The notes beneath the pieces are model-generated. The model worked only from the letters and a program-made list of their open reading frames with translations, did no database searches and was not told the origin of the DNA. A stretch of DNA of 62,834 nucleotides, filler included. It is 22 parts of 22 records of this genome, joined end to end, with 100 filler letters (N's around TTAATTAATTAA, not from the genome) between each part and the next. Parts side by side here need not be neighbours in the genome. Positions count along the whole stretch, not along the records: positions 38,980 to 43,162 come from SRR16133337_58732; 21 more parts are not named here. One strand, 5' to 3'. The position numbers were made by a program, and so were the translations under genes. The stretch's first letter is position 1, and every line of letters starts with the position of its first letter. Positions 1 through 62,834 of the stretch are shown here, piece after piece.

Positions 1-2989
1 TTTCGGAAAAATTTAACAACATTTTGTGACCAAAGTATGCTTTTACCGATTTTCGTTAAAAACTTTTTGAAAATTAAACTGCGCGTCACACAAACAAAAC
101 TCAGTAGAAAAGCATACACCCAAATTTTTGTGTTGTATTTTAGAAAGTAAAGTGTGCATACATTTAGTTGAACGGTAATTGTAATTTAGCTGAGAATTGC
201 ATTGTAATTTTAGAATTGTTCATCTTCTCTTGAATCCGGCGATTTCAAATGCAAGAAATGTGTTGATAAAAGCACTGTAAGTACAACTTATTTTCTTGGC
301 AATTATTGCTCATTCTTGTTGTCAATGCACGCAAATAAAATTTACAACTGGATTAACTTCAACGTATTGAAGTTTGTAAAGTAGAATTTGGTGTGTTGTG
401 TGAGAGAGTGTGTGTTGCAGCAAAACCTCAACATTCCAAACTCTCACGAGTTCAGGTTATCAGATTACGCTAGTTTCGAATACGAATCTAAAATGTTTTT
501 GTTGGTTTATATACAATATGCTATCAGGTGGATGAAGATGCCTCGATCAATATGCCTACTGATTTGCTGTCTGCCAGTTCTGTGAAAAAGATTTCAAAAA
601 CACCTGTATGTACTTTCGACACGAAGAAACGTGATTGTCTCATCCATCCTTTCATATCACACAACCACTTTCGAATATAGGAGTTGAAACCCCTTGACAC
701 TCAACAAGCCAATCAAGTAAAATAGCGCAGGATGACACAACAAGATATTTTCAAGAGATACATCGTACTGCTACTTTTGTCACTTTTGCGAGTCAAACAC
801 CACATTTTTGAAATTACTAGACAGTTAGAAGGCAATGCTTACATTGTCAACGACATCAAAAACTAAAAATTCGTGATCTCATATTTCAAGGGCAGAAAGA
901 CACACATGTGAGAATGCAAAATGGGGTTTGAAAGTTGTACAAATTTATCATTATTGAATGTAAATCTTATTTGTCCTCCTTTTTTTAGAACTTACCTGTT
1001 CGCATTGGTCCTCTTCATGTAGGAGTGGATGTATTTTCACATGAAGGCCTTCAACAAATTGCTCATCGAGCAGGATCAATGGTGAAACAACAAGTAAATG
1101 TATGTTTTTTTCTGCGACGAACATGTGTTTTATTTGAAAATTTACGTTTAATACAAACGTTCTTATTTGTTTAGACACATGTACTTCGTTTGATGACACT
1201 ACCTGACTTACAAAAAAAGGTACGATACCACTAGACGTAAGTGCATGTCTCCGATTTCTTTCCAAAGACATTTCAATAAAATTCTTATTGCACGTAAACT
1301 ACGAGATATTTCACATCATATACAATTTTAAGCACTGTCAACATTGCGGTCACTTGCATAAATTTTAATATTACTTTGCGGGCTTGAAAGTATAGGTGAA
1401 GAGTAGGATTTTCGGGCAGGTGCTAAAAAATCGAATCAGAGTAAATATTTTAAAATTTGTTAATTTTACCACTTTTAAAAAAACAGAAGATAGTGTTACT
1501 ACGACAGAATCATACAATTAGCGCAGCAAATGGATGTGAAATAAGAGAGTGCAAAAAGATCGGTAGGAAGGAAGTGCCCAAGGAAAAAATACAAGGATTC
1601 TGCAAAAATAGTGCAGGGGACGATTGTGCATTGTTTTACAAACACGACAAATCGTTTTGGCATTTTTAAATTTTGAATTTTCATATCCCTGAAAATGCGT
1701 TGGAGTATAAAAAATTCCAACCGCTTGAATGTTATATTATTCACGACATCACAACATACATTGTTTGTCCGTTTATTTTTAACAGGTTGCTGATATCATA
1801 GCGGATTTCGATGAAAAACAGAAAATATTTGTCACTGCCGATCCCGCTTTGAATTTTTCGCCAGCATCAAAGTAAGTACTTTACATACATATGTCGTTAA
1901 GCCGTGCTCCTCACAATCAATCGTTGTGCCTGTTTTACTGATCATCTCACTCGGAAGGCGTTTTAGCTGTTATCCACATTTTTGTAATCTACGATGTACA
2001 TAAGTTTTGCAGGCGAACGTGATCATAATTTTTGTATCACCGCAGAAGGACTCTGCTCATTTCACAACATGCATGTTTTTTTGAAGACGTAAAAATACGA
2101 GACGTTCATTCACGTTAAACAATATTTATTTTGCTTGTTCAAAGTTTTTATACGTTTGAGTGTTTATCGCATGCACATTATAATGTCAGCACGCACGTTG
2201 AAGAGTATGGACAAAACTTTAGTCTTGATGTAGATTTTTGCTTGGATTAATTTTTTGTTGTGTACATAAAAAAGTCCAGGTATATTTATGGAAAAGATGT
2301 TTGAGGTGTTGAATTCTAAAAACTTCTTAGAATCTACAGTCACAACATATAGGAGCGATAATAAATTGACACGCTGTCATGAATAATCTAATATCATCGG
2401 AAATAGAAAATCTCCTTTTCGAGGAGGAAAGAATGTTTTTGTCTCCTTCAAACAATTTAATGCTATTTTTCACATGCGATACGAATGATTTTTAACATAC
2501 ATCACTTCGGAGTTTATCTATTTTATTTTATTCCTATGTTTTTCGTGTTTGCACTTTATGATCAAACCAAACGTTATGACAGTTGTCGAATTTCTTTTTT
2601 AGAAATGAACGAACGTTCGATAAACTGAGAGTAATCGTTTGTGTTAAGTGTTCCACTCTAACTGGTTGTTAACAAACAACGTTTTTATACGTTGCGAAAA
2701 TATGCTTCAACACGTTTCAAAACATGTAAATGTTTAAATTTTAGTAACCTTTTATCTTTTGGTTGTGAAAAATGCGGTACAGTGTGGGAACTAATATCTC
2801 CAAACTAATATTCCACAATGGTTATTCACATGTATGGATGTACAAAATACATGTCACCTAGTTTTTGAATGTTTTCATGTCTTGTGTTTACACATGTATT
2901 TCACACTGTGTCACGTACAATAATTTTACTGTGCATATGAAAGAATAAACTCAGCACCCCTAAGCTTAAAGTCTTTACTTTCAAAAACA

Positions 2990-3089
2990 NNNNNNNNNNN
3001 NNNNNNNNNNNNNNNNNNNNNNNNNNNNNNNNNTTAATTAATTAANNNNNNNNNNNNNNNNNNNNNNNNNNNNNNNNNNNNNNNNNNNN
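2990..3089. other. Artificial contig linker N44-TTAATTAATTAA-N44 (first of 21; others start at 5500, 7901, 10037, 14398, 16666, 21239, 23808, 26006, 28835, 31839, 35678, 38880, 43163, 45380, 47555, 49718, 52591, 54960, 57181, 59922)
   Basis: Identical 100-nt spacer with six-frame stop core repeated 21 times; composition and gene content change abruptly across each one. Confidence 0.99.
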
Positions 3090-3208
3090 GCAAAGGGACA
3101 AAATATAATGCTCTTTTGTTTTTTTTCATATTGTATATCCATTTTTTTTAGAATTTATGATTTGATACAGAAAAGCGTGTTATTTCAAAAGACAAAACAA
3201 ATTCATAC

Positions 3209-3811
3209 CGCCGAATTAGATAGCATAGCTACGGACCCGGTAGCACCTTCGCTTCTCTTAAATTCTGAATTCGTCACATTTGCGATTGCGCCTTCAACAT
3301 ACATTACACCTGAAAACAGCAAGTATAAAAACATGTGATTTAGTAAACAACAAATGTGGAGCATTTAAAATAGCAATGAAAAGAAACGTCGGAAACTATT
3401 CTCAAAACACATGATATGTCACAAGCAAAAATTTTTGATTCATCTTCACCACAATTTCAAACATTCTGAATCATTTCCGCGTGTATATTTGTCGGATATT
3501 GCATATTGTGGATATTATTTATCGGACCTACGTAAGTGTGCTTCAAAACTGTCAAAATACAATATTGTAGCAATTTTGTTTTTGTCTTGTTTACATACCA
3601 CCTTCTCGTGCATTACATCCATCCGAAAAAAACTTTGTGAAAAATGAATCAGATCCTTCCAAAAAAATAAATCCTCCAGAAGAAGCAGAGCTGTTCTGTG
3701 CAATGGTGTTTTTCAAAGTGACTATCCCTGATGTTTGTCGTGAATATATACATCCACCTAAAACGCTTGCCTCACAATTCTCAAACAAAGAATTTTCGAT
3801 GTACAGTCCTC
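3209..3811 (-). CDS. Partial spliced eukaryotic gene, GGxI/Y-repeat right-handed parallel beta-helix (pectin-lyase-fold / POMP-like) protein; exons 3811-3599 and 3309-3209
   Basis: AG/GT-bounded exons joined in phase 1. Translation: GGLYIENSLFENCEASVLGGCIYSRQTSGIVTLKNTIAQNSSASSGGFIFLEG...CNAREGG|VMYVEGAIANVTNSEFKRSEGATGSV, with recurring FxNC/N-x-A-xx-GG-x-I repeats. Confidence 0.65.
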
Positions 3812-6800
3812 CTAAAAACAAAATAGAAAAGAAAAAAGTGTAAATTCACTTTTGTGACGTACTCACATCTGTATACGGTGCGATGGAGGAAAGCTTACAT
3901 TTGAAAGTCAAAAACACCAATTTAACAGTGATGTTTTCGTATTTGATACTCATGTTACTCGTGTTCGAAACTATATTGCCGTTTTTTTGTGGAATGAACC
4001 AAGTTTTCATTGACAACAACTCGAAACCAAAAACAATACTTTCAAAATCCTTAGACAGTCTTCCACCTTGATAAATTTACAGAATGTTATCTTATTCCAC
4101 TCTGGATGCTTGACAACTGTTTACAAAATAGTAGGTTTACTTTTTATTTGCAAATGATCACACAATATGAGTGTTAGTGAATGTTTTGATATTAAATGTC
4201 CCAAAAATGTTTTCATTCAATAAATTCATTTTGTTTGTTATGTTTTTGATTTGTTTTCTATATTACAAAAATAACGCACGCGTACATCTTTCAAAGTGCG
4301 TAGGCGAGAAAATACTTTTGGGCTTCAAATATTTTAGTTTTGTCCCATATGCAAAAGCGCTCTTCAAAACTTACTTTATTTAAAAAAACCTCGGTATTTT
4401 CTGCAGGATAAAGAAAGTAACTTTATAGTAAAACGCTCGTGGTCCTGCTAAATACGGGATTTGTTTTTACTTTCAAATGCGAAAAACGTTTACGGAAACA
4501 CCAAAAGGTACATTTGTTGTTTTAATGAAATTGTTACAATATGTTTAATTTCCTAATAATTTGATAACCTCTTAATTAACGCTAGTATAAGAAATATTTG
4601 TAGTGCCATAAAAAATATTTAATGGTTCACTTCCGCAAAATAGACAACAAGAATGTTCTCAACAACGTTGTATGTCATTACTTGGCACAAATGAATCATA
4701 GACAACAAAACTGTGGATTTGTAAAAACAAAATGTAGGTTTAAGCTGTTTACACGAATGTTTTCATTTTTGAAAGTGAAAAATCCCATTACATATTGTAT
4801 TTTTCTATTTTCGTATTTTGTTTTCCATGCTTGAAAGTATAAACCGTCATTCCATCAATTTTTTGTACATTAAAACAAAATTTGACTGAACGCCACAAAA
4901 TCCTTAGAAAGTCTCCCACCTTAATAAGTGCTACACTATTGACTGTCTCAAATACAATAACTATTCATTTAATTACTTAATGTTTTTGATCAATTATTTT
5001 CTGTTTCACAAGGACATTCTGGTGTGTACTTTAACGCGTTCAAAGTGTTTAGATATTGACAAAATAGTTTGGCCTTCATATATTTTTTGTCCCATATGCA
5101 AAAGTAGGCTTCAAAACCTACCTTTTAAACAAAACAACGTTATATTTCGCAGGATTGAGAAATCATATCTGCAGTACCTTGATGCATTCAATTTCCTGCT
5201 AAATTTCTTTTTAGCTCAAATACATCGAATGTATGTAATTTGTTGACGTTTTTACTAAACTAATTTTTGGGTAACAAACAACATCCCAGGCCTACATTCT
5301 CGTTCGCAGTAAAGGTACTGATAAAATATTTTTAGAACCCCAAATATTTTTGTTTTGTCCCATATGTAAAAGAGGATCCTTCTCATTATTTTGGAGTAAT
5401 AAATTCGACAAAGAAAAAGAGTGTTCATTTTGGAAATAGTGCCCAGATATAAATTAAACAATGTTGTTTAGACGGACGTGTTCTACATTTGAGCAAAATN
5501 NNNNNNNNNNNNNNNNNNNNNNNNNNNNNNNNNNNNNNNNNNNTTAATTAATTAANNNNNNNNNNNNNNNNNNNNNNNNNNNNNNNNNNNNNNNNNNNNT
5601 TCAGTCAAATGGAAAATAAGCTCCAGTTGGGCTCTGTTATTTTTCGTTATTTTTGGTGGGTTTCAACTGTTTGAAAGGGAGAAGGGGCTGAAAGCCTCAG
5701 CCCATCGATGACAAATTTCACAGCAGTCGATCCAAAGTATTGGTGATTCACGTGGTGAAACCCAATTCATGTTGATGCAGTTACAGTTTTGAACTCATAT
5801 TGGGGATTAAAATTTTAGTACAGTCAAGTGCGGAAATCATCTACCCAATGTTTCTAAATTTTACTCAATTTCCATAAAAAGTTCCATAGCCTAATTTTTT
5901 TAACCTAAACTGCAGAATCTCGAAATAGCAGTTCGGCTCCGATACTAGAATAAAGTTTGATTTGAAGCAGGATAACGAATGATATTTTTTAAAAAAATGT
6001 AAAATTTGATAAAAAGACCACTCAATTACAAATACTTGATGTAGTTGTTGATTTCGGTGGCCGAAAGGGATTTAAAACTGTGAGAATTCTCACCAAGAAA
6101 TGCTTTCTTTTCAAAGAAACATGAAAATGCTTTTCTTTTCAGTATCACATAAGTTGTTTGTTTGTTTTTTTCAGTTGCAATTTTCTGTTCTTGATAAAGA
6201 TGTGTTGTGAATGGACTGCTCAAAAATGTGATCTTTTTTCAGGTTCTCTTGGATTCATGCAACATTTCATCTTTTTTTTGCCTGCAAAGCTGAAAATTAT
6301 AATCCATCGTTTTGTAATCTGTGTTTCGCAATTTTTGTGATTGAGTGCCATGATACATTATTTTTCTTCAAATATAATTTTTGCAATTTTGTGAAAGTGA
6401 AAAATGTGTTTCAGATCCGCAAAATACACAATCAATGTTCAGCTCATGAAAACACTAATATTTTCTTTTCACAAGATTGTCTGACTTCACTTTCTGTGCC
6501 TGAAGGGTGCTCTCATTATTTTGGAACTGCGCTGTTTGGATCCCGAAAAAAGGAGCCTCAATCTGGTTTTTAATAATTTTTTATGATGAAAATTCAATAA
6601 AATACGCAGTTTTTGGAATCCATGTTTGATGCCATGTGTCGTTGCACAACAAACAAAATTATTACAATTTACAACAAAACTGAAAAACAACCTAACGAAC
6701 TGAAATATACTCGCAATGCTTTGTGCATCACTTATCTTTCTTGGTACGTCACGCGCGCGATTGGAGAAAGAATTCCTTCTGCTCAAATCTTCATAATGTT

Positions 6801-8001
6801 TTTTTCCGTCTTAGAATTCGACGTAAAATTAGTTTCGTTTTTTGTGCTTTTTCTTTAGGAATTTTGGTGGGAGTGAAAAGTCAATTAGGTATGAATTTTT
6901 GTTTGTTTGTTTTTTTTTGCGATTTCTGTTGTATGAGCAGTAGTAACGAGTGGAAATTAATGTGGTAGAATGCGTGTTTGAACACATTTCCACCATCTTT
7001 TCATTGTCTTGCGCTTGGGCTTTGTCAGGAAATTTATTCGATATTTGTGAAAAATTACAAAAATAAATTGAAAACCCACAACTGGTCTCCAGAGGTGGGT
7101 GTCAACGTGTAGTAGAATTGAAAATTCATTTCCTCCCATTTTTGCTTGTAAGAATTGGACACTCAAAAATTTCACTAACATCCCTCTTTTGCAAGCCTAG
7201 CATTTGAACCATGTACAATGAAACAATTCGGAAGCAAGTCAGCGGAATATCCGACAACTCGACAAATGAAAGCTGGCCATGAAATGTTTCAAGGAATGTC
7301 CGGTGCTGGTGAATTTTCAGTTTAAAGTTTTCTCCTGGTTTAGAATAGTTGCATACTCATTTAATGGCAAAAATGCAATCGGCGTACGAAAAGGAGTGCA
7401 GAAAGGGTGAACGGGTATACTAATTTGTGTTTTTTTAATGAAATTGTCTGAGTTCAGAGATTTCCTCTGAGTTGACCCCAAAAGTATTTTCAAGAATAAA
7501 AGTTTTTTTAGAGTATGTTTTAGACATCTCCTCCGCACTTTCCCACCTCGCCGCTTTCCTTAACTCGTTTTACCAAAACAGAGAAATCCTCGTGTGTGTT
7601 TATTTTTTGCGGAAAGTAGGCCTGAAAAATTTATGAATGAATTTTTGGTGTTTTGAAAAGCTTATGGGATGTATTTTATGTGCTACATTTCCCTAAAAGT
7701 TTTGAAGGACACAGCTTCAATATACTTTTTGTGTCATCTTAAAAACACTTACGAAGTCAGCCCCCCCTAAATGTATACGGGGTGCGTTGATTTCGTAATT
7801 TGCAAATTGTGGTTGACATTTAGCTCAAGTTTCAAAATTGAGGTCAAAACACTGCCTTTTATCTTTTAAGATGTTATTAGTCGTTCACATTTGACGATTC
7901 NNNNNNNNNNNNNNNNNNNNNNNNNNNNNNNNNNNNNNNNNNNNTTAATTAATTAANNNNNNNNNNNNNNNNNNNNNNNNNNNNNNNNNNNNNNNNNNNN
8001 A

Positions 8002-10036
8002 ACTAATTTACCAAAGAATGCACCATCAGCGGATCTTTCTACATTTCTAAATGGTTCCCTAGCTTGTGTCTTAGGGTCAGATCTTAACAAGATCCATACA
8101 AACCTGCCAAAAAATGAGGTAATAGCTATGAACCAACTGATTGACCTTCAGAAAGAGAGAATCATCACTATTAAGCCTAATGACAAGACAGGTGGGGTGT
8201 CTGTGTTAAATACCACAGATTATATCAAGTCTATAGACACCTTACTTCAATCTAAGTTCACAGATTCTGATGGTTTTGATCATCCTTATTTTGAACCGCT
8301 TGAACCTAACCAAGCTGAGCAGATGCAATTCAATCACTTAGATGAATTAAAATCTGTAGTTAAGCAGGCAAAGGATGACTTGATCATTACCAGTGAGATA
8401 GCTGACTGGCTGGTTCCGGATGAACATGCCCCTGGCAGGTTGTATGGTTTAGTCAAGGACCATGTTGCTCCAGATAAGTGGCCTGAGGGTAGTACAATAC
8501 CACCTTTGAGGCCTGTAGAATCAGCTAGTGGCACTACTTTTGAGAATGCCAGCCATTTTGTTGATATACACTCTAACAATATGGTTAAGGAGCTACCTTC
8601 TTACTTGGAGGATACTCCTGATCTGCTCCGTAAGCTGGAACAGGAGAATGAGAAAGGCTCCCAGCCTCCAGGTACATTCCCAGTTACTTTGGATGTATCT
8701 AGCCTTTATACCAACATTCCCCTGGCTCAGGGTATCGAGATTTTTGAAGCTTACCTAGATCACAGAACAGATAAAACTATGCCCACAGCTTTCCTAATAA
8801 CTTTATTAACCTTAGTTCTAACTTGCAATGTGCTGACATTTAATAACCAATATTTTTTGCAGTGTATTGGTACTGCAATGGGAACTCGTGTCGCACCAAC
8901 TTTTGCTTGTTTGTTCATGGGTTGCATAGAGTTTTTAATGTTAAAAGCATGGAAAGGTGTGAAACCACACTTTTATAAACGTTTTATAGATGACATTTTT
9001 ATGCTATGGTCAGGCTCGGAAGAAGAATTAATTGCTTTTTTAACACATTTGAATAACTTTCATCCTTTCTTAAAATTTAAGGCCTCTTATAACATTGGTG
9101 ATAAATCTGTTGAGTTTTTAGATACGGTGATAAGTATCACAAATGAAGGTTTTATAAAAACTAATTTATATGTCAAACCTGGAAAACGTTGCACTTATCT
9201 TTTAAATTCTTCTTGTCATCCTAAACACATTTGTGAAAATATTCCTTATTCTCTTGCACTTAGATTAAAAAGAATTTGCAGTGAACATGTTGATTTTTTG
9301 TTAAATTTAGACATTTTAAAGACTACTTTAATGACTCGTGGTTATAAATCTAATTATATTATGAAATCATTTGATAGAGTTGTAAATATTGACCGCACTG
9401 TAGCTTTACAAAAAGTTGAAAAAAAGATCATTAACAGATGTGTTTTACCTTTAGTGTTTGACCCTAGATTGCCTAACATTTCAAATATTCTTTATCGTTT
9501 TTGGAAAGTTATGACTCAAAATCCAATATTGAAAAAAATATTTCCAGATCCTCCAATGGTTTGTTTTAAAAGACCAAAAAATCTTCGTGAATTTCTTATA
9601 AGAGCAAAATTACCCAAAGAAGTTTCAATTAGGAGATCTGCCCGCCCCAAATTAGGCTTTAAACATTGTAATCATAATTGTGTAATGTGTAATTATTCTC
9701 CTAAATTTGTCAATCATATAATATCATCAAAAACTAATATTAAAGTGCCCATTTTATCTGATTTAAATTGTTTGTCTAAAAATGTATTGTATTATATTTC
9801 ATGTACCAAATCTGAAAGACCATGTTCGACCAATAAACCTGAGTATATTGGTCAAACAAGTAGATCTGTTTGCGAAAGATTTCGTGAGCATAAATGCTCT
9901 GTTAAAGAAAATGCAACTTCAAGTGTAGGCAAACATTTTTATGAAAATGGTCATAATCGTAGTAATTTACAAATTGTACCTTTTGAACAAATTCGTAGTT
10001 CAAATCCATGGATAAGAATTTCAAGAGAAAAATATT
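8002..10036 (+). mobile_element. Penelope-like retroelement ORF: reverse transcriptase plus C-terminal GIY-YIG endonuclease (open at both contig ends)
   Basis: IKPNDKTGGVSVLN, LDVSSLYTNIP, GTAMGTRVAPTFACLFM, KRFIDDIF, FLD, SCHP...IPYSLALRLKRICS, CxxC linker, then NVLYYISC...YIGQTSRSVCERFREH. The frame is open from 8002 to the contig end. Confidence 0.93.
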
Positions 10037-10153
10037 NNNNNNNNNNNNNNNNNNNNNNNNNNNNNNNNNNNNNNNNNNNNTTAATTAATTAANNNNNNNN
10101 NNNNNNNNNNNNNNNNNNNNNNNNNNNNNNNNNNNNACATACCCAGCTACCGG

Positions 10154-11323
10154 TTAAATGCTCGTGATATTCATCCGTCCAAGATTGTGGAAACCAAGGC
10201 GTAGAGCCTGTTCCACTTTAAGGGAAGGGTCCTCCTTACGCGGTTCTTGTCCAGAAAAACGCGCGTACCACTGTAAAAATGTTTCTTGAGATGCCCAAGC
10301 TCCTCGTTCAAGAATACGCCGCACACTACAGCCTTGTAAATATGCAGTGGAACTCCAAACCGAACGGCCACTATGAGCCTTAAATTTTTTATCAATGCCA
10401 GCATTGTGCATTTCTTTTAAAATAATTTTGGAGATACGTTCTCGTGACAAGTCAGATGTTTGACCAGTCTTTGAAAGCGGTAAAATTAACAATGAAAAAT
10501 CGCCTTCTTTTCTGAAATTATGAGTGCGCGAAAGGTATTCACGAACCAAATGAGGTGTGGAGGTGTTCCACTCATTTTCAAACTTAACCGCACAGATTTG
10601 GATGATTGGTCCATAATCAGTTTTCGAGGAGCGCCAAGTTTTACCTCTGAAACGGCGAATAGTTAATTTTAATGAACTTTGTTCTGAAAATAATGTGACA
10701 GACTCAAAATGAATTTCGTGTGGACCACCCGCACGCCCCAATAGATCTGCATTTAGTGAAACAGTCAAAGAACTACGCAACTCATTTTCAGAGAGCTGTG
10801 TGAAATCCCCTTTGCGATGTAGGTGGTTCCACATCAAGGAGGGGTCCCATAATTCTGTTGATTTTGGAAAAACAGGCTTGTTGCGTCTGGTTGCTTCCAA
10901 AATTAATTTATGTAACTTTTGGGAGTTTAGCATTTTTCCCAGAAATGACCACATATCCAAAGTGGATTGTGCACTAGATGCAGTTGAACCTACATTAGAA
11001 CGTTCTATGAGAAAAGCTGTAGCTTCAGGGCTTTGAAAATCGAATAAGCAGCATGATTTTCGTCTGGAGAAATTGTACCAATTTTTCCATTGGGTGCCAT
11101 AACTTGAAAACGTGGATTTGGCCCGTGCTTGGATAACAAGGCTCGCAAACCCGTGTGAAATGCCTTGGTAAGCGAGGAGGAGCCTGACAGTTGGCAACAG
11201 ACTGTCACCCAAGGTGGGGTGTTGGCAAGCACATAATATTGAGGATTCGTGGACTGAAAAATCGGAATCGAGGGCATTAAGAGAGGAAAGTCTACCAACA
11301 AAGACACAAACAAGGGCCACCAT
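10154..11323 (-). CDS. DIRS tyrosine recombinase (with N-terminal SAM-like region); true start uncertain
   Basis: RAKSTFSSYGTQWKNW N-terminal motif; catalytic-type residues LLGR, GKT, AHSGRS (HxxR), GAWAS, TFLQWY. Confidence 0.88.
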   Translation of the reverse strand: MVALVCVFVGRLSSLNALDSDFSVHESSILCACQHPTLGDSLLPTVRLLLAYQGISHGFASLVIQARAKSTFSSYGTQWKNWYNFSRRKSCCLFDFQSPEATAFLIERSNVGSTASSAQSTLDMWSFLGKMLNSQKLHKLILEATRRNKPVFPKSTELWDPSLMWNHLHRKGDFTQLSENELRSSLTVSLNADLLGRAGGPHEIHFESVTLFSEQSSLKLTIRRFRGKTWRSSKTDYGPIIQICAVKFENEWNTSTPHLVREYLSRTHNFRKEGDFSLLILPLSKTGQTSDLSRERISKIILKEMHNAGIDKKFKAHSGRSVWSSTAYLQGCSVRRILERGAWASQETFLQWYARFSGQEPRKEDPSLKVEQALRLGFHNLGRMNITSI

Positions 11324-13140
11324 GGCCGAGAAGGCCAGATGGGAACCAAAACGGTAGTGAGATAGACTTCTTCATCAAGAATACGTTTAAAAACGTCATG
11401 TAAAACGTAAAAAGGAGGATTTATATACGGATTCGAGAAAACACACCACGAAAAATCTGTTGAAAATGCATTTACGTGGAGGGCCCCAGGTGAAGGCGAA
11501 AAAGAAACAAAGTGTTTTACTTTTGCATTTGTTTCTGACGCAAAAAGATCAACATCAAAAGGGCCAAATTTTTCCTCAATGGCAGTGAAAAAAATTTCTT
11601 TCAGCTCCCAATCACCTGGTGAGTGAAAAACACGAGACAGAGCATCAGCCTCTGCATTATCACTAGAGGATATATACTCGGCCTGTAAGGAAATATTGCG
11701 TGAAATGCAAAATTTCCACAATGCGTAGGAAAGTGAATTGAGGGCCTTGATCCTCCCACCTTGTTTCCTAATGTATGACAAACTTGTAGAATTGTCAACT
11801 TTGTGAAGCCATACGCAATTTTTAATATCATGTTGTTCCGCAAAAGCTTGAACAACGCGCTTTGCTGCCAAAAGTTCTAAATGATTTATATGCAAAACAG
11901 CCTCCTCACGGGACCAATAATCTCTTAATTGGTTGTTCCTAGAATCTGGCGAAAAAAGGAACACCCCATAACCCCAAGGAGATGCATCTGAAGAAGTTAT
12001 AACAGATGGTGACTCCTGCTCCAGAGAAACTGATGCAATTTCACTAATGTTTTCACGAAAATATTGCAGCTCGCAAACCACGTCCCGAGGTGGGGACAAA
12101 ACATCATCGTAGTCAAAACCTCGACTAACATGATTGCGTACAAAAAATGCCAGAGCATTAGAGTAAAATCGATAATTTTCAATACTCAAATAATTCGATC
12201 TAAAAATTGCTAAAACTCGCGCGAAATCACGCAAAGTTGCATAATTTTGTGAAATTTTATCCAAAAGCGCATCCGACTCCAACGAAATCGATAAAATACG
12301 TTGGGGTGAAGGAGAAAATGTCATTGCAATGGAGTTCACTTGTGTACCCAAAAAAGTGACCTCATTTGTTGGTACAAATTCACATTTCTCAATGGAAAGA
12401 GCCACTTTGCAAGCATTAAAAGTAGCAACCACAAAAAGCGCATGCGCGAGACACAAATTAAATGAGGATGCCAAAACTACACCGTCATCGTAAAAAAAAC
12501 ATATGCGAAGAAGAAACTCTCGCCAAAACTTCACAAAAACTTTCACCAAACTGTGAAGTGCCCAAGGTGCAATATTAAGGCCAAATGGCATGCAGGTAAA
12601 ACGCCAAAAGGCACGCAAAAAATAAATTACCAAATAGTTTCGAGAATTTTCATGGATTCCTACTTGCCAAAACGCATTTTTCAGGTCGAGTTTTATGAAA
12701 AAATCACCCTTGCGAACAATTCGCGCAAGATCACGCAAATCTTCAGATTTGAAATGTGGAGCATGTAGGAATTTGTTCAATGGTTTGAAATTGACTACGG
12801 GGCGGATGCCACCAGTAGATTTTGGAACTTCAAAAAGATGTGCAACAAAACAAAGTGAAATTTCATTATGAGGAACTCTTTGCAAAACTCCCAACTGAAT
12901 CATTTCATGTAATTCACGTTTGAGATCCTTACTATATCCCTTACTCCCTCGCAAAATGGAAATTCGCGCTTTGAGGGACTGAAAAGGCTTTTTTATGAAA
13001 AAACTAGATAATTTTATGCCCGACTGAGAAAACATACCCTTTTGGAGTAGAGAGGACGTGTCCAACAGGATCTGCAGACCTACGCTCTGGGTTAGGCATT
13101 GCGGCTCGAACGTCCGGAGGTACGGAGCGAAGGAGATCAT
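11005..13140 (-). CDS. DIRS pol: reverse transcriptase + RNase H + Dam-like methyltransferase domain
   Basis: FEVPKSTGGIRPVVNFKPLN, KLDLKNAFWQ, MPFGLNIAP, FYDD, FLG; RNase H SDASPWGYG, HINHLELLA, DNSTSLSYIRKQGG, NAEADALSR; MT-like DVDLFAS...INPPF...VPIWPSRPWWP. Confidence 0.93.
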   Translation of the reverse strand: MISFAPYLRTFEPQCLTQSVGLQILLDTSSLLQKGMFSQSGIKLSSFFIKKPFQSLKARISILRGSKGYSKDLKRELHEMIQLGVLQRVPHNEISLCFVAHLFEVPKSTGGIRPVVNFKPLNKFLHAPHFKSEDLRDLARIVRKGDFFIKLDLKNAFWQVGIHENSRNYLVIYFLRAFWRFTCMPFGLNIAPWALHSLVKVFVKFWREFLLRICFFYDDGVVLASSFNLCLAHALFVVATFNACKVALSIEKCEFVPTNEVTFLGTQVNSIAMTFSPSPQRILSISLESDALLDKISQNYATLRDFARVLAIFRSNYLSIENYRFYSNALAFFVRNHVSRGFDYDDVLSPPRDVVCELQYFRENISEIASVSLEQESPSVITSSDASPWGYGVFLFSPDSRNNQLRDYWSREEAVLHINHLELLAAKRVVQAFAEQHDIKNCVWLHKVDNSTSLSYIRKQGGRIKALNSLSYALWKFCISRNISLQAEYISSSDNAEADALSRVFHSPGDWELKEIFFTAIEEKFGPFDVDLFASETNAKVKHFVSFSPSPGALHVNAFSTDFSWCVFSNPYINPPFYVLHDVFKRILDEEVYLTTVLVPIWPSRPWWPLFVSLLVDFPLLMPSIPIFQSTNPQYYVLANTPPWVTVCCQLSGSSSLTKAFHTGLRALLSKHGPNPRFQVMAPNGKIGTISPDENHAAYSIFKALKLQLFS

Positions 13141-13316
13141 GCGGCAGAGTCTTACAGTCTAAAGAACAGACACAAAACTGGTTAGAGCTGGTGGTTCATA
13201 AGCAACTTTGTGAAAAAAACGCAAAATTTCAACTCGCAAAAAAGGGTGTAAGTCGAACAAAAAAGCCAAATCAAAGAGAAAATGCTCACCTGAGATTCGA
13301 ACGGTATTCGATGAAA

Positions 13317-14345
13317 TCAGTGTTGTTTTGGAGGCGGTTGTTTCTTTCGTCTTTTGGAGATCCAACGCCTCTGTCTTTGTGGACCTCCTCGGAAGTTTGA
13401 CCGTCGTGACTGAAAGCGAGAAGCACTTGACGAGGAAGATGAAACAGATTTCTTCCCTTTTTTCGCTAACTTCTCCAAATTTTGCCTCTCAGCAAAAGTG
13501 AAAACGTGAGTTTCATCATAAGCACGTTTCTCTTCCGACGTAACTGCTAGACCGGAATCCAAACCAAGTGACTCTTTCAGGACTTTCTGCTGAAATTCAG
13601 CAGCGTGAATAGCACACCGAGCTTGTAAATAAATACGAAGCTCAGACAAAATGAGCACACGATCAAGGATCTCTGGTAGAGATAGAGCAAATTCATCCCC
13701 TTGAGACTTTTCCAAAGTGCGCATACGGACCCAGTAACCTCGTTCCCATAACTCCCATTTTGTGGCAAAATTCGCGGTATTAACGAGTTTTGGAAAAATG
13801 CGATGAACTAGCTCGTGATTAGTGGAGTTTTTGGGAATCCGAAAAAGCTGAGTGTCAATTTTAGCGTATGCATTTGGCCAAACTCCTGGTAGGAGATTGC
13901 GAAGATCAGCGTCTGAGGAAAGATTTGCAGAGATTTTTCGCAAAGCCTCTTTTGAAATCTCAGACTGACAAGCAGGATTTGCCCGAAAATTCGCCAGAAT
14001 ATTAAAATTTTCTGGGTATGCTAATTTTTCACTAATTTCTGACGCACTTGAAAGTTTGTCGGCAACTTTTTTGAGGTCCGCCTCCGAAGGTTGGGGAAAA
14101 AACTGATCCGGTTTTTGTGCCAACTGCTCAATCAGCTCCTCCAGATAGAGGAAATCTGACTCGAGCTCACTACCCTCATTAAGAGTCCGTGGATCCGGCC
14201 ACTGAATAGCAGGTTCACCATCATCTGAATTGTCACCCATCATAACGTCGGTTTCCGGTTCCTCAGGTGGAGGATCTGGGCAAATTTCCAGCTCGTCTGG
14301 TAGACGTATAAGTTCGCCCGTAATCGGATCAAACTGATCCGCCAT
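13317..14345 (-). CDS. DIRS ORF1, gag-like protein
   Basis: 342-aa ORF upstream of pol with acidic N-terminus and Ser/Arg/Lys-rich basic C-terminus. Assignment is positional. Confidence 0.7.
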   Translation of the reverse strand: MADQFDPITGELIRLPDELEICPDPPPEEPETDVMMGDNSDDGEPAIQWPDPRTLNEGSELESDFLYLEELIEQLAQKPDQFFPQPSEADLKKVADKLSSASEISEKLAYPENFNILANFRANPACQSEISKEALRKISANLSSDADLRNLLPGVWPNAYAKIDTQLFRIPKNSTNHELVHRIFPKLVNTANFATKWELWERGYWVRMRTLEKSQGDEFALSLPEILDRVLILSELRIYLQARCAIHAAEFQQKVLKESLGLDSGLAVTSEEKRAYDETHVFTFAERQNLEKLAKKGKKSVSSSSSSASRFQSRRSNFRGGPQRQRRWISKRRKKQPPPKQH

Positions 14346-14641
14346 AGCTATTGATTTGAGCCAAAAAAATTATGGTTTAGTGAGAGTCGTTAGTGAANNN
14401 NNNNNNNNNNNNNNNNNNNNNNNNNNNNNNNNNNNNNNNNNTTAATTAATTAANNNNNNNNNNNNNNNNNNNNNNNNNNNNNNNNNNNNNNNNNNNNCAA
14501 GAGTAATCTTTATAAAGATTTGCAAAAACACGTGCTTTATTTGCCGAAACTAGAAACTGAATTAATTCTACTCTTGTCAGAATAAAGAGTTAAGTCCAGT
14601 CAATCAAGAGGCGTTAAAAATCAAAACATCCACCCCAAATT

Positions 14642-15945
14642 TCACACGCAATATTGAAAGTGTTTGACGCGGAATTCACGTGTTGTGTCGATCCGGCTCA
14701 TTTCGATGTGTGGCTCTGAATCTACGCCAATTCCATCGTAAACATCTTTTATATATGTTATAAAATCCAAAGCGCCTGCTTGTAATTCAACGTATATCAT
14801 GACTAACAACAAAATCAACAAAACAAAAAAAGACTAATTAAACCTTAATACTGAAGCTTAATTTTTGTGATTCACAACCAACATGTCCACCCACAACCAC
14901 AACCACAACCACATCAACTACACCATCCACGGGTGATGTGAAAATTTTTTGGAAAATGAAAATCCTCATCTACACACACCTCCCACTCTATTGTGTGTTT
15001 TTTTCAAAAAATTATATTTTACATCCCACTCCACCCGTTTTGGGCGAATTTTTTTTGTTTCAAACACATTCCTTGAAGGGAATTTAAGAAAATGAATTTA
15101 CTCCCCACTTATATGTTTGTTCAATACACGAAGAATTTGTGAAATGTTTCACCAAAATAACATCACTCATTCGAATTTGGAGCCAACCATTTTAAATTCT
15201 CAAGAAATAAATTTTCACCTTACCGTTGGTCGCGTTTTCCTCGAGATGTTGTAATAATGCTTTCAGAAAAGAGACTCTTGAGACCATTAAAAGCACACGC
15301 GTTGTTTTTCTCATCAAATTTGAGTATTTTTCAAGAGTTGATATCTACAAAAACAGTCACAGAAAACATGATAAAATACATATTTAAGTGGAAAAACTAG
15401 TTGCGAGAGTATCAAAAAGAAGAAAACCCCAAACAGGCAGTGCCCACAACACAAATACAAAAATCGTTCGGAGTTCCAAAACATTTCTAGAGGATCGTAT
15501 CTATGTTTTTTTTCATTTGAAAAAAATCACTCGAAAACCCAATTTCCCTGATAAATGTTTTAAAAAGTCTCTAACAATTTTTCTGAGTACATCAAAATTG
15601 CACAAAAACGACAGGTGGGCGATTTGCAATGAGAAGTCATTTGTTGGTCACATACATTTGGAAATCGTAGGCCCCAATTTGTTTTGCAAAATAATGCCGA
15701 GTCGTAGGCAAACATTTCTATCCCAAAAAGCACAAATTCTACATCTCTTTTTTTGACCCGACAGTTGCCACGTCACATTTTACCAAACGACCAAAAAATT
15801 TGACTTTTACAAAGTTTATCCAAAGGTGCTCGGGTAAAAAAAAATGTATTTTATACTAACGAGATTGATGATGATCATAGATTCAAATGAATCGTCAGGA
15901 TGATCAAAACAATAACAACCGTCCAGACATATTGGACATCCGTCT
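14642..15945 (-). CDS. 3' part of a spliced eukaryotic gene of unknown function (three phase-compatible exons near 15860-15945, 15224-15344, 14642-14745)
   Basis: AG/GT-bounded open exons: DGCPICLDGCYCFDHPDDSFESMIIINL | ISTLEKYSNLMRK...HLEENATN | DVYDGIGVDSEPHIEMSRIDTTREFRVKHFQYCV*. No family recognised. Confidence 0.4.
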
Positions 15946-17189
15946 CTAAACACACATAACAAATAAACACACATAACAAATAAATTTGTAATATCGAGTG
16001 CGGTTATTCAATTATTTCGATTGTCCAAATTTTCTTTTCCCCAAGATCAACTCTTACACTATTCCTATAAGGCACATTTATTCCTTTTGGGATTATGTGT
16101 CGTAAACGAAATTGATTCCATTTTTGCAAAAATTAAAAATTAAAAAGTTTAATTTTCATAAAAATTATTTTTTGCATACGAATGTGTAATATGTTTTTCA
16201 CAAAAATAACACCGAAAGCCAAAGAATGTGTCCATCTCAATATCCGGCATTTTCTTGCGGATTGAAAAAACAATCCGACAAATGCTTCTACGCAAAAAAC
16301 TCCAGAGTAATTTCAGCTTGCAATGTTTTTTTTGGGTGAATTCGAATTTTTTCGGAAATGTTGTTTTTAGTTTTTGTACAACAAGCAATTGAGTAAAACT
16401 TTGCATAGAAAAATTTAGACAAAAAGAAAAACAAATGTCACTCCGTCACAGTGTTGAAACATCCGAAACTATATCCAGAAGTGTACACCAACATACCGTT
16501 GAAGGACGAGATGTTTGTACTCTGTTTGAAACTTTGGATGAATAAGTTAAGTTGAGTTTGGTTAGTTTCTACTTGATTGAATCTGTTGGTGTGCAAAAAA
16601 ATGAAAGACAACGAATCAAACTGAAATTTAATGTGGGACAATGTCTAAGGATTCTGAAAAGCTATNNNNNNNNNNNNNNNNNNNNNNNNNNNNNNNNNNN
16701 NNNNNNNNNTTAATTAATTAANNNNNNNNNNNNNNNNNNNNNNNNNNNNNNNNNNNNNNNNNNNNTACCCCCCAAACGAAATTTTTCATTTTTTGTGGTG
16801 CTGACTCAACGGAAGAACGATTTGTTGCTGAGTACGATGCTGGAGGTTAGACCCACACTCTTCGCCACCAACAACTGAAAAGTTATTTTTGGGGTTTCAG
16901 GTGGTTTGCCTGATTGTATGATGCACAAAATCGTCATATTTTAACAATTTGGACTGATCTGCGCACAATTTTTGAGTGAAAAATAGGTAAAAACAATAAA
17001 ACACGGCCTTTAAAAGTTGCTTTGTGGACGAAACTGACTTTTTTTGAAGGATTCTTTAGTTTTTTAACCCAAAAGTTTCATTTCTAAACAGGCAAAAGTC
17101 AATGAGAAAACCGACACCCCAAATAATTTTTTTTCAACTTTCCAAAAACATCATCAAAACGGTAACGGCCAAAAATATGACATGCTTAC

Positions 17190-20100
17190 AGTAAGTTTCA
17201 AGTCAAAGTCAAGAAGGTTTGTCCAATCTTCTCCATATATTTTATACTCGAATCTATCCTCACAAGTACAACTGTCAAAAAATGAAAGCACCAATCGAGC
17301 ACCTTGGACTTGAACTACTTCGGCATTCTCTGCGGCACCTACATCAAAACAAAATAATCGTAAGATGGAAAAAATTACGTAGCTAAAACATATATTGGTG
17401 TAGGAATGTGATACGAACCCATGCGTAAAACATTGTTGAACGTGGGATCTGTTTACAAAAAAGACTACAACATTCAAAAAGTGCAAAAACGTAGGAGAGT
17501 TACTGATGACATTTTGTAGAAGTGCAGGAGAGATTTGGATAAATTCAACGCAAATAAGTGCCTGCATCATTACATTTTTTGTGTTTGTGTAGACACATTC
17601 ACTTGCTTTGAATACTGACGTGATAAGAGGCTAGTACATCTGTAATCATTTTAAGAACCCCAACTCCACCCCCTCTCGAACCCGCATACCAGCCAAGCAA
17701 CCATCTTCCACCAATCCACCTTTGCTGGCGAATTACAAGAACGCGAAAACCAATGCAACAAAACCACTTCATTTTGACCATTCTATTCATTTGGTGCCCT
17801 CGGCAACTTCACATCAAAGAGTACATCCACATGTGTATACATATAAAAATTTCAGGAAAAAATTAGATTGTATATGTGCACCCATATTTTTTTCATTTAA
17901 TTGCATTGCCCAATACATACCTGCTATTGCCTGTGCTTCTGTGCGATCTAAGTCGAGCGATGCTGGACGAAATCCCAGTGTTTCTACGCATAAAAAAATA
18001 AATTCTGTGTGTAAAATTTTTTTGTAGGGTACTTTACCAAAACAAATTTGCAAAATACCTGACGGGCGCGTGTTTGCACACTTTTTTTTGGCGCAAAAAC
18101 AAAAATACCTTTGACAAAACGTGAATTTTACTGTCTTTAAATAGGTATTAAACATTTGAATATAAAATCTTAAAATGTGAAACATTATTGGAATATTGAG
18201 AAAACAAACAACCTGTCACCCACATGCAACCCGCACAAAATGCAAACATCCATATTTCGCGCAGTAGAGCCTCTATCGTAGTAAGACGCCCACCCACCCA
18301 TTGAAAAGAGTGATTTTGGAAAAGAAACGCCGATTTTTGTTTTTCAAAATCGTACCTTTTTTGACTTGAAAATCCACAAAAATCGACCTATTGGTGTGTG
18401 GATAACGATTTTCTATAATAATAATAATAGCAGGTGTATATTTTCACTAAGCAACAATACATTTTTATATTTTTCTTTTCCTGCATATGGGACAAAATTA
18501 AAGAGCAACTAATTTCTCAAGAATGAAAATGGACAATGGCTATTTACACCATATTTTGTTTGCTACGAACACCAAAACAAGATTTTTACAAACATTTCGC
18601 TCAATTTCGTCATAATTCGCTCTAGAAAGAGAACCCAAACTTAAAACTTACGGTATGTGTTTCCTTGAAAAACCGACACCTTTCCATCGATACTTCCGCA
18701 AATTTGTTGGTCATCGTCAGTACATTGCAAGTCACAATCGTTATTATTTTCTTGAGTCTTTTTGGGATCGTTAATTCCACAATAACATTGTTCACCTTCA
18801 GTAGACGCGTAAACGAGTGTGCTCTCGGGGTATTCAGATCTACAAATTTCTGCGCATCTTGAATTACTGTTTCCACCGACAATATAATGATTCTCGCCAC
18901 CTTAAAAAAATGAATGAAAAAATGTCCGTTTGTGCATTCGGTCGTTTTGCATTTTCGTTTGGCATGTTGAAGTTTAACACTTTTTTCAGGAATTACACAG
19001 AAATCCGTTGTAAGAAACCCCCAACACCTCTTAAGCACACCCGTGCCTCTCTTCACCCCTTCAAGCTCTAATTGTCGGGATCCGTCAGGAGTGGGGTTCT
19101 TACATCTAGCGAATGGCGATTTGTTTCCCGATTAGAGAGTGGTTGTTACAAAAATATCATAATTTTTGTAAATTTGTGTTTAAAGGTGTGACGTTCAAAC
19201 GAAAATGGAGTGTGGGGCGTGGTGTGTGTGAGTGGGTGGAGGAGAAATGTATTTTAAGGTGGGTGTTCTTACGAAAAACACCCAAAAAAATTAGAGAAGA
19301 GTGGTTCTTACATCGCCGAGAGGACAAAAACATTGAAAGGTGTGAGGGTGGGGTTGGCATTTTCGCAAAGTGACTTCCACCACCCACGCCAAACCGACTC
19401 ACTGCAACATTATCCAACGCTTCACTTCGAAAATCGATTTGTGATTTTAAAAATTTTTCAGCTTGATCCCTCTCGTGGGGAAGTGACTGTTGGGGGTGCT
19501 AATTGGTGAATACTGCACTGTTCGAGATTGATACTTACCACCAGGACCAAGAACTAACACTTCGCGTAATTTCAGCGGTCCAGATTGAACAACGATTTTA
19601 AAAGCATGAGTTTGAACAAGAGGGAAGGAAACATATATTGCTTCAGATGATGGATTTGTACACACAATTTCTGCTGACTCGGTTGTCTAAAAGAAAGGGA
19701 TAAAAGCACATCATTCCACTTGTGTTTTAAAAGTCCCTCCGCTGGCTTAATCCACTGCCTGTCATTTTTGAAAAATGTAGGGCTTGGTTCCACAAAATTG
19801 TCAATATTTTACGCCCAAACTACTCTGCTGACCAAACTTACATTCAAAAAATGTTGATGAGGGTACAAAGCTACTGGCGGGTCTATTTCAACACATACAT
19901 ATACCCCCACACCTGATTACCCAAAAGACTTATCCATTGTCAATGTCGCAATTTAAATTACTGACAGAATTTACTAAATATTATGCACAATCATTGTGTT
20001 TTTGTTTAGTGTTCTCTGTGTCTTGTAAAGGGACAGAAAAATGAGTATTTTAATTTTTGCAGGCATTTGTCCACAAGGTGGCTCGTAAATTTTTATTTTT

Positions 20101-20938
20101 AGCCTGCACTGTGATAAATCTGAACAACGGACTATTTTTTCTAATTATTTTTGCATACGATTTTTTTTAAAATTCCCACCGCACCAAATTTAAGAACTTA
20201 TCGTTGAAAACAAATATTGATATGGAATTCTCTGTTGGATTAGATTTGTTGTACAGCGGACGTTTGCATGTATACAAATAAAGGGAATTTTGTTATAAGA
20301 ACCCCCACCACCCACACCACCCGCCACACCAATCACAACCCAACAGCTCCTACACTCTTAACAACCGCCCCCTCCACCCTGTGATTCTCGGAAACATCTA
20401 AAGTAAGGTGTGTGCGTTCTTACATCGCCAGAAGGACGAAAAAAAATTGAAAGTGGGTGGGTTCTTAGGGAAAAAATTGCAAAAACACTAAGGGCGCCAC
20501 CTACCTCCGTTTCCCAAAAAAAAAGCCTTTCAGTGTGTGTGGATGAGTGGTGTGGTGGGGGTGGGTGGGAGAGTTCTTGCAATGAAATATCCTGTGTTTT
20601 CTTTTCCCAGGGGAGCGGAAATGAAAGGAAAATATATGACATTATTTTGCACAGTATTAAATTATCACATACCTGACACTTATTTGATGTGACTTGAACA
20701 AAATGCATCCATGCAAAATTGAACAAATAATACAATTCAAACGACGGCATGTTCTCCCCAAGCAGTAAAATTTTTGTGACGTCTCGTACACCGTCAAGAG
20801 CAATCACAAGTGTAAAAGGATACGAAGACGGTGAGTAAATATTCGTTGCGGTGTCTTCCATTATTCCATCAGAAAAAATATGTTTTTGAGATCCATGATC
20901 GCTTGGTGCAATTGTTGTGATGTGTTGTACGGAGTACT
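17190..20938 (-). CDS. Partial spliced extracellular protein with discoidin/F5-8-type galactose-binding-like domain and WSC domain
   Basis: Exon 20938-20673 (FSDG...FTLVIALDGVRDVTKILL...FELYY...W) joins in phase 0 to an exon near 19686-19539 (...FKIVVQSGPLKLREVLVLGPG). Exon 18839-18652 reads GEQCYCG...DCDLQCTDDDQQICGSIDGKVSVF (WSC C-terminal signature). Further exons lie near 17920-17985 and 17190-17338. The exon with the first half of the WSC domain was not located. Confidence 0.7.
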
Positions 20939-21339
20939 CTACAACAACAAAAACGTAACTTCAGCAAATACGTACAGTACACTATAAATTAGTAAGAACC
21001 ACACACCCACACACCCTCCACACCATAGTAAGAACTCCCCCCCTCTTTTGAAAGACCTAGAATGGAGGGCGTTCTTACATAATTATGGCAAGAGGAGGGT
21101 GGTTCTTACAATCTGAGTGTCCTCCTACTAAAAAACTTTTCGCGCTTCGCGCGAAGAAAAGTTTCTAGAAATTGTGGGTTCTTACATTGAAATCTACAAC
21201 TTTGAAGGTTTCTGGGCTGTTGCATTGTACGAACATCCNNNNNNNNNNNNNNNNNNNNNNNNNNNNNNNNNNNNNNNNNNNNTTAATTAATTAANNNNNN
21301 NNNNNNNNNNNNNNNNNNNNNNNNNNNNNNNNNNNNNNA

Positions 21340-22026
21340 ATGGCGAAAACTATAAAAGTTACTGCTTCCGAACTTTACAACGAACTTGTTGACAGTTTTA
21401 AAATCAAAGAAAAAATTGGTAGTGTCGAAATTAAATTAGGAAATATAACCGCTAAATATAACGGAAAAGATGCAATTGGTGATTTACTTCAAGAATGGCT
21501 TGGTAAATGGATGAAAAGCAAAAATTATTACTTCATAACTAAAGTAAATACACAAGAATTTCCAGACTTTTTACTTTCCGAAAGTGACACAAAAGACTTT
21601 TTGGAATTGAAAACTTTTAATGCAAATGCAAGTCCTACTTTTGATATTGCTAATTTTGATTCTTACTGTACTTCACTTTTAACAATTCCAGAGAGAATTG
21701 AAGCAGATTATTTGGTTTTCAGTTACAAAATGGAAAATTCTGAACTTTCAATAGATAATGTTTGGTTGAAAAAAGTGTGGGAGATATCAAGTCCATCAGG
21801 ACAAGACCCTATAAAATTACAAGTTAAAAGAAATCAAATTTATAATATTCGACCTTGTACTTGGTATTCAAATAGATTGAAATTTCACCCATTTACCAAT
21901 AAAAATGATTTTTTAAATGCAATTTCTGAAACTCATAAAGACTATCCTCAATGCGACCAATATAAAAAAGATTGGTTGAAAATAGTATCTGACAAATATT
22001 TTGAAAACACAGGAGTTAAACTATAG
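21340..22026 (+). CDS. Type II restriction endonuclease, NgoBV/NlaIV-like family
   Basis: DAIGDLLQEW, TQEFPDFLL...LELKTFN..ASPTFDIANF (PD-(D/E)xK), YNIRP; convergent with a C5 methyltransferase. Confidence 0.85.
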   Translation: MAKTIKVTASELYNELVDSFKIKEKIGSVEIKLGNITAKYNGKDAIGDLLQEWLGKWMKSKNYYFITKVNTQEFPDFLLSESDTKDFLELKTFNANASPTFDIANFDSYCTSLLTIPERIEADYLVFSYKMENSELSIDNVWLKKVWEISSPSGQDPIKLQVKRNQIYNIRPCTWYSNRLKFHPFTNKNDFLNAISETHKDYPQCDQYKKDWLKIVSDKYFENTGVKL

Positions 22027-23392
22027 CTTCTGCATTTTCTAATTTTGAGTTTTTTAATTCTTTAGGTTTAGTTACAATATCTAAAATCCTTTCTGAAATT
22101 GCTTTTAAAACAGGAACCACAACTGTATTTCCTAATAAATCGTAGGCAAAATTAGTTTTGACAGGAATTTCGTAACTATCAGGATAACCAAAAATTCTTA
22201 ATCCTTCCCTAATTGTTAATTTTCTAACTCCTTTTCCATCAATTACAACTATTTTACTCATATCAGTTGCCACAAGAGTTGGTGCAATATCATTTGGATT
22301 TAAGATTTTATTTATTTCAAAACTTAATTTTCCTGTTACAATATTATATCCTTTAGATTTTGTTTCATCATAAACACGGGAAGTAACAACACCATTTTCT
22401 AAAACCTCTTTCACCAATTTTTTAGGGTGTTCAAATCTTAAATAACCTTTATCCACTAAATCTTCTAACATTCCTTTTAAATCATAACTTTCAAACAAAT
22501 CATTTGTAGGTGCAAAAGTTTGTATTTGTTTTAATGTTAAAGGCATTCCATCCATCCAATCAATACCAATTTCAATTGCCCAATGTTTTTGCCTACGTAC
22601 TTTAAATAGTTTGTTTAACAATCTAATCTGCTCTTTTGTGCATTCTCCTTTTATCCCTATATCCCAACTATGAATATTGTTTTCACCTCCTCTTTTATCT
22701 TTTATAGACTTTCCATATAGTTCTTCAACTGTGAAATGGGAAAGTAATTTTTTAGTAAAATACGTATTCATTGTTTCCTTTCCTTTTTCTAAAACATCCT
22801 TTAAAACTCTAAAAGTAGGTGCGAAATTTTCCAATGAAATCTTATTCTTTTTTGTACCAACAATAAAAATTCTTTTTCGTGATTGAGGAACTCCAAAATT
22901 AACGGAATCTAAAACTTCCCAAGAAACTTTATAATTTAATTTTTCTTCTAGTTTATATAAAATTGTCTTTAAGGTTCTACCTATTTTATCCGTTTTATTT
23001 TCTAAATCGTGCTTAACCAAACCTTCAACATTTTCAAGAATAAAGCCTTGTGGTTTTTTATGTCTTAAAATTCTCTCAACCTCAAAAAATAAAGTGCCTC
23101 TTGTATCTGCAAAACCATTTCTTTTTCCTCCTGCACTAAATGGTTGACAAGGAAATCCACCGAAAAGAAAGTCAAAATCCGGAATATCTTCATTTTTTAA
23201 TTGAAAAATATCGCCAATAAAATGATGATGATGATGATTATGCTTTAAAGTTTTAACTGCATAAGGTTTAATTTCGGAAGTTAAAACGCATTCTGTTTCA
23301 ATTCCTCTTTCTTCACAAGCCTGCTCAAAGCCAATACGAATTCCACCAAGTCCAGCAAATAAATCTATAAATTTCAATTTTTTATTCACCAT
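22016..23392 (-). CDS. dcm: DNA (cytosine-5)-methyltransferase of the type II R-M system (likely start MVNKKLKF at 23392)
   Basis: Motif I FIDLFAGLGG, motif IV GGFPCQPFS, motif VI ENVEGL, motif VIII PQSRKRIF, C-terminal LGNTVVVP. Confidence 0.95.
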   Translation of the reverse strand: MVNKKLKFIDLFAGLGGIRIGFEQACEERGIETECVLTSEIKPYAVKTLKHNHHHHHFIGDIFQLKNEDIPDFDFLFGGFPCQPFSAGGKRNGFADTRGTLFFEVERILRHKKPQGFILENVEGLVKHDLENKTDKIGRTLKTILYKLEEKLNYKVSWEVLDSVNFGVPQSRKRIFIVGTKKNKISLENFAPTFRVLKDVLEKGKETMNTYFTKKLLSHFTVEELYGKSIKDKRGGENNIHSWDIGIKGECTKEQIRLLNKLFKVRRQKHWAIEIGIDWMDGMPLTLKQIQTFAPTNDLFESYDLKGMLEDLVDKGYLRFEHPKKLVKEVLENGVVTSRVYDETKSKGYNIVTGKLSFEINKILNPNDIAPTLVATDMSKIVVIDGKGVRKLTIREGLRIFGYPDSYEIPVKTNFAYDLLGNTVVVPVLKAISERILDIVTKPKELKNSKLENAEAIV

Positions 23393-23663
23393 TCTTATTT
23401 TTATATTCAACATTTGGTTCAGCAACAAGATTTAAATTTGATTTAAAGTCTTCTATTTCAAATTTATCACAACCAATAACAGAAAGACATTGTAAAAAGA
23501 AAGTAGCACTAAAAGTTCCTCTACTTATTTTACTCGTAATGCTTGATTGAGTTTCATTTAACCCTTGTTCGTTTAACAAGAAAACTAAATCAGAAGTTGA
23601 AATACCTCTCTTTACTAATTCAGACTTTAAAAGTCGTTTTACCTTATCGTTTGAATAAATCAT
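23382..23663 (-). CDS. DUF6471-like small HTH-type protein upstream of, and overlapping, the methylase
   Basis: KRLLKSELVKRGISTSDLVFLLNEQGLNETQSSITSKISRGTFSATFFLQCL pattern; its stop overlaps the methylase start. Confidence 0.7.
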   Translation of the reverse strand: MIYSNDKVKRLLKSELVKRGISTSDLVFLLNEQGLNETQSSITSKISRGTFSATFFLQCLSVIGCDKFEIEDFKSNLNLVAEPNVEYKNKNGE

Positions 23664-23726
23664 AAGTCAAATTTAACCGAATATTCTCATATATGCAAAT
23701 AATTAAACAAAAACAAATAAAAAGTT

Positions 23727-23807
23727 GGGTAACAACGTATAAAAATAATAGCGGTTTTGTGCAAAACTCAAAGCTTATATATTTATACAAAGTTTAGTGA
23801 TAAATTG
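23727..23807 (+). repeat. Left part of a Bacteroidetes-type attC-like intergenic repeat (truncated by contig end)
   Basis: GGGTAACAACGTATAAAAATAATAGCGGTTTTGTGC...AAAG; resembles, from memory, the TAAC-initiated palindromic repeats that separate accessory gene cassettes in Flavobacteria. The right arm is absent. Confidence 0.5.
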
Positions 23808-24164
23808 NNNNNNNNNNNNNNNNNNNNNNNNNNNNNNNNNNNNNNNNNNNNTTAATTAATTAANNNNNNNNNNNNNNNNNNNNNNNNNNNNNNNNNNNNN
23901 NNNNNNNATTATGCCCACAAAAATGTTTACGTAGGGTATGGGTGTGGGCCAAAAATTAGAATTTTGTGTCAACATAAATAAGGGGTGGTCCTCCTTTACT
24001 TATTTGTAAACCTCGTTTTTGTACGTTGGTTAACATGAGCCTTCTTTAGTCCCCAAATTTTCGTACATGTTAAATACAGAGCACTCTCATCAGCAATTTT
24101 GTTTATTTCCCCACACACACCACTCCCACCCCAACCCTTCCACCTTCACACCCTTTTTTTGTAC

Positions 24165-25244
24165 CTGGATTGTTCGCCCTTATTCTGACAACAACATAAT
24201 GACCGGGATGTAGTAGAACGGTATCAGTTCTTGGTGGATTCACAAGATTCCTTGTGGGTTCTTGCTTTTCATTCCACGATGCTTGTGAACAAGGAATATT
24301 ATGACAAAGAATATCAGTTGAACTTCCGAATTTTTCTTGTTTAGCATCCCACTCGCCATATCCCTCAGCAACAACCCAAAATGAATGTCCATGGAAATGA
24401 ATTGGGTGGAGGGCGTTCGCTGTTTGTACAGATTCTGATTTCTACAAACATAAAACCAGCACATGAAAGTCTGGGGGGGAAACCACACAAAACTAAAATA
24501 ATATTTGAAGGTTTTTATTTTCTTATCGGAAATATAATTTGCATATATGGCGGTGTGGTTGTAAAAAAATATGTGTATACACCTTTATAAGGTCAAATAA
24601 TTCAAGAAATTCGTGGCATACAACGTGAACATACAGCCAAAAAATTGAAATTGAGTAAGGAGCCAATGTCGCGAAAGTAAGGAATTGCATACAGCTCGTA
24701 GACCTAGAAAATTATATAAAAGTATTAATATTGAGTTCCATATGTTTGTACATTAATAGTTAGGAGTTAGGATAGAAAAGGGTGGGTGGATCACATATAT
24801 GTTTTGGCAGAAAGAGGTAAGCATTCAAAAAAAATTGAGAGAAAGGGATAGCAAATTTTCAAAAGGAATTTCATTCTCTGTTGTTTTTAAGAACACCGAA
24901 CATATTCATTTGGTGATAAAAATTTGCTGGATGCCCAAATGAAAAGTTGACTCGCCGTACCTTGTTGTAAAACACAAATTCAACACTAGAACCATATTCG
25001 ACTTCGTAAACTGTTGTACAAACACATCCAAAATCAGCACAATAATCTGCCGAAGCGCATTCAAATTCTGGTGGAACGCCGTCAAAAAGTAAATTTCCGC
25101 CTGTTCTTGTAAATTGTGCTCTGTTCACTTGTCTTGGGTCCCTGAAATTGAGCCATATTGTCTGATCAACTTCTTGTGGAACTTGTTCCAAACGATTTTC
25201 AAGCTCAATTTTCCTTCCATCACTTAGAGTTGCATATTTAGGAT
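24165..25244 (-). CDS. Partial spliced multicopper oxidase (laccase / L-ascorbate oxidase family, third cupredoxin domain); exons 25244-24961 and 24441-24165
   Basis: Phase-0 GT-AG join gives CVCTTVYEVEYGSSVEFVFYNK|KSESVQTANALHPIHFHGHSFWVV...NPPRTDTVLLHPGHYVVVRIRANNPG. Contains the HPxHxHGH copper motif and the NNPG that precedes WxxHCH. Confidence 0.9.
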
Positions 25245-26105
25245 CTAAACATTATGCATAAATTGTTATATTTATTTGTTCAATACTAATCTTCAGAACG
25301 TCAAAAATAAAAGGACCAGGAATTGCTCCAAGGTTAAGTCACCCAAAACGCTATTGGAATTAAATAAAAATATAGTAGTAGAAAAATATATGAAATGTGA
25401 AACAACAAAAAAAAACACAGAGAAAAACTTCACAGAATTATAACGCAAATCAAATTTACGGAAACTCGCATTTGAAACTTTTTGGATTTTTTTACCCTCC
25501 CGTCTGCCCATGTTTCTTTACGAACAATTTCCTTTGAGTCTCTTGTGGGAAATATTGATGTTTCATTCAAACAATGCGTGGAGAATTGACTTTAAGAGTT
25601 TTGGGTGGAAAAACCACACTTCATTTCATAAGGAAAATTCAGCTCAGAAATCCTCGAACAAAAATGGTGCCAAATACGGTCTCGTTAATACAATATGGTT
25701 ATTTTAACATAAGAATTAGACATCCAAAATACTTCTACAGTTTTAGGACACATTTAACGCGATGGTGCGCTCTCAGCATAGAAAATAGAAATACATTCGC
25801 GAAGACAACGATTGCTTTTTATTGTAGTGTTTTGTTGTAAGTGAGTTACTAAGTTTTGCACAACTGGAAGAAAAGGTTAAAAAACCAAAATTCAAAATTT
25901 GGCTTGTAGAGTGGAAGTGAGTGGCGTCAGGAGGTAGCAGCCTTTTGAGTTGGAAGTGTAGCGGGCTCGGCTGTGACAGCAAGGTTACCACTGTTGGGTC
26001 CCTCTNNNNNNNNNNNNNNNNNNNNNNNNNNNNNNNNNNNNNNNNNNNNTTAATTAATTAANNNNNNNNNNNNNNNNNNNNNNNNNNNNNNNNNNNNNNN
26101 NNNNN

Positions 26106-28796
26106 AATGAGTTTTTGTGTTTTTTCTGATGATAGGTTTTCTTCTTTTACAAATACTTTAAATGCTTTTTGCTGTTCTTCTGACCAGAATTTCTCAAACT
26201 CTTGTGGTATGTTTTCTGAATCTTCTATTGCAGGTAAATTAGCTTCTATAAATTTTTCTATTAATTCTCGTTTACTTCTTAAATTAGCTTCTCCAGTTAA
26301 TAAATCGACTACTTCTTTACGTTTTGCTTCTTGTTCTGATTTTTTACCCTCTTTTAAGGTTGCCAATAGTTTTAAAATGTAAGTAACATTGATTTCATCT
26401 CTACGAATTAATTCTAATTCAAAATCTACATCATCAAGTATGGAAACTTTTTCTTTGGCTCTATCGTGTTTTGTTTTTTGCCATAAATCAAGATACTTAC
26501 TTCTGTAATCGTTAAACAACTGTTCTTGCATTGCTAAATCTTCCCAATCGAAATTAGCAAAGGTTGTCATTGTATTTTTTAAACGCATTAATTCTCTAAA
26601 TGCTTTGATGAACTCTAACTCATCTTCTTCACTTACTAAATCATTAACACTATTTACTGTTGGTGTTATTTGTAATAAATTGATAAATGCGGCATTGAAT
26701 TTCTGTGTATATGCTTCATAAGGCTTCATTATAATAACATCTATCGCTTCTTTATTACTAAAGAGGGTTATGGCTTGATCTGTTACTTTTTTAAGATTCC
26801 GAAACACCACAATATTACCTTGTGATTTTTGCTCGTTTATGATTCTGTTTGTTCGAGAATATGCTTGTATTAATCCGTGATATTTTAAATTTTTATCTAC
26901 ATATAAGGTGTTTAATGAGGGGCTATCAAAACCTGTTAAAAACATATTTACCACTAACAAAATATCAATCTTGCGTTCTTTTACTTTCTTTGAGATATTG
27001 TTGTAATACTTATAAAAGGATGGACTGTCTTTTGTTGAAAAATCAGAACCAAATAGTTCGTTATAATGCCCTATATAACTTTCTAACTTATCTCTTTTAT
27101 GTAAATTTAAGCCATATAAAGCTGGCGAATCTTCTACTACCGAAACTTCTTCTGGAATATATCCGTTTGCATCTGCATCTTCTTCGTTAGCTACGTAACT
27201 AAATATGGTTGCTATTTTTAGATTGTGTTTGCCTTCTTCTTTTTTACGGTGTAGAATATCATAATAAGCTACCAACATATCTGTACTGCCTACACAAAAC
27301 ATTCCTGTAAATTCCTTATTGTGTGTTTTACGGTTGTGATTTGCTATAATATAATCTGCTATTTTTTCTAAACGTTTTGGTGATTCCATTAACTCTTTAC
27401 GGTCAATGTCTTCTACTTCAATATCTATTTCTGTAGCTGATTCTTTTTGTTTGTATTTGCCAACATATTCTACTGCAAATTTTAGTACATTTTCATCCTT
27501 AATAGCATCTGTAATCACGTATTTATGCAAGCACTCGCCAAACAATTCTTTAGTAGTACGTTTCCCTAATTCGTTTTTTACTGCATTGTCTGCAAATATG
27601 GGGGTTCCTGTAAAACCAAACATTTGATAATTGTTGAAGAATGCTTTTATACGGTTGTGTGTTTCTCCAAACTGACTACGATGACATTCATCAAAAATAA
27701 AGATGATACGCTCCTCTTTCATTGTTGACATTTTGGCTAAATAGTTCTTTTTACGAATCGCTGTATTTAGCTTTTGAATGGTGGTTACAATAATTTTGGT
27801 ATCATCACTAAATTGTTTTACGAATGCTTTGGTATTGTCTGTACCATCTATACTGCCTTTAGAGAAACTATTAAACTCTTTGGTGGTTTGGTAATCTAAA
27901 TCTTTTCTATCTACTACAAATACCACTTTTTTAACTTGTGGCATTTTCATAATAATTTGACTTGCTTTAAAAGAGGTTAGCGTTTTACCTGAACCTGTAG
28001 TATGCCATATATAACCGTTGTTTGTACTGTTTTTAACTTTATCAATGATGCTTTCTACTGCATAGTATTGATACGGACGTAATACCATTAATATTTTATG
28101 TGTTTCGTTTAAAACAATGTATTTACATATCATTTTAGAGATATGACAAGGTTCTAAAAAGGCTGATGTAAATCCATTTAAGATATTGGTTAAACGCTTG
28201 TTTTCATTATTTGTCCAATAGAAAGTTTGTTTGAATGATTGATGCCTATTATTTGCATAGTATTTGGTATTTACACCGTTACTAATTACAAATATTTGTA
28301 CGTATTGAAACAAAGCAGATTTAGCACCAAACGAATGCCTTTGATAACGATTTATTTGGTTAAAGGCTTCTTTCATTTCTAAGCCTCTACGCTTTAATTC
28401 TATTTGCACTAATGGTATACCATTTACTAACAAGGTAACATCGTAACGATTTTTATAACTACCTTCTATAGTGACTTGTTGCGTCACTTGGTATTGGTTT
28501 TGACACCAATGCTCGGTATTTAAAAACTCAAAATATAGGTTATCACCATTATCTCTAATTATATGCTGTTTCTCTCTTAGCGTTTTGGCTTTTTCAAATA
28601 CAGAACCTTTACTTAGTATGTTGAGTACACGGTCAAACTCTTTAGTAGTAAACGAAATATTGTTATGTTTTTCTAACTGTGCTTTTAAGTTATTTAATAA
28701 AGCTTTTTCATCTGGTATACTTACTTTTGTGTAGCCACTATTGGATAGCTGTGCTACTAACTGATTTTCTAATACTTGTTCTGGTTGTGTACTCAT
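26106..28796 (-). CDS. hsdR: Type I restriction-modification endonuclease subunit R (3'-truncated by contig end)
   Basis: RYDVTLLVNGIPLVQIELK nuclease motif, LRPYQ, WHTTGSGKT Walker A, DECHRS, FTGTP, MFLTGFD, IQAYSRTNR. Confidence 0.96.
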
Positions 28797-29230
28797 ATTG
28801 TTTATGTCATTGCAAGGCGTTAGCCCTTTTTGTCNNNNNNNNNNNNNNNNNNNNNNNNNNNNNNNNNNNNNNNNNNNNTTAATTAATTAANNNNNNNNNN
28901 NNNNNNNNNNNNNNNNNNNNNNNNNNNNNNNNNNCACACACACACACACCCACACACCCATTTACCACCCAAAATACCATTTTTGGTAATTCAATCACAC
29001 AACCATCCTAATTTTTACATATCATTCAGAACTACAGTTTTGATTAGTTTAATTCACAAAAACAACATATATATGTATCATACGTATGCAAGATGGATAC
29101 GACTTGAAATTCTCGAGGAAAAGGAAAATAAAACCAAATACATCACTTAACCGGAGTAAGTTGTGGGATTTCAATTCGAGAGATAACAGTCAAACTTATG
29201 AAAAATTTAGATAGATATGTGTAAACTCAC

Positions 29231-31333
29231 AGTCTCCAGATGAGCCAACTTTCACAAATCCGTAGGAACCGCGAGCAAATGGATCTTTTTTCCAGCGAGT
29301 ACAAAACGACATAACAGGGTCCGGATCTTCGTTGAAAATCTAAACACGTAACACGCACACCCAAACAAAGGTGGAAAAATACTCTCTATGGGAGTCGTGA
29401 ACAATGTTGACAAATTTAAACATTTTTCTTTTCACGAATATCAAAATCGATGTTCCTTCATACTAGTACGTCGAAAGCGAGCAAAAAAAAAAAAAACTAC
29501 GCGCATAAATTGCCTACTCCATTGCAAAATGAAAACACTCTGCAAAAACACAATTATACAATAAAAATAAAACAAACTAGCTATCTGACGCGACAAATTC
29601 CTTCGAACAGTTCGCAACCAGAAGCATTTTCCCTTCGCTCCTGCCAGATAGGATTCATGCCGGTAGGCCAGGATTGCTTCGCTCTTTATGTAAACATGTA
29701 AGTATGTGTTGGATGTAGTTTAAATTAGTGATATATCACATTTGTTATGTTTTGCATTTTCCACGTTTGTACACGCACATATTATCACTTGTTTTTCATT
29801 TATTTTCAAATAATTACATAAAGAACCGTCCACCCCCACATCCACGCTGTTGACTTTTTTGCATTAATTTTCTATTATTTTTCGATAAATTTTGGATTGA
29901 TTTTTTTTCATGCCAGCATTTACCGACCATTTACAGACCATCCGCCGATCGCTCTTACAAAACAAGTTCGGTAAAGTCCATGTACAATTATTTGTAATTT
30001 GGATTTTAGTGATTAGTTTGGGAAACTTATATGATTTTTTAATGATTACCAAATAATATAATGCATTTTCATGAGTTGCAATTAATTTTCGGTTAAAGTT
30101 TTGTCCATTTGTATTATAAATTAATTTTTGCAACTAGAAGGTAACTTACAACCGGAGAAAGTAGTTACTTATGAGCGGCTGGTAAGTTCTGAAGAGATTT
30201 TTTTGTATTAAACTATAATTATTTCGCTCAACGTGGCCGGAAGTGTTGGCAACAAAACCAAAACAACGTGGAATTTCGTTTTGAAAAATTCAAAGGAGGC
30301 TTCTCAACATTGTTTTAACCCCACATACTGCAAAAACAAACAACTTATACAATAATTAAAACAAAAATGTTGCACAAACAAAAACCTGCTTTTTTCAAAT
30401 TTGTGTGCAAAAAAGGAGCCACTTCTATCCCCTGAACATTTTTTATAGGGCTTATACCAATTGTTGTGAGAAGTCCACGGATTTTACGAACACCATGATT
30501 TCATGAGACAAGAAAAAAAGAAATCATGCTATACTTTTACAACAAAATTCTAAATTAAACTTTTTTTTAAAAATGTTTTCGTTAACGTATGTTCATAGCG
30601 TAAAAAAATTAGTGTATAATTTTTGTGGGTGAATAATACCTTTTTTAAAATTGCCCGTGTTTCACCCACTAGTTCTTCATCAGTCTGTGATTCACTCTAC
30701 AAAAATAAAGACAAACATGCACAGAAACAATTATAAGGGGTAAATAATAGAACCAGCGATTCGATTTTTGAAAAACATTTGACGCCGCATTAGCAATACA
30801 ATTCTTTTTACTAAATCAATCTTTAATGTGTTTTTCACGCTCCAGAATTCGACTATCAACTTGGTGGCCATGTACAACTAATACCTTTCATAATCGTGAA
30901 AATTCGAAACACTGAAAGAGCTTACCATCCGTGAGTTAACTAGTGTCGTGGTATCAAAACGCATTTTCGTGGCTTAGTTCATCCAATCAATTCGATTTGA
31001 AAATTAGCCAAACAAACAAAAGTCAAATTCTCTAGGCAATGAGATGTTTTGCGACAAAAAATCGCTGGATTTCATGAACTGCATTCAGGAAAAATGTAAC
31101 ACTTGCACACGAGTCCTTAAGTTTCTATGGTTTCAACAATTTCTTTTAACAAAATCATGCAACATGGGTTTTTTCGATTTTTGATCAAAGTATCTTGATA
31201 GACATTTAAGAGGAACATACCTCAACTGCAGCTATTCCGGTACTAACTGCAACAATAATTGGTTGGTCTAAGCATCTTTCAAGATTCCAAAAACAATAGA
31301 ATTTCCCACGATATTTCGGATACGTTACGTCAC
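29231..31333 (-). CDS. Partial spliced flavin-containing amine oxidase, LSD1/KDM1-like; exons 31333-31221, 30696-30640, 29339-29231
   Basis: Phase-0 joins give DVTYPKYRGKFYCFWNLERCLDQPIIVAVSTGIAAVE|SESQTDEELVGETRAILKK|IFNEDPDPVMSFCTRWKKDPFARGSYGFVKVGSSGD. This parallels the C-terminal amine-oxidase region of LSD1 (RG..F.FWNL...; RW..DP.ARGSYS). Confidence 0.85.
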
Positions 31334-34300
31334 CTAATGTCAACATCAATGAAAAACAAAAATAAATTAAGGCACTAGAATATAGATCACCAACATAGAT
31401 CCACTCCTATTTTGTTGCCAATGACTTCATATTCACGAAAAACGGAGATATATTTCTCCTGAATGATGACATTGTTCAGTTCGCCATTGGACATTTTCAG
31501 GAAGAAAATGTAGTTTTAAATACGTAGTCGTGTTCAACATCACTTGAAGAGATTTGTCTCAAATATTGGGGTTTTTATACCAATGACAGATATCTCTGCA
31601 CACAAATGGTTGTTTTTGACAAGGCTTTCGTTGTTATAATACGGATGAGAAATCAAAATTCAACTTTTGACGATTTTTTTTCAAATGTATTTTGTGTGTG
31701 CTTTGACGGGCTTGATATCAGAGGAAATCTGATTTTTTTGGGCAATGCGTCCCCCCACGACCCCCACCTCCTCCTCCATACCAAACTTTTTCTACATTCA
31801 AGGTAGGGGGCTGTCTAATGATTTTGAAAAGCGACGTTNNNNNNNNNNNNNNNNNNNNNNNNNNNNNNNNNNNNNNNNNNNNTTAATTAATTAANNNNNN
31901 NNNNNNNNNNNNNNNNNNNNNNNNNNNNNNNNNNNNNNATTAGGTTGTTTATATAAACAGCTATCAAGCTTTTGCCTTATTCACTTTACTTAAGAGGTGT
32001 TGGAGTATCTTAAATAATCATCATATATTTTTCAGCTTCCTCCCTTTGAAAATTTACCACCACCACATACCTTCCTTTATCTACAAACACCCAACAAATA
32101 TCTAGATCAAAATAAACTAATAATAGCCGCACAAATAATATATCTTTTCAAAAACACAAAATAAAACCACACAAAGATTGTTCAAATCAAAAATCCGTCA
32201 AAACTCTGCCAAAAAAAAGTTGCATGAAGCCAAAAATGTGTAAATATGATGAACTTTTGTTAGGATACACTGTACAATCAGTACGACATGCCTAAAGTAT
32301 CTATGATCAAAGAAGTCAGTATTTAAACCTTTTGCTACATACCGCCCCAATGGACTAATGAACTATGAAAACTGGAATATTTACCACGGTCAAAGTAAAG
32401 AGAGAAGTTGTTATATTTCTCATCTACAAATGTGCTAATTAAAGTATAATATAAATGACATAGTATAGATTATGTAATCTATATTATATTTATTCTATCA
32501 AATATTACTATATTATTATATAAACAATAATGCAAGGTCCAAAGATTTTTTTTCTCATTCTTTTTATTGTCAGCTATGAAAGTGCTAAAAATGAGCCATA
32601 CAAAAAATGCCATGTCTTTGATAAATTTGGTATGACACAAGCATATATTAGTTGTAGTAGTATAGTAATACCTCGAGCAACCATCTCACTCTTGTTCAAA
32701 CATGATCTCAACCTTGAATTATTTGAATACACATGAGCGTGGCTTGACCGTGCTATAGCTATAGCTAGCTAGCTAGTTACCTGTGGACATACAGATTCTA
32801 TTGGACCTTGTTAATAATGTAATCATGTCCAACCTTTATCATTTGTTGAGCTAGCCAGACTGTCAATAATGAATTTATTTCTCTGTGATTTGCTAAAGTA
32901 ATACTGTTATATAAAAGGTTGTCAAGTTTATTTTTTTAAGCTTTAGTACATATTTTATATGTATATATGTAACACTGCATAAAATCATTTAAAACTAGAA
33001 AACCTATTTAGTTAGCTGTATTATTTCAAGTATATATCTTATTAAACTCACACTTCCATATGTGTTCTGTTAAAAGTTTGAGCAAACAGTCTGACCCTCT
33101 AGTTCTAACAGCCTGTGGTGCAAATTATTACTTTTATTAAAGAACCTGGGCCACATTATTACTGTGTTTTTTTATTTCTCAAAATATTTTGCCAAAGTCC
33201 ATTACCGTTGGCTCAAAGTTGGCAAACAAACAAATGCTTGAAAAATTTTCATTTTGGTAATCTAAATTCATCACAGTTTTTTTTTATATATGGAAAATCT
33301 TTTATTTGGCCTGAAAACAGAAAATAGTAGTGTTTAAATTGAAGCCTTTAATCTTGTTTGCCTTCTTTGTGCTTGCTTTGTTCTTGTTAGCTGTCTAAGG
33401 AAAGGGTATCCTTAAAGAAATACCCTTTTCTTTCTATAACTAACAGAGGACAAGTATATATTTAAATAAAGGACATGACAAACAAAAACACAGTCCTAAG
33501 TTAGTACAAACAAAACCTCACATATAATATTCTTATTTTTTGTATTACCAAATCACGTGATTCGTAGTAATGTGTGTATAAATGTAGAAAGTCTGAATGT
33601 TTCTGAACCACCAACCACCCACTATGCACTGTTAGGATAAACCAATCTGTATAAACACTTGATGTATAAATATTCCAGGTATATGTTCAGACCGTGGTTC
33701 ATCTAAACAGCACATGTGTGTGTGTGTGTGTGGGTTCAGGGTATGTATGTAAATATTGATAAACCTGTTGTGTAAAATACAGTCATCTTAAGCATTCACT
33801 GCACAGATTAATCAGTACAAACAACCAGTTATCTCTAAATTATTATGATTGTAGCTTTACTCTCCATACAGCAACCAAAACAATTGAAATTATTCCAATG
33901 CCATTTCTACAAATACTTGCATTTATGTATATCTCTGTATGTAAATACTATAAGCCATGAAATCAAATCCTGTTATTTTCTAAATGTCCATTGAGAAGTT
34001 TTGTTCTATATTGAGTAAATATACACCGTGATGTGAGAGAGATAGCTGATGATAGTCCTGACAAATACAAATGTTATTGGAATGAATTGAAAAGATAATG
34101 AATTGACATGTTTATAAAGCTTGTTTATTGTTTAGATGATGTGCAGTTATTAGTTAGGTGAATGAAAATGACATCTATGTATAAATCATATGATAGAGGC
34201 ATTGATATACACTGCTGTATATTAATGCCTTTACCATCATGGAGTTTATATAGATAACATTCTCAATTGACTATTAATAAGCGCACTCATGATTCAAGGA

Positions 34301-35910
34301 CAGTCTTTAATGGAATGAAATGTATTTGATAAAGTTATGACATTATAATCTTGAATGCAAAGGGATAAAAAGAAAGTCGTTGTGCCTTTTTTTCTAAATT
34401 TAAAGACAGCATTTAGACACTTTATCAATAATGAATTTATGTGGATTTTACACTAGTTGAAAGATTACATCAATAGCCTTTTTTTTCTTGGCGAAATAAA
34501 TTAAAAACTACAATGGACCGGTTTTTTAATTAGGCAGATATTGAGAATAAAAGAATTGGTGTAGATCACAACTAGCTAGAATTAAGAATGAAATGAAATT
34601 TAGTCTGTTTGTGTGATATATTTATAAACTGTGTCAAATCTCCTACAAGAAAGAGTTGTTATTAGTTGTGTTACTGCTGTCAACCTAACCCAGGTCTAAA
34701 CAGGCAATACAATAATTTTAACTAGGACAACTAATAACAATTCTTTATTAATTGTCAAGTTCTCTGAGATATTAATCAACTGAACTCTGTGATTTCTATC
34801 TTTAACATGTACACAGTATTTGTTGGGTTATTAATTGTTATTATACTCAGTATACCTAAACCTGTTATTATGGCCAAGTGTACAGTGTACATTTAACTAC
34901 CCATCTGATCCTGGTACAGAGTGTAGGAAAGAAAATCAATTGTTGTCTTTCATCCTGTCGGTGTTACTTGATGCTTTATTGTATTTCTACAAGAAAAAAT
35001 ACTCCTTTTAAACAAATATGTTATTCCTCTATCCAAGCTTTTAGCCTTTCTTTTTATAAGTCTTGAATTTGTCCTTTTTGTTTACATATAAATTGTTTCT
35101 TTTATAAAACGTCAAATGCTTTACTAAGTTCAAACTGACTAAAATTATTTATCTCGACTCTTCATTGGAAGTTATGCATTAAAGGTACTTCAAACCCACC
35201 AAATATTCCTGCTTTTTTTTTGTTGTACAGCATTCAATAAGCCATTCAGTCACCATTTCTTGTCATATATCACCTGCTTATTCTGTACCTTAGTAGTATG
35301 CAGCATTGCAGAGCACAAGGGATAAATATCCTACGAATATTTGTTGAAAATAAAATGGGTAATTGTGTGTGTGATCTCTCTATGATAGCAGACGCACACA
35401 CACAAGCCCCCAATTTTTCAACATTTGTTTCTAAGGTTATCTATCCCATGGGCTCTAAGTAGTATGCCTGAGCCTAATCTTTACAAGATTTTAAACCACA
35501 TTGATATGGTCTAGCCTTTTTGTTTTATCTTGACTAAAAGATAGTTGGAAAGGTAGAGAATATCAAAATAAAAATCTTCTAAATATTGGGCGCTTTGACA
35601 TGTTTATAAGGTGTAGCTTTTTTTCTCTTCCCCACCATTTTCTATCTGTTTTTGCTTAAAAGAAAATAATATTTCCANNNNNNNNNNNNNNNNNNNNNNN
35701 NNNNNNNNNNNNNNNNNNNNNTTAATTAATTAANNNNNNNNNNNNNNNNNNNNNNNNNNNNNNNNNNNNNNNNNNNNAGGCGAAATGAATTTTAGAAGGA
35801 AAATTGTATGATCAAATCCTCTTGCACTTTGTTTTGAAAGGTAACTTTGCTATCATGTGATTCGAGGACTTTGCATGGATTTTGTAGAAATGTTTAATGC
35901 TCAATTTTAC

Positions 35911-38879
35911 CTCAATGCTCGGAGAACACCTTCCAACATTTCGACTGTCATCATAGAAACTTCATCGATGATTATCGTTGAGGCCATTTGAAGTTCAATA
36001 TATCTGGAGGAACCAACTGTCAATCTACAAGTATAGTCCTCTCCTACAAATCCACAAATTCGATGAATTGTTTCTCCTCCAATTTGTAATGCTGCAATGC
36101 CTGTTGTTGCAGACATTATAACACTTTCACGCCCTTTTGAATCCTTAAGTATCTTCAAAAAAATAAGAAGAGAAACGAAACTCTTTCCAGTGCCAGCACC
36201 TCCAAGAAGAAACTCCAAATCCTTTCTAGAACATATAGTTTCGATAACAATCTTTTGAGTGCTCGTTGCGCTTTCCCAATTCTTTGTAAAATTTTCCATT
36301 TGGCTTCTTAACCATTTTTCATGCGATTGGTCAATAATGTTATTATCTGCAACATCATCAAGATAATAAGATATTTTTTCTTCATCAAAAGAACTTGCAA
36401 AACGTAAGGTATCATCCTTCAAAATATCAACATCCCCATATATAGCAGTCACTGCTTCCGTAATATCACTGTCGTCTATTCCAAAAACCTTCAATTGTGT
36501 ACAAAGTTGGCGAAGCCGGTGTGGACTTATTCCCCGCGTTTTAGCATTCTCAACAACAGCAAGAGCATCCACATCTTCGGATGGCTTTGTGATTGCACCA
36601 CGCAGAAAACATTCCATTTCGAAGGTTTTATCTTTGTTGTCAACATGAAAAAAAGTTTCTCGCGAAATATCCATGACGACAGGTGTATTTTTCAGCAGTA
36701 ACTGGAAATAATATTTTTCACCGTCCATTGGAGTATAAAATGTGTCGTAAAATATCTTAGGTCTTTTCTTTTGAACCATCACGTACCCAGATTTATCTTC
36801 GTAAGCAATAATCGCATTAGTATTTTGTTCCACAAATGGCAGCTTGTCTCTATCTGCTTTCTTCATATTATATGACACTTTCCATTCCAGGAAAAAATCA
36901 TAAAATGTCATGTCATTGAGTTTTTCATGGCGATCAAGATAATGTTCCCACATTCCTGCATAGAGAATATCTGTAGAGTCGGGATTCTTTTCAGCAAGTT
37001 CATTAAGTTTATCCTTGCGTTTTATGCGCCTATTAAACATAATGAAGAAAGTTAGTATCGAAAATATATTTTCATTCTGGAAATCTTGAACAATACTCTC
37101 GACAATTAAATTGCCAAAAACAAAAATACATGTAGAAAAACATTCCAACCATCATTTTAAGCAAAGAAAAGCATATGTCTATTTATTTCCCAAAACTGCA
37201 CTTTGAAATCAAAATGTCTAAAATAAAAGCTTATGTCGGAGAAGTTGGTATGGTTTGTAACGCGTGAGGATGTTTTCTAATGTGTTCTGTCACCTGAAGT
37301 AACAAGTTTTATTTGATTTGTTCAATAATGAGAGTATTACTCAACATTTTTTTTCCCACTCCATATTCACAAGATTATTTTCGTGTCATATTCACGCACT
37401 CGATTCTGTGTTTATACATGTGAGCGGAACATTGTTTTTTTGATGTACATGTAAAAAAATAAAAAACTAATTACCTGAAGCGATCTTTCTCCAGATAAGT
37501 AGGAACGAACACCGGCTTCATGTTTTTCGGATGGTATTGCACATGAGCATGACCTAACATTGTTAAAATAGCTTCTTGCTCAGAAGTAACGCGGCGTTGA
37601 ATATAACTTCTAAATCCCTTTTTTTGCCGGAGGAGCTTCAAACCAATTACATCTTTGCTTTTCACTACGTATTTTGTCTGATACTCCAAAAATCCCATTT
37701 CTGTAACACGTTCAAGATTGTGGTGTTGATCCTAACATAAAATATGACAGACACAAATTAGTTAGCAAATGAAATGAATTGAACTTTTTCAAAGGAGCAG
37801 GTGTATCCATTTTGTGTATCAAACAAAAACATTATTGATACAACATAATTTGAAACGAACATGTTTACCTTCAATAATCCTTCTGCAAGATCTTCGCAAT
37901 ACGGAACAACATATCGCTCACATTCGTTTTTCCGTGGATAAATGAATTTTCCTGTAGTTTCGTCAATTTTACCGAAAACACGGGTTTTTGGAACATCACA
38001 TTTCTCATCATCGTAAGAAACTTCTGTGACTTCACCTTCATACAATTCTTGTGGATATCCCCAGTGGCATGTTTCATTGCATTTCATGCTACGAGAACAA
38101 TCGTGGGTTTGACAGGATTTCACAAAGTCATGTAAGGTTTTGTTATCTTCCTCCGATGGAAGTGTAGTCGTTGCTTTTCCTGGATCACAAGGCTGAAGTT
38201 GCTTTTCATGAAATATATTGATGTGTGCGTGTATAGCACCTCTTTGAGGCTGTGCTTCATAACGAATCCAAGTTAAAATAACATCGTTCCCAGGTTCTCC
38301 AAAAATATCGTTTGCTTTGTCTTTAAGATCATCCATTTGACGGAGAAAATATTCCAAAGTGTCATACGCACGTTTGTTTGGTTGTACACAGCCGCTGTTT
38401 GGTTCCATGGCAAGAAAATCCTTTAATTCCCTTTTTCTGAAAGATTGTGTCACTGTAAGAAAGTATGTAGGTGTACCCAACGACATTGCTGTTGCCTGTA
38501 GCTTCTGATACTCAGAATAAAAATAAGGAGCTGTGCCGGTAATATTTCGAGGTATGACTAAGTGTCTATCCAGATCCACTCCACTTTCAGAGTCGAGAAG
38601 CTGAGATACAGTTGTCCTTCCAGTTTTGGCAACGTGCATGTTGAATTCAGAAATTCGTTCTTTGAATCTTCGAGCAAAAGAATATAAAACATAATTAGGT
38701 GATTCTCTGTGATACGGTAAATCACGTGGTGATTGGAGTCGACATTTCATGTACATTGAAGCGCCAAGACAGTTTCCAGAAAAATATCCACCGTATCCGT
38801 AAGGAAACAATTTTGGAAATAAATAATGCTCCAGATTTGGTGTTTTCAATCTTAAATCAACAACACCAGATTTATGTTT
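35911..38879 (-). mobile_element. Helitron/Helentron-like RepHel gene (HUH Rep + PIF1 helicase), spliced; exons 38879-37869, 37731-37475, 37029-35911; partial at both ends
   Basis: LEHYLFPKLFPYGYGG, GTPTYFLTVT (Rep motif 1), RYEAQPQRGAIHAHINI (HUH), CHWGYP, YVVPY, EYQTKYVVKS (catalytic YxxKY); helicase GGAGTGKS, ATTGIAA, GETIH, IIIDEVSM. Phase-consistent GT-AG introns. Confidence 0.88.
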
Positions 38880-39004
38880 NNNNNNNNNNNNNNNNNNNNN
38901 NNNNNNNNNNNNNNNNNNNNNNNTTAATTAATTAANNNNNNNNNNNNNNNNNNNNNNNNNNNNNNNNNNNNNNNNNNNNCAATGGTTTGTTGGGAGAATT
39001 TTAG

Positions 39005-42000
39005 TCTTTTTCGCGCAGCACTTCATGGCAGAGCACTAGAGGGACGTGAGCATTTTGAAAAAACTTTGGCATTTGTACACGCTGTACGAAAGGAGAGACA
39101 CAAAGAGGAACGAAGAAGAGACAGAGACATGGTGATGCAAGAGAAGAGACGTGAAGAAGAACAAAGAAAAATCTACAACGAGGAGGAACGAAGGAGCAAA
39201 TTTGAGGGAGAACACATGGAACGGATACTGAGAGAGGCAGGTGTTATATTGATTATGTAGGGAGCGGAGAGTAGTGGGTGCCACGCCTTTTTTTTGATAA
39301 TTCCTGATGCATTATTGGCATTGAACGGAAAACCAAAATACAGTTACTACCACTTCTTACACCACAAACGTGAATGGGCAGTCAGTGTATTTACTTTGTG
39401 TGTGGGTGGAGTGGGTGTTGGGGTGGGGGGGAGTGAATTAGGAATGCATGGGCATTGAAATGGCATACAAACATGTGTTATCATTACCAACATTGTTTTC
39501 TCGTGCTGCTGTATTTTTAACCACCGTACAATATTGTTTTTTAAAAAAAAATCAGTGAATGGTACTGTACAAAATCTGGTTATGTTTCGTCATCAGGCTG
39601 AAGCGTTGCAGAAAGAAAGGCAAGCCATGTTGGGATTAAATAGGCGAATCAACAAGGAAGATTTCGATTATTCATTTGAAAAGTATGGTTTTCATCAAAA
39701 CAATATAAATCATTCACACTTTTAATTCGTACCCATATTTTTTTTTAAAGTAGCAATGATTTAGTTGCGATGACATGTCAGTTTGATGCTACTTTCGCGT
39801 ATCTGGACAAGTTCTTGAATTTTGTAGTCCACTTGAGAACTAACAGTTCCTTTGATGTTATGTACCAGTACTTCTTTTATCTTCCTTACTGATTCATATC
39901 ATCTTCACAACTTACAGGATGTTCACGTCTTTTGTTACCAGAGCAACGCTCAAATATTCATGTCATTGTTGAATTTGAACGTTTGTTTTTGAAGCTTTTA
40001 AATTTCACAATATGTACTCTGGCAATTCTTTAGTCTATTTCGTACTGCATTGCATGGTCGAGCATTGGAAAAGAGCAAACGACGCGGTACAAAAGACACA
40101 CAGAATTTCGATACATTTGAGGAGACGCATGAGCACAGTGCTGCATATAGTCAATATGTAGACACTAGCCAGTTTTTGGGATATTCATTTAAACGAGCTA
40201 AGGATACCAGCGCAGGTTTGCACGATATGTTTGCTGGTGACGAAAAGAAACATGCCATGTGCGAACAGAGTGAAATGTGGTACGGGTACTGAAAGTTTAC
40301 ACTCATTCACAAAACAAGCGGTTTCTGTTTATTTCCAATCTCCTATAGATGAATTGATGACGCCCCAAGCATTTATTTCATGTAACCTTAGGATTGTTTG
40401 TTTTTTTTTGTATTCCAACTGTATCTTGTGTGTATTTCTGGTAAAAAACGCATTTGTGTTCGGAAGGTTTTCAAACAGAGAAAGAGAGAGAGAGAGAAAG
40501 TTTTCACTGATCTCGTGTATTGGGTCTTTGAGCGAGATTTTCTTTTCATTATAACGGATCTTTGTTTCCATTCAAACAACTATCGCGATCTTGGACAATC
40601 ACTGCATGTTTAGTCGTGTTATTCTTACTTCTATTTGCATTAAGGTCATACAAAAATGGGAGTTGGTTTACGCAATGCACTTGCCCAGGGTACTAGAAGG
40701 CACGTGGTATCTAGGGCATTGCTGTGAAGTTCTGTACACATTTAAATATTCTGTATTGGTGGGTTACGGGTTGGCAGGAGTTTTTAGAGTTGATGTTGAT
40801 AGTTTAGATTTTTAAAGTAGCTAAATAACTTTTTTTCTTATTCTAAGCAAATGTTATGAAATGTAGGTAGAGATACAATGTCAGGAAGTATGTCGAAATT
40901 AGTTTATGTTTCCTGTGTATGTTTATTGACTAGACAGTTGAGGTTAGACTTTTAAAAAAATATGTTTTAGCTTGTTTCGTGCAGCTCTTCATGGCAAAGC
41001 TCTTGATATCATTGACGGTGAATACACGACAGAACGACCAGAGAGCCGTTGTTCACGTTCTCCAAAACAATCGCGTGAGGATGTTCCCATTTGGCTCAAA
41101 GAACAAAGGGAAAGGGATCGTCACAGGGATTACCGACGGATGTCAAGAAGTATGTCCAGAAGTACATCTGGAGAGTGGAGTAGGAGCAGGAGTAGGAGCA
41201 GGAGCAGAGTTAGATCCAGAAGTCGATCTCGTTCTCAATACCGTAGAGGTGTAGATAGATATAGTTCTCCAAGTGGTTCTGATGACAAACGATATAAAAA
41301 AGGAAAAAGTCGAAATAAAAAACGATGTAAAAGACGCCTGTCATCAGATTCAAGTGATTTGAGCGATTCGGATTCGAGTGATTCGAGTGACTCGAGCAGT
41401 TCTAGTGAATCAAATTATGGGAGCAAGAGGCGTAAACGTAAAAGGTCAAGAATCCCACACCATTTTGAGTATGTAGCGCGCAAGTTATTGACGTTTGTTA
41501 TATTATGTAGTAGCAAACATTTAATTCTCCGCACAATTAATTCTCCGCACAATTAACAGCTAAATTTTTGCGTAATATTTTTTGCTTATCCTTGTGGCCA
41601 AGTCATGGCGATTAAACGATTATGTTGAACGAAACTGTACAGCATACACAAATGATATTTATTTGGCATTTTATCTCGTAATTGAAATATAGTTTGTGTT
41701 AATTAGTATCTTATTGTGTATTTTTGAGTTGGAAAGAATGTATTCGTGGATATACAGTTTGGGAGCAATATGTGATTGTTATGGTACAGAGCTCTGTTAT
41801 GTTTTTACAAGCGTAACAACAACACGGTAATTGGGTTTCTAATTTAAGAGAGTGGGTCTTCTTTTGTATGATAATCTTATTTGTAGCATTTTTCGCGTTG
41901 CTCTTCTTGGCCGAGCACTTGAAAAACATCATGACGTTCCTCCCCCACCTCCTCAAGATCAATATTACGGCGGTGGTGATGAATGGGGTGAGGATGGCGG

Positions 42001-42812
42001 TGGTGATGAATGGGAAGAGGATGAAGATGACGATGGTGGAGGTTGGGGAGACGAGGAAGAATGGGATGAGGAAGAAAAATGTGCTGACAAAGAAGCTGAA
42101 TACGAATCCAAACAGGACGATAGCAACTTCTTATTGCAAATGTATGGTCGGAATATTACATCTTTACTACTTCTGATTTTTCGGAACAATAGCAATGTTT
42201 AAAACAGTCATTTGCAGAAAATCATGTTAAAATTAATTATGATGAAAATGACTTACGGGTGTATGTCGTAATCTGAATGAGAAGATTACAAGAAGTTAAA
42301 AGGGTGCAACTGGCAATAGTTTTGAAACATTGCAAAGGGTTATGTTTATTTTTCCAGATGCATTTGTTTCAATCGTCAAGCGCTTGCCTCGAACATCATC
42401 TCACAGCCTCAGTCCAAAGCTCTGTCGTGAATATCAGCATTGGGAGATTTTTACAATAGGTGTTTTCATCATTGTGTAATCTATGCTTTTCTAGCATTTT
42501 TCTCGCTGCTCTCCATGGTCGAGCGCTTGATAAACGTCATGGCACCATTGAGAAATTTGACGAAGCGAAACTTCAAGAATTTTGTTATAGCGGGGACGAC
42601 TATAGCGGGCATGACTATAGCGACGGTAGCGACGGTAGCGCTGCTGGTTACACTCAAACCGCGCTATTCTGTGGCGACGATAGCGTTGATAGCGAGGATA
42701 GTAACTATAACGGCGGTGACGACGATAGGTACATGCGTTACGATGGTGCCAGAGTTGGTTGGGGTGGAGAAAAGTCAAAATATGTAGAAAGCAGTCCTGT
42801 TGGCATTGGAAT
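39005..42812 (+). CDS. Eukaryotic gene or array with five related exons (39005-39256, 40034-40279, 40971-41468, 41887-42141, 42495-42812) sharing an N-terminal LFRAALHGRALE motif; function unknown
   Basis: Each copy is directly preceded by TAG in phase 2 and has a phase-2 GTA donor; lengths 252/246/498/255/318 nt. Confidence 0.65.
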
Positions 42813-43381
42813 GTATGAATTTAATACGTGCAATTCATTACTTATGTAGTTATTTCCATTGTCTTCGAAAACTTTTTCAGGGATACAACAAACCTGTTTT
42901 TGTCAACATTCAACACAAACATATCGTTTATGTTAATGGATTTTTCGTCAATGTGTCTATTTCAGGCATTTTCCGCCTTGTAATTTCTCAGGCAGTATTC
43001 GTTTTGTGCGGGAATCTTTTAAAAACTCCAGATGAAATAAATCTTTTATAGTGGAGTTGGGTGGGGTGGTAGGAGGGAGGGGTGGAAGCAAAATCTTTAT
43101 CGCAAAATCGATTTCATTTTGCGTCTAAATTGAGTGCTGTTGTTTAATTTATCAAAATTAGGNNNNNNNNNNNNNNNNNNNNNNNNNNNNNNNNNNNNNN
43201 NNNNNNTTAATTAATTAANNNNNNNNNNNNNNNNNNNNNNNNNNNNNNNNNNNNNNNNNNNNGTTCTTACATCAAATTTTCCTGTACCACCCTCTCAAAA
43301 ACCACAAATTTCTTACATAAAGTCATGAAAAAAAGTCTACGATTACAATTCAAAAGCTTTGAAAAAATTAAATGTTTTATT

Positions 43382-43756
43382 TTATGGAACAGCCCCAAGA
43401 TCGCAATACCAGTAATAGCAACTGTAACAAAATGTCCTACTCCGAGCATGTCGAGATTGGTCATTTAGAATCTTAACGCATCCATCACAAATACACTCGT
43501 CACAAACTGATTCACCACAAAAATAACAATCTTTGCAAAAATTTTCTTCACACTCCACACATTTCATATAGCGCACTGTACCGTCCAAACATTTTGGTGC
43601 ATGTACAACATTTTTGCATTCATCGTCACAGTCTCCGCACCGTGTCACGAAAACACCACATTCAGGACACAAATCGAGAAATGACGAAACGAGTTTGTTG
43701 AGACATGTGGGAAGTGCTGCCAGCCGTTTTAGAACTTCTAATTCTGTTTCGTCCAT
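43382..43756 (-). CDS. Small intronless Cys-rich protein with a possible F-box-like N-terminus (start at MDETELEV)
   Basis: LAALPTCLNKLVSSFLD followed by multiple CxxC pairs (CPEC, CGDC, CVEC, CKDC, CYFC, CDEC, CDGC, CYSC). Confidence 0.5.
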   Translation of the reverse strand: MDETELEVLKRLAALPTCLNKLVSSFLDLCPECGVFVTRCGDCDDECKNVVHAPKCLDGTVRYMKCVECEENFCKDCYFCGESVCDECICDGCVKILNDQSRHARSRTFCYSCYYWYCDLGAVP

Positions 43757-44612
43757 TTTCGAAATTTGGTTTGTGTTGGAGACGTGGTTTGTAGTGAAAT
43801 TGGAGGCTCTGACTAAAAAAGCTGTATGAAAGTCCAAAGTCTGAGCTTCGGACTTTTGTGTAAAAATATATTGGAAATGTTTATAATTCTTAAACATAAG
43901 ATGCGTATACTTAATTTTTGGGTTTTTGGATATGGTTGTAGCAATCCAATGAGCAAAAATCACCTCACAGCAAATCGTCCAAAATTTTGTACAATTCTCA
44001 CTCGCGAGAATTTTGAATTTATAATTTCGATCTATGAAAAACTCCACCCCAAAAAGTTGAAAATTATCATTTTGCTTTTTTTAGCATTTATCGTTTCGTG
44101 CGTTGGTTTAATTTTTGTCGTCTGTTTGTCCGTCCGTCCAATCATTTTTCCGCCTCGACTTCCCAGAAAACGCTATTGATCTTGAAATTACAAATTGAAC
44201 CCTAATAGCAGAGATGGGTGTAGACCGGAAGTGTAGGAGACCGCCTTTTAGGTGGGTGGTGTGGTGAGCTCGGCCGGTAGGTGAGGCTGTGGAGGGATTG
44301 TTGCGGGATCAGCATTTCTGGGCCTCTTTTCGAAGCGAAACGAATACATTGTATTTATCCGCTGTAAAAATAACGTTAGTGATCACGGAATACGAATTTA
44401 GTAACACAGTAAGTCACCAGAATTGTGAAAATTTAGGATAGGGATTCAAAGCAGAAGAGTAAATATTTTGCTGAAATTTAACCGCTTGATACTGGCCTCG
44501 TTCGGTAAGAACTTCATTTTACGATCGCACATCAGTGCACGAATGTTATTTTCTTTTAAATGCTTCGATGTGATTCAGCATATGCATTATTGTATTTTTC
44601 TTTTTTGCACAG

Positions 44613-45379
44613 GCACCAACGGGTGATATGGAGAAAACACAAGCGTACGACGCTTTTGACGATGAAACAGACGATGACAGTGGTGGTGAGAAGGAAGTTG
44701 TTGATGACGATGCGATAGCAAAAACGCAGGTTTATGACGCAGATGGCGATGAAACTGACGAAGACAATGACGGCAACAAACCGGCGGAAGACGTGAGTAA
44801 CAAAAAAGGTCGTTTCATCAAATCAACGTAATTTTCCTAATTTTTGCAAAAAATGTTTTAGGAAAAAAAACATTCATGAATTTTGACAATAGGACGTGAA
44901 GTGGTTGTAGTTGGTGTGTGGGGGTGTGTGGGGTTGGGGGCTACGACTCAGGCGAATTTGTAACGTTTTACATGTGCAAAATTGAGATAAATATCGTTGG
45001 GTCGTAAATATAATAGTCGCAATGTGAGTCTAACGTACACATGTATTATGAAATTCAACATTTTAAGCGAGCCAACACCTCGAATTTTGTGGAAAACCAT
45101 AAATTTGGCTTGGCACGACTCACGCAAGCTATTATTGAAAGAATGGTCATAAATTGTCTTTATCATGCTCATAATATAAAGCAAAAAGCCACCTTGATTT
45201 GACGGACAAGCGTACTGTACTTCCAAGGATTATTTCAAACTTCTCAAACTTTTTCCAGGGCTGCACGTAGCTCATTTGTTTGTTTGTTTTTTCTGTGCCA
45301 TGAAAACCATGGGTTTACTTCATTTTTTTCAGACCGACAAAACTCAGATACTTGATGCTGGTGATGAATCTGATGAAGA
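44613..45379 (+). CDS. Partial spliced acidic protein with repeated KTQxYD...DETD motifs; exons 44613-44792 and 45333-45379
   Basis: cacag|...|gtgagt and ttcag| sites, phase 0. EKTQAYDAFDDETDD, AKTQVYDADGDETDED, DKTQILDAGDESDE. Confidence 0.6.
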
Positions 45380-45491
45380 NNNNNNNNNNNNNNNNNNNNN
45401 NNNNNNNNNNNNNNNNNNNNNNNTTAATTAATTAANNNNNNNNNNNNNNNNNNNNNNNNNNNNNNNNNNNNNNNNNNNNAAAACAGATTTT

Positions 45492-46400
45492 ATGAAGGAA
45501 ATAGTATTGATAACAGGAGGTACGGGTTTGGTAGGGAAATCCCTTACAAAAAGACTACGAAAAGAAGGCTATCAGGTAGCGATACTCTCAAGAAACCCTA
45601 GAGAAGCATCGGAAGGAATTTCTTATTTTCGATGGAATCCGGAAAAGAATGAAATTGATGCAAATTGTATTTCAGAAGCAACGTATATCATCCATTTGGC
45701 AGGTGAAAATGTTGGCACTGGAAAATGGACTGCTAAAAGAAAAATAAAGATCTTAAAAAGTAGAACAGATTCTACGAAATTACTTTATACCTTACTTTTA
45801 AAAAATAAGCATAACATAAAGGGATTTGTTTCAGCATCTGCCACTGGTTTTTATGGAACATTTACTTCTGAAATTCTTTTTAAGGAAGAATTTCCAGCAG
45901 GAAATGATTTTTTAGGAACCGTTTGTCGGCAGTGGGAAGGGGGTGTTAGAAAAATAGACACTTTAGGTATCCGGACGGTTATATTAAGAACAGGTATTGT
46001 TTTGGGAAAGAAAGGAAGCGTTTTGCAAAAAATGTTATTTCCTTTTCAATTAGGACTCGGTTCTTCAATAGGCAATGGGAAACAATATATACCTTGGATC
46101 CATATAGATGATTTGTGTAAGATGTATTTGCTGGCAATCAATAAAACTGAAATAAGGGGTTCTTATAACGCTGTTGTAGGAGATGGATTAACAAATCAAA
46201 AGCTTAGTAAATCAATTGCTAAAAAATTGAAAAAACCTTTTTTTATGCCCCGTATTCCTGTTTTTTTCTTACGAGTGATATTTGGTGAAAGATCTGTTCT
46301 TTTGACAAAAGGAAGCAATATTTCTTCGGAGAAAATTAGAAATGTAGGATTTGTTTTCGAATTTTTGGAAATTGAAAAGGCTTTGGAAGATTTGATTTAG
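45492..46400 (+). CDS. TIGR01777-family NAD-dependent epimerase/oxidoreductase (YfcH-like)
   Basis: LITGGTGLVG Rossmann motif, IIHLAGE, SASATGFYG, FLGTVCRQWE, GNGKQYIPWIHIDD. Confidence 0.92.
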   Translation: MKEIVLITGGTGLVGKSLTKRLRKEGYQVAILSRNPREASEGISYFRWNPEKNEIDANCISEATYIIHLAGENVGTGKWTAKRKIKILKSRTDSTKLLYTLLLKNKHNIKGFVSASATGFYGTFTSEILFKEEFPAGNDFLGTVCRQWEGGVRKIDTLGIRTVILRTGIVLGKKGSVLQKMLFPFQLGLGSSIGNGKQYIPWIHIDDLCKMYLLAINKTEIRGSYNAVVGDGLTNQKLSKSIAKKLKKPFFMPRIPVFFLRVIFGERSVLLTKGSNISSEKIRNVGFVFEFLEIEKALEDLI

Positions 46401-46743
46401 TATTTCAGAAAACTCAGCAAAGTATATAAGTGGTCAATAAAAGTAAAAAGAGGACAAAAGGGCAGTTGTCGGTTTTCAGTTATAAAAGGAAAGGTGACAA
46501 GCAGATAGGCTTTAGGCAAAAGATGAAACAACAACCAACCTGTGCAAGACCGCAAGAACAAACGACATGAAAACTTCACGGTATCACCATCTGCAAGACA
46601 GACTGCAAAACGAAAAAAAGAAGTCTCTAAATTCGAGTTTCTAAGGAAGCGGAATATAAGCTCCTTTTCATCTTACAAAAATAAGAGATAATAAAGAGAA
46701 ACAAAATTTTGAAAAGGATTCATTCCGTTTTGGTTTAAAATCA

Positions 46744-47109
46744 CTAGAACCTCCTTCTTCTGATTCTTCTTTTTGCTTTTTTAATTCTCCTCTTCTCTGC
46801 TCGGATTCTCCTCTTCTCTGCTCGGATTTCCCTTCTTTTTGCTTTCCTGATTCTCCTTTTCTCTGCTCGAATTTTCCTTCTCTCTAAACAAGGTCTTTGT
46901 GAGAAGTATTTTTTAGAGAAATTGTATGCTTTAATACCTTCTTTTTTAGAAATATTTCCAAAGACATAGAGATGTTCAAAAGAATTGTGATCTGTAAAAT
47001 TAAAATTTTCCTCCTGAAAGGGGTTATTACTATTTTCTGTAATCTCTTTTGCCCCTACGACAAGTGTTGTAAGGATCATTCCGATTATAAATAGTATTTT
47101 TTGTTTCAT
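46744..47109 (-). CDS. Hypothetical secreted protein with a tandem RAEKRRI / KAKRR basic C-terminal repeat
   Basis: Signal-peptide-like N-terminus MKQKILFIIGMILTTLVVGA; 21-nt-unit repeats at about 46750-46882. Confidence 0.6.
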   Translation of the reverse strand: MKQKILFIIGMILTTLVVGAKEITENSNNPFQEENFNFTDHNSFEHLYVFGNISKKEGIKAYNFSKKYFSQRPCLERRKIRAEKRRIRKAKRREIRAEKRRIRAEKRRIKKAKRRIRRRRF

Positions 47110-47260
47110 AAATATTTGAATTTAGGCCTTTACTCTGTAAGTTCTTCAGTACCCTCTACTTGATTTTACATTTTACAAAAGTAAACAATAAATCCGAAAA
47201 AATAGATATTCTGCTACCCCCTTAGAAACCCAAAGTGATCCTTAAAAATAAAGCCTTAGC

Positions 47261-47282
47261 CTGCCCTGAGCCTGTTGAAGAG
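47261..47282. repeat. Bacteroidetes REP-like short repeat (CCTGAGCCTGTTGAAG)
   Basis: Resembles the CTGAGC(T/C)TGTCGAAG intergenic repeat common in Bacteroidetes; single copy here. Confidence 0.4.
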
Positions 47283-47370
47283 CTACCCACAAAAATAATT
47301 GGTTAGATTCTCTGAAAACGGAATTGGATTGAGTATATTTACGACAAAGTTTGTTCAAAAGAAAAATTAC

Positions 47371-47554
47371 ATGATACAAGCAATTGTAGACAACCTTACC
47401 CGAGCAATTCATTTATTAAATAACGTTTCAGACGATCAATACAAAGACATTTCAGTAGCCCCTTATTATTCAAGTATTGGTGGACATATACGCCACATTA
47501 TGGATGTATATGATTGTTTTTTTGAAGGACTTACAAGTGGAAATATTGATTTAA
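47371..47554 (+). CDS. DinB-family protein, 5' part (truncated)
   Basis: MIQAIVDNL...SDDQY...SSIGGHIRHIMD with the conserved His of DinB/YfiT. Confidence 0.75.
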
Positions 47555-50195
47555 NNNNNNNNNNNNNNNNNNNNNNNNNNNNNNNNNNNNNNNNNNNNTT
47601 AATTAATTAANNNNNNNNNNNNNNNNNNNNNNNNNNNNNNNNNNNNNNNNNNNNTCCTGCAAATTTGTCTTTTCGGGAAATGGAAACGGACCTCCCATAA
47701 ACGCTGTCCCGATAAGTTTAAGGAAATAGAAGAATTCTTGAAGTACTGTAACCACCCCTCCACACACACACACCTCTTGAAAATTTATACACTTGAACAA
47801 TTGTGAGTAGGTGGGTGTGTTTGTGTGGGTGGGTGTGTTTGTGTGTGGTGGGGGTGGGGGTGACCCTATAAAACTTTTAAACTTTCACTACTTATGCATC
47901 AACTTATGTGCTGACACACATTTTGACAGGAATTAAAAAATAAAAATGCTACTTGACATCGCATTATCCTAACAATTGTATTGTACAACTTGTATTGCTA
48001 GAACAATTTTTCACAAACACACCGAAATGTGAAACTTCGTCACCATCAACATCATACGGAAACATGACGCGTAAATTCACGAAAAGTCCCAGTGCTGTTT
48101 ATCAATTAGATATTTTAATCGTATGTAGATAGGGTGATTATTTTCTTTTTAATGTAGCTTGGGGGCACTATTCGTTTTTGAAAAGACGCTTCTTTTCAAC
48201 CCACAATTTTCAAAATGGCAAAAAAATAGTACACTTTGACATGCGAAATTTAGGAAGTGTAAGCGAAAAATATGGTTGTTAAAATGAAAACACAATATTC
48301 AAAATATAAGTTTTAAAAGAAAACCAAAGAATCTATTTTTTTTATGTGACACATATGAAAAAAAGGCGTAAATATTTAAGTTTTAAGAGTTTTGAAAAGT
48401 ACTAGTTAAATAATTTAACTTATATAAAAAAAATCCAAAAACAGTGTATTGTTCACTTTAACTTGAATTTCACAAATATTTTGAGCTAAATGCATTTCAA
48501 AATATTTTGGCGAAAAAGAACTCTGATATTTACTCAAAAATATAAAATTTCAGGATATGTTCGACTGATTTTGAGTTCAAAATCCTTAATTTATATATTT
48601 ATTTGCATGCGAAATATTCTGCTTGCGTATTTATAATTTCACGACCTACAACACAATTTCACATAGAAAATTGAAATTGAGTATAAAAATGCTTCAAAAA
48701 ATTTCGTGTGAACTAAAATATTCTGTGTCATTTGTTACATATGGGTAACAATTTTTAGCATCTAAAACGTTCTCTACAACTCAGTAAATATTACATACTG
48801 TACATAAACTCCCTTATAATTGTTACATACAAGTCAAAAATTTGTTGAAGATTTTTGTACATAACAAATATTTTTTCAGTAACTCATGATACACATGATA
48901 TGAGATGTGAAAATCGAAAATCAAGAAATTGAACACATTCGTTGACATGACATTGTGTGTGGGTGTGTGTTTGCATGTAAATAGGAATATTACAACAAGA
49001 ACAACGCAAAATTTCGAGAGTCCAAGGAAGCAGCGGATCAAGCTAAAGCATTTAAGAGAATGATCGCCCAATACAATAAAAAAGAACGCGATAAACTTGC
49101 AAAAAAGAATAAAGAAACCCTTTCATATTCTCTTGGTAAATACACTAAAATGAAATGTCTGGAAAGTTTTGAAACTGCATTTCTTTCAGGTCCATTTTTC
49201 CAGAGATGTTTGCTTGTAGTACTCACATATGCATGCTTGAGGAAAATAAATAAAAATTACATTTTCTGGCACTACATATTTTTCAAACATACAAAATCCC
49301 AAACTTCAAAAAATCTTGCAGTTTTGACTTTGAATGAAACTATATTTTTTCATAGTAAAAGAGACAAGCAATATCAGTCATGCACAATAAAAAACTTTTA
49401 CATACTTCATGACATAACTCTCAACCCACCACCAAATTCGCTACATCAAAAATTTGTACCTTAAACAACCCGGGTAAACGTTGCTCCCTTTTTCAGCGCT
49501 TGGAGATAAGTTTTTGTTGGGTTAAAGGATACTAAATATTTAGTTTTTGGGGGCCCTTCACCCAGAATTTCCTTTTCACCAAAGAAAACCCCTAGGTGTA
49601 GCAAAATATTAAATTTTTGGGGTCAAAATGTCAAAATGCGAAACAAAAAATTGACGATATATATATTTTATATATTTAATATATCTCACGTGTAGTGCCA
49701 AAAATGCATTCGTGACCNNNNNNNNNNNNNNNNNNNNNNNNNNNNNNNNNNNNNNNNNNNNTTAATTAATTAANNNNNNNNNNNNNNNNNNNNNNNNNNN
49801 NNNNNNNNNNNNNNNNNGTATTGCAGGGAGTGAAGTGAGTAAGTGTTGTATGTTTGTTCAACAAATGAAATATCGAAAATTGTACATTTACAAAACAAGT
49901 ATCGAAAATCGTGTGTCATTTTCGATTTCTAGGCCAGGAAACGCTGTACTTTAAAAAAAAACTAAAACACAAAGGATTTACGAACGAAAAAAAATAAAAT
50001 ATGTATAGGTAAGATAAAATTTTTACATCAGCAAATTGATTCAAATTCGTTGGTAGACAGGTAAAGATGTGTAAATATACATGCACAAATTGAGTACAAT
50101 GATCATGAACATTTCCTCATGGCGAAGAAAAATTCTTCACAAATCCGTAATTATATGTTTCCAATTAATATTCTTGGAAGTGTTATATTTGATAG

Positions 50196-51214
50196 ACATT
50201 CGATCCTTTGGATGGTATTACTACATGGTGTATTCCTGTGACACAAACAATACAGTCCACAAGTACAAATGCTGCTGTTCATGTTGAATTTTGCGATGGA
50301 ACAGACGGATGGGCGAGTGGAATGAGATTTGATTTAACATTACCACCAACATTTTTTCCAATTTATGAATGTAGCGCAGCACAACTAGGTAAGTTGTACA
50401 ATAATGCGTTTCCTGGACAATAATATACATCATTTCTCTAAATTGTTTTATTGCTTAATAATTTTAACAGGTATTTTGTTTTAAAATGCTTTATAGAGAA
50501 TTTACTATTTGCCTTGAGGAATGCAAACGTGTTTTCGTTACACAAAATTAAGTGCATACTATCACAAACTACGTACCTGCTGTTAATATGGAAAACCTAA
50601 ATGCAAACAAATGAATGAAAAGTTAAAATATATCAAACTGAAAATTACAGAAGGGGTTTGAGCAACACTTTTTGTTTCATATAAAATATATAAAATAATA
50701 TTCCTAGAATGCGGGGAGGTCAAAAGCAGTTTCTGCGAAGACACAAAACTAAGAGTATTTTTATTTTAACTCTTTACTTTGACATTATGTGACAATTTGT
50801 ATTATTTTTACAAAAAGAACTTCATCAAAACTCGTGGTTGTTTAATTTGAATTAATTCAATAAATACATAACACATTGTTCTTCTGAAAAGTCATTTCCA
50901 ACGAACAGTCGAATCTCATCTACAAACACATTTTAACGATCTAGTACCACAGATCTAGAATCTAGGAAAAATTAAAGTCACACACACAATGACTAGCTCC
51001 ATTGGCATGACAGCGATTTGTAGTGTGCAGTCAAGGACATACTGTAATTTGTAAGTTTTGTTATTACAACATTTTATATTTGTTTGTTTAGATTGTGGAG
51101 ATGGCGCACAGTGCACGTGTACAGACAGTGTTTGCAAGTGCTCAGTCTCGGGAGACTGTATTTGCACTAAGACGGGTAAACAATGTACTGGAGCTCAATG
51201 CTCGGAATGCGCAG
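50196..51214 (+). CDS. Partial spliced extracellular Cys-rich protein; exons 50196-50388 and 51092-51214
   Basis: AG/GT exons, phase-1 compatible. The second encodes DCGDGAQCTCTDSVCKCSVSGDCICTKTGKQCTGAQCSECA. Confidence 0.55.
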
Positions 51215-52732
51215 GTATATGATCCTATTAAAGCACTCCTCGAATCACTGAAAAAAACAATAATTGACACATTGCGTTTACAACCATGTTTTGTAAAAGA
51301 TAGCTACATTTTTCAGCATGCTACGTTTAAAATTGGGAGATTCTTTTTTCCATGGAGCTGCAGTTTTATGACTACTTAATCTGTTTCCAAAATTGTTTTT
51401 TCATTGAAAGGTATGGTCGTAAAGAAATTACTTTGACAAATGCAAAAATCTAAAAAAATAGCGAGAATCATAATCGTCAATGGTATTGCAGGCGTAGTGA
51501 TATCTCAGGAACTAAAAACATCTGAAACACTCAAATTACCACTGCAAAGCTTGATTAAAATCAGGAAAAATGTTTTCTTTTCTAAATTTTGGATGGTTGT
51601 AAATTTGAAATGCGAACAAATTGAGATTTTTGACAAAAAATTAGAACACAAGAAGAGGAAGTTTACAAGACTTAGTGTCAACAACATTTCTGAAGGCTAT
51701 AAGTTTTCTTTTCAAGCTTGAAATATTTCGTGCAGGATTTCACTTACACTTTTTCATTCTAGTTTTCTGGAAAAAATCACACCACAAGTGATCGAACTCG
51801 CACCTTTTGCAAACCAAAAAAGCCAGCAATATTCAAGGCAAATGGTCGCTCTTACAAAACACGCAATGACTGTCGTTCAACTCTTTTTAAATGAAAGTTT
51901 TTGTGCGTTAGCATTAAGAAATGTGTTATATTTGTTTTTGAACTCGCTTTTGTTGAGTTTGTTGAAAATTGTCAAAACATTTTTTTCACATTTTTCAATT
52001 TCTATAGCTTCGTGTTTAGATCCTGAGATATCACTCTACACAGCAACGTGATTGATGAGTATGGTCACAAACTGTTCGGGATTTTCACAAACGTGAAAAT
52101 TTTTTCTCCACGACCACGCATTTCAGTAAAAAAGAAATAGGAAAAAGATTGAGTATTCGTCAAGTTACGACGCCTTAAGAAAACATATAATATGCCCTTT
52201 GGAGACACAATGTTGTCGCTAGAAGTGTTGTTTGCCGGACGAGTGTTTTGAAGGAAATACGAGTGGCCATGAATTTTTTACTTATCATTCTTATTACTCT
52301 GTAAGGCTCCAGATATGCTAAGAAAAGGGAGTGTCACTTACAGTATTTATTGTTTTTTATATAAAGCTACTTTCGAGAAAAACTGAATTTTGTTGTTATT
52401 TTCCCTTCAAAAAAGTGTATTATGTTTTTGAAGTGGAAAGACTTGTCCCCGTATTGTACGCAACACTCCGCAATTGCTTTAGACACACGAACAGCGTGAT
52501 CTCTCACATAACACACAACAATTAACTCGGTATGGAGTTTGCAAAGTTCGTTTTCTCAATTTTTATATTAAAACAAAATTGAATATTTCANNNNNNNNNN
52601 NNNNNNNNNNNNNNNNNNNNNNNNNNNNNNNNNNTTAATTAATTAANNNNNNNNNNNNNNNNNNNNNNNNNNNNNNNNNNNNNNNNNNNNTATTTAATTT
52701 GAAGAGTCTCCTGAATTTAATAAAATAAATAG

Positions 52733-53581
52733 ATGAAAAAAGATACTTGGCTTTTAGAAATAAGCCCTAAGACAAAACTCATGGATTTCAACCTAAAAGA
52801 AATCTGGCAGTATCGAGATTTGTTGCTATTATTTGTAAAACGAGATGTCATTACCTTATACAAGCAAACCCTATTAGGACCTCTTTGGTATTTGATTCAA
52901 CCCCTGTTTACTTCTGTGGTTTTTACCTTGGTCTTTAATAAAGTTGCCGGAATACAAACAGGAGCAATGCCTCCATTTCTATTTAATTTAGCAGGAATTA
53001 CGATTTGGAATTATTTTAAAGAATGTTTCATTGCTACTTCAGATACCTTTAAAAAAAACGAGCAAATTTTTGGCAAAGTATATTTTCCAAGAATTATTAT
53101 GCCTTTGTCGATCGTAGTTTCAAACTTGTTAAAATTTGGAATCCAAATGCTTATATTGATCGCTTTTTACATTTATTTTTTAGCCAACGGTTATGATTTG
53201 AAGCTAAGTAAATATAGCTTTCTTTTTCCCGTATTAATTTTATTTATGGGAATGTTAGGTTTAGGATTCGGTATGATAATCTCTTCTATGGTGACCAAAT
53301 ATAGGGATTTGACTTTTTTAGTGAGTTTTGGGATTCAATTATGGATGTATATCTCTTTGGTGGTTTTGCCCTTGTCTTTGTTTCAAGAAAAAGGATTTGA
53401 GTGGGCAGTACAATACAATCCAATGGCCTATTTTATAGAAACAGGTCGTTATATGCTTTTAAATGAAGGCAGTGTATCTCTATTTGGAATCGTTTATACC
53501 GTATTGTTTTCAATAGTTACTTTACTAGTTGGAATGATCATTTTTAATAAAACGGAGAAAAGTTTTATGGATACAATATGA
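52733..53581 (+). CDS. wzm: ABC-2 type polysaccharide/O-antigen export permease
   Basis: EIWQYRDLLLLFVKRD...YKQTLLGPLWYLIQPL, KVYFPR, KYRDL, NPM, FNKTEKSFMDTI; several TM segments. Confidence 0.9.
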   Translation: MKKDTWLLEISPKTKLMDFNLKEIWQYRDLLLLFVKRDVITLYKQTLLGPLWYLIQPLFTSVVFTLVFNKVAGIQTGAMPPFLFNLAGITIWNYFKECFIATSDTFKKNEQIFGKVYFPRIIMPLSIVVSNLLKFGIQMLILIAFYIYFLANGYDLKLSKYSFLFPVLILFMGMLGLGFGMIISSMVTKYRDLTFLVSFGIQLWMYISLVVLPLSLFQEKGFEWAVQYNPMAYFIETGRYMLLNEGSVSLFGIVYTVLFSIVTLLVGMIIFNKTEKSFMDTI

Positions 53582-53605
53582 TGTAAGTGAGAAGTGTAAA
53601 AAGTA

Positions 53606-53637
53606 AAACCTAGTAGGTTTTCTAAACCTACTGGTTT
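53606..53637. repeat. Palindromic REP-like element / bidirectional terminator between convergent wzm and lipA
   Basis: AAACCTAGTAGGTTT-TCT-AAACCTACTGGTTT imperfect inverted repeat. Confidence 0.55.
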
Positions 53638-53655
53638 CTACTGGGCAGAGTATAG

Positions 53656-54525
53656 TTATTCTAAATGTTTTTGTGCTTTATACGACGATCTAACCAATGC
53701 ACCGCTTTCTACATGTTTAAAACCAAGTTCTAAACCTATTTTTCTGTATTTATCGAATTGATTAGGAGTAATGAATTCTTTTACGGGAAGGTGTTTTTTA
53801 CTAGGCTGTAAATATTGTCCAATAGTAACAATGTCTACTTTCATATTTGCCAAATCATGAAGTGTTTGGATGACTTCTTTTTCAGTTTCACCAAGACCTA
53901 GCATGATACCAGATTTTGTTCTAGCTTGCCCCTTGTCCTTAAGGTATTTTAAAACCGCTAGACTACGATCATATTTGGCTTGTATACGCACCTCACGGGT
54001 TAATCTTCTTACGGTTTCTAAATTATGAGAGATTACCTCTGGAGCCACTTTGATAAGTCGATCTATGTTTTTTTCAATTCCCTGAAAATCTGGAATCAAT
54101 GTTTCTAATGTTGTCTCTGGGTTGGCTCTTCTAATGGCTTTGATAGTCTCTACCCAAATGATAGAACCCCCATCTTTTAAATCGTCTCTGTCTACGGAAG
54201 TTATAACGGCATGTTTGATATTCATTAGTTTGATAGACCTAGCTACTTTCTCAGGTTCCTCCCATTCTACCGTTTCTGGTCTGCCTGTTTTTACACCACA
54301 GAAACCACAAGAACGTGTACAAACATTTCCTAAAATCATAAAAGTGGCAGTACCTTCTCCCCAGCATTCCCCCATATTAGGGCAACTTCCACTTACACAG
54401 ATCGTGTTTAGTTTGTATTTGTCTACCAAACCTCTTAATGCGGTATATTTTTTTCCAACAGGTAGTTTTACTCGTAACCACTTTGGTTTTACAACTCGTT
54501 TTTCTGTACTTATTTCTTCAGACAT
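53656..54525 (-). CDS. lipA: Lipoyl synthase
   Basis: KPKWLRV, CVSGSCPNMGECW (CX4CX5C), CTRSCGFC radical-SAM motif, C-terminal VRSSY. Confidence 0.97.
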   Translation of the reverse strand: MSEEISTEKRVVKPKWLRVKLPVGKKYTALRGLVDKYKLNTICVSGSCPNMGECWGEGTATFMILGNVCTRSCGFCGVKTGRPETVEWEEPEKVARSIKLMNIKHAVITSVDRDDLKDGGSIIWVETIKAIRRANPETTLETLIPDFQGIEKNIDRLIKVAPEVISHNLETVRRLTREVRIQAKYDRSLAVLKYLKDKGQARTKSGIMLGLGETEKEVIQTLHDLANMKVDIVTIGQYLQPSKKHLPVKEFITPNQFDKYRKIGLELGFKHVESGALVRSSYKAQKHLE

Positions 54526-54756
54526 AGATCACCACATTTTAAATGGCTTCAAAGTTACAAAGAAAGTCTTTTAAAGGGATTGTTTAAAATGAAAAACCTT
54601 TTTCGGCTCAAAACAGACAACCCAACTGCAAGACAAAAAAATAAGATACTCAATTACCTCATTTGTCAATTAAAAAAGGCAGAGTATATAAGGAGAAGAA
54701 TAAAAAATAAACAGTACTTTTGTCGTAGCTTTGACAATACTTTAAGTTCATTTAAA

Positions 54757-54959
54757 ATGATCAACAGAAGACATATTCGTGTAAAAGTAATGCAATCTGT
54801 ATATGCATTATTAGCATCAAATAGCGATAATCTTGTAAAAGAAGAAAATTTTTTAAAAAATAGCATTGCTAAAATGTATGATTTGTATATTTTAATGTTA
54901 GATATTTTACCCCGTGTAAAGGCTCTTGCTAAAGAAAAAATTAAAATTTCTAAGAAGAA
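54757..54959 (+). CDS. nusB: Transcription antitermination factor NusB (Bacteroidetes type), 5' part
   Basis: MINRRHIRVKVMQSVYA N-terminus; truncated by contig end. Confidence 0.85.
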
Positions 54960-56439
54960 NNNNNNNNNNNNNNNNNNNNNNNNNNNNNNNNNNNNNNNNN
55001 NNNTTAATTAATTAANNNNNNNNNNNNNNNNNNNNNNNNNNNNNNNNNNNNNNNNNNNNTACTTGGTGAAATGTTCAATTTTCGAAGTGAAGTAGGGGTT
55101 ATTGAAGGGTGGGTGGGTAGATTATTCATTGATATAGCCAGTAACCCAATTTTTTCACGAAACTTCACATTTCAGCGAATTTTCACGAAATAGAACTTGA
55201 AAATTCCATAAATGACATAATTCACAGTTTTGGAAAACATGAATATTGGCATGGATTTCATTAAAACCGAAAGACTACTATGAAAAAAACTTTTCAAATT
55301 TCGAAGTGGTGTGCCTTTATTCATTTGTATACCTGACAGTGACCCGTAACGCTAAATTCAGTGTATATATTTCACATTATGTTTGAATAATACACCTTCA
55401 AACAGCACTACAATTCTACGTACAACTTCAATTTTCTTAGCTTTTCTTCACTTCCAACAAAGCGCCGCAACAACAATGCTCGCTCCACATTGCGCGAACG
55501 TTTTTGCTTTGCGCATCTTAAAAAATGACAACCCTTGTCCTATTTTGTATTTTTTGACGTCATAAACATGACAATAGATGTGACATATGTACACAGGGAT
55601 TGTTCTCTTGACGGTGTTTTATGTACATTACTAGTGTAACAACTGTAAAATTGAGGTGGAGGGGAGTGGTTGGAGGGGTTAGATTTGCTCCACATCACAC
55701 ATATGTTGCAACGCCAAATGAAAGCGGGCTTGGAAAAAGTCGATGGAAACGGTTCTTTCTGCGCAGAGTTAGTGGAATCGGATTCGAAGAGTCCATTGCC
55801 ACCAAAAGTTAACAGACGTCTCATTGAATCTGATGCAGTCTGATAATACCCGACCTCACACTCTAAAATTAATAACACAGTGTGTAGTAACATATTCTGT
55901 CCAGTGCGCAGGGTCAAGCACTGTAATTCTCACCGGGCGGTGATTTTTGCCTTGGAAAATTGGTTTTGAAAAACAATCACGAAGACTGGTATAATGCATA
56001 TTTATGCCTTAGATCACTGTATTTGCGAATTGTCACGCATGTATTGTCATTTCTAAAAACTATGGTTTCACATGTACCTGTCTGGTATTGAAACGGTGTT
56101 TCCATAGACTGTTTGTTCACTTTGTTATAAGTATTTATTATTTCATATTTGCTCAAACATTTCGGAAATTGCATTTACCATAATTTTGGAACATGGTACA
56201 AGCCATCAGATTAGTGACACTGAGTAGAGTTTTAAGGAGTTGGGGGTCTTTTGTTAGAAGCAAGAAAGTACATGTGCCGTGGCAGTTAGTTTAAATAAAT
56301 TCTTATTGGCTTTGTAATTTACACTTTTCATCACATATATTTCTAAATCGTGATAATGTGGCTATCTATCGAAATAAAATAACACCTTGAAAGAAAACCA
56401 TCAAACATAAATTTTTCATATTTTCTGTTTTTTTTTCAG

Positions 56440-57180
56440 GAAGCGGTGGACGCACAAGTGATGTTGATAGTGTTTTGGTTGTGCGGTTTAGTCAGACAGA
56501 TCAAAGTGTCGTCTGGTCAAAATTTATTGATCTTGATCCTGAAAATTCAGATTACGGTGCCGCATATGACCTTGCGGAAACAAATGTGGGAATCTTAATC
56601 GTTGGAACGTATGGTATGTTTCTTGAAATGTTAAAGCCGCTACAAAAATGTTTAAATTTTCTTTGTTCATTGGTTTTCCAGCCACACAAAAAATCATTCA
56701 AAACCCGCAATTTTGAATTTTAATAAGTCACCACATTTTTCGCCATTTTTGACTCCGCACAATCGTCACTGATAATAAATACGAAAGTCCAAGTGATATT
56801 TTACCAAAGAAATGGTACTTAAATACAACTAAAACATATTGATTTATTTAACGAAGTGTCGTACTGACAAATTAAACAAAATCACTCACCTTTTACGAGT
56901 CAAATGATGTAAGGAGTTTAGCGATGTCTTTCGGACACAAGATTCCAAACTTCTCACAAATTTAATATCCAGTTTCATAAGAGCTAATGTTTGAAAGTGT
57001 GATTGTTTCTGTGTGTTCAATCGCTGTATTTGTTCGATATTTAGGGATAGATCAAGATCATGTGTTTATGGCGCACATATCATTGAATGGTGTAATTGAT
57101 AATTGGGATTGTGAAGAGATAACTCCAACAGATAATTTTACGCTATCACGTCAAAATATCGTATTTTCTGATTTAAATTG
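56440..57180 (+). CDS. Partial spliced protein with beta-propeller-like repeat; exons 56440-56613 and 57045-57180
   Basis: Phase-1 GT-AG join: SVLVVRFSQTDQSVVWSKFID...YGAAYDLAETNVGILIVGTY|GIDQDHVFMAHISLNG. Confidence 0.5.
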
Positions 57181-57280
57181 NNNNNNNNNNNNNNNNNNNN
57201 NNNNNNNNNNNNNNNNNNNNNNNNTTAATTAATTAANNNNNNNNNNNNNNNNNNNNNNNNNNNNNNNNNNNNNNNNNNNN

Positions 57281-59921
57281 AAGTAATCTCCACCCAAAAA
57301 CAAGTTGTGGTAAGAAGCAAATCGCAACTGAGCGAAAACCAACTGAGCGAAAGACAACTGCGCCAAAAGCAACACGGAAAAAGCAACAGCACAGCACAAC
57401 TGATCAAAAAGCAACATAGCAAATTCCGACATAAACAAAGCACCACCGGAACACAGCAAAAAGCCACAACGCAAAATTGCAACTGTACACAGCAAATGGC
57501 CACACTGTAAATGGCAACATGGCGTAACTCAACTGAGCGAAAAGCAACATAAAAATCAGAACAAATTTCACTACACAGTAATAAAGCAGCACCGCGCGTA
57601 GCAAACAAAACTTGGCAAGAACGACTTAGCACTATAGCAACACATGCAATATCGAGATAGACAAAGCACCACCGCAACACAGCAAATATCAACAAGGCAA
57701 AAGGCGACACCACAAACAACAACTGTGCACATAACAGCTAAGCAAATAGCAAATAGGCAAAAATCAACACAGAAAAGAGCAACAAAGAACATCGAAACTG
57801 CACAAAAAGCGAAACAGCAAACAAAGCAACAAAACAACACTGCACATAGCAACAAACAAAAAACAAAAGAACAACAAAACAAAGTACAAAAAAGGTAAAA
57901 CAGCACCTCAAAAAGCAACTGCATATAACAACACAACAAAAAGCACCGCCACAAAGAGGTAACGAGTACAAAGCAAAAGGTGGATGGCAAATGGCACATA
58001 CTAACTCCGCAAGACATAACGCCTCAAATAATCGCTAAAGAAAGCATTTCAAGAGCAAATATGAAACAATCACCAGGCATACCATTTTCATCTCAAATAT
58101 AGAAAAAAATAAACACACTCCGCTGTAAAACTGGAGTATTTTGCGCTGAACAAAACCAGGGAGCATAGCTAGTCAGCAAGTACGTGAGCAGTGTAGAGAC
58201 ACAAAATTTGTCGCAAAAAGATTTCAAGACTAGAAGCGTGGTGTCCTGAGCAGCGGAGAAGGAAGTACTGAGAAACACTTAGACAAGTCAAACAGCACAC
58301 GACCTACATGGACATAGCCGCGGCCAAAAGCAACACTGCAAAAAAGCAAATGCGCACAACACAACTGAGCAAAAGCAACATGGTAATAGCAACATGGTAA
58401 ATAGCAACAAAGCACATCGCAACTGAGAAAAAAGCAACATTCCCGCACAGCAAGATAATAACACCACAGATAGACAAATTATAGCAACATATCAAATGTC
58501 GATATATACATAGCACCACAACACAACAACATATCAAGAAGCAAATATAAACACCGCCAATAGCAACTGTGCACCGAGCGACTGAGCAAAAATTACATGA
58601 GCAAAAAGCACCTGGGCAAAAAGCCACCGAGCAAATAGCAACACTGAAAATATCAACATAGCACATCGGAACACAGCTACATACCAATGAGCAAAATAAC
58701 AAATGAAATACCAAGAAGATAATGCCGAAACACCACAAAAAGCGACTGTCCATATCAACACAGCAAAAAAGCAACGCCACAAACAGTTAAACAGTACCAA
58801 GCAAAAGTAATAAAGAGCAAGTCGCACACAGAAACTCCAAAAAGAGCAACGCCTCAAATAACAAAAACAGCAACATCAAAACTGCTACGGGGAATAACAA
58901 ACGAAAAAAGCACAACAACGTGCGCAAGCGTCTTACTGTACACAACAGAAATAATTACAGTGAGAAAACTGTAAGACAAAACCAGCAATGCGCTCACTAA
59001 GACACCATGAAAGTAACACAATAACTTACCGGTGTAGATAACCCTGAGCTGAGGACTCCAAAGCAAAAAAACGGTGAATGAAACAAATAAAACAACGAAC
59101 CACGCTACTACAAAACTTATGCAAAACAAACGTCGCAAATAATTATTACAGCAACTAGCAACAAAACAAAGCAAACATAGCGAATAGCAACATGGCGAAC
59201 AGCAACATCGCAAACAACGACGCAACGAGCAACATCACATGTAGCAACACGACAAATTGCAACACAGCAAGGACACTAGCAACATAGCAAAGAGTACAAA
59301 GCAACACCACAACCCCGCAAGTAGCAACTCCTTAAAAACAAAAGCGCAGGAGCAAAAATAAACGCTACTAAAACACTGTAAATGTAAAACACTGGACGCA
59401 AAACCGCACGTAACAACACAGCAAGAGGCAAAACTGTAATAACAAAACCACCACACCAACTCTGCCATAGCATAGTCACAAACGGAACACATTAAAGGCA
59501 AACCGTATTAAACAGCACTACAATGATCCAAACCGCTGCAGCAATCCACAAAGCAAACTGTAAAAGCGCACCGCGAAAAGTCAAACAGCTTTAAAAAAAA
59601 ATCTGTACGATTAAGCCAAAGCCTAAAACGCGAAAAATCAAAAGTCAAAAGACGTAAACAAGAAAACGTCGTACCGCAAAACGAACATCATAAAACTGCC
59701 ATACAACTAGAAACACATCACAATAACACACGGTTGGTCAGCTTCAATGTGAAAACCGCAATGCAATACATCAAAAAAAGGGGGTGTATATAAAAGCAAA
59801 AACGACTGAAGGCGAAAACAAGTGCCAGTGAATAATAAAAACTGAAAAGAGCAAGCTAAAAGTTCAACTGCAAACGGAGCCACCAGAAAATTTCAATTTT
59901 CGAAGGGGGTGGTTTGTTGAA
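57281..59921 (+). repeat. Strand-asymmetric A/C-rich degenerate repeat region
   Basis: Recurrent AACTGAGC(G/A)AA, AGCAACA(T/C) and AAAGCACCACC words throughout; very few T on the + strand. Confidence 0.65.
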
Positions 59922-62834
59922 NNNNNNNNNNNNNNNNNNNNNNNNNNNNNNNNNNNNNNNNNNNNTTAATTAATTAANNNNNNNNNNNNNNNNNNNNNNN
60001 NNNNNNNNNNNNNNNNNNNNNTTTTCAAAGTTTGGTGTTTGAAAATTAAATGAGCAGCAAGTTGTTAAGAAGTCAAACAAACATGAAAGGCGTGTGGGCC
60101 CTTACATCACTACTGGAGCTTGTTATGTAGGCAATAAAAGTTTTTGGAGATTGGAAAAATTTTGTTTTTTGGATTTAGGTGTACTGTAATGCCTTTCCAG
60201 AAGTGCTATATGTTTTATAACAAACCCAGCCTTTGCAATACAATTTTGAAGTAAAAATGACACCAAAAAAATATTTTCGTTTATTTTTATGTCAAATTTG
60301 GGTAAAATATACAATTTGTTCACTTAATATCCAATAATATAAACATGCAAAACATGGTGTTAGGTAAGACACCCAAACAAAAACTTTCATTTTTATGACA
60401 AATTAGGGTGTATAGATATTTTATTAATTTTTCGAAATCACATAACAATTGAAGAAAATAGAATATTGAAAGACGCGACGTGATGCAGTGAATTGGAGAA
60501 CAAGTACTTTTCGGATGGACTCGCAAAATATATCCAGCTAGTGTGGCGTCTTATTTTACCCTGTGTTCAAATTGCAAGACACGTGGGGGTTATCAAAACT
60601 TTAATTTGCGGAGGCAATGTGACTTTACATTGTAGATACCTGTAAACGTTATATATCTTTATTTTATTTCCGAAATTTGTCTGTTTCTTTTTATGCACTT
60701 TGCAGGGGGAATAATCATATATACTCCAACAATAAAAAAACATAACCCTGCAACGTAAAATGTTGTCTAATTCCATGGTACTGAATGTTTTTGCCCACGT
60801 TCTTTCGAAAAATATTTTTTGGTGGCATGATTCGATGAAGTGAAGCGGAATGGCATCTGTGAATAAACCAAATGTAATACATGTGAAAGTTATGTTCTGG
60901 TGACGCCATTTCAAACTTTTATTGATTGGACAAAACCTCCACGTAATATTTTGTGCGTTTCTACAAAAATGTGGTGACGAATTTAGGAACTTGTTTTTTA
61001 CAGAATGTATTCCATTTAAATTGATTGTAAGAGCTCAAAATATTATGAGTTCAATAACAAATGTTTTTGTTTGTCAACCATTTTGAATTGGGCATAAATA
61101 CATTGAAAGTGATGAGGCACCTGAAGGTATAATCCACAAAATTGAAATATATATATATTCGCTTTTGTAATACATTGATGTTTTGTATATTAATTTCAGA
61201 GGTTTAATATTCAATGCTTTCCAAGTCAGCGGATTGGCATCTCTTTTGACTTGTATAATTTCGAGTATAATGACACGTGAAATTGCAACTTTTATTGCAA
61301 CAATTTTGGCTATTCTTGGAATTCGATTTGTATTTAAACGCGTATATTCAAGATAAACTATGTACATGTGTCTTTTGAATCTGGACTGCATACAACGAGG
61401 TATCGTACTGCACACGCACAGCTGTAAACATGGTAAGTATAGTTCTTGATCCTTGAAAGATTAATAAGGATAATAAAAAACAAAAAGTAAAATTTGGCGT
61501 TCTACAACGGTACGATAGTTTTTGTGTTCGCGAAATATCTAACCTCATTCAATGGACTTTAGTGCCAAAAGTCAGAGAAAGTGGTTGTGTATGACAATAA
61601 TGTAGGTTTGCAATATTCTTTGATACTTCATAAATTGAGTTTTTCAAAAAAACATTATTTGGTGAGGATGGAAATTGCCCTACAATTATATATTTTAAAT
61701 GTATCAATGCGATATTGGTTTTATACGATAACTTATCAAATATGGATTTTGTCTTGTCTCATGTGATCACATATATTTGAAAAATCTAATTATGATTTTG
61801 TGCGTCAATTCCTTCTGTAAAATCTAATTATGATTTTGAGTTTTTCACAATCGCGTCTTTTAGTACTCTAAATATGAGCAACTAAAAAACACACGTGACG
61901 TTTTGAAGTAATTCTGACCATTTTTTAAAGAGTAATTGAATTATCAGTGGAAACTTCAATTTAAATGCAGTTCATTTTTTTATTACATTCAATGAATTTG
62001 CCTGTCGGGGCATGTGAAAGTTCCATTTTTTGCAATTTTCTACCCAAAAAAGAATTTGTGACCAAAGAAAATCTTTTGTAAAAAATATAGAATTTTATGA
62101 CGGAATTTCAAAATGAGCCACCCAAAGGGCTTACACGCGCCAGCCAAAAAGGTAGTTTTTGTTATAATCCATGATATGTGAATCTAATCGATTTCGTTGA
62201 TTTACTGCAGTTTTAGAACATACGGTGACAAAATATGATGATTTTTATTAATTTTTTAACAAATTAATCAGCAATAACACATTTTGGATATTACCACTCC
62301 TGATTTTGAATTTGTCAGTGGTGCAGGTTAAGATTATAATAATATCAATTGAGAATATGTTCCTTCCTGCAATACTTTAGTGTACATCGTTTTTCTAGTT
62401 ATGAAATCTGCGCAAATAAAACTCGTTTGAACTCTTTCAGAAAGTAAACGCCATGTAGGGAAGGGTAATGTATTTTATTTTTGGTAATCGCTGTACATCA
62501 ATAATTGTTGGGCACTGCCCATTAAAGGATGGTGAAAAAATCATAGATTGAATACTTCAATCAGAGATAAGGATGGCGATAATTTATAGATTGTATGTCG
62601 TTGCATCGTAGAGATAATCGGTGTCGTAATTCCTATGTTTTTGATCCGACACGTTTACAAATACCACAAAATGGTTTGGGACACGGAACGTCATTCTCGA
62701 GTTTAGGGCAGTAAAATGTATCATGGGCTGAATCATACGACAGGGGGGGGGAAGAAAGTGCGATGCACAAAGAACAACATCGTAAAATGTGTGGCGTATT
62801 GAAAATGAGCAATAAGTTCGCTTGGGGATTCACG

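Follow-up and report, generated by a model that had tools for sequence, protein, structure and literature searches.

A tandem array of five exons sharing a short conserved head, one of which looks like the C-terminal tail of an AGC kinase

Results

The window that we analysed, a stretch of 62,834 nucleotides, consists of 22 contigs linked through N spacers. One eukaryotic contig of 4,183 bp (38980–43162, plus strand), flanked on both sides by N44-TTAATTAATTAA-N44 spacers, holds an entire array of five segments that we call units 1 to 5; all features described below lie on the plus strand unless stated otherwise. The array is confined to this single contig: the spacers join unrelated contigs, and 14-mers taken from either end of the contig were not found in the other contigs of the window. 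The contig DNA has a G+C content of 39% and begins 25 nt 5′ of unit 1. The plus strand has 12 open frames that reach 84 codons or more, whereas 200 shuffles gave 0.47 on average; the open frames of the units themselves span 82–166 codons.

Each unit opens with a 12-residue head and continues into a tail of its own composition. Unit 1 (39005–39256) starts with the head LFRAALHGRALE directly after a TAG acceptor at 39002–39004 and has an E/R/K-rich tail, with 20 K+R and 18 D+E among 71 residues, that runs up to the donor GTAGGG at 39257; the TAG within this donor is an in-frame stop when the intron is retained. Unit 2 (40034–40279; head LFRTALHGRALE, donor GTACGG at 40280) has a tail of mixed composition with two motifs of AGC-kinase tails that are described below. 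Unit 3 (40971–41468; head LFRAALHGKALD, donor GTATGT at 41469) combines runs of RS dipeptides and of Ser/Asp with a cluster of K/R; its tail of 153 residues includes 41 serines and 34 arginines and has a net charge of +25. Unit 4 (41887–42141; head IFRVALLGRALE, donor GTATGG at 42142) has a PPPPP run and an acidic, Gly/Trp-rich tail with a net charge of −25 and 27-nt repeats (repeat family D3). The tail of unit 5 (42495–42812; head IFLAALHGRALD, donor GTATGA at 42813) is rich in Asp, Ser, Gly and Tyr.

From unit 1 to unit 5, lengths are 252, 246, 498, 255 and 318 nt, or 84, 82, 166, 85 and 106 codons. The heads were confirmed at the positions given in a preliminary description of this DNA, each with TAG immediately 5′ (five of five), and the equal phase and lengths divisible by three that it had reported also held for all units, with a frame that stays open along each. 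Introns of 777, 691, 418 and 353 nt separate the units, and the splice sites are all GT-AG. Every unit has exactly one in-phase GTAnG, 0–28 codons before the stop, and this is the donor named above; the rough chance of a single in-phase GTAnG in all five is 1.8e-5, for a pattern picked after seeing the data. Splice sites of the same style (AAG/GTACGG, CAG/GTACAA and TTGTAG/, with slashes at the junctions) were observed in a multicopper-oxidase gene on another contig of the window. A language-model feature search with an exon of this oxidase returned arthropod, plant and mollusc clusters and no narrower group than 'Eukaryota'.

A repeat search of the contig found the head to be the sole repeat family common to all units (family D1; 41 nt, acceptor included), with five copies that are 73–80% identical to the reference copy and spaced 1029, 937, 916 and 608 nt apart. 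A degenerate pattern of acceptor plus head matched five times in the window and never in 100 shuffles. When we searched the window DNA with a profile of the head, only the five copies were recovered (E = 1.6e-15 to 1.7e-13); a sixth match (49919–49969, minus strand, E = 0.017) was T-rich junk on inspection. Ungapped identity is 72% in the head and 28–32% directly upstream and downstream (28% upstream of the acceptors), and identity in the flanks is at the random level. Differences between heads number 26, 16 and 60 at codon positions 1, 2 and 3, respectively, so that 60 of 102 fall at the third position. The claim that the head is conserved at the protein level was borne out by dN values of 0.08–0.30 and dS values from 0.37 to saturation (0.37–2.0 in eight of ten pairs and not computable in the other two), and purifying selection acts on the head. 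Outside it, the tails, which had been described as unrelated, gave no alignment; in the two of ten pairs that were compared by BLASTP, only the 12–15 residues of the head aligned (E = 7e-06 and 5e-05). The first base of the unit is a pyrimidine in all five (p about 0.03), so the codon at the junction with a constant upstream exon would retain its meaning, which is a weak hint of alternative use.

The units are homologous exons that lie head to tail within one transcription unit and have kept their splice sites, as in a tandem exon duplication array. We regard this array as real: the five segments are internal exons of one gene and stem from an old tandem duplication of a single exon. The preliminary description had also raised the alternative of tandem paralogous genes, each of which would have a start of its own, with a short first exon located in the upstream spacer. 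Stretches that begin with ATG and end in a phase-matching GTA donor are present in four of four spacers, and two of them are 101 nt long. These stretches have no common sequence, however, the spacers having no repeat family in common apart from the head, and in four of the five units the frame contains no ATG from the upstream stop to the head. The 353–777 nt between units are also too short for a whole kinase gene, should the units be kinase tails as discussed below. We consider separate genes highly improbable.

Three further exons had been suggested between the units. Those at 39556–39682 and 42358–42458 are out of phase with the unit donors, and the one at 39753–39860 is compatible only as 39751–39861. 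This possible exon, which we call Y (111 nt, ending AT/GTACCA, donor at 39862), has the phase of the units and is a weak candidate; it has no head, half of its residues (50%) are hydrophobic, and its open frame of 47 codons is of a size common by chance on the contig. Open stretch X (39582–39682) runs from an ATG at 39582 to a phase-matching donor, AAA/GTATGG. When X is joined to unit 1 as an internal exon through a CAG acceptor at 39555, the frame hits a stop; X may instead be an alternative first exon, or not an exon at all. We found no support for X as a decayed unit, as BLASTP gave no alignment to unit 2, and a word-indexed search with X against longer proteins produced one candidate and no match.

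Towards the end of the contig, the acceptor-like TATTTCAG lies 5′ of 42966. From the donor of any unit, an exon starting there gives 22 codons to a TGA at 43033–43035, which is followed by AATAAA at 43036–43041; the sequence 42966–43041 is a possible last exon with a poly(A) signal. Its first 15 nt are weakly head-like when shifted by one base (p about 0.02, uncorrected, 25 tests). A second weak head-like relic, at 42369–42386 between units 4 and 5, follows the acceptor-like TTTTTCCAG and is out of frame (family D20); it is identical to the head of unit 5 at 15 of 18 nt (p about 0.025). With 25 tests made, neither of these two relics is significant. We also observed G-rich runs after unit 1 and after the AATAAA. 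These are not specific to the locus, as other contigs have 7 matches to such runs against 1.07 expected, and a similar run lies within an intron of the multicopper-oxidase gene.

We searched several collections for relatives of the array. The DNA pattern of acceptor plus head had no matches in the genome contig and metagenome contig collections, and neither collection has a contig that overlaps this one. The head-only pattern matched once each at 37 loci of metagenome contigs (51–67% G+C), in bacterial proteins or non-coding frames, which we dismissed as chance, and once each at 25 loci of genome contigs, all of them in bacterial or archaeal records. In word-indexed searches of longer proteins, a profile of the five units yielded 925 candidates and none at E ≤ 10, and unit 2 yielded 14 candidates and no match. 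Searching the profile against 1.84 billion representatives returned four proteins at E ≤ 0.001, all of which were rejected because their scores came from their own tandem or TPR-like repeats. As a positive control, the five units scored 52–81 bits with the same profile and library size; a library protein holding one unit would therefore have shown up. Pfam searches with the five units and three other open frames gave nothing close to a cut-off, Rfam produced two matches on the contig that were far under the gathering scores, and the head as a text string matched no paper in the collection searched.

Unit 2 provided a lead to a protein family. Its residues 25–28 read FDTF (40107–40118), which fits the FDx[F/Y] form of FDDY, the active-site-tether motif of PKA, and its residues 47–52 read FLGYSF (40173–40190), which fits the hydrophobic motif of AGC kinases. 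The latter is defined as FxxF/Y[S/T]F/Y, and the pair of motifs is described as a hallmark of the AGC tail (PMC3499706). FLGYSF begins 22 residues past FDTF; both motifs occurred in the same order and spacing in 53 of 1,000,000 shuffles of unit 2, and of the 240 open frames in the window with 60 residues or more, a single one has both. Units 1, 3, 4 and 5 have neither an FDTF-type motif (pattern FD.[FY]) nor the hydrophobic motif. The PKA tail is given as residues 300–350, with FDDY at 327–330 and with Phe347 and Phe350 (PMC13167742). In tail positions, the motifs begin at 25 and 47 in unit 2 and at 28 and 48 in PKA, and by these near-equal positions the start of the unit 2 exon coincides with the start of the tail. 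Unit 2 has the look of an entire C-terminal tail of an AGC kinase.

A language-model feature search (Atlas) with unit 2 pointed in the same direction, as its best 30 matches were all kinase-tail clusters: 17 belong to a Pkinase_C set and 13 to a set whose leading cluster is named 'G protein-coupled receptor kinase (fragment)'. Scores were 0.93–0.94 among the four matches listed, at a recognition value of 1969, which is under the 2300 that the tool sets as its mark for trusting a high score; counts of shared features (159–174) fell on either side of the tool's mark of 170. The Pfam family Pkinase_C (PF00433, cut-off 20.9 bits) returned no row for any of the five units at E ≤ 10, in a search in which the HMMER filters discard the majority of matches with E larger than about 0.1. 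Searches of PDB chains with phmmer and hmmsearch gave no matches at E ≤ 10 for unit 2, for its 40 motif-bearing residues or for the five-unit profile. In translation, four of the five units have no PxxP within their first 24 residues, a motif that in Akt is assigned to the C-lobe tether (PMC3499706). AlphaFold2 modelled unit 2 without an alignment at a mean pLDDT of 62, and the head had no confident model. Kinase-core motifs were found nowhere in the window, including the other 21 contigs, so that unit 2 is the sole source of the link to kinases.

If unit 2 were the only unit in use, the others would be unexpressed relics of exon duplication. The two tail motifs are indeed kept in one unit of five, and the weak head-like sequences at 42369–42386 and 42966–42980 suggest that units decay. 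Against this, all five units retain an open frame, both splice sites with the donor in phase, and a head whose dN is much lower than its dS. Synonymous sites are at or near saturation, and unselected copies should by now be without frame, head and splice sites. An array of mostly dead duplicates is decidedly improbable.

We then considered whether the units might be spliced in a mutually exclusive manner. Features known to enforce such splicing are incompatibility of U2 and U12 sites, a distance of less than 50 nt from donor to branch point, and lengths not divisible by three (PMC5740500). None of these three features is present: sites are GT-AG, introns measure 353–777 nt and lengths are divisible by three. 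Introns of this size pose no steric block to joint splicing, and the lengths allow joint inclusion of units to preserve the frame. For a fourth mechanism, competition between RNA structures, we looked for intronic selector or docking sequences and for repeat or inverted-repeat systems and found none to be shared on the contig; a docking site might be located beyond its ends. The prediction scheme of Hatje et al. allows exclusive exons to differ by no more than 20 residues (PMC5740500), whereas the lengths of the units differ by up to 84 residues.

These observations make a constitutive repeat, likewise raised in the preliminary description as units of one repeat protein, a serious rival, although an unlikely one in our estimate. 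All units, possibly together with Y, would then be included in one mRNA, and the product would have a disordered region of about 520–560 residues in which five short docking motifs alternate with basic, RS, acidic and Gly/Tyr-rich blocks. Many nuclear disordered proteins have such a block-wise architecture, and RS, E/R/K and acidic blocks in one protein are an ordinary composition. Equal phases and lengths divisible by three would let the units be serially included in frame, and none of the three exclusion-enforcing features tested is there to prevent it. Exons of 82–166 residues that are similar over 12–15 residues are also unlike validated exclusive exons, which are described as selected for similar length (PMC5740500). 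However, if unit 2 is a kinase tail, a correctly spaced tether and hydrophobic motif at least 84 residues away from the core would make little sense. It is also hard to see what four extra core-docking segments would be for, and purifying selection nevertheless acts on all of them; moreover, the exhaustive profile search gave no protein with repeated heads.

Discussion

The explanation that we favour is that a gene for an AGC-type kinase has its 3′ end on this contig, with an array of alternative tail exons; on sequence evidence, we give this about an even chance of being right. The catalytic exons would lie upstream, off the contig, and the units would each code for a different version of the kinase C-terminal tail. 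The head would take the position of the C-lobe tether, the segment with which the tail begins, and would dock on the shared catalytic core. As the same core would be docked whichever tail is used, conservation would be limited to the head. Unit 2 would keep the classical tail, with active-site-tether motif and hydrophobic motif, and in units 1, 3, 4 and 5 the rest of the tail would be replaced by putative disordered modules: E/R/K-rich in unit 1, an RS domain with a basic cluster in unit 3, acidic and Trp-rich in unit 4, and Asp/Ser/Gly/Tyr-rich in unit 5. Splicing would join one unit directly to the core. As it is unit 2 rather than unit 1 that has the most canonical tail, unit 1 would have to be skipped for that tail to adjoin the core, which speaks for alternative use. 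The resulting isoforms would differ in self-regulation and probably in localisation.

A related possibility is a set of nested isoforms, in which a constant upstream donor picks one of the five acceptors and all units downstream of it are then included. The first head alone would dock on the core, and later heads would be passengers. This arrangement is consistent with an in-phase donor in each unit and with the absence of any exclusion-enforcing feature, and whichever head is chosen would adjoin the core. Passenger heads would need no conservation in the isoforms that carry them, however; in other respects the sequence fits nested isoforms and alternative single tails alike. We consider nesting improbable.

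The idea that the units are interchangeable exons, already raised in the preliminary description, is now favoured, since unit 2 is tail-like, only one tail serves a given kinase core and the head would sit at the place of docking, although the array departs from what is usual for mutually exclusive exons. In its most specific form, one kinase gene would have at least five mutually exclusive tail exons, one encoding a classical self-tethering tail and four encoding tails with only the core-docking head; we hold this form to be possible and somewhat doubtful. The four head-only tails would have exchanged the active-site and N-lobe tethers for RS, acidic Trp-rich, E/R/K-rich or Asp/Ser/Gly/Tyr-rich segments.

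Compared with the tails of PKA and of family PF00433, unit 2 is alike in its pair of motifs and their positions and unlike in having no sequence match in Pfam or the PDB. A PF00433 tail directly follows a kinase catalytic domain; none lies on this contig, which begins 25 nt before unit 1, and four of its five units are without both motifs. To our knowledge, the head of the array is unlike any AGC tail start.

A close parallel is PKC beta, in which one AGC kinase core is joined to either of two alternative C-terminal (V5) exons, giving beta I and beta II; the upstream V5 exon is described as having its own stop, so that the last exon is left untranslated (PMC3537621). Here, by contrast, there are five units rather than two exons, with no stop before the donors and with very different lengths and compositions. 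With Dscam and the human clusters of mutually exclusive exons described by Hatje et al., the array shares neighbouring duplicates, orientation, phase and GT-AG sites (PMC5740500, PMC9013439). As described there, the exons of such clusters are alike over their full length and, in the prediction scheme, differ by at most 20 residues, whereas 12–15 residues align here in units 82–166 residues long, and the array showed no U12 sites, short introns, frame-breaking lengths or selector sequences. The mu opioid receptor OPRM1, the DCLK kinases and an AKT2 variant without the hydrophobic motif, from other families and with several alternative 3′ exons, are described as following the same principle of a constant core with disordered tails selected by splicing. 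We know of no case among them in which the alternative exons are duplicates of each other with a conserved head. In the excerpts of the literature that we consulted, examples of AGC kinases with several alternative tail exons were limited to the two exons of PKC beta and the AKT2 variant.

If all exons are included, the array would encode an ordinary orphan repeat protein. If the proposed alternative tails are real, this would be an unusual exon cluster, with a short conserved anchor and a remainder of free disordered sequence. The C-terminal tail of AGC kinases regulates the kinase in cis and contributes to active-site closure, while upstream activators use the hydrophobic motif as a handle (PMC3499706, PMC13167742). 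Should the five tails be mutually exclusive, the core could be switched between forms regulated by the hydrophobic motif and 'tail-less' forms, in which the N-lobe pocket would be free for partners, and could be sent to different compartments. AGC tails usually diversify between paralogous genes; an exon array of this kind would diversify them by a route for which gene duplication served in other lineages. A single core with five tails, of which four are without the classical motifs, would amount to a natural experiment: the head would emerge as the indispensable part of the tail, and the other tails would show how far the remainder is replaceable.

An array of five phase-symmetric exons

The window joins 22 unrelated contigs of 2.0–4.5 kb each by N44-TTAATTAATTAA-N44 spacers and is not one genomic stretch; because it mixes bacterial and eukaryotic DNA, context across a spacer is meaningless. 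The five units, exon-like segments that start at 39005, 40034, 40971, 41887 and 42495 on the plus strand, lie entirely within the contig at 38980–43162 (4,183 bp, 39% G+C; flanking spacers at 38880–38979 and 43163–43262), and no overlap of either end of this contig with other contigs of the window was found. As previously described, each unit opens directly after a TAG with the conserved 12-residue head, and the five segments stay open in the frame of the head over 252, 246, 498, 255 and 318 nt. A degenerate pattern of acceptor plus head matched five times in the window and never in 100 shuffles, and a DNA profile of the head picked out these five and no others in the window (E = 1.6e-15 to 1.7e-13); the match ranked after them was T-rich junk.

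The open frames of the units start 8–15 codons ahead of the acceptor and stop 0–28 codons past the proposed donor, which is the pattern expected of exons within non-coding sequence. The donors proposed at 39257, 40280, 41469, 42142 and 42813 each proved to be the sole in-phase GTAnG of their unit (5/5), and units 1 and 4 contain no further in-phase GT of any kind. Given how often GTAnG occurs on the contig itself, all five frames would carry such a site within their last 31 codons with a probability of about 1.8e-5, for a pattern picked after the sites had been seen. Sites of the same style (AAG/GTACGG, CAG/GTACAA and TTGTAG/) occur on a different contig, in a eukaryotic multicopper oxidase gene fragment with introns (23908–25400, minus strand), the downstream exon of which matches Cu-oxidase_2; its upstream open frame has no Pfam match. 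On the units' strand, the array contig holds 12 open frames that reach 84 codons or more, compared with a mean of 0.47 in shuffles. Given the frame limits, the single in-phase donors, the site style of the oxidase gene and the excess of long open frames, we take the five units to be real internal, phase-symmetric exons.

Three further exons proposed in the preliminary description fared less well. The candidate at 42358–42458 is phase-incompatible, and that at 39556–39682, taken as an internal exon, is in the wrong phase and reaches a stop after unit 1; read from an ATG at 39582, this stretch terminates in a phase-matching donor. The candidate at 39753–39860 fails as drawn and is phase-compatible only as 39751–39861. 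Downstream of unit 5, reading on from an acceptor-like site at 42965 gives 22 codons up to a TGA at 43033–43035, with AATAAA directly behind it; this stretch may be the last exon of the gene.

Other sequences in the window

The intron after unit 3 contains a direct tandem duplication of a unit of about 14 nt (AATTCTCCGCACAA, at 41523 and 41539), and the repeat search also scored this region (41521–41556) as an overlapping palindrome. The window has an excess of G-rich runs of the GTGGAGTKGGGTG type, with 7 matches at up to 2 mismatches versus 1.07 expected. They lie after unit 1 (39396–39437), after the AATAAA at 43036 (43051–43095), in the oxidase intron after the second donor (24100–24150) and on other contigs.

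The contig immediately preceding the array contig carries a eukaryotic Helitron-type element with Helitron_like_N and a PIF1-like helicase (35910–38879, minus strand). A retroelement at 10157–13158 (minus strand), also eukaryotic, encodes a reverse transcriptase together with a Dam-like methyltransferase domain and, matching Phage_integrase at its cut-off, a tyrosine recombinase; this combination fits DIRS-type elements. An intronless open frame of 232 residues at 43385–44080 (minus strand), Cys-rich in its C-terminal half, matches no Pfam family at E up to 0.001. The contig at 57281–59921 looks like low-complexity or satellite DNA, with very strong AT skew (0.517 in 58001–60000) and long minus-strand open frames rich in Cys, Phe and Leu. 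On the bacterial side, restriction-modification genes lie at 21340–23431 and 26106–28832. A C-5 cytosine methylase (E = 1.3e-81) neighbours an NgoBV-type endonuclease (E = 1.4e-47), and a separate contig holds a type I restriction R subunit truncated by both contig ends. Bacterial DNA of the window also encodes a radical-SAM enzyme resembling lipoyl synthase.

A conserved head joined to unrelated tails

The heads are conserved at the protein level, as had been claimed: 60 of 102 pairwise nucleotide differences fall at third codon positions, and the differing codon pairs comprise 47 that are synonymous and 31 that are not. The suggested dN/dS calculation gave a dN of 0.08–0.30, with a dS of 0.37–2.0 in eight of the ten pairs and too saturated for computation in two. 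Identity between units reaches 72% in the head but only 28% over the 36 nt before it, and the two successive 36-nt blocks that follow the head give 32% and 28%. BLASTP, run on two of the ten pairs, aligned only the first 12 residues of units 1 and 2 and the first 15 of units 4 and 5. The tails, meaning the rest of each unit, are indeed unlike, with net charges of +2, −2, +25, −25 and −11 for units 1 to 5.

It had been proposed that the units might instead be tandem paralogs, each with its own start. Start-like stretches are present in every spacer between units, but they have nothing in common, four of the five units lack an in-frame ATG in the interval from the upstream stop to the head, and the head is the only repeat family common to all; we therefore consider separate tandem genes very improbable.

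Searches for relatives of the array

Across 596 billion bases of prokaryotic genome contigs, and likewise across the metagenome collection, nothing matched the acceptor-plus-head pattern, so the array contig could not be extended from them. Without the acceptor, the head pattern gave only single matches in high-G+C bacterial DNA, which we rejected as chance. Word-indexed protein searches found no relative, and searches of Pfam, Rfam and the Protein Data Bank with the units or the contig returned nothing. A profile search of the kind that had been recommended, run exhaustively over 1.84 billion representatives, brought up four proteins, each of which was rejected as a repeat artefact. One of them, P0001 (a library representative of 801 aa; E = 4.8e-08), has an N-terminal tandem 14-residue repeat similar to the second half of the head and the following residues of unit 3; we attribute the match to chance, with the repeat counted many times. 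The five units themselves score 52–81 bits under this profile, which excludes any library protein containing a unit.

Unit 2 resembles an AGC kinase tail

In a language-model feature search, the best 30 matches of unit 2 were all kinase-tail clusters, 17 in the set carrying Pkinase_C (Pfam) and 13 in the set led by a cluster of G protein-coupled receptor kinase fragments. Scores were 0.93–0.94 for four of these 30, and the recognition value of 1969 is low by the search's own warning, making the matches weak if taken alone. The hydrophobic motif of AGC tails is described as FxxF/Y[S/T]F/Y (PMC3499706), and the active-site-tether motif of PKA is FDDY (PMC13167742), which we widened to FDx[F/Y]. 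In unit 2, FDTF occupies residues 25–28 and FLGYSF residues 47–52. Both motifs recurred in the same order and spacing in 53 of 1,000,000 composition-matched shuffles, and only one of 240 window open frames spanning 60 residues or more has both. In PKA, the tail spans residues 300–350, with FDDY at 327–330 and its hydrophobic Phe residues at 347 and 350 (PMC13167742). The motifs thus begin at tail positions 28 and 48 in PKA and 25 and 47 in unit 2, which suggests that the exon starts where the kinase tail starts. The head would then take the place of the first tail segment, termed the C-lobe tether (PMC3499706, PMC5342071). We consider it likely that unit 2 is an AGC-type tail.

Against reading the array as kinase tails, four of the five units lack the two motifs (both patterns are absent from units 1, 3, 4 and 5), the kinase domain is not on the contig, and profile and sequence searches tied no unit to a kinase. 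That only unit 2 is alive in the array would agree with the motif distribution; this seems quite improbable, as the preservation of frames and heads is hard to reconcile with it.

Alternative use of the tails

Our best explanation, to which we give roughly even credence, is the 3′ end of an AGC-type kinase gene with alternative, duplicated tail exons. The upstream exon, off the contig, would end a kinase domain. If so, the head would be constant and the tails free to vary because all tails must attach to one and the same catalytic core. A kinase core takes a single tail. Unit 2, not unit 1, has the most canonical one, and unit 2 would adjoin the core only if unit 1 were skipped, which favours alternative use. 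The first base is a pyrimidine in all five units, so that a codon split across the junction with a constant exon would retain its meaning, a weak hint in the same direction. PKC beta provides a precedent, as the choice of two C-terminal exons yields the beta I and beta II tails (PMC3537621).

Validated mutually exclusive exons are described as selected for similar length and for similarity along the whole exon, and as enforced by U2/U12 incompatibility, introns too short for splicing both exons, or lengths not divisible by 3 (PMC5740500). By comparison, the units are 82–166 residues long and alike only at the head, their introns measure 353–777 nt, all sites are GT-AG and the lengths are divisible by 3; from these features the array does not look like such a cluster. 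A repeat search of the contig revealed neither a shared selector nor a shared docking sequence. If all units were included in series, the product would be a disordered protein with five repeated motifs, a real rival that we consider rather unlikely. Nested isoforms, which would likewise count as alternative use, appear improbable. Provided that unit 2 is an AGC-type tail, alternative use in the form described here is probable.

The five-tail kinase reading is not established. Its ingredients are all known already, from the tandem duplication of exons and the choice among C-terminal exons to the AGC tail itself; if true, the novelty would lie in combining them, in one kinase whose five duplicated tail exons keep just a 12-residue anchor, four of the tails being swapped for disordered modules.
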